Shown: positions 1 through 64,000 of the stretch, piece after piece
How positions within the stretch are numbered: the stretch's first letter is position 1
Layout of the letters: every line of letters starts with the position of its first letter
Assembly (NCBI GenBank): GCA_973895155.1
Contig: OZ316893.1
Location: 3,454,490 to 3,518,489 of the forward strand
Length of the DNA stretch: 64,000 nt
Source: Marsupella aquatica
Lineage: Eukaryota > Plantae > Marchantiophyta
Direction: 5' to 3'
Notes under the pieces: generated by a model
What the model was told of the DNA's origin: nothing
Databases searched by the model: none
Seen by the model: only the letters and a program-made list of their open reading frames with translations
Translations under genes and position numbers: made by a program

Positions 1-345
1 GTGGGCTCGGGTTAGGCCGCTACCCGCTATCCGCTATCCGCTAACCTAGCCTAAGCTGAGCCCGAATCCGAGCTTACCTATGCTAACCTGAGGCCGCGCT
101 GACCTGAGCTAAGCTGAAGCCGTGTTGACCTGAGCTAAGCTGAAGCCGTGCTGACCTGAGCTAAGCTGAAGCCGTTCTTACCTGAGATAAGCTGAAGCCG
201 TGCTTACCTAAGCTAAGCTGAAGCCGTGCTGACCTGAGCTAAGCTGAAGCCGTGCTCACATAAGCTAAGCCGTGGTCGAGCTTGGGTTAACCCGAAACTG
301 AAGCCGAATCCGCTAATTCCGGCCACAAGTTAACCCGTCACACTA
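1..345. mobile_element. Terminal part of a putative non-autonomous hAT-like element with ~29-bp subterminal tandem repeats
   Basis: Repeated GCTGACCTGAGCTAAGCTGAAGCCGT units (~40-270), ending in ...AACCCGTCACACTA (rc TAGTGTGACGGG, hAT-like terminus). The other end lies outside the window. Confidence 0.45.
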
Positions 346-2619
346 ATCAGGCCGTATCTTTCTTAATACACCTCTGTTTCTCGAGTGTTTTATATCGATT
401 TTACTCGCCTTGACCAGATCTTTCCAATGCTCTTTACAGATCCGGATTTGGTGACATATTGAAAGAGATATGGTCACCGACCACCTGCGACATAGCTTTT
501 ATTTCCCTACTCTTAACGCCATGATTGCCCTTATTCTTGCCATCTTGCTAATTGTTATGTAATATCAATAGCTACTCCTTGCATACAGCAACCTACTTAA
601 TCAGATTACAAAATAAGGACCATGTCATTGGCGTCACAATCCAATTTGAGAATTATAAGACCTATAGTGGGTTTTTAATCATTCCTAGAATATTCTGTAA
701 ATATAGTAAACATTTACTTTCTTTTCTTAAGTTTTAGGGTGTTATTACTTGAAAACTTTGCGTGTAATATGGAACTTCATGATATGGGACTGCATGATAT
801 GGGGTGAGGCCCCCAGCCTATGATACCAGTATTGCAAGTCAAACTCAAACTTATAAAGAAAAGCCACAAACAATATGGGCTTCACTTGGTGCATCAATTT
901 GTCTATGTTTACATTTATGAAGTAGAAAATGATACTTTTACTACTAGTTGCATTGAATATTTGAATGGTTGTTCTTGCATGGAGAAAGCAAACAATGATA
1001 TTTGTAGTGCTAGCCGAATATATTATAGATGTTCTCTAGCAAGGAAACTTAATACTATATATATTATAGATGTTCTCTAGTGAGGAAACTTAACACAAAT
1101 GAATACAAGTATCATTACTGACATTAGAGACATCATGGTGTTTTTATACAATATCAATATTTGCATTATAAACATGGTGTCGGACCAAAAGTACCCAAAA
1201 TTTAGCTATAAAGAGTGCAAGTGCAATACTGACAGACTGTATTGTTGTTAACATTGCAAATGTTGACATTCAGTAAGTATTGTCCCGACTTGAACTGGAA
1301 TAGAGATGAGGATCACAGAGTGTCGACCCTCCATGATGGCAGCTCACCAAAGCTTCTTCAAGTAATTGAAGATTTGGAGCTGGCCGTTTCACCATAGCCC
1401 TCAACCCTTGATGACAGCAGTTGACATCTTCACAGGCAGCCTCCCTAATCCATTGACTTTGTTCACATGCCCATTCACATGCGGCCCCTACTCTAGCGAT
1501 TCTCTTCACATGCGGCCTATTTTCAAATACGGCACACTACTCCAAGCACTTCTCCAACCCCATCCCCATTTTTCACCCCCACCCCTAATTAGATTATCGC
1601 TCCCTAAGTCCTTGATAACTCATGATTATCTCAAAATTGATAGCTAAGAGATCAGAGCGTGGGCATCAAACAAGGAGTACCCAAAACCAAAGGATGAATG
1701 CAAATTCTATACATGTATAGCTATTTGTATTGCAATGTATTGAGCCATTTTTACAGAAAGTTTAAACTAAGAATATATTTAGCTTAGTGGATGCAAATTG
1801 AAATATATGAATGTTTGGGCTCATTTTGAAGCTAGAAATGAGCCTCATCTAATGCTTTTGTTATACTCTCAATACGAGCTTCACATGAAAATTTATTATT
1901 TGGATACAGATATTTCTCTCCAAGCAAGTAAATATTTCTCTTCAAACAAGTAAATAAGAGATCTCTGGAGAGATACCAGCCCTCACATCAATTAAACAAG
2001 GAGTTTCATATATTGCATTGGGAGAGTGGAGAGTCTAGAGTCTAGACTGTAACTCCCAATATAAACAAAACTCATTATGAGGTTCAATAAGGTCAAAACT
2101 TTAAATGAGGATGGACAAAAGTGACATTAACTCTAAAAAGGGCAAAACTGAAATGAGGATTTACAAAAAAAAACCAAGGATGGGGCAAAGACTAATCAAA
2201 ATAGCATATCGGGTAGCATATAAATTTTATTGTGCAAGGTTTTTTTGCATATCTATTTACGCTCAGGAACGGGTCATGGGGATAGTGTATAATTATAGGT
2301 GTTGAATGGTATCCAACACAATCCACATGACCTATTTTAACTGGTTCTCTAGACACCAAAAAGTCTATATGTGCAAATAATCATGCTTTTCATTTTCTGC
2401 TTTCTGGATAATTGTGTTCAAAATCATGGTTGGAAGGAAAATAGTAATATGTGTATGTAGCCCGTGTGCATTGAACAAATGATTTTGCCATTTTGGTAGA
2501 CAAGACATGTATTGTTGTTTGCATTTAATTATCATTGGGGGATTGTTAAACAAATGACTACTACTCAAAGACAACATTCACATGTGCAATATGATTTAAC
2601 AAACACACAATCAAGTAAT

Positions 2620-2925
2620 TGTTGAGGAAAGCCAACATTCACAACGGCAAGCCCATGATCCATCTAACACACAAGTAGTCAACAGATAGAGATACGTGGT
2701 TCACCCTGTGTGAGGCTACGTCCACAGAACATATGAGAGCCCCGGGGTCCTCACTTGTGGGCCATACCAAGTCCTTATACTTAGACCAAGCTCTCCTTAT
2801 CTCACAAATGGGTCCATTACATAATGATGAGCCTAACTTCCATTCCCAAAACAAGTCACTCTAACTATGAATATAGTAGTAGCACATCCAACCTTAATTG
2901 AGTACCTAAGAATAAATGCATAACA
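2620..2925 (-). mobile_element. Copia solo LTR, related to the LTRs at 14797 and 35666
   Basis: TGTTG...TAACA ends; flanks GTAAT/GTGAT (5-bp TSD, 1 mismatch); shares TACGTGGTTCACC...GGCTACGTCCACA with the copia LTRs. Confidence 0.7.
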
Positions 2926-3918
2926 GTGATTTTATATTTTCCATTGCAAACCCGACACATGTATTGTGGTTTGATTTCAAATGACAATTTTGAGAATTTT
3001 GTTTGGAGGGCGATTGCACCATTTTGGTTCCTATGCAGTAACGCATTGTAGCTTGCATTAGGACGAGTGACTACAATGTATTGAATTTTATTACCTCTTG
3101 GTTAAGATCAGATACACTGTATGAAAGCGGAAGTTTTGAGCAAGGCATATAAAGTAGCTTTTGACATTAACAATAATTAAAAAGCATTGTGAAACTAGAG
3201 AGAGAAACTAGAGGTCTAGCTATTTTTAAAGGCAATTTCGTGGGGATTGAATGCAAAGGGCAATTATATGTGTATTGTGGTTTGCATTTCTTTTGGTATT
3301 TTGTCCATGAAGGAAAAAACCCTTCATTTCTCTCAATTTAATGGAAATCATTGTTTTCCTTGTTTGTGTGTGGATTGAATGTTGTCAATGCCACTCGGTC
3401 AACGACAAGATGAAATGGGAAAGTTGAAATTTGAAATTTGGCATCATGTGGGTATTTCTCATAACCCAAACACAATCCCATTTTCTACAAAAATGAAAAT
3501 TCTGGCTTATCAAGATTTTGGGAGAGCCATTTATTCAATTTTGCAAAAATCATCCAAAATAGAAACGCTATTCTCCATATGCAGAAATACTTCTTTGTTC
3601 TAAATTTGGATTTTGGGTTCCTTGCCAAATCCAATGGTTGTGGTCTCAAAACTCGCAGTACGTGCTTGTCCAAAATTGGCAACCAGGTTTGGATTTGGGA
3701 TTCATTGTAAGTTGGCTGTAGGACTCTAACATTAGGTTTGGTAGCATACTAGAAGGAAGTTAATCTCAAGGGCATAGGGAAGCTCTAGGAGATGTTCTTT
3801 AACAGTCCATGCCTATCTTAAGCAATAGGGAAAAACTCTTTGATCAATTTTCTAAAAAAGGCCAAACAAGTACAAAGCAAGGACGTTAGAGATAACAACG
3901 CTAGACTCCCAAATCCAT

Positions 3919-4520
3919 GAGTTTCGGATTTGGGAGTTCTTGACGGCTTTGGAAAGATCTTGGCGAGGCGGTGAAGATCGATACGACTTGCACCCCAAAC
4001 GGTTACCGTATGAGCGAGTTACATCGAATTTAAGTTTCCCCGTTTTTTCACTTTTTCGCACGTTTGGCGATTTGGGCGATTTCGCGACTCAATTTGGGTC
4101 GTAACTTTCTCCAGGAGTTTCAGATCTGGGAGGGCTTGACGGCTTTGGAAAGATCTTGGCGAGGCGGTGAAGATTGATATGACTTGCGCCCCAAATGGTC
4201 ACCCTATGACCGAGTTACATTGGATTTAGGTTTCGTCGTTTTTTCACTTTTTCTGCGCGTTTGACAATTTTGGCGATTTCACGACTCAATTTGGGTCGCA
4301 ACTTTCTCCAGGAGTTTCGGATCTGGGTGTTCTTGACGGCTTTGGAAAGCTCTTGGCGAGGTGGTGAAGATCAATATGAATTGTGCCCCAAACGGTCACC
4401 AATTGAGTGAGTTACATCAGATTTAGGTTTCGCCATTTTTTCACATTGGCTGCGCATTTGGCGATCTTGGCGTCTTCACGACTCGATTTGGGTCAACGTA
4501 TGAGCGAGTCACATCGGCTT
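3919..4520. repeat. ~197-bp tandem repeat, about 3 copies, directly upstream of the CRE element
   Basis: Units start GAGTTTC at 3919, 4115 and 4312, each containing TTGACGGCTTTGGAAAG.TCTTGGCGAGG. Confidence 0.9.
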
Positions 4521-4554
4521 TAGGCCATCGCTTTCTCCTCCAATTGGTTGTCGC

Positions 4555-7500
4555 CTTCGGGAGCTGTAGCCGCACGCTCAATCCAGAGGACGGATCTTCA
4601 CTCGCGTCGACTCCCCAACGGACAGCTCGATGGGCGCTTCAGCTTTGTTCCTTACTGTTCCTGCACCTGCTCAACGGTTTCCTAGGCTAGCGGTGGCGCC
4701 CTTTCTCGGCCTGATGCGGTGGGCTCTCTCCATCGCCTCCCCTTTCTTTTCACCTGCCTCGGTTGGGCCTTTTGTTGCTTCTTGATGCGTTTTTGCTTTT
4801 ATTGGATTGCGGCCTGTCATGTATGCGTTGAGAGTGTTGGCGCGGGGCAAGCGCCCAGTCCCACCCACACTTCTCCCCCGTCCTCCTCTCCCCCTCGTGG
4901 CCGTCTTCGTGTTTGCTCTTCTTCACTGGATCTCTCTCATCTTCGTGATGACCTCATGCCCGATGCTCTGCCAGTCCCCCCCGGTCTATTGCCCACCCCA
5001 TCGTCGCCCTGGCTCCTCTCCCCACCCCATTCCCTCTCCACCCATTCATCATCCTCCTCCGGCCTCCTCGTTCACATCTATTCCACCCCCACCTCCTGTC
5101 CAGTCTTTCCTTGCTCCCTCCCCGGACGAGCGTCCCCTGCATACTTGTCCTGACTGTGGATGGGTTGGCATCTCCCTCCCTCATCATCGCGGGCGGGGTC
5201 GGTGCCATCATCGCCAGCAAGCACAATCCCAGCCTCAGCCCCCTATTGACCCGGTTAGCTCTGCCCCACCCTCCTTGGAGGCTCCCGAGCAGGCATGGAG
5301 TTGGGTTCGCACTCTAGACCCCCTTTCAGCCTACCATCCAGGGTACATTAGACCTCGCCTTTATAACCACATTCCTCTGGCGCTGCGCCCTTTAGTTCGG
5401 TCCTCCTTGTTGCAACTCATGCAGCTTATCTTGGCGCATCCTATGGAGGTCTCCTACTGGTCTTTATTGATGCTTTTTCCACAGTGGTCTCTTACCCTCC
5501 CTAGTCATGGTGGTCGTGTGGGTCACCGTGAGACTGCCTCTCGTATCCATCGTTTTTTGCGGGGAGATTGGGAGCAGCTTCAGGAAGAGTACTTTCTTCG
5601 CGCCCGATCTTTTACCGCCCGTGCTTTGATTAACCCAGCCCGCCACTCTCATCCCCCTAGGCATAGACGTCTTCGTCGCTCTTGTCATTTAGCCCAGGCT
5701 GGTGAATATCGTCGGGCTGTCCAGGCCCTTTCTCCCACCACACTAGCCCCCCCTGGCGAGGTCACCTCGTCGGCCCTTCAGGATCTCTATCCGCAGCCCC
5801 ATGATCAACTCCCTTTGCTCGTAGAGGATTTTGAGCCTGAGGAGGATCTTCAGTTTAGTAGGGACCACTTCACCTATGCCTTCCTCCATGCCCCGCGTTG
5901 CGCTGCTGGTGGCCCCTCCGGCTATGTCTTTGAGCATTTTTGGGATTTATTCCCCCCTGAGGATCCTCAGTTTGGTTTTCCAGTTTTCTTCTCCTTTTGC
6001 CAGTGTATTGCAGCCGGTCGTTTGCCTCCTCCCGTCTCTCGGCTCTTGAGTGCTTCTCATTTATTGGCCATGGCTAAGTCTTCACCGGGTGTTCGGCCAA
6101 TTGCTATTGGGGAGGTTTTTCTTTGGCTTGTGTCTTGCACACTTTCCTCGCAGTTTTGCTCTGCACTATCGGATCATCTCTCTCCACATCAGTTTGCAGT
6201 TGGCGTTCCTGGCGGTTGTGAGACAATTATTGCGGGTATTCGAGCTACCTTGGACCTCCACCCTGATTGGGTTGTCCTCTAGGTTGATGTCTCTAACGCT
6301 TTTAATATGGTTTCTCGGATAGCCATTTGTCGTGCTTTGAGGGCGGTGGATCCAGACATCCAGTCCCTGATCCCCTTTGTCCGTTGTTTTTATGGACTCG
6401 AGGCCCCACTCTTCTATAGTCATCACTCCTCTATAGGTGTGTATACCACTCTTTCCTCTGTAGAAGGTACTCGTCAGGGTGACCCTTTGGGTGGGCCTAT
6501 TTTTGCCATTGCCCATTTTACAGCTTTACGGGAAGCCGCCATGGCCCACCCCTAGTGTATCTTCCCCTCCCTTTCAGATGACACCCACATCATTGGTCCT
6601 CCTGCCGCGGTTACTTCTGCCCTCGCCACTCTTTCCACCCATTTGATGGGCCTCAGTTTACGAGTTCAGCCTGCGAAGAGTCGTGCATGGAGTCCAGCTG
6701 GGTTACCCTCTGATCTTGCACTTCCCCCAGGGTTCTTACGTCCAGCCGATGGTCTTTGGGTCCTTGGCTCCCCAGTCGGTACCGCCTCCTTTTGCTCCTC
6801 TTTCATCGCTGACTCTCTACAGGCTGCCTTAGCCTCTACTCCTATGCTCCCCAAGTTAGCAGATTCTCAGGCAGCATTTGGGATGTTGTTGAGGTGCATC
6901 CACCCTCGTGCGTCTTATCTGGCTAGGACGCATCCCCCTATCGAGGATCTTTGTCTCCACCTTTGAGCATTTGATGTCTCCATTTGTCAGACCCTGGCCT
7001 CTCTTTTGGGGCCGGGTACGTTGCTCTCATCTCCGTGGCTTCATCGACAATTCAGTCTTCCTATTTTGCAGGGTGGTTTTGGGCTTACTTCCATTGAGAG
7101 CCTTGCACCTTTGGCCTTTTTGGGTGCGTGGGCGGCCGCCTTCTCATTGTTGGCCGATCGCCCTTTTTTACTTTCATCTCTCATGGAGGTAGAGGAGGGT
7201 TCCCTCCCGTTTCAGGTTCATTTGCGCGCAGCGCGGTCCTCATTACCAGATCCCGTTCGCGCCGCGTTACCTTCTTTTCAGGAGTTTTTATCCTTGGATC
7301 CCGTTTGTCTTCAGGCAGACCTTGCTGGGCGTATGCACGCTTTCACCCTTTCCAGCATCCTCTCCGAGGCACCTGACACGGACCGAGCTCGGATTCTTTC
7401 TTCCAGAGGGAAGGGCGCAGGTGGATGGCTTCAGGCCAATCCAGTCATTCCTCATTTGTGGATGTCTTCAACGGAGTTCTCCACAACCATGCATCTTTGT

Positions 7501-8430
7501 ATGGGGCTGCCCCACCCACTTCTTGCAGGTTTACCCCCTTCTTGCACTTGTGGGAAGCCTTGTGATGCCACAGGTGTCCATCTTCTTCGGTGCAGTTTGG
7601 GAGGTGAAACCATTATTGTTCACGACGCTGTGCGAGATGCGACTGCTCAGGTTCTCTCTGGCTCTTTGGTATGCGTGCGGCAGGAGGTGGTACTCGAGTT
7701 ACCTGGTCCTCCATCACAGCGGTTACGGGTGGATCTTACCATGGTCCGTGAGGGTCAACGTACATTGACAGATATAGTGGTGGCAAACCCATTGCGCCAA
7801 GACATCATTAGGACAACGGCAACTACAGCAGGGGCAGCAGTGTCACGTGCGGCAACAACGAAGGAGGCCAAATATGTTGCACGAGCTTCATCCGACAGCT
7901 TCCTCCCCCTTGCTCTGGAGCTATTTCGGCGTCTTCATCCTCAGTTTGATGGGCTTCTTCGGCAAGCTGCCTGGGATGTTCATGGCCGCATGGGTCCCAC
8001 CGGACCCCCGCTTTCTATTTTGACCACGCACTTTCGCCAACGCATTTCAGTCACCTTGCAGCGTGCTCAAGCTCGGGCCATCTATCGTCGATCTCTTACA
8101 GTGGGTGCTAGTGTGCCTCCGCAGCGGCTAGCTCCCTAGAGGATGTTCCAATCCCACTTGCCGATCTAGTTTTGACCCTTGATGTGGACCAGTAGCTTTT
8201 TGCCACATTCGCTAGGAATGATGAGGACCTCGGTCCGCTTGGGTTAGTTTTAGTCTCTCTTTCTTGGTTTTTAGGGGTTCCCTATTGCTCATTTCTTACT
8301 TTTAGTTCCTCTTTCTTGGTGTTTAGTGGTTCCCTTTTGCTCACTTCTTTTTCGATTGGTTTTGTCCACTTGGGCCCTCTTTTGTTTGTTCATTTGTACT
8401 CTGTTTGGTCCCTTTGTATATAAAAAGTGT
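4555..8430 (+). mobile_element. Non-LTR retrotransposon, CRE clade (RLE-type), copy 1
   Basis: Single reading frame with zinc finger, RT and RLE domains, plus a T-rich 3' UTR that recurs at 49700. The 5' limit is set by where homology to copy 2 begins. Confidence 0.88.
4807..8139 (+). pseudogene. CRE polyprotein: N-terminal Zn finger, reverse transcriptase, CCHC, restriction-like endonuclease; 3 premature stops
   Basis: CPDC..HH; GVRPIAIGE, VDVSNAFN, GTRQGDPLG, LSDD; CTCGKPCDATGVHLLRC; HDAVRD, RVDL..D, KEAKY, QRISVTLQRAQA. ORFs 4807, 6307, 6643 and 7006 are in one frame; stops at 6280, 6553 and 6964. Confidence 0.9.
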
Positions 8431-9202
8431 GTATATTTGGACTCAAAGGAAATGAGCAAACGCCAAACCCCTAAATCTAGAAACCATAAAGGATAAGACC
8501 TACGATTGCAATAGGGTACTGATCTACTGGGCCTCATCTACAGTGAAAAGTCTGCAGATGGGACTTGAATCTACTCTTAAGGACAAGCCAATGAATGGTG
8601 AGGATGCACTAGTGTTCCCCGTGTTAGTGATGAATGATAGATAGCTTTGGCTTATCTCAAGGAGGATCTGAGCATGCAATAAGGTCACTGAAATAGACAA
8701 AAGTTTTGTCAAAATGGATGATAGGTGATGGATGCAATAGAGTAGAAAAATATGACAAAGCCCGAAACACAAGACATATAAAAATCTTTCTAATAGCATT
8801 GGGGTGATTTGGGTGAAGGCCTAGTGAATTTGAACTGTGCAACACCTTACTATAATAATGATAAGAGTGTTGCAGGAAGTACAATATTTATTTAATTTAT
8901 GAAAATTCAATACAAGTTTATTCCAGGAAAACAAACCTGTCCGCAGGTACTACAATATTGTTTAATGTGATAATGATAACAATTTAGTTTAAATAGTTTA
9001 ATAAACATAATAAGTTAGATGATGTAGGGCAAATGTGCTAATTTAATTAAACAAATTTAAATTCATCTTAGGCATGCATGGATGACAAGGAGTGGTGAGG
9101 CATCCTTGATGGTGTGTCTCCCCTTTGGCACCTCAGTCCTCCCCTTGGGCCTCAATAGTTTCCCTCAATCACAAGCTCTACCCTAACTAGCAAACTATTA
9201 TA

Positions 9203-10522
9203 TCAAATATTTATAATACAAGGTTGCACCAAAAAATACAATAGTCGTCATTCAAATTTGACCTGTTGTTTTTTCGGGGGGCCCACTCTAAACGGAGTCT
9301 CATAACATGCTCGGCGTTTTTAGCTCTTAAACAACCTCAAAAATGAGAAAAAAACAAGTTTTTTTGAACTATTTTTCTACCCCAATATTTTTGGAATATT
9401 CCCAAAAGATTTCCAAAATTCAATTCTAGAACACTATCTTTGCTTATAGTTTTCAAAATTGGATTTTGAAAAACCCTATTGCTATTTTAGAGGAATTAAA
9501 AATATTTTTCTCAACCCAATAAACAAACCCTATACTTACTCTCGCGTGATGGGTAGAAAGGAAATAAATGAGGACCCCAGGGTTGTTTTGACTGAAAAAA
9601 TAAGCCAAAAGTGAATTGTTTTTGGTGTGGAAGGTTTACCACGCAAGAAGAAAAAGCAAGGACCAATCATGACCCTTCATGAAAAATTATTAGTTTTACA
9701 CCATCAGATCTATCCATAGACTCAATCTAAAATAAATGTCTACCCCCCTTTAGCCTCCAGTCACCTGCCTGATATAAAAATTTTAATGAAATTATTTTAC
9801 ATTTTATCTTTTAAATTTAAACAATTGAAAGAAAACTTTGAAAATCTTGTAAACTATTGAATACAAATGACATATAGAAACTCTTTATTTCTCTAAAAAC
9901 AAAAAAACCATATTTGTTCCTATCGCTTGGTTGTGTTTGAACTATGGTTTGGATTCTATGATGTGGTTCACTATCTTGCATGTCCAATTTCTATGTGCAA
10001 CACACAAGTTATTGAACACGACCACAACAACTACATGGTCACGATCATACATAACATGTCTCAACAATTACATTACAAATTTTATGTGTTTTTGCTTACT
10101 CTTGACATATTTTCTATTTTCTTGTTTTGTCGTTTTTTTCTAATCTTTGCGTTTATACATCTTTACATCTCCTTAACATCTTTACATTGCCTTGACATCT
10201 TTATCTCACCATTATATATTTTTTGTCACCCTTGACATATTTTCTCTCTTGTACATCTTTTCTCTTCTCAAGATCTATTTTTCACGTGGCTTGACATGTT
10301 TTCCTGACCTTAGTTGACATTTTTATTTCACCCTTGACATACCTTCTCTTCTTGATAATCATTTGTTTTCTCACCTCACCATATTGTTTCTCCTCGACAT
10401 TTTTCTCTCACATCTACGTCTTTTCCTCACCTCAACATCTTTTTTCATCTGAGCATGTTTTCTTCACATTGACATCTTCCCTCACTTCAACATTTTTTGT
10501 GCAACAATAGGCATTAGGCTAG
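9203..10522 (+). mobile_element. Non-autonomous Helitron-like element
   Basis: A|TC start and GTGCAAC...CTAG|T end; GACAT-rich 3' part; 5' motif TATAATACAAGG...GTCGTCATTCAAATTTG recurs at 59821-59866. Confidence 0.55.
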
Positions 10523-10524
10523 TA

Positions 10525-10990
10525 CACTATCAGAATAATTTTACGAAAAACGTACTCTACTAGCTAATTAAGAGTCTTCTGGTAAAAAAACCCCTCTAAA
10601 ATGTAAGTTTAGCTATAGTGGCCTTTGCCAACAAAGAGATATTATGGAAAGCTTTACTTAGAGTACTCTGGTAAAGAAAATCTTTAAAAAGTAAATTTAG
10701 TCATACTGGCCTTTGCTAATAAATAGAAATTATTGGAAAGCTTTACTAAGAGTTCTCTGGCTAAATACAATCTTTATTTAAGTGTAAAAATTGAGTCATA
10801 ATGGCCTTTGCCAAGAATGAAATTATGGAAAGATTTACTAAGAGTTCTTTGATGAAAAAAATTTCTTTAAAATGTAAATTCAGCCATACTGGCCGTTCAT
10901 TGCCAATAAACAAAAACTGTTGGAAAGCTTTACTGGGAGTCCTCTTGTGAAAAAAATTCTTAAACATATAAATTGTGTTTATTGGCAAGG
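10525..10990. repeat. ~94-bp tandem repeats (about 5) following a CACTA motif; probable CACTA remnant
   Basis: Recurrent GGCCTTTGC..A...TTATGGAAAGCTTTACT units; CACTATC at 10525; no clean right TIR found. Confidence 0.55.
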
Positions 10991-11929
10991 AATTGCATCT
11001 ACCCTTGCCAATACACGCATAGCTTGTGAGAATGCATGGATAGTAGGTCTCCCCTAAATTGTAAATACTCCTTTAGCTCAAAACCCTTCTACGGGGGGAG
11101 GCTAATTACAAGGCAGTGGATATACACCATGAAGGGCCGTCAAGAGCGGAAGGCGTCCAATGTTAGTGTTCCATGCTGCGCAGTAACGTCTTAGCCCTTG
11201 TTTCAGCTCTGCGAAATGTTGCTGCCTTCATTCCAAATATTTCCAATATTTCCCGCCACCGCCATCTGTTGACATCGAATGAGGCGATTGCCACCATCCT
11301 CAAGCCGAAGCTAAGGAGCTTGGCTACCTCCCCATGAACTGGCAAAGGAGCTTGGCGACCTCTCCATGAACTGGCAAAGTGATTTGAGGCGCAGGATTAC
11401 AGAGGGCACTACTGAAGAATTCAGCATGCGGTCAATTAGACGTCTCAGTCTCAGAGTAGTAGTGGTACGTCTCAGGTCAGGTCTGGGAAGTACGTCGAGA
11501 CCGTGCTGGTGAGTTGGTGTTTTTGGGCGATAGCGTGGGGACGACGATCATTTCCGTAAGCTTGAGTGTGATCCGTAAGCTTGAGTGTGATTGGCTTGAA
11601 CTTGACCTCTCGGGCAACTGCGACCTTGTTGGTTCCCCAGACTGTTCTCCCAAATTTTTCTCCCAAATTTTCTCATTGTTTACCACGTGTCTCCGCAATC
11701 AGTAACATCCAACGAATATATCATCAATGCGCAAGGATCCCATCAGGTAGTATAGATCACGTATAGTGTGTGATGCCGCTATTTTCTATGTGGCTTAGCT
11801 TGCGCAGTAAAGGCTTTCAGTCTTTAGTTGAGTTATTGTTGTGTGTTTGGACAGTTGGAGAATCTTGCCTGTTTCCTCCACCACTAGAATTATCTCATAA
11901 ATTTTTGTAATGTGCATTTTTACGTGCAG

Positions 11930-12600
11930 CTGTGCTTGCAAAGAATTTCGTGGGCTGGAGTTTCATGGTAGAGAACACAGCAGGGCCAGCGAACCACGAG
12001 GCTCTAGCTCTAAGGGTGGCCGGCGACTTTGCCGCATTTGAAATGTGCCCGGTTTGGGGGTTCCACGACACCCTATACGCTCAGACAAACAGACAGTTCG
12101 ATCTACTTCAATTGTACAATTGTAGGCACCGTGTATTTCATCTTCGGAAATGCGGCAGCGGGTTCCAGAGTAGCTAGATCTTCGGAAATGCGACAGTCGT
12201 GTTCCAGAGAAGCTAGATCTTCGGAAATGCGACAGTCGTGTTCCAGAGAAGCTAGGTACTCGCGACAGTGGGTCTCGTCGGTTAGCGGAACACCTACCCT
12301 GCGTGAGGCGAACGGATCCAAAACCAGAACACTGGCATTAACATTCCCGAAATGCATCTTCCATGGCACGGCCAGCCTCAAGAACGCCCGAACCTTCTTG
12401 TACCACGGGAGGCCCTGGAAGCCTTGCGCTCGACCTGTCATCTTGGAATCTTTCGAGAGCAATTTACTAGATCCCGCCGGGTGGCTAGATTGGAATGGAG
12501 AGACACGGAATTCCACCGTCTATCACGCAGAGTATCAAAACACGTACGGGTCCAAGATCCAACGTCGCACGGAGAGTATCATGGTCCCAGCAAATAAATA
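11930..12600 (+). pseudogene. Pectin methylesterase catalytic-domain pseudogene
   Basis: ENTAGPANHEALALRV, HDTLY (normally QDTLY), GTVYFIFGNA (normally GTVDFIFG), GRPWK, DPAGWLDW, YHAEYQN; frameshifts and an internal triplication. Confidence 0.85.
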
Positions 12601-13085
12601 TATCGAAGGCGAATTAAGCAATTTACTGTGTATTCTATCATTCACGGGAATTCACTGATATAAGTAATATTGCCAATTCTTCCCGTGAATGATACAAGCT
12701 AATATTACTTATATCAGTTCACTGTAGGGCGAACTTCTGAAATTCCTGCTTAATTACAAGAGCTTAATATTGACGAATCAAATAATTGATCTGGATGCAG
12801 CCTCAGGCAAGGGTGATGGCCGCCCGAACTACTGGAAGTACAGGATCTTAAAAGTCACGTCAGCCGTAAGTAGTTGAATCTGCCGAAGGTGATTACGAGT
12901 GGTGCTACACATTTCTAATAAGGACCTGCCGAAGGTGATTACGAGTGGTGCTACACATTTCTAATAAGGACTCCCAAGCTGGATGATATGATCTTCGACC
13001 AATTCGAAGCCACAGTCTTTTCTACAGTGATTTTATTTTTTGGGGCACGGTGCAGTTTTCAAGTTGGATCCCTGCAAATGAGTCG

Positions 13086-13366
13086 ATCGCTTATCTTTAA
13101 TTAATAGAGGATGTAGTGTAGGTACGAAAACCCTTTGTACAAATGGACGGAGATGGAGTAACTTCTCTCCCGTGATCACTCCGCAAGCTACTGTAGACAT
13201 ACGTGACAGGAATGGCTAGAATGAATCGCTTATCTTTAATTAATAGAGGATGTAGTTTAGGTACGAAAACCCTTTGTACAAATGGACGGAGATGGAGTAA
13301 CTTCTCTCCCGTGATCACTCCGCAAGCTCCTGGAGACATATGTGACAGGAATGGCTAGAATGAATT
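13086..13366. repeat. 139-bp tandem duplication
   Basis: ATCGCTTATCTTTAATTAATAGAGG...GGCTAGAATGAAT at 13086 and 13225, nearly identical. Confidence 0.9.
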
Positions 13367-14796
13367 AGTGAGTCTCAAAGCTTGAAGTTAGCAAGATAAG
13401 TTATTGTCATAACTCAAGCATGACAAGTTACTCAAGCACTACAAGTTACTCTCATAAGTCAAGTATTATAATTCCAGTAAAAATTATGGGAGCCTTTCTT
13501 TGGCTATAATAAGAAAAGTACACCGGTTCAACACTTAACCCATAACTTTTTTGCAATATTAAGTGCAGATACGAAAATCCAGGACTCTAGAGCTCTGGAA
13601 GTCACCATTGAAGGCTGTGGGATCTACTTTTGACGTGGTGATCGTTGTTGCATTTGAGACTACGACTAATCAAGAATGAAGGAAAAAAAAATATATGCTG
13701 TGAGACATATGGGGCGGGTCAATTCTACCTCCCCCCAGTTTAAAAATTCTATAACTGGGTTATGGGATATACCATAGATCCATAACTTTCACTAATGACC
13801 CAGCTTTGAGAGGCCTATTGAATATAGAGGCTGACCAATGTAGGGTGTACTTTCAATATCAGGTCTATGCAGGGACGGAGCACTAGGTGCTAGATTCAGA
13901 GGCTTCTTGAAATTTTAAAGCAAACAACTCCATCAAAGCTGTTGCAACTGATTTTTTGTGAGGCTGCTATATATGGTGGGTCCGGACACTCTTTGGCTAT
14001 CTTGTCTCATTCAAATTGCTTACAATGTATTTTTATGTTCTCGGGGGTTTCACTTCCACAAAAGTAACATATCACGTGCGACGAAGTATAGGGTCATTTT
14101 ATTGGTTTGAAGGGAAGACTTAAGAATTTTTTGAGAAGAACAATAGGGTCTTTTAAATCCAAGTTTGAGACTTATAAGAACATTAGGGTCCTTATAACCA
14201 AAATTTTAGAATATTCCAAGAATATTCTAACTTTATAGGGATTGAAAAATAATAATTTTTTCTTACATTTTAGGGGGTCCGAGGCCTAAAAACGTCGCAG
14301 GTGATGGGGAGGCATCCATATAGTGAGACCCCCGAGTTTATGTTAATCTGACCTAATCCATGCCTTAGCCATGTACTATTTAGAATTTGATCATTTTTGG
14401 GCAGCCCTTTAAATTTTTTCATTCAGTTAGTTTTGACTAAGTTCCTTTCTATTAGGTTCCCTATATTTTAGGGCATTCGCAGACATATATATGCGGGAGG
14501 GTCATTTCCACAGAAGTGGCACATCATGTGCGACGAAATATATACCCATTTAAAGTAGTACTTCTAAAGTTTAGTGGAAGAACACATATGGCGTGTTTTA
14601 TTGACTGATCGACTTTAAAGAACACATAGACCTGTTTAACTGTATAAAATATTTTCTTTAAAGTTTTGGGGGTGTTTTTTAGTAAAAAATGATAAAATTT
14701 AAGTTATGGGGGTCAAACTCTAGACCATCGCACACGATGTATGGCCCTCCATAATAGACATCTATTAGGATGAACATCCTATATAGCTAATGCCTT

Positions 14797-15128
14797 TGTT
14801 GAACTAAGACGTCATTCGCAACGACCATACAACCATGACTCATTCCATGCACACGTAGTCGACACAATCTCTACGTGGTTCACCTCTTCTCCAAGGCTAC
14901 GTCCACACGAACACTCAAGCTTTACTTCAAGAGTAAACCAACACACATGCTCTCCCTCTTCCTCAAGTTGCTCCGTTACAATCAGTAAGCACCACACACC
15001 AGCGGCTTACACTAGCCCTAGTATATACAAGGTCACACACGACTAATCTAACCTCAGCTAAGATCCTAACTGTGGTTAGCCTAAGTGCCGTAACCTATGA
15101 GTCACAAGACTAAGAGCAATCCTTAACA
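14797..15128 (-). repeat. Copia 3' LTR
   Basis: Differs from 35666-35997 at about 5 positions by eye; PPT (rc AAGGGGGAG) at 15131-15139. Confidence 0.95.
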
Positions 15129-15332
15129 AACTCCCCCTTGACTCTAGTCTTGGGGACTGCAATTTCTGCTATCCATATGAGATACTCAGCGGGAAATTCT
15201 AGACAATCACCTAAAACCATAGGTGTCCCCCTAAAAACCATTTAAGGTTAACTAAGGGTTAACTAGAATTAAGCCGTAGCCATAACAGGATTGAGTAACC
15301 CATATACAGAAATTACATATTGTTAAGTTACT

Positions 15333-16799
15333 CTACTTGTGCTGCAAATGCAAAACTTGCAAAGTAGCACGGTGTCTTGAGTAACTCTCCAAAGGAATCA
15401 CTTTGGTAAAAGCATCAGCCGGGTTGAGCTTTCCATCAATCTTGACTAGCTCAAACATTTTATCAGACACTGCTTGCCTAATAAAATGGTACCTGATGTC
15501 AATGTGTTTCACCCTACTATCCATAACTTGGTTAATAGCTAGGTGAAGCGCACTTGGCTGTCACAATGAAGAGTCATTTTTCCATGCTCCAATCCCATCT
15601 CAATGACCAACTTATCCAACCAAATTGCTTCCTTTGCTGCTTCTGCTGCTGCAACATATTCTGCTTCTGTAGTAGACTGAGATACACACTTCTGCAAGGT
15701 AGATCTCCAACTTATGAATCCTCTTCCAAGAGTAAACACATACCCAGTCGTTGACCTCCTTGTTTCCAGACAGCCTCCGTAGTCAGAATCTACATAGCCA
15801 ACCAAAGATTTGGTTTTGTTTGATCTACTATCAAACAACAGACCATAGTCTATTGTGCCCTTAAGATACTTGAGAATCCATTTCACAGCCTCCCAATGTA
15901 CCTTCCCTGGATTTGACATGAATCTACTCACTTTGCCCATTGCTAGGGCTAGATCAGGCCTAGTACATGTCATCAAATACATTAGACTGCCCACTGCCTT
16001 CTCATATGGAACCTTAGTCATCAAACCTCTCTCCACTGGATCCGTGGGGCAGAAAGCCGATGATAACTTGAAATGTGGAGCCAAAGGAATACTTACTGGC
16101 TTACAATTTTCCATGTTGAATCTTGCAAGTACCTTTTCAGCATACTTGCCTTGATTCAACCACAACTGTCTAGTTTCAAAGTTCCTCGTAATCTCCATAC
16201 CTAAGATCCTCTTGGCTTTCCCAAGATCCTTCATTCGGAATTTAGAACTCAATTTTTCTTTGAGTTTGTCAACCTCAATTTGATCCTTAGCCACAATCAA
16301 CATGTCATCCACATAGAGCACCAGAATGAGCAAACCAAACACACCATTCTTGACTGATTTCGTATACACACAAGGGTCATACACCATCCTAGTGAATCCT
16401 TGTGCAAGCATGAAATCATCAAACCGCTTGTTCCACTGCCGAGGAGCTTGCTTCAATCCATACAAGGACTTAAGTAACCTGCAAACTAAACTCTCTTGGC
16501 CCTTCAGTTCTTCACAAAGCCCAGTGGTTGCCTCATGAAAATTTGTTCCTCCAAGGTGCCATAGAGAAAAGCAGTAACAACATCCATTTGATCTAACACC
16601 AGATCAAAAAACACAACAAGTTGACACAAAATTCGTATCATGGAATACTTGGCAACTGGAGAGAAGACCTCATTGTAATCCACTCCCTTCTCTTGAGTGA
16701 ATCCCTTGGCAACAAGCCTTGCCTTGTATATCTTGTCTCCTCCATCTGAAGAGCTGTCCTTCAGCTTGTAAATCCACTTGCTATCCACCACTTGTTGAT
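15333..16799 (-). pseudogene. Copia reverse transcriptase / RNase H
   Basis: YKARLVAKGFTQ, QMDVVTAFLYG, YGLKQAPRQW, YVDDML, GYVDSDYGG, EAEYVAA, KHIDIRYHFIR; small frameshifts. Confidence 0.95.
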
Positions 16800-17547
16800 G
16801 GCCTTTTGCAAGTTAGAGGGGGTCCAAAGGGTGCAAGTTTTGGCACCTTTTAGTAGTGGACTAAGTATCAATAAGTAAATGTTTATGGGTCTCCAAGTAA
16901 TAAACTCTGGTTACCAACCCTCATAACTAAGGTTAAAGGATAATCAAAATAATGCAAGCACCGTTGATGTTTACTCATCCATCGGTCAGGTGTGAGCAGC
17001 GTTTCCAAACTTGTACCTTGAGTTAGAAAATACATTGCGACCGTTAGATGAGATCTAACGGTGATCATGTATGAGGTACGCCATTGCAAAAGTGCGGGAG
17101 AATCGAATGCCCAACTTTGAACAGAGTGCGATGCGACGATGTGAAGGAGAATGCGATGTGAAAGGAAATGCTCAAGGCGCGATGTGAAGGAAATGCCCCG
17201 AGGCCTGAATGTGTGAAGGAAATGAGACGACGAGAAGATTTTGTCGAAGCCGTTTGTTTGAGGCTACAAACTGCAAGGATGCGGAAGTTCAAGGCTGTGA
17301 GGCTGCGAGGCTGCAAGGCTGCAAAAGTCTGAGGCTGTGGGGTTGCGGACATTCAAGGCTGCGGGGTTGCAGACGTTCAAGGCTGCGGACGTTTGAGGTT
17401 GCGGAAGCTTGAGGCTTGCTTTCGGCTCATTCTTTCATTGCTTGCTCAAATGTTCTCAAGAGTTTGAGGCTGAATGTTTTGCTTCAACATTGGTAGAAGA
17501 GGTCGCTCATTGAGGTTGGGGGCATTGGAGGTGGGAAGGTGGGAGCG

Positions 17548-20500
17548 ATGGCATCCAAAGGGCAGGAACTGATAGAGGTAGTAGTGGCAGAAGAGGCAGG
17601 GGAGACTCAAGTTAAGGTGAGCAGCAATAGCGGCAAGGCAGACCGGTCACGGAAGTGCTCTATGAGCAGCAGTAGTTCTGTGAAGACAGAGAGCGAGAAA
17701 TCTGCAAAGCTTGTACCACTCCAGAAAGGAAAGGCCGTTGCTGATCCTTCCAATGACGAGTGGATTCCTTGGCGGGAGGAAGACTTCAGGAAACCTAAAG
17801 ATTATTGGACCAAAGTATGTTGTCTTCCTGACCACGGGCTGAAACCTGGTGCAATCCTAGATTCTCTCGTCTCCAAGGCTATGCTACAGAAGTGTTTTGG
17901 AGCGTTATCCCATAACGGCGCTCACCTGAGTACGCACAGGCATTCCGCAGGAGGAAATAGTGCATTTGACGCAGGTTTTGGATGGGCACGAAAGCAGCCC
18001 TTTGAATGGGATGTTGGGCAAGACTTTAATAAAGGGTCTGTATGCTCATTTTGTTCTTCGGAAACCTGTGAATTGGGCTTCTTTTGCTGATATCAAGCAT
18101 AAGAATCAGATTCACAAAGCCTTCACGGACAAGAAACCAAAACCATTTGGTCCACCGATTGTAAGGCCAGATATTGTTTACAAGCAGCCGAGTCAATGTA
18201 GTCTGGAACGCGTTGAAGCTACAGCTGGGCAGGACGACGAGAAGATTGCTCCTGCAATGACAACAGAGGAGCCCCCATCTGCTCCAGCAACCACATCTAT
18301 CGCATCCCTGAGAAGTACTGTTTTCTCATCTGTATGTACCGCCAAGGTCCCTCCAGAAACTACTGAGAAGTATGAACTTCAGCAAGGAACTTTTGTTTGT
18401 GTCATGTTGAATTGCTTGGATAGTGAAATCGAATCCCTGAAAGTTCATCGTCTGAAAGTTTTGGAAAGTATCAAAGAGGTCACCCGGGTGGTTGAGAAGC
18501 ATGCACAGTTGGTGGAAGAAAATCAGAAGAATATCGAGCAGGTTGAAGCTCATATTCCTACTCAGCAGGCCAAATTAGATGCGAGGGAAAGAGAGCTGCA
18601 AATTGTTTTGGACAAGAAGGAGGCCGTGGCAATGGAGCTTGACGACTGCAAAGCAGACATGGATGAACAGGTAGATAATAGTGTTGCATTATGAATTTCT
18701 TTCACAACTGTTACAATCTGTTCTTGCTGTAATTATAGCAGATACTAACAACTTGATTTCGGGGATGTGTAGGACCATGATGCTCAGGAGCAGGTGCAGG
18801 AATTAGAGCAACAGGACAATGATCTCGCAGAAGAACTGGTCAAACTTGAGTCTGAGGTACCATTCCTTACATTCTGGTAGTAGGTATTTTTGTGGATGTA
18901 AATCACAGTTGAGGAGATATCCTGATTTTTGCCGGAATGATATCGTATTTAGGAGTCTTTACTCCCACATTGCCATCAAGGTTAGCTGTCAATATTACCA
19001 TGATTTGTTCTAAACTATGACGATTAATTTTGGCACAGGTTCAAATGCTGCAAAAGGGCATCGCTGATGCTAACTCAGAAGTTAAGGCCTTGGGAGTTTC
19101 AGCAAGTTGGGCAAGTACAGAGAAGGAGAAAGGAGTGCAAAGACTCAAGGATCTGACAACTAGGCAACAGGGCTATGATCAGAGTTTGGAATGTTGCGAG
19201 GCTGAGAAGAAATCACTTACAGACCATTTTCAGGGGGAGTTTCATTCCTTGAAACCTCAATTCATTCCAACGGCTCTGCAATTACGACAACATCTGTTCA
19301 AGATGTCTCCATGTGCCGTGTGTTTCCTGGGGTTTCACTGCCAAAATTTTATTCCCACCTCATGTGGGCATTGTTACCATCCAGCGTGTCTTGTGCCTTT
19401 AGTATCAAAATCTGACTGTGAAACTCCACGATGTGTAGCTTGTGATGAAATTTTTCACCCTCATTGGTTGCAAAGTTGGGGCTTGGCGCATTCATCTCCA
19501 GAATTGATTGCATTGGAGGTAACGTTGGGGCCCTGGGCCCCCAGCCTTTGTAAACTAAAGAGGTATACGTGCGTACACCCCCCTCCTTAGTACCCCTTAT
19601 TATTTTTGGAAGCCTATAAAAATTTCTCTTGTTATTCTTAAAAACTTAATTTTGGAGAATAAATCTGCCCCTTTGAGATATTATAATTTCACATTTTACA
19701 CCATTTATGAAAGCCTTGAAAAGTTATAAATTCATCATTTGCACACGGTTCTAAAACTGACGGGAGTGTTTTGGAAGGGTTTTGGGTACATACATTTTTG
19801 TGTTCGTGACCCTTTAACCCCAAACTTCAACTTTGGGGCATTTTTGAACCACACGGCAGGGTAGTCAGGGTTCAAAAGCTCCAAAGTCCTAAACTACTCT
19901 GAATCATAGATATTGCAAGCATAATTATATGTCATATACACATGTTCCAATAAAGGGTGGCCACAAGGACCAATCCTATTGTGACGCGTGTCACATCCAT
20001 ATTACATCACCTCTTGAAGCATATTAACTTGGGCAACATTTATATAAGCCTATATTAGTTAGAAAGGGTTCTTTGAATAAAACCATCCCTTGATATTTCT
20101 AAGCCAATTATAAAAATTAATCTCAAATCAGATTTTTTGCACCCTTCATCCGTTCGCACGTCCAACCCATTATTAATAATGCTGGGGGCCCAGGGCGTTG
20201 GGGTTGGGAGGTCAGACAAAGTCTTTTGAGAAACAATTGCGGGACTTGTACAGAGAGGGGGGTGAAAAGTTGAAGGCCAGGCAAGATAAGGAGAGAGACC
20301 GGCAGAAGACTCTGACTGTAAAATATTCCAAGGTATTTTAGCTAGTGTGGTATGGTTTTACTTTGTATGTCTTGGCTTGCTAGTGTGCCACATGTATAGC
20401 ATCAAGGTATGTCTTGGTCGTCAACACCATTGCTATTGTTGTGACCGGGTGGTTTTCTGTGTGGTGTTTGTAGGAGGAGGGGGATAGTCAAGTTGCATTT

Positions 20501-20983
20501 GAAGACATCAAGCGAAAGGCACAGTTGATTCAATTGTCTTCCACAGCTAAATATGTAATAGATCTAGATTCTCTGGATCTACCATGTGGAGAGGGAAGTC
20601 CATTGAAGAAACGACCTGGGCGAAGGAAACAGTCTATTGGAAGTTCAGGGCAGTCAAATCCTGTAGTGAAGGTGGAGCCCGGGAGTGTGGTGGCATCGGT
20701 GGATAGCCAATCAAAGGAGGGAACTCCCGAGAAGAAAGCCCCAGGCAGAAAGAGGAAGAGTCAAGATCTGATTACTGGGGACTTTGCCCAAAGGAAAGTT
20801 GTCACTCGTCATGACTCCCTTTCATTAGCAGAGAGAGGAACTGTGGACGATAGCCCTGCTAGTATGAACGACAGGCTAGTAGTGATGAATTTGTCTGATG
20901 TGGTATCACCACCTATATGTAGTGCAAAAGGGAAAGGAAGGCCAAACGCGAAAGAGTCTAAGAAGAAACTCGATTTAACTTGA
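17548..20983 (+). pseudogene. Transposon-borne spliced gene: N-terminal unknown domain, coiled coil, RING-H2 finger, basic C-terminal tail (disrupted)
   Basis: Phase-compatible GT-AG introns 18671-18772, 18857-19038 and 20333-20473; C-x2-C-x13-C-x-H-x2-H-x2-C-x14-C-x2-C; KKRPGRRK/RKRK NLS-like motifs; one frameshift near 17930; MITE insertion. Confidence 0.8.
19531..20195. mobile_element. 665-bp MITE inside the RING gene
   Basis: Perfect 15-bp TIR CCCTGGGCCCCCAGC; duplicated CGTTGGGG flanks; removal restores the frame EVTLGLGGQTKSFEKQL. Confidence 0.92.
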
Positions 20984-21479
20984 TACGAGTTTGAGACTCT
21001 AGTAATGTGGTTTCTGCCGTAGTTGGCAAAGATGCCTAAATACAGGCTGTGTTATATATTTTACAAGTTTTGGATTACGAGATATGGAAGCCAGCAAGTA
21101 GGTTTACAGACTGCCTTCACGCAGGTGTATTTCTCAGATCATTTATTTGGTGTTGCATGTAAGTGTTTAGTTTTCCAGGTTTCAGATTTCAGGTTTCAGT
21201 TCTCCAGGTTGCGGTATAGTGATACGGGTTCTCATTGAGAATCCATGAAATTTTGCTGACTGTTTGTTTGTCTGTGCAGGAAGCCACTAAGTTGCAAGAT
21301 AACGTCTACCAGGAGTTTTGGCTAAGGGATACTTTCTCTACTTGGTAGTTTGGTTTATAGTTTTGAGTACACACTGGTCTTTGAATGTGGGTAATGTTGC
21401 TACTTGCTATATAGACTATTTTTCATGTTGACTACTTTGTTACCAAGACTGCTTTGTACAATAAAACTGGTTTAGACTT

Positions 21480-22800
21480 GTATTAATTACTTGGTCATTT
21501 ACTTGTTACTGGTAGTACGTACTTAATATTACGCAATATTGGTATTCTCTATTTTTTGATAATACTTAATAGTACCTACTTAGTACTGATAGTGCTTAAT
21601 ACTACTTAGACTACTTGTCACTGAAGAGCACTAGTACTACTTGGGCCAGACATTAATTTGTTAATGATAGTACTTTACAGTACTTGTTACTGACGAGAGC
21701 GCTGGTATTACTTGGGCCAGACCTCCAGTTACTTGTTACTGATAGTACTTAGCAGTACTTGTTACTGAAGATAGTGTTGGTATTACTTGGGCCAGACCTT
21801 TACCTGTTACTGATAGTACTTAATAATAGTATTAGTAAGATAGCGCAGCTGGTATTACTTGGGCCAGACCTTTACTTGTTACTGATAGTACTTAATTAAT
21901 AGTACTATTAGTAAAGATAGCGCTGGTATTACTTGGGCCAGACCTTTACTTGTTACTGATAGTACTTAATTAATAGTACTATTAGTAAAGATAGCGCTGG
22001 TATTACTTGGGCCAGACCTTTACTTGTTACTGGTAGTACTTAATTAATAGTACTATTAGTAAGGATAGCACTGGTATTACTTGGGCCAGACCTTTACTTG
22101 TTACTGATAGTACTTAATAGTACTATTAGTAAACATAACGCTGGTATTACTTGGGCTCGACCTTTACTTGTTAGTGATAGTACTTAATAGTACTATTAGT
22201 AAAGACAACGCTGGTATTACTTGGGCTAGATCTAAGTTACTTGTTGCTGCTAGTACTTAACTGACAGTACTTGTTACTGAAGAGAGCACTAGTATTACTT
22301 GGGCCAGACCTTTACTTGTTAAGTCTGATCGTACTTGATATTACTTCTTACTGAAGAGAGCAATGTTATTAATTGGGCCAGACATTTACTTGTTACTGAT
22401 AGTACTTCTTACTGAAAATTAAGAGCACTGGAGACTATTACTTGGGCCAGACCTTTACTGGTTATTGTAGTACTTAGTAGTACTTGTTAGTGAATAGAGC
22501 ATTGGTTCTTTGTATGTTTTGGTTCAGACCTTTACTTACCTTGTTACTGGTACAATTACTTAATAGTAGTTGTTAGTGAATCAAGCACTAGTATTACTTG
22601 ACCGTCCACACCTTGAATTGTTACTGATAGTACTAGATGTCATAATTGTTAGGTACATATTGATACTTCTACTTGTATTACTTGTTATTGAATTGGTTAC
22701 TTTACCTTCAGGATGGAATGATTTTTCAGGAGTTTGCTTTGTTTGGTTATATAATTGATACTTGTTACTTATATTACTTGCTACTGTACTGAAATAGAGG
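21480..22800. repeat. ~70-bp minisatellite, TACTT/AGTACT-rich
   Basis: More than 10 copies of CTGGTATTACTTGGGCCAGACCTTTACTTGTTACTGATAGTACTTAA. Confidence 0.9.
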
Positions 22801-24779
22801 ATTGGTTGCGGCAGCTTAGAAATACTTAATACTGCTAACTTAGAGTAAGTTACTTTCCCTGTTTTGTACTGAATAGGTTGTATTTGTTATTTAGAATGAC
22901 TTTTTACTTATTTGGCCCAGTTTTGGTACTTATTTTAATTGCAACTGAATTATGGTACTGGTCTGGTAGAATATGGGCTCTTTAGTACTTTAGATATTGT
23001 CTCGTCCTGGACTAATATAGTCTCGTCCTGGTGGTTTTTCCTTTCCAGGTACATGGACAGAAAGCTGAACAGTAAGTTCGTGGCACCTACTATTTGAACT
23101 TCTCTCTGTTTTGGACTATACCATTTGCCATAGAAACGTTTATTTTACAGCCCATTGGACTACGCTTTTAAGTCGACATTGACTTCCGCTTGGTTTTGGC
23201 TGCGAGTATAATTGTTGTTCTCCCTGATTGTCATCTTGCAGTCAAGCTCAATGTCAATCGAAGGGTGGTTAGTGTTCTGTGGGCTTTTGACTAGTTGAAG
23301 CTTGTGTTGGACAACACTGTGGAGATCAATGGTAATGAGAAAAATGAGATCAGCAAGGTGGTGAGTTTTCTCTAGCTCTGCATCTTCTCATGTTCCCTCT
23401 CCCGTATCGTGTCGGACAACAGATTTTCTGTATACTCGCACTTCATTCCTGTGCACTCCAGTTCTTTCTTGTGTTGCTTTCTTCTACTGGTCAAGTTCAC
23501 TAGGCTAGGACCTTGCTTTCCCCTGGGCGTTAAAGTTTTTGTGTGCTCCTGTATTTGGTAACATTGCTTCACTCTTTGTTTCTGAGGTTGATCAGATTGT
23601 CGTAATCATGTTTTACAGGTCATGCCAGGGAGTAGTGCAGTGATGATAGAGGCCCTGGAAAATATGAGATAAGATTTGGCATGTAAACTAGGATTCCCCA
23701 CCCATGTAAGGCGAAGCAGACCTCCTACCTTGTGAGCAGGGGTTACATCTTAGTATGGCGGATTCATTCCAGAATTAGACAACTAGGGTGACATTCCAGT
23801 TGCTCCCAGGCAGCAGGCACCAAGCTCCAGAGATAGTAAGATGTCAAGAGAAGCTATACCATGTAAAACTTGTTGCTGTAAATTTTGTTGGAAATCAAGA
23901 AAGGAAAACCTGTTATAATAGTATACTTGTGATTGAGCTCGTTCTTGAACCATTGGGCTCAAATTTGAGCTGAAAATACATTAGCTGTGGTCATCCCTAA
24001 AATGTACACTGGTTGACCATCACCTATCAGAGTCAGATAGTACTAGCTAGGCAAAGAATCGGTATTCTCCATCGATCTGCAGCTTCGTTTCAAAGGATGA
24101 AGAAACAAATATTAGACATTAGATCTATAGAGAACTTCAGTACTTTAGTTCATCCCATTCAAGCCAGATCAAAGCTTCGACTAATTTGGAAGGCTCCCCA
24201 CTATGGGTCTTGTACAATAGGTGCTCCTTGGTAACTCGGTCTGCTTCTTTGCGCCATTGAATAGACGAGCACGTAGTGACGGGTAACTCCAGCGCGGTAG
24301 TACTCCATTCTCAAATTTGTGAGCATTTTAGTAGCTTTGGTCGAGTCGAGACTCTACGGCCATACACTCGTAACCGGGAGAAGCAGACTTCCGTGTGTAA
24401 GCCTAGCATTTTAATGTTCAATGTTAAAACCAAACCGTTGTGGACAGCCAGCAACTTTAAAATTAAGACTCCAGCCCAGAGGTTGGTTCATTTCCGAAAG
24501 TTGTAATTTTACCTGGGTGTCACATCATTTAATTCATACGTAAAGGGTTTGAAACGTGAGAACTTTTGACACAAACAAGATCTTCGAAGCCAATGAGGTC
24601 CTACAGCAACACTATGTAATGTGGGAATTAAGGCTGCAAGCACTTATGTAACAGAGTCGCATATGAATTATAGGAGAATCCACCATAACTTTATCAATAC
24701 TCTTCAATGCCATGAAGTGGAAGGGGACAAAATTTGTAAGCCTACATAAAAGCCAACTGAGCGCCTGGAACTTCCATAG

Positions 24780-25507
24780 CCTTTGACCGGGTTGCCTACA
24801 GGCCTCTCAATCTTAGTACCGACCTCCTCGCTGTAGTCCCCATGTACCTCCATAAGTTTTGTCAGATCAAACTTGGGAGCCTTCAAAATCTTCACCTTGC
24901 GAAACTTGGGAGCTTCAAAATCTTCACCTTGCGCACAATTGTGTTCTGTACAGGGTAGATACCTACGGTAGCCTTCTCAATTTCCTTTCCGATAACCTCA
25001 GGAATGAACTTGGAAACCAGTTCCTTGAGGTCACATTTGTGGGCCTTAGTCATTATCTCTCTCATCTTTCTGCAAATAGTTCTGATCTGACTGGACTAAG
25101 CGTACAAAGTCCTCTTTATCTGGTTCGGCCTCTTCTTCGTGAAGCTAGTACTATCAATATACTAATAGTACTATCAAGCTAGTCTTGACATCAATATAGG
25201 CAACAATAAGAGACTACCACTTGCGGACAAGGGACCGAAGCTTGTCTGTAGTGAAATCCATACCCCAAAAGTTGGTAAGAACATTGCGCCCTTGCACATC
25301 CTCAGCCCTTGGCTTGATCTTCCTGAAAGCCTGGTCTTCGTCTTGCTGAAGATCAGCGAGTGAGACCTCAAACACACCTTTCAGGCCATCAGCAGCGATG
25401 TTTGTTCCTTGTGTTCTGGTCACAAGAGTCTTGCCGAGGCTCCGCTGCGTGAAGGTCGAGGGCGCCTTGATATCATATGAATCCTCCTTCTTGTCCAAGC
25501 AATCCAT
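24780..25507 (-). pseudogene. RPS3A: Intronless 40S ribosomal protein S3a (eS1) pseudogene inside the transposon
   Basis: [98 protein letters not shown]; stops, frameshifts, N-terminus missing. Confidence 0.92.
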
Positions 25508-25789
25508 AGATCCAAATGTCCATTACATCTATACTCAGACCTAAGCTTCCAACCAGACCCACGTACCTCCTGAAGCTGCACAATCAACAAATACGCAAGA
25601 TCAATAAGTAAAGTTGTGAGAGTCCAGGAGAAATCAGATAATTGTCATGCATTGTGCTTTCAACCCCATATGTAACCCACAACCAACCTCACATCATTTG
25701 AATTCAACTGTTACGTTCAGTTGGATTCTAAGTTCACCCATAAGTACAGCAGTTACCTTGGCAACAAATAAACTACAACACTTGTAGGT

Positions 25790-26300
25790 TAGTGTTAAGT
25801 ACTACCAATGCCTAAAGAAGTAAAGTACTTCAAACTACCTTAGCTGTAGTTAAGTACTTGAAGTAAGCGTTTGTCAAGAAAGATGGTCCAAGTACTTCAA
25901 GTACTGTTTGAGTACTTGAAGTAGTCGTCCAGTCTTAAACTACTTAAAGTAGAACTAAGTATTTCAAGTAAGACTAGAGAACTTGAAGTACTTGAAGAAG
26001 TACTTATTGTACTTATTGTACTTGAAGTAACTTGAAGTACTCGAAGTAACTCGAAGTAACTTGAAGTACTCGAAGTAACTCGAAGTACTCGAAGTAACTC
26101 GAAGTAACTTGAAGTACTCGAAGTAACTCGAAGTACTCGAAGTAACTCGAAGTAACTAGAAGTACTTCAAGTAACTTTAAGTACTTAAAGTAACTTAGTT
26201 GATGTACTAACTTAAAAGTAAATTGAGAGTATGTACTTCAAGTAATGTTAAGTACATGAAGTAACGATAAGTACTTTAAGTACAGTTACAAGTAAGATAT
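25790..26300. repeat. 9-10-bp GAAGTA(A)CT(C/T) array
   Basis: Alternating GAAGTACTC/GAAGTAACTC units; core at 25980-26200. Confidence 0.9.
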
Positions 26301-26631
26301 GTATTGCAAAGCAACCCTCAAGCACAAGTTATAGAAAGAAAAGTACTACGAGTAAAGTAAAAGTAATGAAAAAGTGTAATGATCATACAAGGATAACATG
26401 ATTGTCTCAGTAGTATTTAGGTAGACAAGAATTATGTTGGTATAGGTCCTTACTAGCTTGAGACTTTGTGGCGCTCTGTCCATAATTTGACAGACTTCAG
26501 TAATCACCTGAAGACACACTGCCACACAAAAAACATACCACTACCTTGGTCATCGTTGTTCTGTGTAATTGCAATGTGAACAACTTTCAAAGATTTGAAA
26601 GCAAGAATCAAAGTGGATCGAGGTAGTTGGT

Positions 26632-29600
26632 CTACCTTTCCAAGGATCCCATGATTGCAGCGAGAGTATCTTTAGGCAAAGAGAAGGCATTGTCCCCTCC
26701 TGATTTCCCAGCAGGCTGAAGTAAGAAGCCAACATGGATGACATCCTTTGCATGCACCCAACTTGTGGGCGACTTCCGTGTGTATACATAACGGGTAACC
26801 ATTTTTCCTACTTGTTGGTACCATCTGCCCTGTAATACTCTGTCACCAACCTTGAAAGCTACCCCATATGCATCCACAAAACTCTCTTGGCAATCATGTG
26901 CTTCCACCTCACATTGCAGGATATAGAAATCAGCACCAAACAGGTCGTCAGCTGAAGCCTCAACAGCAAAAAATGTACCAACCTCTATGGTGTCAGCTAA
27001 ATCTCCATCTTCCAACTCCCCGGCTCCTAGTCCAACACCCATGCTATGCACAATTGCTGCAACATCTATGGTTGCTTTGGGTGAATGGTTTCAAGCTCCC
27101 ACTTTCCAGCATGCTCCACATTTGGGCAAGCTAAAGTCTCAGCCCCATCGACACAGGCAGGACAGAAGCAACACATCTCTCTCACCTTTAACAGAGTAGG
27201 AACATCTTTACTGAAGCCGCGAAAGCAATGAAGGGATCTGGTTCCTGGAATTGGCTCACAATCCCAAGCTTTTCTCCTATTCACATCTCCCTCCTTGATT
27301 TCCCAATGATGGCGTCGAATCGTCTGAACTTTTCCAGGTCCTGTCTCCTTCCCTAATGCAAATCTGGATCTTAGGAATGTCACAGCATCATGAGCATTCT
27401 GTAGTTTATGACCTCTTGTTGAACTTAAGAGTTGTTCTTTGGCTAGAGCCCTCTTCTGTGTACCACCTTCGCCATCCTAACATACAAATCAGGTATCAGA
27501 TGACATTCGTGGATTCTGATGTCAGCAAGTAACCTTCATCTAGTCAAGAAGCCAGTTCACATCAGAGAAGACTGAATCATCCACAGTGCTGTCACCTACT
27601 AGTCTATTCAAAATCTTGACTCACTCACAGTCACAAAACCACAATTGGAAATCAAGAAGCTGGAAGAAGGTTGGACGGGAGGATGAAATACTCACAACAA
27701 CATTTTTGCCATGACCGCTTCCATGGAAATTCCACTGCATTTCTACTCCGTAAGTATTGTAGTACCTACTTACAAAATAGAATGGCCCTCTGCTCTTAAA
27801 CTGTGCCGCACACCCATCGCTCCACACCCAATGATTGCCAATTGACAAATTTTGATCTTGTACCCACTTGATGTGTTTATCCAAACAATGTTGGACAAAT
27901 AAACTGTCATGCTGGTTATCATCGCTTATGTAGAAGTGATAGTCTCCAATGATGTGGCGATCATCCGGATCTGAGGGGTCAGGTCTGCATTCTCCATCTA
28001 TGTATTCATGATCTTCCTTGTGCCTAAACGTAGCGTGAACCAAGATGCTAATCTGCTTGTTATCCCAATGCATACTTTGCACTTCATCTTGAACCAAAAA
28101 AGTATAGTTCTCACTGAAATCTATAGAAGAAAGCATGGTCCCCTTGGGAAATATTGCTTGAGACCTCTTGTACTGCTCTGCTTGCCATCGAGCACGGAAG
28201 TTGTGTATAACAAACGCAGGCATCTTCAGCTTTACCTTATCCAGAAATTCTGCAAATGGAGTTTCCATGTAGATCATTCTTAACCTCTTTCCTGTTGCCT
28301 CGTCTTCCTCACCAGCCTTCTTCTTAGTAGACTTCTGTTGCAAGTTAACATACTGAAAAGTTTCCCAGACAATAGGCAAGGAGTCGCCTGATTGTAACTC
28401 AGCGTTGCATGTGAGTAAATGTTCCACACCACAATCTTGGCATGCACCCATGATGCATTCCTTCTTGTGCCACGATTTACCTTCTGGTTTAGGACACAAT
28501 ATCTCATCACACCAATCTCTCACCGACTTCACTGTGCATTTCCCAGCTAAACAACCTGCTCCTGGTCCAGTAGTTGATGAGGAGTGACAAATTGCACAAT
28601 CACAACAGCATGTCGTCGTAGGATGTTTGTGAAGTCAAAATTTATTCAAAGCCTCCTTCAACAAATTCATCTCCACGTGTTGTTTACAACAGCAAACATT
28701 CCTGTCTTTGAGGACCCGAATGAAATAGGGCTTCAAGTACTGGAAGGTCCTTAATCCAACAGGCACTTCCTCTCCTTTGTTTTTGCACCATTTTGCGAAG
28801 ATCAAGTAAAAATCGACCTGGCCATCACAAACACGACTACTTTAATTAGTGTAATTACTAGTAAGAAGAGAGGACATCTCTGGCCGAGTGGACAACATGT
28901 TCAGTACCTGAAAATACAATGAGGGCGTAACTATGAGAATTGGAAACCTATAGAGATTGAGTGACACAACGTACCTCAGTTTCCTCTAGCCAATGGACTT
29001 GATGTACCTCATACACCTTCGGACTCAATCTGAGCCTTGCTTGGTCAGATTGGTTTGGTGAAACTCTAGTATTTTCCTCCCAATAAAGCTTCACAGATTC
29101 CCTGATTTCTTGAGAGATTTTGTCTGACCTCGTCTTTCGGACACCCATTGGAAATTTGACTGATTTATCAGCATCAAGTCGTGCTCTGGTGATTGCAGCT
29201 CGATATAAATTTGCCTTTTTGATACCTAGAGCTTTGGCAAGACTAGCTCTTCTCCTGTCTTTCACGATCTTTGAACCTAGCATATTCAGCAATGAACACA
29301 AGATCATAATTAAGTCTACATACAGCAACACATTGAAGTCTAAATACAGCAATGTTCATAACAAATACCATCCACTGAAGCAATAATCTGACTTCAGCAA
29401 CAACATTAAGTAAGAAACATACCAGTCAGCCCAATCAGCACTGATTGCTTGGCTGCAAGATGATCCTTCCTATGTGCCCCTTTTATTACTTGTAGGGCTG
29501 ACTTCAAGTCTTCTTGAAAAACTCGCTTTCATTGAGGCGTCCATCTTAGGGCAACCAGTTTTGGAAGGGTGTAGGTCTTTCAAACCAGGATTATGCCAGA

Positions 29601-30300
29601 ACTTTTGAAGCGCTAACTTCTTGCTTGCTAAGTTGTGAAACTTGGTGCTCTCATGAAATACTTTGAACAAATTGCTTGCTATTGCTTTCACCCTTCTTGC
29701 TCCTCTGTTTGGTTGATCCAAACCTGAGTCCTCACATTCGGGCGTTGCTACGCTCTGTTGCTGTTGCAAGACTTTTTGCTTCCAGTAATATCTTCTAGCC
29801 CTTTCAACATTCCGTGCTCGAATTTGTTCTGAATTGACACTAGTTGGCCGCACATCTACAACTGCAGGTCTATGCCCTTCAATGTTGCTCTCAATCAGAC
29901 GCCATCTCTCTGTGGCAGAAGCTATACAACTATCAATTACTGCTTTAGAGACCTCAGCTGCATCTACAAGGGCCTTGGCCTCCTCCCTCGCTTTCTTTAG
30001 AATGCTTTCGGCTTCTTTTATAGCGTCGTTCTTTCTTTCCTCAATTTCTGCTAAGGCTTCCTTCTTGCTTTCTGCAATTTCATCGAGCAGGCGAGACTTC
30101 TCAACTAAGCGTCTCCTCTTCAAGAAATTCCTATGTTCTCTTTTCTGATTGATAACATCCATCCCGACAGCAAGTGAATGGGAGGTCAAACAAGATCTCA
30201 AAGATCCCGAATAGCCCGAAGCCAAAGCCCTCCCACTTCGCACTAGCTTGCTTCCAGGTACGTAGCTTGTTTGTAGAGGTACCACTGCAGCAGCCTCCAT
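26632..30300 (-). pseudogene. Sola2-like DDD transposase, spliced and disrupted
   Basis: FQYLKPYFI..CCCKQH, DFSENY..QDEVQSMHW, YISDD..HD, SDGCAAQFKS, WNFHGSGHGKNVV|DGEGG; introns 29277-29422, 28818-28974 and 27477-27695; stop at 28635-28637; frameshifts near 29500 and 27075. The true start may lie further upstream. Confidence 0.85.
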
Positions 30301-30878
30301 GCCATCTTGATCAGGTCTCCAGCATCAGGACAACAAACAGGGTGGTCCACACCACCTGCCCGCGGGATTTCTGGTCTTGCCGTCACAAAAATACAACTAC
30401 ACAGACAGGCTGATTCGACCGGCAAAGCAAAGAGCACGACAAGTGGGAAAAGGCCTGGTGTGGTTTGGAGCTCCGAATCCTCCTCTGCAAAGTGATCGAT
30501 CGTTGGCGCCCTCACTCAAGCTTCGGAACAGAACAACATCGCATTTGGGCCGACATTCCTTGTCGACACCCCCAACATCGACCTGACCAACCTCGTCCGA
30601 GTCTTCTTGCCGTTGACAGAGATTCCTCAATCGTGAGCAATCACTGTCACATTTCTCTGCTTCTCGAGAAATTGGCCTCATACTCACGCTCGTACCTTGT
30701 CGATCGATCTTTGTCCAGACCTTCCGCTCTCTCTACGGTCTGGAATGAGCAGTCTGTCGCAATGCAGCGATTTTGCCTTGTCATCCCGCAATGTAGCGAT
30801 TACTGCCGATGAGATTGACAGGGACGTGCACATATGTTTGCTCTATAGAACTGATGTCCCGATTGTAAGTGAGGCAGT

Positions 30879-30982
30879 GAACTCGAAGGTAGACACTCGT
30901 GTGCTCTTGATCAGCAAAGAATATTTTGAGGAATGAACTCGAAGGTAGACACTCGTGTGCTCTTGATCAGCAAAGAATATTT
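30879..30982. repeat. ~50-bp direct duplication upstream of the transposase
   Basis: GAACTCGAAGGTAGACACTCGTGTGCTCTTGATCAGCAAAGAATATTT twice. Confidence 0.85.
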
Positions 30983-31292
30983 CGAGGAATGATGCAAGAC
31001 TCTCCCGCTTTCAAACAACGGGACATTTTCCAAACAGAAGCCTTACTATTTCAAACGAGGCATAAGTTGGCGTCCCCACTACTTTGTCTAATTATTACAC
31101 TACCTGCTAAAGGTCACCTACTTAGTCTCATAATCACAAGTTAATCTCCTCCCTCCATTCCTTTGATTCTTGAGATTTAATCCTAGCCTTTGAGGGTTCC
31201 TTCTTGAGTAAAGTAGTCCTCCCCGGCTCTATAAGTAATTGTGAGGTTGTTAGGTACTTTTTATACCCCTTGTAACTTGCAATAGGCCTGAT

Positions 31293-33960
31293 CACTTGGC
31301 AGCTGCACCAGCTCCCATGTTCTATTGTCACTTAAAGATTGCAACTCCCTCTGCATCGCTGCATTCCATTCATCTTTCTCGTCTGAAATGCACGCCTCAT
31401 GATAAGAAGAAGGTTCTCCTTCTTCCAAGATCAGTGCTCTGTCATCATCATCAGGTGCAATGTCAACATCATCTAACCTTGATGAATCTGTCCATTGTCC
31501 ATACCTTGTAGGAGCTCGAGTAGTACGTCTCGATTTTCTAGCTGATGATTCTGGTTGATCTTGTTCTGTTGGTTGAATTTGAGGTATTCCATCAACAGCC
31601 TGCTCCTCTTGTTCCATTACCGGAACCAGCTCCATTCTTGGAGCACCTCCTTCATTTATGTCATGAAAACTCTCATGACCAATCTCCCCCACAATATGGT
31701 CCAGGATAGGAGATTTACCTTTGTCAGTACGGGAAGCCTGAGCATTCTCCCCCTCCTTTGATGATCTGGATTCATTAAAGGATACATCTCTACTGACAAG
31801 CAACGTACAAGCTTCTGGATCCCAAAGCCTGTAACCTTTCACACCTGGTTGATAACCAAGAAAAAGACACTTCTTGGAAGTAGAATCTAGTTTAGATCGA
31901 TTCTGCTTAGGTGTGAGAGCATATGCATCACTTCCAAAGACTCTCAAAACCTGATAGTCTGCGTGCCGTCCATACCTCATTTCAAACGGCGTCTTGAAAT
32001 TGATTGCACTTGAAGGAGAAAGATTTACCAAATAAGTTGCCGTATTTATAGCTTCAGCCCATAATTCATGCGGTAAACCTGATTGGCTCAACATACTCCT
32101 CGATCGCTCCAATAGTGTTCGGTTTAGCCGCTCACAAACACCATTCTGTTGAGGAGTATAAACTGTCGTGAGATGACGAGTAATCCCTTGTTCTGCACAA
32201 TATAGTTCAAACTCACTTGAACTGTACTCCCCACTGTTATTTGATCGTAGATATCTCACCTTGGATCCAGTCTGATTCTCAATTTGGGCTTTCCACTTCT
32301 TAAAAGTGCCAAAAACTTCAGACTTGGCGTGTAGAAATGTGATCCACACATACCGTGAGTAATCATCAATGAACGTGACATAGTACAATTTTCCAGAAAG
32401 TGAGGGAGTTGGGGCTGGACCCCACACATCACTATGTACATACTCAAGTATAGCTTTGGTATTGTGAGTTCCAACACCAAAGGTTCTCCTGTGCTGCTTC
32501 CCAAGCACACAGTGTTCACAAAAACCTAGCTTAGTAGATTCCAAATTAGAAAGAAGTCATTTCCTGCGAAGTACCGCCAAACCTTTTTCACTCATGTGTC
32601 CCAATCTGCAGTGCCACAACTGAGTCATCTCGCATTGAGATCTAGTTACATTGGCTTCTTCACAAATCACGTTGCCCTCCAATAGGTATAGATTCCTGTG
32701 CCGCTTACCCTTCATGACAACCTTGCCTCCGGTTGACACGTGAAGAATACCATCAGCAGAACTCCACCGACATCCATTTGCTTCCAGCATTCCAAGAGAA
32801 ATCAAGTTCTTTTTCATGTCAGGTATGTGTCTGACATTACTCACTGTTCGCACAGCTCCATCAAACATCCGAATTTTCACGGATCCAATTCCAATAATTT
32901 GACAAGGATGATCATTCCCCATCAACACGGAACCGGTTGATACTGAGTAAGAACTAAAAAACTCTTTCATACAACAAATATGATAGGTACAGGCACAGTC
33001 TAAAATCCATTCATCACCGTTGTTACTTGATGAAATGCAAAGGGCAACATCTGGACTTCACAAGATTTCATCATCAAGCAAGTCAATCATATCAACATCA
33101 GTGGCTACGTTCGCTGATGGTTGATGAGTCTGTTTGACTCGACAGTCTCATTTCATGTGGCCAGGCTTGTTACATTTCCAACATATAATTGGTTTCCTTT
33201 CTAGAGATTTCTCTCTAGACCTGGATCTAGACTTAGACCGAGCCTTCTCCTTGCCTCTATTCCGTGAGGGGTACGTTTGTGAAAAGGATCTGTTTTCACC
33301 AGTCATCCGCTGTTGAGTCCTCCCGCGATTCACATTCAATGCACTGCCAGATGAAGATGGTGTCTGGGCATGACCCAGTTTCTTCTGTGCATCATCTGAC
33401 AACAAAGAGCTTACCACCTCATCATATGAAATGGTTTTGAGATCTCTATACAAGAGAACCTGCTTCAAACCTTGATACGATGGGGGTAAGGAACTAAGAA
33501 GAAGCAATGCCTTATCTTCATCTTCCACTCCCTTGCCAAGATTTGACAAATCTATAGCTAGGCTGTCGAATTCATCCAAGTGATCTCAAAGCTTGCCTCC
33601 TTCTTTTAGCCTCAAGCTCATCAAGAGAGACTTCTGGTACAACCGATCTGAGGCATCCTCTCGGTAGTACTTCTCTCTGAGGGCCTTGAATAAGGATACG
33701 CAATCCTCGTAGTCGTCCAACTTCTTAATGATATGCGGCTTCAGATACAGCATAACCGCATTCACAACAATCACTTGCTCTTGCCTCCATTTCCTCAACG
33801 GGGTCTCCTCCTCACTGCTAGACTCCTCCCGAGTCGATAGTAGATGATCTAGGCCCATAGCACGAAGAATTCCCTTAACCTGCTTCTCCCATAGCAAATA
33901 ATCTGTGCGCCCATCATATTTTTCCACCTCAAACTTGACACCTCCAAACTTGGATGCCAT
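31293..33960 (-). pseudogene. Copia gag, protease, GAG-pre-integrase and integrase
   Basis: FEVEKYDG, LLLLSSLPPSY, CWKCNKPGH, WILDCACTYH, LWHCRLGH, VHSDVWGP, TPQQNGVCERLNRTL; several stops and frameshifts. Confidence 0.95.
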
Positions 33961-34674
33961 CGTTGTCCTCCCAACGTTCTCCACGTGCTATTGCTGTGCT
34001 GCTCCCTATATGCTTTTTCCTTCCTTCCTTCGCGTTGACTCAAATCCAAATCACGAAAAAATGTCATTTTTCGCAACTTTCCAAAAAACTTGAAACTTGT
34101 CACCGCCACTTAGCCCACCAACCTAGCAAGCCAACGCTGAAATCCGAAATCGAAACCGAGTTCTGACGAAAAACTTTTTCACATTTTGGTCGGGGTGGGT
34201 AAAACTCAAAAATTCTCCCCCGTTTTGACCACCTCGGGGAATAAGAAAATATCCAAGTACCACCCGTCGTCGGAAATGGAAATTGAGTGGTGCACCGCGT
34301 TGCTAGCTTCAGTGGCTACATTCTCGCCAAAAAAGATCCAAAAAAGTTACCGTTCGGACCTTAGAATCTTCGGCTAAAGGCCGAAAAACAGCTCTCTATT
34401 TTTTTTGGAATATTCATTGGACTGTGCAACAGGTCTCACAGGGGGCCGTTCCCCCTGTCCAAGCAGTTAATTTGGTGGGTCACCGGGCCCGGGATGCCGC
34501 TTAACCAATGAGGAGCCTGGAAAGGATTAAAAAACCAGGCCTAAGGGGGTTTAAGCCCCTTAACACAAAAATACTGTCTTAAAAAAGGCGCATTCTGCCT
34601 ATACGCGTGACGGGCCAGGCAGTGCACAGGGGGCCGGGGAGTCAAAAACCGAGTCAAAATGGGCAGGGATGGAG

Positions 34675-34810
34675 CTACGACGGCCAGGACGTCCGGGACG
34701 GCCGCGACGGTCGGGATGTCTGGGACGTCCGTGCCGGCTGCGATGTCCGGGATGGCCGCGACGTCCGCGCCGGCCGTGACGTTCGGGACGGCCGCGACGT
34801 CCGGGACGGG
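34675..34810. repeat. GC-rich 9/18-bp tandem repeat in the copia 5' UTR
   Basis: GACGTCCGGGACGGCCGC-type units. Confidence 0.85.
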
Positions 34811-35651
34811 AGTATTAGCGAGGAGGAGGAGGGGGTCGCCAACGGGGTATTGACAGGGGTGCAAGGGTCGGGAGGGTGTGTATACACACCACCAAAAAGG
34901 CCCTATTCTAAGGCAAAATGTGCACAAAAAAATAAATTTGTTGGGTTACTTACACTGCCGTTATCACTTTACACCAGATAAAGACTAGTTGTCGACGGGA
35001 AATGTTACCGAATTGCACCGGCACCGTTTGCAACTCTAGCAAAGTAAAAAATTCCCGTCACGACTCTTTCACTCCGCGTCAAGTATCAATCTTGGACTCA
35101 AAACAACCACTGCACCGCGATCTCTCCGTTGAGCCGTTGCACTTCCCGTTTCTTCCTTTGAGTCGAACGCAACGACAAGAAACCCCGCTTCAGTCAAAAG
35201 AAGACTCCATAGCCAGTCAGAAACTCAGAACGGCTCTTTTGCTTGGTACATCGCACTCACTACACCCTCGATAGCAAACCAGCTACCGAAATGATCAGCT
35301 TTGCCCGATCTACGATTTGAGCTAAAGGTTGTGACGCCTCGCGCACCACAAAGCTCACACCATCGGGAAAACGATCTCAGTTTCCTCCCAAAAGAACCGT
35401 CGAAGAAAACCGTCGAACACGAATCATAAAAAATCCAGAATGACATAAACGTGAATTCCTTCGCACCACAAACTCCGTTCAGAGACTTCTTTGCACCGTC
35501 GGAAAGCCCTTGCCCCGATCTATCCATTGAGCCCAACACCTCCAAGTTCCATGCGATAGAACTCCGTGAAATCCACCAACTCTAACCGCTGGAAAACCGT
35601 CACCAACACGTCACAAAATTTTTGATCACCTCAACGTCACCTCCCAGGCTT

Positions 35652-35663
35652 GCTCTGATACCA
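35652..35663 (-). other. Primer binding site (tRNA-iMet)
   Basis: rc TGGTATCAGAGC, 2 nt from the 5' LTR. Confidence 0.95.
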
Positions 35664-35665
35664 AT

Positions 35666-35997
35666 TGTTGAACTACGACGTCATTCGCAATGACCATACA
35701 ACCATGACTCATTCCATGCACACGTAGTCGACACAATCTCTACGTGGTTCACCTCTTCTCCAAGGCTACGTCCACACGAACACTCAAGCTTTACTTCAAG
35801 AGTAAACAAACACACATGCTCTCCCTCTTCCTCAAGTTGCTCCGTTACAATCAGTAAGCACCACACACCAGCGGCTTACACTAGCCCTGGTATATACAAG
35901 GTCACACACGACTAATCTAACCTCAGCTAAGATCCTAACTGTGGTGAGCCTAAGTGCCGTAACCTATGAGTCACAAGACTAAGAGCAATCCTTAACA
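35666..35997 (-). repeat. Copia 5' LTR
   Basis: TG..CA, 332 bp, adjacent to the PBS. Confidence 0.95.
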
Positions 35998-36666
35998 GCC
36001 TTTCAATATTTGCAAATAAAAAATGACTAGCATAGAGTGCTATGTTAACCGGCAAGAGGACACACGTGGAACGTATTTTGCACACCATGGAAAACCCTAT
36101 AATATAGACTATGGGAATGTGTTAATATATAGGGTCAGCTTATTTTTAAAGGTTTCATTTTCAGCCAAAGTGACCAATGTCCGGTGTGTGAAGGAGAAGA
36201 TGCTCAAAATATTTATTATCCGATTATATTCCTAACCATCAGATATCCATAGATTTAATGATGACGGTTAGATTTTGGCTAATGGGGCCTGTGATTAGGT
36301 GTGACACTGGCTAGTCAGACAGAAAAATACTACAAATTTTTCCAAAAGTGGCCATTGAAGCTTTTTTTGGGGAAGGTGGAATTTGGCCAATTTTTTCCAC
36401 TAAAAAACAAAATTACGGAGTCAACATTTATATGTGCAATTGCCAAAGAACGTTAACCCTCCCTTGCCAAAGTTTTATTGTTGTGCACTTAATATTACAA
36501 TTGGAATAATTTATTCATAGTAATGACTTGTAGTAAGTGATTCCTTTATGTGACCTCAACAAGCCATCTCACAGAATTAACAAAACCAACATTGGTCGTG
36601 CTGGGTTCTTCAGTTTTAGCAAGGTGGTTTTTTGCCGAGTTTCGTGGACCATTTGCATTCCAACAT

Positions 36667-38140
36667 CTTCGGGAGCTGTAGCAACACGCTCAAATCAACA
36701 GACAGATATTCACTCACACCGACTCCCCAACGGACACATCGATGAGCTTCCCTATTGTGCCTGCACCTGCTCAATGGTTTCCTAGGCTAGTGGTGGCACC
36801 ATTTCACGGACTGATGCAGTGGGTTTCTCTATATAGCCTCCCCTTTCTTTTCACATGCCTCAGTTGGGCCTTTTGTCGCTTCTTGATGCGCTTTTGCTTT
36901 TATCGGGTTGTGGCCTGTCATGTCTATGTTGAGAGTGTTGGCATGGGGCAAGCACCTAGCCCCACCACACGTACACTTCTTGCCCCTCCTCCCCCCCTCG
37001 TGATCGCCTTTGTGTTTGCTCTTCTTTGCTAGATCTCTTTCATCTTTGTGATGATCCCATGCCCGATGCTCTACCAGTCCCCCAGTCTACGGCCCACCCC
37101 ATCGTCGCCCTTGCTCCTCTCCCCACCCCATTCCCCCTCCACCCCTCAGGCCTCTTCATCCACATCTGTTCCATCCCCAACTCCCATCCAGTCTTTCCCT
37201 GCTCCCTCCCCCGACGAGCGTCCATTGCATACTTGTCCTGACTGTGGATGGGTTGGCATCTCCTCCCTCATCCTCGCGTGTGGGGCCGGTGCCAATGTCA
37301 TTAGCAAGCATAATCCCAGCCTCACCCCCTCTTGACCCTGTTAGCTCTGCCCCTCCCTCCTTGGAGGCTCCCGAGCATGGAGTTGGGTCCACACTCTAGA
37401 CCCCCTTATAGCCTACCATTCATGGTACATTAGACCTTGCCTTTATAACCACATCCTACTAGCACTGCGCCCATTAGTTTGGTCCTCCTTGTTACAACTC
37501 ATACAACTTATCTTGACGTATCCTATAGAGGTCTCCTATTGGTCTTTACTCATGCTTTTTCCATAGTGGACTCTTACCCTTCCTAGTCATAGTGGTCGTG
37601 TGGGTCATCGTGAGACTGCCTCTCATATCCATCATTTTTTGCGAGGAGATTGGGAGCAGCTTTAGAGAGTACTCTCTTCAAGCCCGTTCATTTACCACCC
37701 GTGCTTTGTCTGACCCAATTTTCCACTCTCATCCTCCAAAGTATAGACACCTTTGTTGCTCTTATCATTTGGCCTAGGCTGGTGAATATTGTTGGGCTGT
37801 CCAAACCCTTTTCTCCTACCACACTAGTCCCCCTGGCAAGGTCACCTTGACAACCCTTTAGGATGTCCATCCACAACCCTAGGATCAGCTCCCTTTGTTT
37901 GTGGAGGATTTTGAGCCTGAGGATGACCTTCTATTTAGTACTCACCACTTCACCTTTGCCTTCCTTTATGCCCAATGTTGCGCGGCTGGTCACCCCTTTG
38001 GCTATGTCTTTGAGTATTTTTGTGATTTATTCTCCCTTGAGGATACTCAGTTTGGTTTTTCAGTTTTCTTATCCTTTTGCCAGTGTATCGCAGCCAGCCG
38101 TTTGCCTCCTCCTGTTTCTTGGCTTTCAAGTGTTTTGCGT
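36667..38140 (+). mobile_element. CRE copy 2, 5' fragment (degenerate)
   Basis: Collinear with 4555-6060 (HTCPDCGWVG, FVEDFEPEDDL, IAASRLPPPVS). Confidence 0.9.
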
Positions 38141-39490
38141 TGTCGTGATAATTCATTTATTCATGATGAAATCACTATCACTAAATATATTATTAAGTAT
38201 ATAAATTAGGTTTATATTTTGTTATAGGGTAACTAAATAGTTTGACTATTACTTATGTGCATGCAAGGTAAGCAATTATGCAAATTACAAGATGCATGCA
38301 CAAATTATTTGGATGCATGTGCAAATTATTTTATTTGCATGCAATAGTCGTGTCATGTGCATGCAAGGTGAGCACAATTTGTTTTACATACATGTAAATT
38401 GTTTTATTTGTATGTATTAATTATTTTATGTGCATGCAAGGTAAGCAAATGCGCATACAACAATTATTTTAGGTGCATGCAAATTGTTTTATTTACATAT
38501 ATTAGTTATTTTATGCGCATGCAAGGTGAGCAAATATGCAAGCCACAAGGTGCATGCATTAGTTGTTTTACTTACATGTATCATTTGTTTTGATTGCAAT
38601 ATTTAGTATTAGCACATATTCTTATGTTGGATGTGTACCACTTGGCTTTCATTCAAGTGTTTGGGCGTAATCTATGCCTTCTTGGATTCAGTATAAATAA
38701 AAGTGGTGAGGGGCACTCTCCTCATTCTCACGTTTTGATAATCTACGCATCAAAACGATCATTTTTTCATCTCTCATCTTTTTATTCTATTCTTTGTCTT
38801 ATGTACATAGTAGTGGGGTGTTCTTTGGCCCGAATAGCAAAGAAATGAGTGGTAGACTTGTAGACGGGACCTTAGGGAATAAAGTATCTTTGGAAACTTA
38901 GGGGTAAGACATCTTTTATTGTGGATAGCCAATGAACAAGAGTCATTATGAATCCAAAAGAGAGAGATATCCTTAATCTTCCCCTTCGTAACCCGTTTTT
39001 GGTTAGAGTCCATCATTTAGACAAGCCATCCATGAGACAACATTTAACCTATCACTTTGGAACTCAATTTGCAGATGATGTTATGAGTTCTAATGAGCCA
39101 ATAGTATATCCAGTAATGTCTTATCAAGATAAGTGGGAGAGCACTATCTTTGTCCTCTATTGAAGTCATGGATCTAAATAGGAGTCTATATGACATTCCT
39201 TTTTTATTTTTTCTTGGAGATATTAGGATCATATGTTGTAAAAAAATTAGTTTCCAAGAGGTGTTGATCCGCAAGTATGGTGAAGTTTAGGGTTTAGGGT
39301 TTAGGGTTTAGGTTCCCTAAGGTGAAACTAATATACTATTAAATATTAGTTTCACCTGAACCTTTCTTAATACCCACTACCCTTCTTACAAGAGTTATCA
39401 TTTTAGTTTTAATGTAGAACTTATGGGCATGCAAGGTTGACTTCATAAGAGCCAACATGCTCTTACCAGAAAACACGGTCACCCGAACAA
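38141..39490 (+). mobile_element. Unclassified insertion in CRE copy 2 with TGCATGCAAGG repeats, a TATA box and an unknown-gene remnant
   Basis: Interrupts CRE collinearity; TG..CA-like ends but no TSD seen; TATAAATAAA at ~38692; coding remnant 38880-39285. Confidence 0.55.
39286..39312 (+). repeat. Interstitial plant telomeric repeat (TTTAGGG)3 + TTTAGG
   Basis: Read directly from the sequence. Confidence 0.9.
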
Positions 39491-39491
39491 T

Positions 39492-40144
39492 ATTTATTGA
39501 TCATAGTCATGGCTAGGCTCGTTTGGCCAATAGCTATTAGAGATGTTTTTTTCTTTTTCTTGTGTCTCGCATACTTTCATCATAGTATCACTCTGCACTA
39601 TTGGATCATCTTTCTCCACATCAATTTGCCATATTCTTGGCGGTTGTGAGATGGTCATTGCGGGTATTTGCACTATCTTGGACCTCCATCCTGATTGGAT
39701 TGTCCACCAGGTTGGTTTCTCTAACGCTTTCATTACAATTTCTCGGGCATCAATTTTTTGTGCTTTGAGGGTGGCAAATTAATCTAGACATCCAGTCTCT
39801 TATCCCCTTTGTCCATTGTTTCTTTATGGATTTGAGGGCTCCCTCTTCTATAGTCATCACACCTCTACTAGAGTGTATAACATTCTTTCTTCTATAGAAG
39901 GTACACGTCAAGGTGACCCTTTGGGTGGGCCTCTTTTCGCCATTGCCCATTTTACAGCTTTATGAGAAGCCTCCGCACCCCACCCCCAGTGTATCTTCCC
40001 CTCCCTTCTAGATGACATCCACATCATTGGTCCACCGGTCACGGTTACTTCTACCCTCGCCACCCTTTCCATCCATTTGATGGGCTTTGGTTTCTGGGTT
40101 CAGCCTGTGACGAGTTGTGCATGGAGTCTAGTTGGGTTACCCTC
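39492..40144 (+). mobile_element. CRE copy 2, RT fragment
   Basis: Collinear with 6060-6710 (GTRQGDPLGGP region). Confidence 0.9.
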
Positions 40145-40971
40145 TGTGGTGCGTCCCATGGCTCCCTAAACCCAAGATACCCCCTGCACAAGCCGATTTC
40201 CGCAGGTTTTTCTCTCGGCAAGGCCGGTTTCGTGGCTTAGCGGCATGGGACGCTGCTAACTCTACTAACATTTTACACACATATACTAGACAGATCCTTC
40301 ATTGGGTCATGAGATATGTAGTCGGCTTATTCTATGCCTTCCCTTGTTTTCCCTTTGTGGTCTTCCTTTAGGTATGTTTGGATTTCACCGCCGGAATGAT
40401 CCCCAACTGGCTTGGGTAAGCCGCTAAGACCTCTCTCAGCTCGACACATCCAACTCTTGGTTGATGTGGGCAATCTTCAAACAAGTTAATGCGACACACA
40501 AATAGCAAAAAGACTCTTTCTGACTGAGTTATACCATGCACTTGCCATACAAACAGTACTTCTCATACACAAGATCTCCGAACTAAGCCGTGAGGCCAAC
40601 TCTATTCATCTCTTAGGCATGAGGAAACATGAATATATACAAGGGTCACAGTATAACTAACCGAGAGCTTCTTTTACTACTTGATCCCAGCAGCCCTGCT
40701 GGTGCAATAAAAACTTGCTAAGAAAGAAGGCCCTGAACTCCCCGCAGCCCAGGTACTTATCCTGGCAGTGAATCTGCCTAATTCCTAACTGTACATAGGT
40801 AGATCCGCTGCAAGGAGTTATGTACCTCCTAATCTACCTAACTATAATCTACCTATGTACAACGAGGCAGGAGCACAAGTGTTGCTCTTACCAGTGGATC
40901 CACTGTCTGGGGGGGAAAATATGGTTCTTGAAGAAGCACCGGACCTATGACTGCTAGTGTCAAGAGAGAAC

Positions 40972-41704
40972 CTAAGTTAAGATCATGATTACTATTCTAG
41001 ATTGGGTAGCAGACACCACAAGAAATGGTTCTGTGGATGAAAGCACAACATCATAACCTTTTTCTCCATTCCTACGGACTATAATTGCCTCCTTGGCAGC
41101 TACCTTGGGTCGAGTTACAAAACGAATATCTCCCAACGAGAAAGAAACAGGAGGTTCATCGGAGGAAAGTTTGTTGAGATCCATCTCCATACAAGATAAA
41201 AATTGTGCAAGCCCAATCCCCATAAACTACATAAGGGTATACAATTGGCTCTATTGAATTTAACACCGCAGTTGCAAATGCTTCTCCAAAGTGAAAAGTC
41301 ATATGCTAACGCATTATCTCTTTTTGGAGTACATGAGTTCTAATAAGGAAGGGATTAGGGAGAGGAAGAACAGGTACTGGTCTGGGCATTATCGTAGTAT
41401 CAAATATTCCATCCAACTAATATTCATTCTAATGACAAGATATAGAATCATTTAACGGAAAGATCATTCATTTCAAACAAATACTATGCATTGAGTTAAC
41501 TCTAAGTATATACATGCAGATATTTATCTTAATAGGTTTATCTTCTTTTGAATGAAAATACTATCTGAAGTTCCAACACATACAAATTACCAGTGACTGA
41601 GTTAAACTCCAAGCCAGCGTGCATGCGTGGGTCTACTTCATAAGGATTTCACCCAAAAGAAGCATATGATGTCAAGGCATTGTTGAGCACTTTCCAACTC
41701 TTTA
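40972..41704 (-). pseudogene. Unknown protein remnant (paralog of 38880-39285)
   Basis: LPLPNPFLIRTH...HMTFHFG...EPIVYP...MDLN...LGDIR matches LPLRNPFLVRVH...HLTYHFG...EPIVYP...MDLN...LGDIR. Confidence 0.6.
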
Positions 41705-43699
41705 CACTAGTACATTTTACCTCCTTTTTCCGATTCTCTCCACATTGGATGTCTTTGTAAAACAAAATATGAAAAAACCATACATCCAATTCTTCCGGCA
41801 TCGTAACATGCCATGATAAAAGTATCGGATATCGACAATCGGACTTAAATCAGAAACTCCGATGCTGAAAGAATGGGAAAGTCCGATGCTAAGAGAATGG
41901 GAAAGTCCGATGCTAAGAGAATGGGAAAGTCCGATGTTGGGAAAATGGGAAAGTCCGATGCTGGGAGAATGGGACAGAGCAAAACAATGAAAATGGGATA
42001 CAAATTGGAGCGGACGTGGGGTGCTCAGGTCACCCATCTCTTCCTTTGTATATTTACTTTCATTTTGCAACCATGAGCGAGGTGCCCATCTCCTTTGACA
42101 TTTCAACTCTTCATTCCTCAACTAAGTGGTCACCCATCCCAATTGCTATTCCTCCAACATGAGCTTAACTTTGTGGTTCTTATCCCTCACAATGTACATG
42201 CAAGCTGAACACTTTTATTGTTTGACTTGGAGTATTTAGGGATTTTATACACTTCTAAATTTATTAAGACCCATAATTTGGACCTAAGTTGGGCAGAGTC
42301 GGGAGAGGCCAACAAGAAATATGCAACAATGCAGCCCCAGCCAAGCTAGAGGCAGCCAGGGTCAACGACAACACAGCCCGGGTCGGGGAAATGAGGACGC
42401 AACAATAGTGGCAAGGGTGGAGCAAAGACGCAGCCAATGCGCCTCGACTATGGTGATAGAGAAATGGAGGGGAGGAGAAATGGATTAGCCGACCCACCCC
42501 TCCGCAAACTATACTAAGGGTTCAAAATATAACCGTGAGGGAAGCGACGACCATCCAATGGGAAGACCAAAAGAAATCTTAACGACGGATCTTAGGTAGT
42601 TAACCTGAGTTACTTTTCTTAACCAATGACTCAAACGAGAGGCAGAGTGATAAATACAAGAAAAAAAGTGGCAATGTAGTGATTATGCCACAAAAGTGTG
42701 GCATTAGACTAATAAATCCTAGTTTTGCTCTATCATGATATTGCATGTTTGCATCGAGTGATCTATAATTACGATTACCCTCTTACATTCCCTTGGAGCA
42801 ATCAATAGAAATTTGGGGTCATTCGTGAATAGTAAAGCCCTCCTCCATCCAACTTGACATGAGATCATTATAGTTTATTAGTTATGGAAGATTAATATTT
42901 TGGTCCTTCCAAAGCCTTGGCGTCAAGGGCAGCTCCCGATTGTCTCATCTTTCATCAACTATGTTGTTGTTGGACTTGCAACAAAGACTACATGGGACAA
43001 GCAATCTCCTTTTAGATGATAAATTTTGATTTTGCATGTTGAGCAAATATTGCCAAAAGAGAACAATATTTTGGGGTCTTGGAAGGAGGCAAGAACAACA
43101 TTCAATTAAGTCCATTTGCCTCAAGTATGAAGTCATTCAAACATGCAAGAATGATTGTATCCTCTTTTCTAGGAAGAGTATATCGGTGCAACTACATGCC
43201 CCATCTAACACAATAGGAATTTGTCGTTTTGCCAAAATGATTTCTCATTCTCCCAGCATCGGACTTTCCCATTCTACTAGCATTGGACTTTCCCATTCTC
43301 CTAGCATCAGACTTTCCCATTCTCTCAGCATCGGACTTTTCCATTCTCTCAACATTGGACTTTGCCATTTTACCACAATCGGATATAATATTCGTTCTTA
43401 TCAACTACAAAACTTTTCCGATCAATATTGGAACGCACATCATTTCCGTTACAAAAAACATTGGACATATCAATCAAATTTTTTGTTAGGGGATCCGATG
43501 TATTTTGTAACGGATATGATCCATTTTTTACCGCATCGGAAAGGTTCCGTTGTTAATTACATCGGAAATAAAGATATCCAAAGCCGAGAGTATGGCATAT
43601 TGCCATTTTGTGATAATGAGAATTTCCGATTCTAAAAGAATCGGACGCCGATTATTTGCAAAAATTGAGCATCGGAAATCAGCTAAATTTGTACTAGTG
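41705..43699. mobile_element. Non-autonomous CACTA (En/Spm) element, 1995 bp
   Basis: TIR CACTAGTACA/TGTACTAGTG; 3-bp TSD TTA; inverted arrays of 24-bp GAATGGGAAAGTCCGATGCT repeats at 41850-41975 and 43240-43370. Confidence 0.93.
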
Positions 43700-43893
43700 T
43701 TAGAACTTAATAACCATCTCCTATCAAATGATAACACTTTCTGAAGGTCCAACTCATACAAAATATCCCTGGCCGAGCCGAAGCTCTAAGCAAGAGTACA
43801 TGAGTGGGTCTACTTGATAAGGATTTCACCCAAAAGGAGCATATGATGTCATTCAAGGCATTGTTGAGCACTTTCTAACTCTTTAGAACTTAA

Positions 43894-45255
43894 ACCTAAA
43901 ATGCGCTCACAAAAGTGCATGGTCAAAACAAATAGAGGGGGTCCGGAGGGACCCATCCGGCCATGAACATCCTAGGCAGCTTGTCAAAGAAGCCCATCAA
44001 ATTGATGATGAAGATGCCCAAATATCTCAAGAGCAAGAGGGCGGAAGCTATCAAATGAAGCTTGAGTGCAACATATTTGGCCTCCTTCGTTGTGGCCGCT
44101 CATGATGCTGCTGCCCCTACTGTTGTTGTCACTGTCCCAATGATGTTTTGGCGCAACGGGTTTGCCACCACTACATTTGCCAAAGTATGTTGACCCTCAC
44201 GGACCATTGTAAGATCCACCCGTAACCACTATGATGGAGGACCAGGTAACTCAAGCACCACCTCCCGCTGTATGCATACCAAAGAGCCAGAGAGAACCTG
44301 AGCAGTCGCATCTCTCACAATGTCGTGAACAATAATGGTTTCACCTCTCAAACTGCACCAATTGAAAGAAGATGGACACCTGACTGTGGCATCACAAGAC
44401 TTCCTGCAAGTGCAAGAAGTGGGTGGGGTAGCCCTATACAAAGACGCAAGGTTGTTGAGAACTCCGCTGAAGACATCCGCTGATAGGAATGACTAGATTG
44501 GCCTGAAGCCATTCTCCTGCGCCCTTCCCTCCGGAAGAAAGAATCAGAGCTTGGTCTATGTCAGGTGATTTGGAGAGAATGTTGGAGAGGGTGAAAGAGT
44601 GCATGCGCCCAACAAGGTTTGACTGAAGACGGACGGGTCCAAGGATAAAACTCCTTAAATTAAGGTAATGTAGAGCGGACAAGATCTGGTAATGATGATC
44701 GTGCTGCGCGCAATTGAACCTAAAATTGGGCCTGAAATGCAAGAGAACCATCCTCTACCTCCATGAGTCAGAGACAAAAGTAAAAAAGGTCAATCCTCAA
44801 TAAGGAAATGATCGACCAACAATGAGAAGGTGGGTCACCCACGCACCCAAGGTGCAAGGCGCTCAATGGAAGCAAGCCCAAACCCACCTTGAGAAATAGG
44901 AAGACTGAGCTATCGATGAAGTCACGGAGATGAGAGCAACGTACCCGGCCCTAGAAGAGAGGCCAAAGTCTCACAAATGGAGGCATCAAACGCTCAAAGG
45001 TGGAGAGAAAGTATCCTTGGTAGGGGAATGCGTCCTAGCCAAATAAGACGCGTAAGGGTGGATGCATCTCAACAATGTCCCAAATGCTGCATGAGAATCT
45101 GCTAACTTAGGGAGCATAGGAGTAGGGGCTAAGGCAGCCTGTAGAGCATGAGCAATGAAAGATGAGCGAAAGGAGACGGTATCAACTGGGGAGCCTAGGA
45201 CCAGAAGACCATCGGCTGGACGTAAGAGCCCAGGAGGAAGCACAAGATCAAAGGG
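43894..45255 (-). mobile_element. CRE copy 2, 3' coding fragment, inverted
   Basis: rc is collinear with 6706-8050 (LRPADGL, GKGAG, HDIVRDATAQVLSG). Confidence 0.9.
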
Positions 45256-45637
45256 TGTGATGCCTAGCCTGGAATCACTAGGCCAGTTTAAATGGTAAAA
45301 ATCAGGAGTGTATCCTGGAAACATATTAGTATAGTAACAAAAAACAAGAAAAATATAAACAATCGAGGGTAACTATGGAACCCGAGCCGAGGCCGAAAGT
45401 AAGGACGACGGGGGAGAGAACACGATTAGGGTTTGGGCGCGCTAAGTACCGGCGGCTATGGGTAACTAACGGGAAGGAAGACCAGGCAGGAGGGGGTAAG
45501 GATCGATCGCAAGGAATGGAGGCTCATTTGCAAGCACAAACTAAGCAGACGACTACGTGACTTAGCCAACTACTGTTAGCTGCTTAGGCAAGCACTTGGG
45601 GCGGGAGCAGATACCGACTATCAATTCAAAGAAGGGT

Positions 45638-48600
45638 ATGAGTAACGTCAATCAAGCTGCTCATTTTTGGGGATGCCTGTTAGAATGGGCAACTGAGTAC
45701 ATTGGGACCTACAAGGACGAAGAATCAAAGAGAGCCGCTTGAGAACGGCAGGAGCTCGCTTGACTGTGGGAGCTGCAGAAGTCTACCTTCTTAGGAGGAG
45801 AACTCATCACGGCTGAATTCTTGTGGACACCTACTAGCGACAAACTCGACAACCTTATGTTTTGTGAGAACAGAATAGTCGGCATCCGAGAAGCCATCAA
45901 CCACTACAACGACATACACTTGGAGCTGAAGGGTAGCACGGAGGGGTGGACGAAGGCAACCATCCTCGAAGAAACATCCACGGCAGCAGCTATGAAGAGG
46001 AAAGGGAACGCCAACAAAGAGACCACCCCTGCAAAGAGAACAAGGTTGGCGGCACCTAGGAAGCCAGCCGAGCAGGGAAGCAGGAGGCAGGGAGAAGCCA
46101 AAGAGGAGAAGATTGACCCCATCAATGTTGTTCCAACAAGGGATGACACCTGGAAAGGCTGGACGGCGACCCTCCCCGAGGAAGTGCAATTACACTTTGC
46201 ACGAGAAGAGGATGCATGCTTTACGGCTATGTAGACTCGGAAGTACCAGGGCTTCATGGTCGGATCCGACTTGGAAGCCTTTGTGAAATTACCATGGCTG
46301 AAGCCGGAGGTGCCGGATTCAGACTTATTAGAATTTGTGGGATCTTGGGAGCCCGAGACCAATTCCACAAGGGTGTATGGGAAGGATTTCCATCTCACTC
46401 CCCGGGTGATTGCCAAAGTGTTTGGCTTGCCGATGGGCAATACGACCAAAGTAGATACCCGGAAGACCTTGCTAGCTAGACAAGGAGTTCTGGTTGTTTC
46501 CAGGGCCATCAACAAAGAATGGCTTCTTTCGAAACACCTGCACCAACCCGCACATCGGAGAAATGATTGATTTCTTGCGAGTCACCATGCACTGAAACTT
46601 GCCAAGGGCAGAGACCGGCAAGGCACAGGTCTACCTGGCGGAGAGGCCAGACCCAAGCCGGGACTATAACAATTCATGAAGGAAAACCCCTTTACTGGAG
46701 CCAAGAAAAGAAGGAGGCTGGAACACGAGCTGGGGGTTCGAATGTATGTAGGAGCCTCAAGTCCCAAAGCCTAGGGAAAGCAGCCTAAAGCTCCTGTTTG
46801 TGGTAAGTGGAAGGAGAAGATAGCCTGGAAGCCGGAGGAGGAACTAGGACCTGTGAGCTATGATCGGCAGGAAGCCGTGTTCACAGCAACACCAGGAGAG
46901 CAGCGAGGGGAGTCGTTAGTCCAAGTTGGGGAGGAGGTGGTGGAGGACTACGGCAATGATGACTCCGGCTATGGGTCGGACCATCATGTCCCAGGAATAA
47001 GGACCTGTGGCCACTTCATCCCCACGCTTCCAAGAGTAGTTCGAGGGGACCCCACCCAGCAGAGCAGCCCCGAGTCTCCCCCACCAGATGTCGCTCCCCC
47101 GAGCTTTGACGGAATAAAGCAAACGGCATAGGAGTTTTAGAAGCAACTCAGGGAAGAAGAGGAGGCAACCCTGGCTAGGGAGAAGGATTTACCTGGGGGA
47201 GAATAGCCAGAGGACATCTGGCGGCTTGCAGAAAGATGGGGCAGCCCTCCAACCACGATAGAAGAAATATGGAAGGCAGCTTGGGAACAAAGGCCGTAGT
47301 GGTTGATGCCGATAACTTCTACTCACTCCACCTATGCTAAAGAAAGAGCCATGGAGTATGGGGAGATGTGTGGGGAACTTGCACTCAGCATCTTTGGGGA
47401 GGAGTTGGAGCAGGGACCTTTTTTCCAGAGGGAGATGTTGGAGAAACACCGATTGGAAGAAGCAGTGGCTTTGGAGAGAAGAAAGAAGGACGAGGTCATC
47501 CGACGGCTTAGAGAGAAGGTAGCCAAGGCAGAAGACCTGAAGGCGGCCAAGAAAGCCCAAGATGAGCTGTGAATTAAGCGGCATGAGCTAAATATCATGC
47601 AGGGGAAATTGGATACCGCTCAGTCTGATAATCAGATTATCAAGGATAAACTGACTCGGACCCAGGGGGAGTTGGCCGATGCGTTCAAGGAAAGGGAGAA
47701 GTGGAAGCGGGAGCTGAGGGACGCAGAGGAGGCCCACATAGCAGTCAACAATCGGGCCATTGCGGAGACTCAGAGAAGGGAAAGGGCGTTGAAGAGGGAA
47801 CTCAAGGATATCCGCAGAGCCCTTGAGCAAAAGAAGGCCGAGTTAGGGAAATCCTATCAAGGGATTATTGCGCTGCAGCAGGAGCTTGCATCCCTGACGG
47901 CCAGCTTCAAGGCCGACCTGCGTGAGAAAGACGACCAACTCGATTAGACTTATGCCAAGATGAATAAAATGGAGTCTGAGGTCATAGTGGAGCTCGACAA
48001 AGAGCTAAGAGCAACCCAGGAGGAGAGGGCTACCTTAAAGAAGGAATTGGAGGAAGCCCCAAAGGAGCTGGAGGCACGCAAGGACCTGGACAAAGTGCAG
48101 GAGGAGTTGGAGGAAAGCACAAGGAAGATGGAGAACTTACAGCGGCGAGCCGACAACCAAACGGAGCGACTGAAGAAACAAGCCGCAGTATTTTTAGAAG
48201 TGCTTGGCTTCATCAGGTCCAACTCCAATTGGGGCAACCAAGTTGCCAGGAGTAGTACTGGCCAAAGGTCAAGCCACAACACTCGCACCAGTGCCGGAGA
48301 GAAGTGGCAAGGGGAAGGGACCAGCTGCCGAAACAGGGAAGAAGAAGAAGCGGAAACCTTCTGGGTCAGGGAGTGATGCGGCTTCTCAAGCCATCGTGAC
48401 CAAGGAGGTAAATCCGGCACCAACCTCAGGCAGGGTCATGGTAGAGGATCCAACTGCCCTAGAAGGCGGGGATGGCAGAGCCGAGGCCAGGACACTCAGT
48501 GATGAAGCCGGGGTACCGGATCCACCACTAGAGCATGTCCGGGAGGCCATAGCCGATCATGCTGAGACCGAAGCCGAGGGTGGGCCGAGTCAGGCCGATG

Positions 48601-48710
48601 GAGAGTTGACTCGGTCCGGGGCAGATAATCTGTCAGAGGACGGACCTACGGCAGTGGCTGTAGAGGAAGCATTGGAGGCGTCCATTGAGGACCAGCCACC
48701 GCTACCATGA
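45638..48710 (+). pseudogene. Retroelement accessory ORF: plant-transposon-protein-like domain plus long coiled coil, degenerate
   Basis: LLEFVGSW..TRVYGKDFHLTPRVIAKVFGLP resembles accessory ORFs of Athila/Tat-type elements; E/K-rich heptads at 47300-48200; many stops. Confidence 0.6.
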
Positions 48711-49570
48711 CGATGGTGGAGGGCCGCTCCTTTTAAGGAGGGCGGACGTGGAGGGAGGAGGCATGAGTGGGCAGGATGGGCTCAGATCTCCAAGTTTAGA
48801 ATTAGGATTAGGACCAAGAGGCGGCCTTGACACTTAGATTAGTGGGATTGCGATATCGTGGGGATTCTTTGTTTAGTAAGTTCCTCCTAAGTATAGCTTA
48901 GTAATATAGGATAGTAGTTTGAATTCTCGCATTATATACAGTCTACAGTGTACATGCTACAGTGTATGATCTACAGTATGCATGCTATAGTGTACGATCT
49001 ACAGTGTACTGCATACAGTTGCTCCACTCACGTAACTACAGTACTAGCACACTTACTTGCCTTGGATGTGTGACACATGGCTTCCATCCGTGTGCCATGC
49101 TTGATTCGTGTGCTTGAGGTGTGAGCACTATAAATAAAGAGGAGATGGGCTCTCTCCCCTCACTCCCCATTTTGCATCAACTAAGTTGTGAAGCCTTAAG
49201 AATCCATTAAACTTGATGATCTCTTCTATGAATATAACCCTTATGAAATAGACCCACTCATGCACTCTTGCTTAGAGCTTCGGCTCAGCTAGGGATATTT
49301 TGTATGAATTAGATCTTCAGAAAGTGTTATCATTTGATAGGAGATAGTTATTAAACTACAACTTCCCCTATATAAGGGGAAGTATCCAAGACTTCCCTTT
49401 TTTTCAACATTTCAATCACTATTTTCCTCTACCATGCCAGTTTGCTCCACAATTTCAGGAAAAATCTCCTTTTAATGGTAACTACGGGTAACCGGTAGCC
49501 TTTGAAGAGCAATTTACTTTAACTAGTATAGAGTTGCTTGCATTATTCCCATAATACAATCAAGGGAGAG

Positions 49571-49697
49571 TGTTAGAATACCATAGTTAAGTCACTAGGG
49601 TTACTTATCTAGCCCTAGTTAGGAACCTTGTAACCCTTCATACCATATATATACATCCTAGGGAGAAATTGGATTCAGTTGAGTCTATCATGTAACA
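49571..49697 (+). mobile_element. Short 3' LTR preceded by a PPT (truncated LTR element)
   Basis: AAGGGAGAG|TGTTAG...TGTAACA. Confidence 0.55.
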
Positions 49698-49840
49698 TTT
49701 CTTGGTTTTTAGGGGTTCCCTATTGCCCACTTCTTTTGCTTTTAGTTTTGTACACTTTGGACCCTCTTTTCTTTATTCTTTTGTTTATTCTTTTGTACTC
49801 TTTTTGTTAATTTTCTGTAAAACATTTGTATATTATTATT
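49698..49840 (+). mobile_element. CRE copy 2 3' UTR with short ATT tail
   Basis: TTTCTTGGTTTTTAGGGGTTCCCTATTGC matches 8260-8288; ends TATTATTATT. Confidence 0.75.
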
Positions 49841-50699
49841 CTTCCTAGGAGGGAAAACGAACTGCTTCGTATTATTAACAGTAGGCTTGTAGATCATCGA
49901 ACGAGTAAGTTGTTGGTACTACAGTAGCTTGCGGCATTTGATTTCATCATGGTTGACTTTCCTTACCCCTGACATTGAACCACATACCATGAGTAAAATC
50001 CGTTATAGTTTACTTTCCGAACCCTGACATTAAACCAGTAAAATAACAGAAAAAGGCACGCAGCTCTGCTTTTGCTGCATGACCCTTGCAATCATTTCCT
50101 TCCAAGCGGCGTTGAACAGATCAGCAAGGAGGAAAGAAGGGAATGTGATTTTTCTTCTAGGTAGTTCCTGAATAGTTTGTATGGAAGATTATTTAAAAAT
50201 GTTGCCGAATTGCAGATCTTAAAGCCGCAACAGTTGATCGCCCCTAACTGCTCTTACTTTGTGGCGCTAAAATAACTTGGAGATGTTCAACAGAAAGAAC
50301 ATCTCCTATTATCCTGCCCCATGGAAGCGCCGTTTCCTTGGAGACGGCGACAGTGCTTGTGATGCATGACTCTCTACGGCACCCGTCTAGTTCGCTGAAT
50401 TGAAGGAAAGCTCAGCCCACATACGTATCCAAAAATTGCAGAATGCTGCATTCAAACACGGTTTCATCTTTGACTTCGCGAAATCAGAATGAAATGTATA
50501 ATTTCCTGCAGCCATGGTGTTTTAGAGAGCTTACAACCTATGTAGCGGTTTGAATTCGCCAGAACCCCAAGGTCATCTGGAGACTTAATATCAGGAGTTG
50601 ATGCTGAAACTTGTAGATGTCTTGTGCTTGTTCGATCGTGCCCTTGGAACCTAGCCTTCTTACCAGTGGTTTCTCTTACGCTCTCAATCTATCTCCATT

Positions 50700-52330
50700 G
50701 ACCTTAGGAATTGATGTACTTTTGGACAAAGATGATCCTCCTGGCAGCCAAATAACGACGCAGGCGTATGCAATGGAGACGTTTCCATCTGCTCAACCGA
50801 TGAGTTTGAATCGAGAGATTGTGAACGATGTGCAAAGCTTTCATTTATTTTAGACGTGCTCCAGCGAGTGAAGCGAATGAGGAGTGGTTTGGGGCTCTGG
50901 GCCTTATTAGCCAGCTTTCAACTCCGCTGTCTACGCGGCTCAGTGTAAAGCATCACGTGTCTTTCATTAAGAGGCTTGCCCTTTACGTAGACAACATACT
51001 TCTCACATAATGCCTGGCTGCGCAAAAAGACACGGTCACATCAATGCTGAACGAATAGTTTGAGCTCACCTTACGAAAAGACGGCAGCCTTTCTAGTTCT
51101 CCACAAGCCACAGGAGTTCCCTTGACTCTTACGATATTGCTAACTAAGAGATATGTTTTTGCTGACAAAGCTATATTTCATATTTGTCTTTGGTCCCACT
51201 ATGATTTTCAAAAGAGACAAGGTCTTACTAACTGAACTGACTTTACTGCATGGCAAAAGCTTTCGTGTTCAATACTGGATTTCCGTGAGAACAGCCAAGT
51301 ACCTGTACTTCTGAACGCTTACTAGGGCCTTCAAGAAAATAGTGGTGACAACGACGGGCATAGCTACAGACAGGTCCTGCAGAAACGCTGAAGTTACTGA
51401 AAGATTTATTATGCCTGCGGTGAACTAACCCATTTAACCAAGATTCCTAGATCATTCTTAACAACTGGTTACAAGGGAGGCAGGCACATTGCAAATCTGT
51501 TTTAGATTTGGTGATTGTCGACAGCAACGACAAAGTCACTCTCGACCAAAAACGTAGATCAGTCACCAACACCAATTGAAAGGTTCTTAATTGTTTGTTC
51601 AGATATTATTTTCCAAGTCCCGCATTTGTTACCAACATAAGCTAGAACTGGCAATGCCAACGTTGACACCAGAGCCTTCACGAAACTTAGAGTCCTTTTG
51701 CTCAAGAATTCTCCGGATTGTTGATACAGGCTCAGATAGTCACCATAGAGCAGAAACATATTAGGTTGATGCTCTCCAACCCACCCTCGGGCAGTGTGCC
51801 GATCAGGCGCGAAAAGCATTATCAATCCGTTCGTTTTGAGATAGACCTTCGTGGGATCTTCAGGAGCCTTGTCCACCAAACGAGACGGTTAGACTTTTCA
51901 AATACAACAAATTCATGTCGTCCAGGTACGTGGTAGCCCTGCAAGAAGAGAGAAGAACTGAAGGACAGCACAGGAGAGGAGAGGAGAAAACCATTGTGCT
52001 CTACATCTACTGTTAAAACGTTTCCATACATCCTGGACTCTCGAATTCACCCATAACCAAAGGACTGCGGATGATAAAATCTAGAGGTCACAACAAATCG
52101 TAGCGAACTTGTCATACCCTGCCGGTGTTGCAGCCTAACCCAGCCCGATTCAAGAGTGACCCGTTCACCCGCTCAAACATATCAAACAATGAGATGACTG
52201 TCGTTTCGAGCTAACCATGGATGAACAAAACTAGCAGGTACACTATTGCATCTCCAACCTTCATAATTCAGCAGTGCATAATGCCACTTCTGAAACAGCC
52301 TGCTTCCCATCAGAGCTTTGCTGAGACTCA
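50700..52330 (-). pseudogene. Putative multi-exon host gene or pseudogene, possibly with a PH-like domain
   Basis: Short segments bounded by AG/GT: GSRLFQKWHYALLNYE, GYHVPGRHEFVVFEKSNRL/VDKAPEDPTKVYLKTNGLIMLFAPDRHTARGWV, DLSVAMPVVV..; an apparent frameshift and stop. Confidence 0.3.
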
Positions 52331-55051
52331 AAGTGAAACTAACAACGATCGATGACTCTGGCCAGGGTCTTGCCAGGAAACTTCCGCAAGAGGACCGAGG
52401 ATTACAATCCTAATGACGAGTCAGTAACTGGAGTTCAAAAGGAACATGACTTCCTTTCGGTGTGTTGCTGGAAAAATCTCACAATTCCTCATTTGCGGGT
52501 TTGCTTGATTTGCCGGTAAGAGAATGAAGCACATTAGCATAAATGGCAACATGTTTTTGGTATCCCAATGTTTCTCTTCCTGCAGTTTTCAAAACCTAGA
52601 CGCGCTCCTTACGCTCCTTAACAATGTGGTAAGAGTGGCATCGTTTGCGGAAGCATAGCAGAGTAGCAGATGGGTCGTGATGTTACTCGGAGCTCTCTGT
52701 ATATTTAAATATAAAATTGCACATTGTGGGCACGAATAATACGGAAACCACAATTTTTACATTTGAGGAAGCTGCACCCGAAGCTGCAGCGCAGCCATAA
52801 ATGTCATGCCAACAGACTAAGCATGCTTTAGCTGTAATGACTCCTCGCCTACTAGAGCGATCTGCAGGTTCAACAATAACGGTGAGCTAGACGCCGAACA
52901 GTCATGTGAACGACACGAACAGTCGTGTGTGAGACACGAACAGTCAAACAGACCTGTGAAACGACAGTAAGGACGTTGCTGTCATCGTCGCCTGTACAGC
53001 AGCTGGCCGGGTACTCACAAGCTCCGATGCAGCTAGGATAATTGTCATGTCGGATGCAGAGAAATTTGAGTCGGCTAACATCTCGACGACCTACTTCCCC
53101 AGTTCTTTGAAAAATGCATGGTATAGTAAGTTAAGACGGCCTGGTTGTGACTGACAGGAAAATCGTAGGAAGAAACACTGCGAGGAAACATTACATGCAC
53201 CCTTGCTTAGTGAGCGCTAAAGATTGCAAAACCTGGGATCTTATCTGAATCTCTGAAACCTTACATTATGATTGGGATCTTGATTTGGGATCTGCTGCTC
53301 TCATGAATGGCTATTGAACGGCTTTCTTTCCTGAAGAGCCATGTCTGATCAGTCATCTTCACTTGGTTCCCCGGATAGTAGCTTCGATTGATTCTTACGA
53401 GTGCGTTTGAGAATTATCAAGTTGGAATGTGGGGTACATTGCTGCGAATTGGGCATGACGCTACGCGAAGTACCTCCGAAAAGTTCAATAATTGCAATGC
53501 TACGTATTCCAAGGACAGTAAAATAATAGCAAACTGACATATCCCGCTTTTGCTTTCTTGTTGACGAGCTTGACATCGACCTCTCAAAATTAGTTGAGAG
53601 GAAATCACACAGATTTAGACAATATTTGATCTCTTCGCCATACGTTTCATACAGAAGTTCAATTTTCTGAAGTGGACTAGATCGATAGCCTTGATGATTG
53701 CGTAGTCACTCGAAATGTAGTTGAAGTTTAACACCTTACTGTAGGCAGCCCCTCGTAGTAGTTCGCTCTAAGCCCACATATGTGTGTCATTCCGCAATCC
53801 ATGGCAAACATGAGAAACATTGCGAGAGGTTTGGATAGCACCAACCAGAACAGAGACCCTCGTGCTCACACACGATACGCCTCGTTAGTATCAGTATACT
53901 ACTTTTCTTGTAGTAGACGAGATCAAGCAATAGTCACACACGCCTTAGTTGATCGACGCGCAGTCCACAATTAGATACCGGAAACCATGCAACCGACAAG
54001 ATCAAGCGATAGTCACAGTCCTTGATAGCCCCAGCCAGAAATCCCCATTACATCTTCTTGAAATTGCAACTTTTGCTGGGCAACAGGTTACGCTGATGAT
54101 GTCGTCAATGCACAGTGATTATCTTATTGTCACCCGACTTGCTCAACTGAAGGAAATTTCTGTACAGACTTCGCGAAAATCACAATTATATGGTAACGGT
54201 GCAGCATGTACATTCGACTGATTGTTTCTACAACCCACGACTTCGTAATCCCAGCATTACTAAATTACTCTTCCGCCCCTCTGGAATCTATTACCTATTC
54301 GCTATGAAGCGCACTATTTACTAAACCCTCACTATCTGCTGAGAAGCTGGAGATCTCAGTGGTCTACTATAAGCATCGTGAGAACACACATTCACCAATA
54401 TGCGGCTGCTGATTCATCTGACTTGTTGGTTACTCTCCACAGCCGACGGTCAGGCAAACTTGCTTTGCAACTGTTTTCTCCTTTGCTTCGAAAATAAGCT
54501 TGAGAGCCAAATGATAAACCCTGCGCGTACTAATGACCCTCATTTCGAATGCTATATCATATACAGTGTGGTAAGAAGCGCAAGCTCACACCAACTCGAG
54601 AAAGAGCCAATTAGGTAACTCTTCACTTTGTAAAAGGCACCGGAGCTAGCCTCCGTCCGTGAATGCTAATAATTACTCCGTACATATCACGTTCTATTTT
54701 GTCTGCGTAGCAGACCTTGAGAATCAAAAATTTTCCACGAAAGTGGCACGCTCTGGTCTGGCCATTGACATCAGTTGACCACCTTTGCGTGTCGGCATGC
54801 ACAACAAATCCGAACAAAAAGAGAACCGACTACCCCGCTGGACCCACGTCCCTATCTAGTCCCCAAAAGGAGGCATTCATGTAGTCCTTATCCCCATTTT
54901 TGTCCTGCAGATAACTAATCGTACTTCTTGCCTGCCCAGGCCCCTACCCCCATAATTTGATCCCAGTGTAGAATCGCTTGTAGGGGTATTCTCCTCCATA
55001 CCCTCCGAGTGTGTATTGTGTAGAGCTGCTTACACTCCTCCAAGTCGCAAT

Positions 55052-57545
55052 CTACACGATACACCTGTTGCGACGGACGCAGTCCAATGCCCTCCCTTTA
55101 CTGATGTCGCCAGCCTTCTTAGCTTTGTCGAAGTTGGCTCGGAAGTCACTAGCAACGAAGGGCACGAACTGTGACGGGTGTTCATCGTCGATGAGCTCGG
55201 GAGGGGCTTCGACGTGTAATGATGGCTGAGGATCTAAGAAAATGACCATGGAAAATCGCTCGCACTCTTTGTGCAGCGCAACACGATGCTCCACGCTGGG
55301 AAATCTGCCATTGCTCCAGGCCTGCAAGCACCAGGTCCATTATTGAGCCTTCGATCGAAAATTTACACGACCACCGTCCAACAAAGTCTGTTACAAGCAG
55401 GGAATTTCAAGGTCTATTCTAGCGTACCACGGAACTTCCTAACTGTCACGGAAAAAGCCGATCCCACAAGTCACATTACACCGAGTAAAAAGCCAGTACC
55501 GTAAGGAACAGCTGAACAGCTAACCATTTGATACGAAGTTGACCACCATTGTGTAAGAGAATCTCCGTCAGACTCACTTAATCTTCTTGCACTACTACGC
55601 TTCACCAAAATTTCAGCACATCCTTCGCAAAACAAACTCCCGGCCCGCGACGAAGACGAAAAATCATCCATTCATCGGTTGACAACGATTCTCATGGCAG
55701 CAAATTATTCGAGGAGAGTTCAGACGGAGATTTGAGTCCGAAACAGGGAAGTAGCAGACGCGGACAAGACGTACCTCCAAAATGTCGCCGACATTGACAA
55801 CGAAACTTCCAGGCAGTGGCTTGACGTCGATCCAAAGGTTTCCTCCTGGTTTCTTCACTTGCAATCCGGCCACGTCCTGCTTCAGAAGAGTAAGAACGCT
55901 GGGATCTGAATGAGGTACTGTTCTCCAGACGTTGAAGGGAAGTAGGTTCGGTGGAAAATGATGGAGCCGCCACGTGCCGCTGCGTTCCGCAGGGTTCTTA
56001 AAGTGTCGAGAGTAGAAGTCTTGTTCCAATCCAAGACTCTCCGCTAAAAGTTCTAAAAGTTGGTGTCCAAGTGCTTCCAAAGAGAGACAATGTTCCTGGA
56101 CGGTATTACTGCAACAAATGCCCACGGAAATGCATCAGTAATGCTTACGGACTAGATGCGCAAGACGTCGATCACGTGGTCAGACTGATCCTCCATAGGG
56201 TAAGTGCAGTTCATATTGTGTCAGGCGTAACATGCACATCGCAGCATCCTCGGACTGAGTAAATGGTATTGAATATGACACCGAACAGGACATTCTCCAG
56301 AGAGACGTGTAAGGCGTTTGACACCACGTACACCACCGCAAAATCTTAAAGTGTATCCAAGGTTTGCTCCACGTCAACTCGTTACCAGCCAGAATCGCAA
56401 TCATTGTGAGCAAAGAGGAGATTTTCCCTCGTATCAAAAATAAATAAAACTCCCGAGACGAATCGCTGCCCTTAAGGCGTACTTTCTAAGAGGAGTCATC
56501 TAGACGGTGAAGGCGCAAGCTAGCTAGGATCGTGATATCAACAGGCATGTCTTCACCGCCAGCAGTCATCTTTTACATTCACGAATAAACAATTGACTGG
56601 CAATTCATATCTAAATGTGAGCGCAGGGACATTGCACAACAAAGGTCTTCCGAATACGCTGAAATCGCCGAAGCGCTTAGCCCTTTTTGAAGCGTATTAC
56701 TAAAATCACACCGGGAAAACATATACAGGCCGGATGGAGACTTTGATTTACAAAATCGAACTTCAGCTGCCCGGTGGCAAGCAGGCACCCGATGCTGCAG
56801 TGCTATGACGAAATGGAAGTTAAGCCTCTGCAAGTATTTCACGACTCGGGAAAACTAACATGGACAGTTGTAAAAGAGTACTGAAGGCACAAAAAACATG
56901 AGGCTTGCACAAATGGATTCGATGCAGCCTCGGATGTTCTTCTAGGCATTCAGCTACCTATGGCAGGACATCTGCTTACCTGAACGTTTTGTTCCCGCCG
57001 GGCCAAATCTTTGTGCTGAGATTATCCACCGAACAGGACGGATCGCGTGAATCGGCAAGCGATTCTTTAAGAAGGATCTGTTCTGCTGACCTGAGCGTTC
57101 CTTTGTATCCGAATGACCTCGCGTTGGGACCATCAATTTCTGCACGCTTCTTTACATCCAGTGGGAGATCGAAAAACCGTCGAGCTTGCTCATGCATCCT
57201 AGCCTGTAGCTCATCCGCAACGCTGTGGTTCACTACCTGGAAGAATCCCCATGCTTCGGTTGCCACTCGAAGCTCCTTAACGATCTGCGCTCGCCCTCCT
57301 GGATCACCACTTCTAAGACCTGCTAGGTCAATCACTGGCAAAGACATGGCAGAATTGTCGTGCCTCTCATCTGTTGATTCAGTGTCCGCCGCAGGCAATA
57401 TTGACGCTGGCCATGGGTAGATGTCAGGCAGAGCTGGCGCCACTGCTACTGAGATCTGCGAGTTCCAGACCTTCGATCGCCCAGGATTGCCGAATTTCAC
57501 TGCCGGAGCTCGCAGGAAGGGCACGGCTACCTCTGGAGAAGCCAT
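55052..57545 (-). CDS. 2-oxoglutarate/Fe(II)-dependent dioxygenase (DOXC class), 3 exons, 389 aa
   Basis: Exons 57545-56980, 56108-55775 and 55321-55052 join in frame; [25 protein letters not shown]|[17 protein letters not shown]. Confidence 0.93.
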
Positions 57546-58033
57546 GCTCGCATACAAAATCACTGGTTGAGGTCCAGAGTCGACGAGAAAATCAGCCTCA
57601 GCGTCACCCCTGGGCTACTGTGCGCAGCCCAAAACGGAAGCCCAGTAGAAGTTTACAATAATCACAAAGAGTCCAGTAATTGAAGAAGAATCCCGACCAA
57701 CGTTGCTTCCGACCCAGTCCAGCTCCGACCGCAATTTGAAGTCACTGCCGCTAGAATGCAGATTTCTAGAGGAATTCCGCAGGTGGTGCCTCCGCCTCCA
57801 CAGAACACACCAGAAGAATGCTCTCTATGCAGTACTTATACTGCTGCTTCCGCAACTCGTGGCTGCACTGTCGGCTCGTAGCTGTCCTCGAACCCACGGG
57901 GGAACAAGAGACGACAGTAACTGGACGTCTTCGAACCTCTGGGGAACACGAGACGACAGTAACTGGACAGCAGCTACACTGCAATGCTCAGATCTCAGTA
58001 AGAAATATAAGTCGATCTTTTCCTTAGGGAGCT

Positions 58034-58043
58034 AGCTATATAT
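58034..58043 (-). promoter_or_regulatory. Candidate TATA box of the dioxygenase
   Basis: rc ATATATAG about 490 bp upstream of the ATG; a 48-bp duplication lies between them (57888-57967). Confidence 0.35.
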
Positions 58044-59489
58044 CAATCCGCCTGGTGGAGAGGATGGAAGTCGAGGAGTAGGTAGGGGCAGAATAGATAA
58101 ATCTGACAATGTGCATTTTAGGTAGGATTTTAGACAGCAAGTCCATCATGCCCGTGCAAAAGAAAAGAGCAGGTGACGAGGAGTGAGAGAGAGTGCGAAC
58201 CTCGTTCCTCGCGTCCCATGCTTTTTATACTGCTCCTCCAGCGCAACCCACGCCGATGGCCTTTCTCCCTTTCCTCTTTCCAGGCCCGAAAAGTCAATGG
58301 AATGTCTTGAAGCAAATCTCAAGCCTGTCACCTGCTTTGCAGACTTTAGAAGGTAAGCAAAAGGGACCCTAGTCGTCAACTCTTTTGCAATGTAAAATCC
58401 TACCTTTGAATTTGGCAGAATTATGTGTCTATTTATTCAAAGGACTTTTGAATACTTTTTCCAGCATTGTCTACAACGTCCTACCTATTACCGAACAAAG
58501 TTTTAGCCATGTTTGTGATCATCTGATCATCTACATCATTTCTGATGAGCACCAAAAAAATGGTCAAATATGATTCTAAATTATAATAGAAGGTTGCGCT
58601 CTTTTATTGGTCCTCATTCAAATATAGAGTGTCCAAATAAAGATTCCAGCAAAAGAGGAAGGAATAAATAAAAGATAAGAAAGTTTAGTGCTAATGAAAG
58701 GGGAACTAACACTCTTCAAAAAGGAAAAGTAAACATTGAAATGAGACAACCAAAAAAGGAAATGATTAGTAAATAAGCCCATGCAAGCACAAGGATCAAT
58801 GATGATCCCTCCCCTTTACATGAATGCATAAATGAGAACAAGAAGACGTTTTCAATGCAAGTCAAAAATGTACTATTATCTTCCATATAGTCAAAAATGT
58901 ACTATTATCTTCCATGAAAAAAATCAAAACCAGAAAAAAATTTGAACCAATAAGACAAAAAAAACTCAAGTGGAAACTCAAGCCGTCACTTGGATTGCAG
59001 TGCTGCAAGTTGCGATCCCCCCCCCCCGGACAAACAGCCCTGCCTAGCTCGCCGCCGCCGATGCTGGCTGACTGGCTCTGCCCTCTGCCTCCCAGGCCCC
59101 ATTTTGCCTCCCCACCTCACGGCCCCTCCTCCCAACTCCCTCCTGCCCCTCCCACCTCCCCACCCCACTCTCCCCAGCCTCTCGCCCTCTTGCCTCTCTA
59201 ACCCCACTCTCCCCTCTTGCCCCGACTATCCTCCTCCCGCTCCCCCACTCAACCCTAAAACCCTGCCTCGATGACCCACCCAATCCTCACCCTCGCCCTC
59301 GCCTGGACTTGGTGTTGCCCTTGCCTGGACTCGATCTTGCCCTTAGACTCGGTCTTGCGTTTCGGACTCGGACTCACGCCTAGACCAAGGACTGGGTTCC
59401 TACTAGGTATTTTTTGTCCTCGTGCATGTAGGACTGACAAAATGCAACAATCCTTTGCCCTAACTCATCTCCAAAATTATTGGAGTTTT

Positions 59490-60455
59490 TTTAGTTAACA
59501 ACATAATGTACTTGACAACACCTTTTACTGATGACATCCCATTACTTACCCACATATATTTGAATTGGCATAACGACATCTTTGACATAATGACATCTTT
59601 TAAATACTTAATGACATTTTTAATGCTGCGATATTTTTACCTATTAATGACATATTTTACATATTGACATTTTTTTACTTAACGACATCTTTTATGCCAT
59701 GACATCTTTTAGACAATGACATAATTTTACTTAAATAACGACATCTCTGACGCCACGACATATGTTTACTTATGGAACAGTATTTTTGGTGCAACGCATG
59801 GGTATTGAGTTATTAACTTCTATAATACAAGGCTGTGCCTTTTGTAGTGGTCGTCATTCAAATTTGCAGGGCGCAAAAAATAAGAAATCTGGTAGAAGGG
59901 AGGAATAAATATAAATGAATTTTAGTTTAGTATGAATGAAAAAGAGTCATGCCAATCTCGATGCCAATGTCCAAGTAAGAGGAATCAAATGGGATATCAT
60001 AAGTAAACAAAACAGGGACCTCGTTGCACAAGGATCAAAGAGCAAATATTGTACATATATACTCAATTAGGTGTACTTACTCAATAGAGTGAGATAGTGC
60101 ATAGTTTTGTGTAATATTGGTAAGAGTTAAATTTCAGATACTATTAGGTCAATAGGGGATACATACACTAATCAAATAAAACATTATTCTCCCAATATTT
60201 AGGAGGTTGTTTTATATTCATTTTTTTGTGTCATTTGCAATGCCAGAAAAATAAAAAATTATAAGGTCCATAGACATAGTAAAGATCAAGGCACTGGCGT
60301 TGATGGCAAGGTGTCGGGTGAGGGGCACACTTTTACTTGACGACATCTTTTTATTTCACAATATATTTCACATAACAACCCATTTGGCACCACACCATCT
60401 TTTAACTCGACGACGTCATTTTATTCATGACATCTTTCACATAACAACATCTTTG
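59490..60455 (+). mobile_element. Helitron-like remnants related to 9203-10522
   Basis: GACAT-rich tracts; GTGCAACGCATGGG 3'-hairpin-like motif at ~59788; shared 5' motif at 59821. Confidence 0.45.
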
Positions 60456-60469
60456 GCAGAACGATGAGG

Positions 60470-61772
60470 CAAATGGATGACGCCACAATATACCTCTATG
60501 GGACACTTGATATGTGCATCTACATGTGCATTCCACCAGATTTAGAAGCATGAGGCAGTGCCTCTGCTCAAGGAGTAAAATCCCATATACTATATTTACA
60601 CAAACTTATCTCAAATTCATCTCATTCTAATAATCTACACATACACCTAACGACCCCACTGTGTCTACCATACGGCATACTTGCTGCGGACTAGCTATCC
60701 GCGTGTTGAAGGCCTTATATGGTCTACACAAAGTGGTAGAGTATGGTATCAACGATTCATTGATGAAATGATAGCCATGGGCTCCTCATATGATGCATTG
60801 GCACCATGCTTATTCATTAAACATGTTGATGACAAATTTGTCATTGTCGCCATTTACGTTGATGATTTAAATATTTTTGGTACTCCAACAATTACTAAGG
60901 ACACCATAGCAACACTCAAAATTATATTTGAGATGAAAGACCTCGGAACCACTAAATTTTGTATTGGTCTACAACTTGAGATATTGCCTATTGGCATTTT
61001 ATTGCACCAAACCACTTATATTGAGAAAATCCTAAAGCAATTTAACACGCAACTTGCTCATCCCTTTACATCTCCGATGGTAGTACGCTCATTAGAGAAC
61101 AATACCGCTGACATTTTTTGGAAATGCAAAGAGGATGAATCAAATCTAGGACTTGAGACCCCATACCTTTCCACTATCGGTGCACTAATTTACTTAGCAA
61201 ACAAGACTAGACCAGATATCTCTTTTGCTATTAACCTACTTGCGAGACATAGTGCCAAACCCACTTCCAGACATTGGAATTATGGAGTTAAGCATGTTTT
61301 TCACTATCTCCCTGGTCACACTAACACCAGATTATTCTTTCCATTCAACGCACCTCATGAACTAGTAGGATATGCGGATGCTGGTTATCTTTCAGATACC
61401 GACACTGCTAAATCTCAAACACGTTATGTTTTCCTATTAGGCGGTAATGCTTTTTCTTGGAAAAATGTTAAATAGACCCTAACCACCACATCATCAACCA
61501 TTCAAAAATACTAGCATTACATGAGGCTAGTCATGAAGCTGTATGGCTCCGCCCACTCATCAGTCACATCCAGACTAAATGCGGATTCAAACCACTAACC
61601 AACCTACTAACTTTTTTAAGACAATGCAGCTTATATTCAACAGATCACAAGATGATTTATCAAAGGCGAACGTGTGAATCATATCACATTGAAGTTCTTC
61701 TACAGTCACTCATGAGCTACATGTCATAGAGATCAACATACTACAAACGCTGAGTACAGACAACTCCGCGGA
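60470..61772 (+). pseudogene. Copia RT/RNase H fragment (different family)
   Basis: QSGRVWY, IYVDDLNIFG, FEMKDLG, TRPDISFAINLLAR, GYADAGYLSD; breaks at STDNSA. Confidence 0.9.
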
Positions 61773-62686
61773 ACACGATTTCGGACCGACTGAGAAGTGT
61801 GTCGGAGTTATCGTTTAGCCCGATCCCGTTTTTTTTCTAAGGCAATGCAATGACCGATAAAACTGGCAAAAACTCTTCGAAATGCCACTTTCCTCCATTG
61901 CATCGCCGTGGGAATGCAGGGAGCGATACGTGCATCGGGTTTTACATTCCGTCAGTGAAAAAGTCTGAACTGCGAGTAACTTGGTCCAAACCGCGTAATC
62001 CAAGAACGACCACGCACTAACCCAGGTAAAAGGGAAACTTAACCATGGTTAAGGGGAAATTAACCATTGTTTATAGCGTCTCCTATATAAAGAGGAGCGG
62101 GCTGCCCATAAAACGTTTGCTTTCGCCAGAGCAAATATCTCCTGATTGAGAGCGAATACCAAACTCCCATCAAGTCTTACATTCCTCCCAAGCGATTCGA
62201 CTCTTTCTACCGAAAACCCGACAAATTTATCGGAACAGCCATTCCTGTTCAAGTTCTCCATGTAAGACTAACTAGTCATTTAGTGTAAAATGTCCAGATC
62301 CGAGCGGACTGCGATAAATTTATCGCATTTTGCATTCCTCTGTTGCAATCATTTAATCCAGTGTGTTTAGAGAGGTGTTGCCTTCATTCCGATAAATTTA
62401 TCGGAGTCTCCATTCCTTTCATGGAAAGAGGAGTAATTGAGAATCCGATAAATTTATCGGAGTTGTCATTTTTGTGAAAGATTGAATTCAGGGCTTAGGT
62501 GTCTGAGGAAGTCATATTTTCAATTCGAATGCGGAGTGCGATAAACTTATCGCATCCTCCTGTGAGAATCATTTTCCTTTGTTTTGTTTGGAGACTCATC
62601 TTCATCTCTGATGTCGCAGTGTTGCCGGGTTTAGGAGGCACAACGGAAGGTCGATTGCACTCCGTGGACAACAGGTATTGTGACAA

Positions 62687-63016
62687 ATGGCTGTCTTCCT
62701 TGAAAATTGTGTCAAACGTGCACGCCTATTGTACAAGAGACTTGTGCGACTCAAAGTTCTCCCCATCGGTATAGGAGCATTGTGGATGGGTGGTACTGAT
62801 CCTAGAGATAGGCAGAATCCTCTCCGCATTGAATTATGCGGAATGAATGATGCAAGAGTTCCAATTTGTTCGAGGTTGATGTTAACGGCGTGTTTACATT
62901 CTTTGGAGTTTTCTTGTAACTATTGTTGTCGTCGTCTTGACAACAAGTACCACAAACAGGCTCACTTCTGTTGTAAGATTTGGAACGAAGACCCTTGGGT
63001 GAACCTTTCACGATGA
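62687..63016 (+). CDS. Hypothetical Cys-rich small protein
   Basis: Intronless 109-aa ATG ORF inside the palindrome module; no recognised domain. Confidence 0.3.
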   Translation: MAVFLENCVKRARLLYKRLVRLKVLPIGIGALWMGGTDPRDRQNPLRIELCGMNDARVPICSRLMLTACLHSLEFSCNYCCRRLDNKYHKQAHFCCKIWNEDPWVNLSR

Positions 63017-63210
63017 GTGTTTCGACCTTTTCATTGAGGTGCATCTTGGAAGGACATATTTAAATAAACAAGTCCTACCCTTGCGCAGTGAATATAATAC
63101 GTCACGAGTCCTAATCGTTAAACTGTCGTGCAGGGTTGGTACTGTGGATGTGTTCGGTTACACCTGGTGATTGAAGGTATTTTTATTGGTGGTTTTGGTA
63201 GCTCTGCTTC

Positions 63211-63759
63211 ATGGCTGCATTGGAGAATCTAATCGTTGCAAAGATGGGATCCGTTTTAGCCCACGAGCGTAGAAAATATATTTGAGGAAAAGTGCCCGAT
63301 GTGGAATGCGAAAGTTTGTTGAATGGACTTCCCGATGAACTCGTTGAATCTCACATTTGGCCCCTCCTAGCCTTGTCTTGCACACAAGATGAACACCTTG
63401 GCCTTGACCTAAAACTTCTACCAGAAGAACGACTGACTCGAATGAGAACAATCATTTGTCTTGGAGCCACCTCGAAGAAATGGAACCATCTTGTTGTTGG
63501 TACACGATTTTGGGCGCTATTGAAATATGCAGTCCGTGAGATCAATGACATAAACAAAATGCTCGCAAGCATTCCTAATGCCGACCTTCTCTCAAACCTA
63601 CATATTGCTAGGGTCTTCCGAGAGGAAACTCATTTCCTCCCTCCCATAGATATGCTTGGGTGCTTTTCGTATGAGCAGTTAGATCAGTTTCGTAGAGTTT
63701 GGATAAATCTTGGAGAAAGCGGGAAGCGGACAATTCTTGCATGGCATGGACGAGTCTGA
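63211..63759 (+). pseudogene. Intronless F-box-like protein with one premature stop
   Basis: LNGLPDELVESHIWPLL...LGATSKKWNHLV; ATG at 63211 is in frame, TGA at 63283-63285. Confidence 0.6.
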
Positions 63760-64000
63760 GTGGATGAGGCATTGCAGCGAACATCCGATAAATTTATCGC
63801 ACTCCTCATTCCTCTAGTCGATTTTGGGTGCTTGTAAAGAAACACTTTGAATATAATTGACTCTGCCTCCCCTGACTTCGGGTTGTGTGGTCCAGAGTGT
63901 ATTTTTTTGTGCCTCTTCGGACGATTAGCTGAGAAGTGCATTGGCAGTACAGCCCGTTATACAAGGTACTATAAAGTTGGATGAAACTTGTAGAATTGTA

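Follow-up and report, generated by a model that had tools for sequence, protein, structure and literature searches.

The window analyzed is a 64,000 nt stretch of contig OZ316893.1 from the liverwort Marsupella aquatica. Positions 16800–31288 of the window are a 14.5-kb Sola2-type cut-and-paste transposon located within a copia LTR retrotransposon, the LTRs of which display 98.5% identity across 333 nt (Table 1). The terminal inverted repeat (TIR) at one end and the reverse complement of that at the other are identical at 21 of 24 positions, and TGAT flanks each end as the target site duplication (TSD). Removal of the element with one TGAT leaves the copia pol frame unbroken. This is the sole TIR plus 4-bp TSD pair given by a blind search of window positions 14000–34000. 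In addition, contigs of three of the four public runs (X1, X3 and X4) display the empty site and connect position 16795 to 31289; the joint omits 14,493 nt, with four letters assignable to either side. Blind search and empty-site contigs thus agree with the exact ends and the restored copia frame given in an initial annotation of this DNA. The copy was inserted recently, though it is defective.

Table 1. Positions of features in and around the Sola2-type element (window coordinates).
Feature	Positions	Strand	Remarks
Host copia LTR retrotransposon (insertion target)	14796–35997	−	LTRs 14796–15128 and 35665–35997
Left TSD, TGAT	16796–16799		Flank comparison; 4 shared letters at empty-site joint
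TIR, ORF2 end (3′ relative to transposase)	16800–16823	+	21/24 match to other end
Short tandem repeats, periods 8–40	17137–17419		Upstream of ORF2
ORF2 exon 1 (predicted)	17548–18670	+	NWA N-domain ~17770–18190, linker, coiled-coil start; frameshift near 17930
ORF2 exon 2 (predicted)	18773–18856	+	Coiled coil, 28 codons
ORF2 exon 3 (predicted)	19039–20332	+	Coiled-coil end, RING ~19312–19443, conserved helix; interrupted by MITE
Nested 665-nt MITE	19531–20195		15-bp perfect TIRs, 8-bp TSD; foreign to basic element
ORF2 exon 4 (predicted)	20474–20983	+	Basic low-complexity tail, NLS-like runs
74-bp tandem array, 10.7 copies (TRF)	21627–22635		Decayed copies to 22635; non-coding, between both genes
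40S ribosomal protein S3a (eS1) copy	24790–25522	−	Decayed, intron-free, most of CDS; PF01015 E 1.2e-26
9/10-bp AAGTA-rich tandem array	25890–26290		Past transposase stop
Transposase exon 4 (predicted)	26632–27476	−	Third catalytic Asp (DGEGG), C-terminal domain; frameshift near 27070
Transposase exon 3 (predicted)	27696–28817	−	Cys-rich region, DFSENY, SDG, HGK; premature stop 28637–28635
Transposase exon 2 (predicted)	28975–29276	−	
Transposase exon 1 (predicted)	29423–30299	−	Start uncertain, 30299 or 30162; frameshift near 29515
56-bp tandem duplication	30870–30992		Upstream of transposase
TIR, transposase end (5′)	31265–31288	−	21/24 match
Right TSD, TGAT	31289–31292		Flank comparison

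The minus strand carries a transposase of about 1,050 codons, predicted to be spliced, that displays the motifs DFSENY, SDG and HGK-NVV-DGEGG. The last of these spans a predicted GT-AG intron, and all parts of the spliced DDD transposase described earlier are thus located. In a tree of the search hits it clusters with liverwort transposases. The DDD-type motifs, the 4-bp TSD and the short TIRs are those of Sola2. Zator transposons have a TSD of 3 bp, and a Zator identity was discarded because the TSD here is 4 bp. Sola2 termini are reportedly 5′-GRG, a rule attributed to Bao and co-workers in 2009; those of the element are GGC, and in three related loci the probable 5′ end starts with GGT or TGT. 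The rule appears loose, since families filed as Sola2 in supplement S11 of PMC3627910 start with GAA, GAG or GTT. The same paper gives 4-bp TSDs as a Sola2 feature, together with short imperfect TIRs as found here, and the alignment in its supplement S10 displays the common motifs DF[SA]ENY..QDE[IV]QS.HW, ISDD..HD, [WF]SDG.A.Q[FY]K and HGK..D..GG, with which the motif agreement was established by eye. Of the proposed plant Sola2 lineage with GGC ends, a Sola2-type plant lineage is supported and the GGC ends are not general. The element differs from described Sola2 in its plant clade, the spliced transposase of this length, the GGC ends, the 14.5-kb size and a conserved gene that faces the transposase.

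The presence of two genes is not in itself new, because the published Sola2 families DFa and PPa of Dictyostelium and Polysphondylium (PMC3627910, S10 and S11) carry Fanzor1 besides the transposase, both genes being bounded by one pair of TIRs and 4-bp TSDs. This corrects the initial annotation, which took Sola2 to have, as far as known, a single gene. Fanzor1 is a TnpB-like nuclease, whereas the second gene here, ORF2, has no such match. ORF2 is on the plus strand, with four predicted exons and GT-AG introns. Its domain order is an unnamed N-terminal domain (NWA), a coiled coil with a model pLDDT above 90, and a RING finger with the full C3H2C3 pattern. The convergent four-exon gene first reported, with coiled coil, RING-H2 finger and NLS-like runs, is thereby recovered in all its features, its exons being predictions. 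Exon 4 has no match among the 95 hits of the RING family.

Both genes have sustained lesions, which in the transposase are two frameshifts and one premature stop, and the window copy is unable to produce either protein; an intact sister copy would be required. Other copies, seen in contigs of the public runs, are free of at least three of these lesions. At the frameshift site near 17930 they differ by 2 nt (all four runs) and at that near 27070 by 1 nt (X3 and X4), and a joint from 19522 to 20196 without the MITE is present in X1, X3 and X4. Since sister copies lack some lesions and the ends are exact, an intact family may be recoverable. Twelve coding-exon variants are listed, four synonymous and eight not; these are too few, and too biased toward mutations of the window copy itself, for a dN/dS estimate.

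The ribosomal protein S3a copy is a passenger in the element. The initial annotation made no mention of this copy, of the gene lesions, of the 665-nt MITE or of the two tandem arrays. In the 12 related loci that were scanned, tandem repeats are frequent throughout, with ORF2 present or absent.

The RING family comprises 95 hits from a full HMMER search, and 61 of them have the full C3H2C3 pattern; when longer proteins were searched for the RING exon by word index, there were zero matches. Seven metal ligands are more than 90% conserved in the family alignment (A2), and ORF2 has the C3H2C3 ligand spacing of RING-H2 E3 ligases. The best PDB matches of the family profile include such ligases of the same spacing, among them RNF4 (the top match, E 2e-4) and AMFR. 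The ORF2 finger differs from these in its occurrence beside transposases, in a non-canonical tail and in scores below the Pfam cut-offs: the window exon gives no hit to Pfam RING models at E 0.1, and the best close homolog scores 20.7 bits with zf-RING_2, where the gathering cut-off is 27.3. Active RING ligases usually have C-P-x-C-R at the position where ORF2 reads C-V-A-C-D. ORF2 might be a sequence-specific activator of the element whose RING-like finger lacks ligase activity and serves only for the binding of zinc or chromatin. The tail and the sub-threshold scores would fit this, as would the form of the gene in one metagenomic lineage (loci L032 and L033), which has a long acidic tract and no RING. 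Conservation of the metal ligands speaks against it, as do the closest relatives of solved structure, all RING E3 ligases, and it is quite improbable.

Linkage of ORF2 with transposases was surveyed in 80 related metagenome loci, which represent 44 transposase lineages. RING family sequences are found in eight lineages, in every case downstream of the transposase and in seven facing it; in L030 the RING is on the transposase strand. Upstream hits number zero, although the survey took in nearly as much sequence on that side (171 kb) as downstream (176 kb); the binomial p is 0.004. Among the 11 lineages that have 10 kb of downstream sequence, six have the RING and five lack it, including L027, which is sister to two positives. 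The same eight lineages were recovered by an HMM made from 50 hits with the proteins closest to the loci excluded, and a reversed-peptide control gave a best E of about 1. The RING-less genes of L032 and L033 also face the transposase and retain the N-domain. L043, L057 and L077 display matching pieces in the domain order of ORF2, with weak N-domain scores. Five loci that share a RING subtype (blastp clusters) belong to a single transposase clade, which has an SH-aLRT of 99 in a quick tree. L043 and L051 are collinear in their DNA over a stretch that starts at a TIR-like 5′ boundary, includes the transposase and extends to the RING gene. A generic TIR plus TSD search of 15 long loci gave chance-level pairs only, none convincing. 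L077 has a TIR-like 16-mer with three mismatches just past ORF2, of a kind that shuffles yield one to four times per 255 kb, and its partner end was not found. Viral contigs gave eight pattern matches, none of which was confirmed.

The possibility, raised initially, that the RING gene is confined to this copy is refuted, since seven other lineages have the same layout. ORF2 was very probably inherited together with the transposase as part of the element, and it is likely a dedicated helper because related plant elements keep this layout. Thus the accessory protein first proposed holds as a conserved facing gene, but the RING is not a constant part of it.

Relatives of ORF2 with N-domain, coiled coil and RING in the same order are present in the liverworts Riccia and Calypogeia. 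None of the seven Riccia ORF2 locus tags adjoins the single tag of a Riccia transposase. In Calypogeia, likewise, the only ORF2 accession that is named adjoins none of seven transposase accessions, these comparisons being between cluster representatives only. Six of the long liverwort models continue into an RPA1-C-like OB-fold domain (TM about 0.5, below the bar of the tool), which a search did not find in the element or in any of the 80 loci. Plant Helitrons typically carry RPA-like genes. ORF2 could therefore be a mobile module among plant repeats, or a family largely gone from the element, i.e. a case of old hitch-hiking comparable to that of Fanzor1, which is carried by many superfamilies; the S3a copy shows that the element does pick up passengers. 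This is unlikely, given that position and orientation are fixed in seven of the eight positive lineages with nothing upstream and that the RING subtype tracks the transposase tree. In addition, decayed transposases often lack annotation.

The N-domain model has a pLDDT of 73 and is derived from 11 rows. In a fold comparison with 48,161 structures, VANC21 bound to DNA (9lnk_A) has rank 3, with a Z of 2.7 that is far below significance, an rmsd of 4.2 and an alignment of 119 residues, the longest among 15 rows. A second lead is to the plant transposon family PF20167, with an Atlas score of 0.78 where the Atlas bar is 0.9. Profile searches at E up to 10 gave no hit to PF20167, nor to DUF1985 or DUF287 (10 and 9 proteins). 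Foldseek with the N-domain model gave no match from either PDB or BFVD at E 0.001, and with a 635-residue model coiled-coil matches only. Two instances of the VANC21 motif YAGTATTAY are present in the window; the 74-bp array holds both, and this is treated as a coincidence.

VANDAL elements with VANC are likewise large plant DNA transposons with an accessory gene and non-coding tandem repeats (available parts of PMC5735166 and PMC10398659), and these repeats are the VANC targets (PMC5735166). The weak fold lead is a further likeness. VANDAL is however Mutator-like and of another superfamily; ORF2 lacks DUF1985 and DUF287, and it has a RING, which is not described for VANC in the available parts of the two papers. 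The TnpA protein of Spm/CACTA is likewise encoded by an accessory gene and activates elements of its own family via clustered motifs, but TnpA, reported to be apparently restricted to flowering plants, has transposase-derived helix-turn-helix domains, and no such domain was detected in ORF2 (bioRxiv 10.64898/2026.08.24.746577). The text of that preprint contains no mention of Sola or RING. No published report of an ORF2-type gene was found, and supplements of bioRxiv preprints or Repbase reports may describe such elements. Sola elements have already been counted in fern genomes (PMC6786969 and PMC6890710, available parts). The available parts of PMC5751038, 10.1101/2021.09.26.461848, PMC4455052 and PMC5753468 have classification content only, and a term search for Sola in PMC11735767 and PMC12885004 gave zero mentions.

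The reading preferred here, with a rough probability of 0.45, is that ORF2 is a long-kept accessory gene, predicted to bind element DNA and to relieve silencing by means of a RING ligase. Like VANC in VANDAL elements, the N-domain would recognize short motifs within the non-coding arrays of tandem repeats, and the coiled coil may oligomerize or recruit a partner. The RING would tag a factor of silencing or of chromatin in the vicinity of the element, and transposase expression would follow this tagging. It is doubtful, though conceivable, that there is a land-plant Sola2 branch with its own anti-silencing system, in which a protein made up of a remotely VANC-like DNA-binding domain, a coiled coil and a RING ligase reads the arrays in a sequence-specific manner and removes silencing factors by ubiquitylating them.

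ORF2 might instead act on transposition, by binding or ubiquitylating the transposase or by bridging the two widely separated ends, and so tune activity and not silencing. The linkage data are the same for this as for an anti-silencing role, the long coiled coil would fit a scaffold, and a distant transposase relative, P0040, is fused to an Ulp1-type protease domain (PF02902), which connects the group to ubiquitin-like modification. The part that is kept in L032 and L033, however, is the N-domain and not the RING, and the two weak leads of the N-domain are to plant transposon regulators. Animal Sola2 elements, moreover, are described as having the transposase as their only gene. A role of this kind seems unlikely.

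The transposon anti-silencing proteins treated in the papers cited here, VANC and TnpA, belong to flowering plants and are encoded there by Mutator and CACTA elements (PMC5735166, PMC10398659 and 10.64898/2026.08.24.746577), and the route by which VANC removes silent marks is described as open (PMC5735166 and PMC10398659). If the VANC-like domain and RING ligase do act as outlined, such a system would exist outside Mutator, CACTA and flowering plants, with host silencing as the target of an E3 ligase that a transposon encodes. The accessory gene is conserved in a superfamily other than these two and has relatives in liverworts, where genetics is practical; repeated origin of anti-silencing, and ubiquitylation as one route of silencing relief, are thereby directly testable. 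Several liverwort models annotated as “RING-type domain-containing protein” may be transposon genes.

A plant branch of Sola2 transposons carries a conserved second gene, ORF2, which faces the transposase and displays an unnamed N-terminal domain (N-domain), a coiled coil and, in most cases, a RING; its function we infer. The element analyzed here is located at positions 16800–31288 of the window, within a copia LTR retrotransposon. Its terminal 24 nt are alike at 21 of 24 positions, TGAT is present on each flank, and the copia pol frame is unbroken once the element and one TGAT are removed in silico. A blind search of positions 14000–34000 gave only one pair of terminal inverted repeats (TIRs) with a 4-bp target site duplication (TSD), i.e. 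the element's own ends. The boundary is also supported because independent contigs span the empty site (16795 joined to 31289, where four letters fit either side); these were found in three of four public runs (two studies, organisms A and B). The exact ends proposed in the initial annotation are borne out, and the element is real, correctly delimited and of the Sola2 type. The two LTRs of the copia element agree at 98.5% over 333 nt, which suggests a young insertion. A GC-rich 9-bp tandem array is present at 34672–34824 in the host copia, upstream of gag.

The transposase is on the minus strand and has four predicted exons, GT-AG introns and about 1,050 codons. Its motifs, DFSENYTFLVQDEVQSMHW, ISDDNQHD, WSDGCAAQFK and HGK-NVV-DGEGG, agree by eye with the Sola2 alignment of PMC3627910 (supplement S10), in keeping with the spliced DDD transposase first described. 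A Pfam search gave no significant match; Sola transposases lacking a Pfam match are reported in PMC5751038. Among named relatives, the best come from Calypogeia fissa, Riccia sorocarpa, Klebsormidium and Taxus chinensis. A quick tree was built from 38 rows (the window, 12 proteins and 25 loci hand-picked from the 80 metagenome loci described below); in it the window transposase clusters with four liverwort proteins (SH-aLRT 100), which makes a liverwort the likely host. Two related proteins, P0214 and P0232, are from T. chinensis, one of them 836 aa long with all core motifs, thus the lineage extends to gymnosperms. A distant Sola2-type transposase, P0040, has a fused Ulp1-type protease domain (PF02902), and a Klebsormidium model, P0006, has fused leucine-rich repeats; these fusions may be gene-model artefacts. 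By eye, loci L002 (position 296) and L032 (position 2434) have an intron acceptor at approximately the place of the window's second transposase intron, directly preceding an 'FF.RF'-like stretch.

ORF2, on the plus strand, has four predicted exons and about 780 codons. It encodes, in order, the N-domain, which ends in an 'NWA' motif, then a long coiled coil and a C3H2C3 RING, followed by a conserved helix and a tail of basic residues. The facing four-exon gene with coiled coil and RING-H2 noted earlier is recognizable in both its predicted exons and its cysteine-histidine pattern. Both genes are damaged in this copy.

Lesions of the two genes in the window copy
Feature	Position	Strand	Length	Remarks
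Frameshift in transposase	near 29515	-		this copy
Frameshift in transposase	near 27070	-		this copy
Premature stop in transposase	28637-28635	-		this copy
Frameshift in ORF2	near 17930	+		this copy
MITE in ORF2 exon 3	19531-20195		665 nt	perfect 15-bp TIRs starting CCC, 8-bp TSD

Among the matches listed, MITE-free contigs are found in three of the four runs; at the ORF2 frameshift, differing contigs occur in all four, and at the last transposase frameshift in two. Summed contig depth over the MITE exceeds that of the surrounding element roughly tenfold, thus it probably belongs to a high-copy family.

A search with the RING exon among 1.84 billion representatives gave 95 relatives at E ≤ 0.001; three of these (generic or repetitive) were dropped before profile building. 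Seven of the ten looked up are Riccia models and one is from Calypogeia; several share the whole ORF2 architecture, and none of the 20 matches that were looked up is a single-copy named host gene. Six long models (P0050, P0052, P0055, P0056, P0057 and the Calypogeia P0063; the named ones among the rest are from Riccia) extend further, into an RPA1-C-like OB fold that has a zinc ribbon. This part is absent from the element and may represent a third gene of the element, a neighbour joined by mistake or a gene of Helitron type.

In metagenome contigs, 487 loci encoding a related transposase were confirmed by one scan; the best 80, comprising 44 lineages at 85% DNA identity, were used. Their contigs are rich in AT, contain introns and resemble land-plant DNA. 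The RING profile matches eight of the 44 lineages. In seven (L002, L043, L051, L052, L057, L072, L077) the RING is downstream on the opposite strand, as in the window, so the gene is not confined to this copy; in L030 it is downstream on the same strand. No upstream RING was found in 171 kb surveyed, versus 176 kb downstream (p 0.004). Where 10 kb of downstream sequence is available, six of 11 lineages are RING-positive and five negative. An earlier profile built without the proteins closest to the loci recovers the same eight, and the best E-value of a reversed-peptide control is about 1. The match in L057 is weak, with E-values of 0.01 (profile) and 1e-5 (tblastn); this locus also has a second transposase fragment (2500–3414), which is inverted and lies upstream of the main copy at a distance of 7 kb. 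In a ninth lineage, L032/L033, the facing open reading frame encodes the N-domain (hhalign probability 94.7%) plus an acidic tract and a coiled coil, and is without a RING. Five loci of one RING subtype fall in a single transposase clade. L043 is collinear with L051 from a boundary common to both, across the transposase and up to the RING gene. This boundary has the TTGCAAG core of the window's TIRs, and the end of L027 is similar. Counting against ORF2 as part of the element, none of 15 long loci displays paired TIRs with a TSD, and no ORF2 and transposase models adjoin in Riccia or Calypogeia by locus tag or accession. ORF2 could be a shared module hitch-hiking in the element. Joint inheritance of ORF2 with the transposase is given a probability of roughly 85%.

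Because ORF2 is kept at a fixed place across transposases only 30%–55% alike, we infer that it likely serves the element. We favour a model in which it acts like VANC, the anti-silencing protein of VANDAL elements: the N-domain would bind motifs in the element's non-coding arrays (74-bp and 9/10-bp units) and the RING would act on a factor involved in silencing or chromatin. Non-coding tandem repeats contain the short motif that VANC21 binds (PMC5735166, PMC10398659); the element likewise has non-coding arrays. Two leads, both weak, favour this model. VANC21 ranks third of 48,161 chains against the N-domain model and gives the longest alignment, 119 of 146 residues, at a Z of only 2.7, below significance. 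In the Atlas, the plant transposon family PF20167 is among the neighbours of the N-domain (score 0.78, also below significance), and sequence profiles give no support for kinship with either. Alternatively, ORF2 may control the transposase.

The nearest solved relatives of the RING are E3 ligases. It scores below the Pfam cut-offs and its tail is unusual, therefore ubiquitin ligase activity is likely but only predicted, and a non-catalytic finger is the alternative.

Plants have been among Sola hosts since the first report (PMC6839031), and genome counts for Azolla, Salvinia and Ceratopteris include Sola elements (PMC6786969, PMC6890710). No account of plant Sola2 structure was found in mainly open-access literature, Bao 2009 and the Repbase reports aside. 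The view of Sola2 as a single-gene group does not stand, since elements with a second gene, Fanzor1, are described in PMC3627910; those are also two-gene elements, whereas the second gene here is of the N-domain/coiled coil/RING type. No description of a DNA transposon with a RING accessory gene was found in mainly open-access coverage without Repbase reports.

Within the element, positions 24790–25522 (minus strand) hold an intron-free, decayed and probably mRNA-derived copy that covers most of the coding sequence for ribosomal protein S3a, with a 32-nt tandem duplication (24869–24933). Elsewhere in the window, an element of about 1.5 kb (41824–43383) with arrays of 24-bp units inverted at both ends is probably a non-autonomous DNA transposon with subterminal repeats. 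Diverged repeat copies, 83%–89% alike, are found at about 5300–8100, 37400–40100 and 43900–45300, and open reading frames at 6283–8136 resemble by eye a non-LTR reverse transcriptase.
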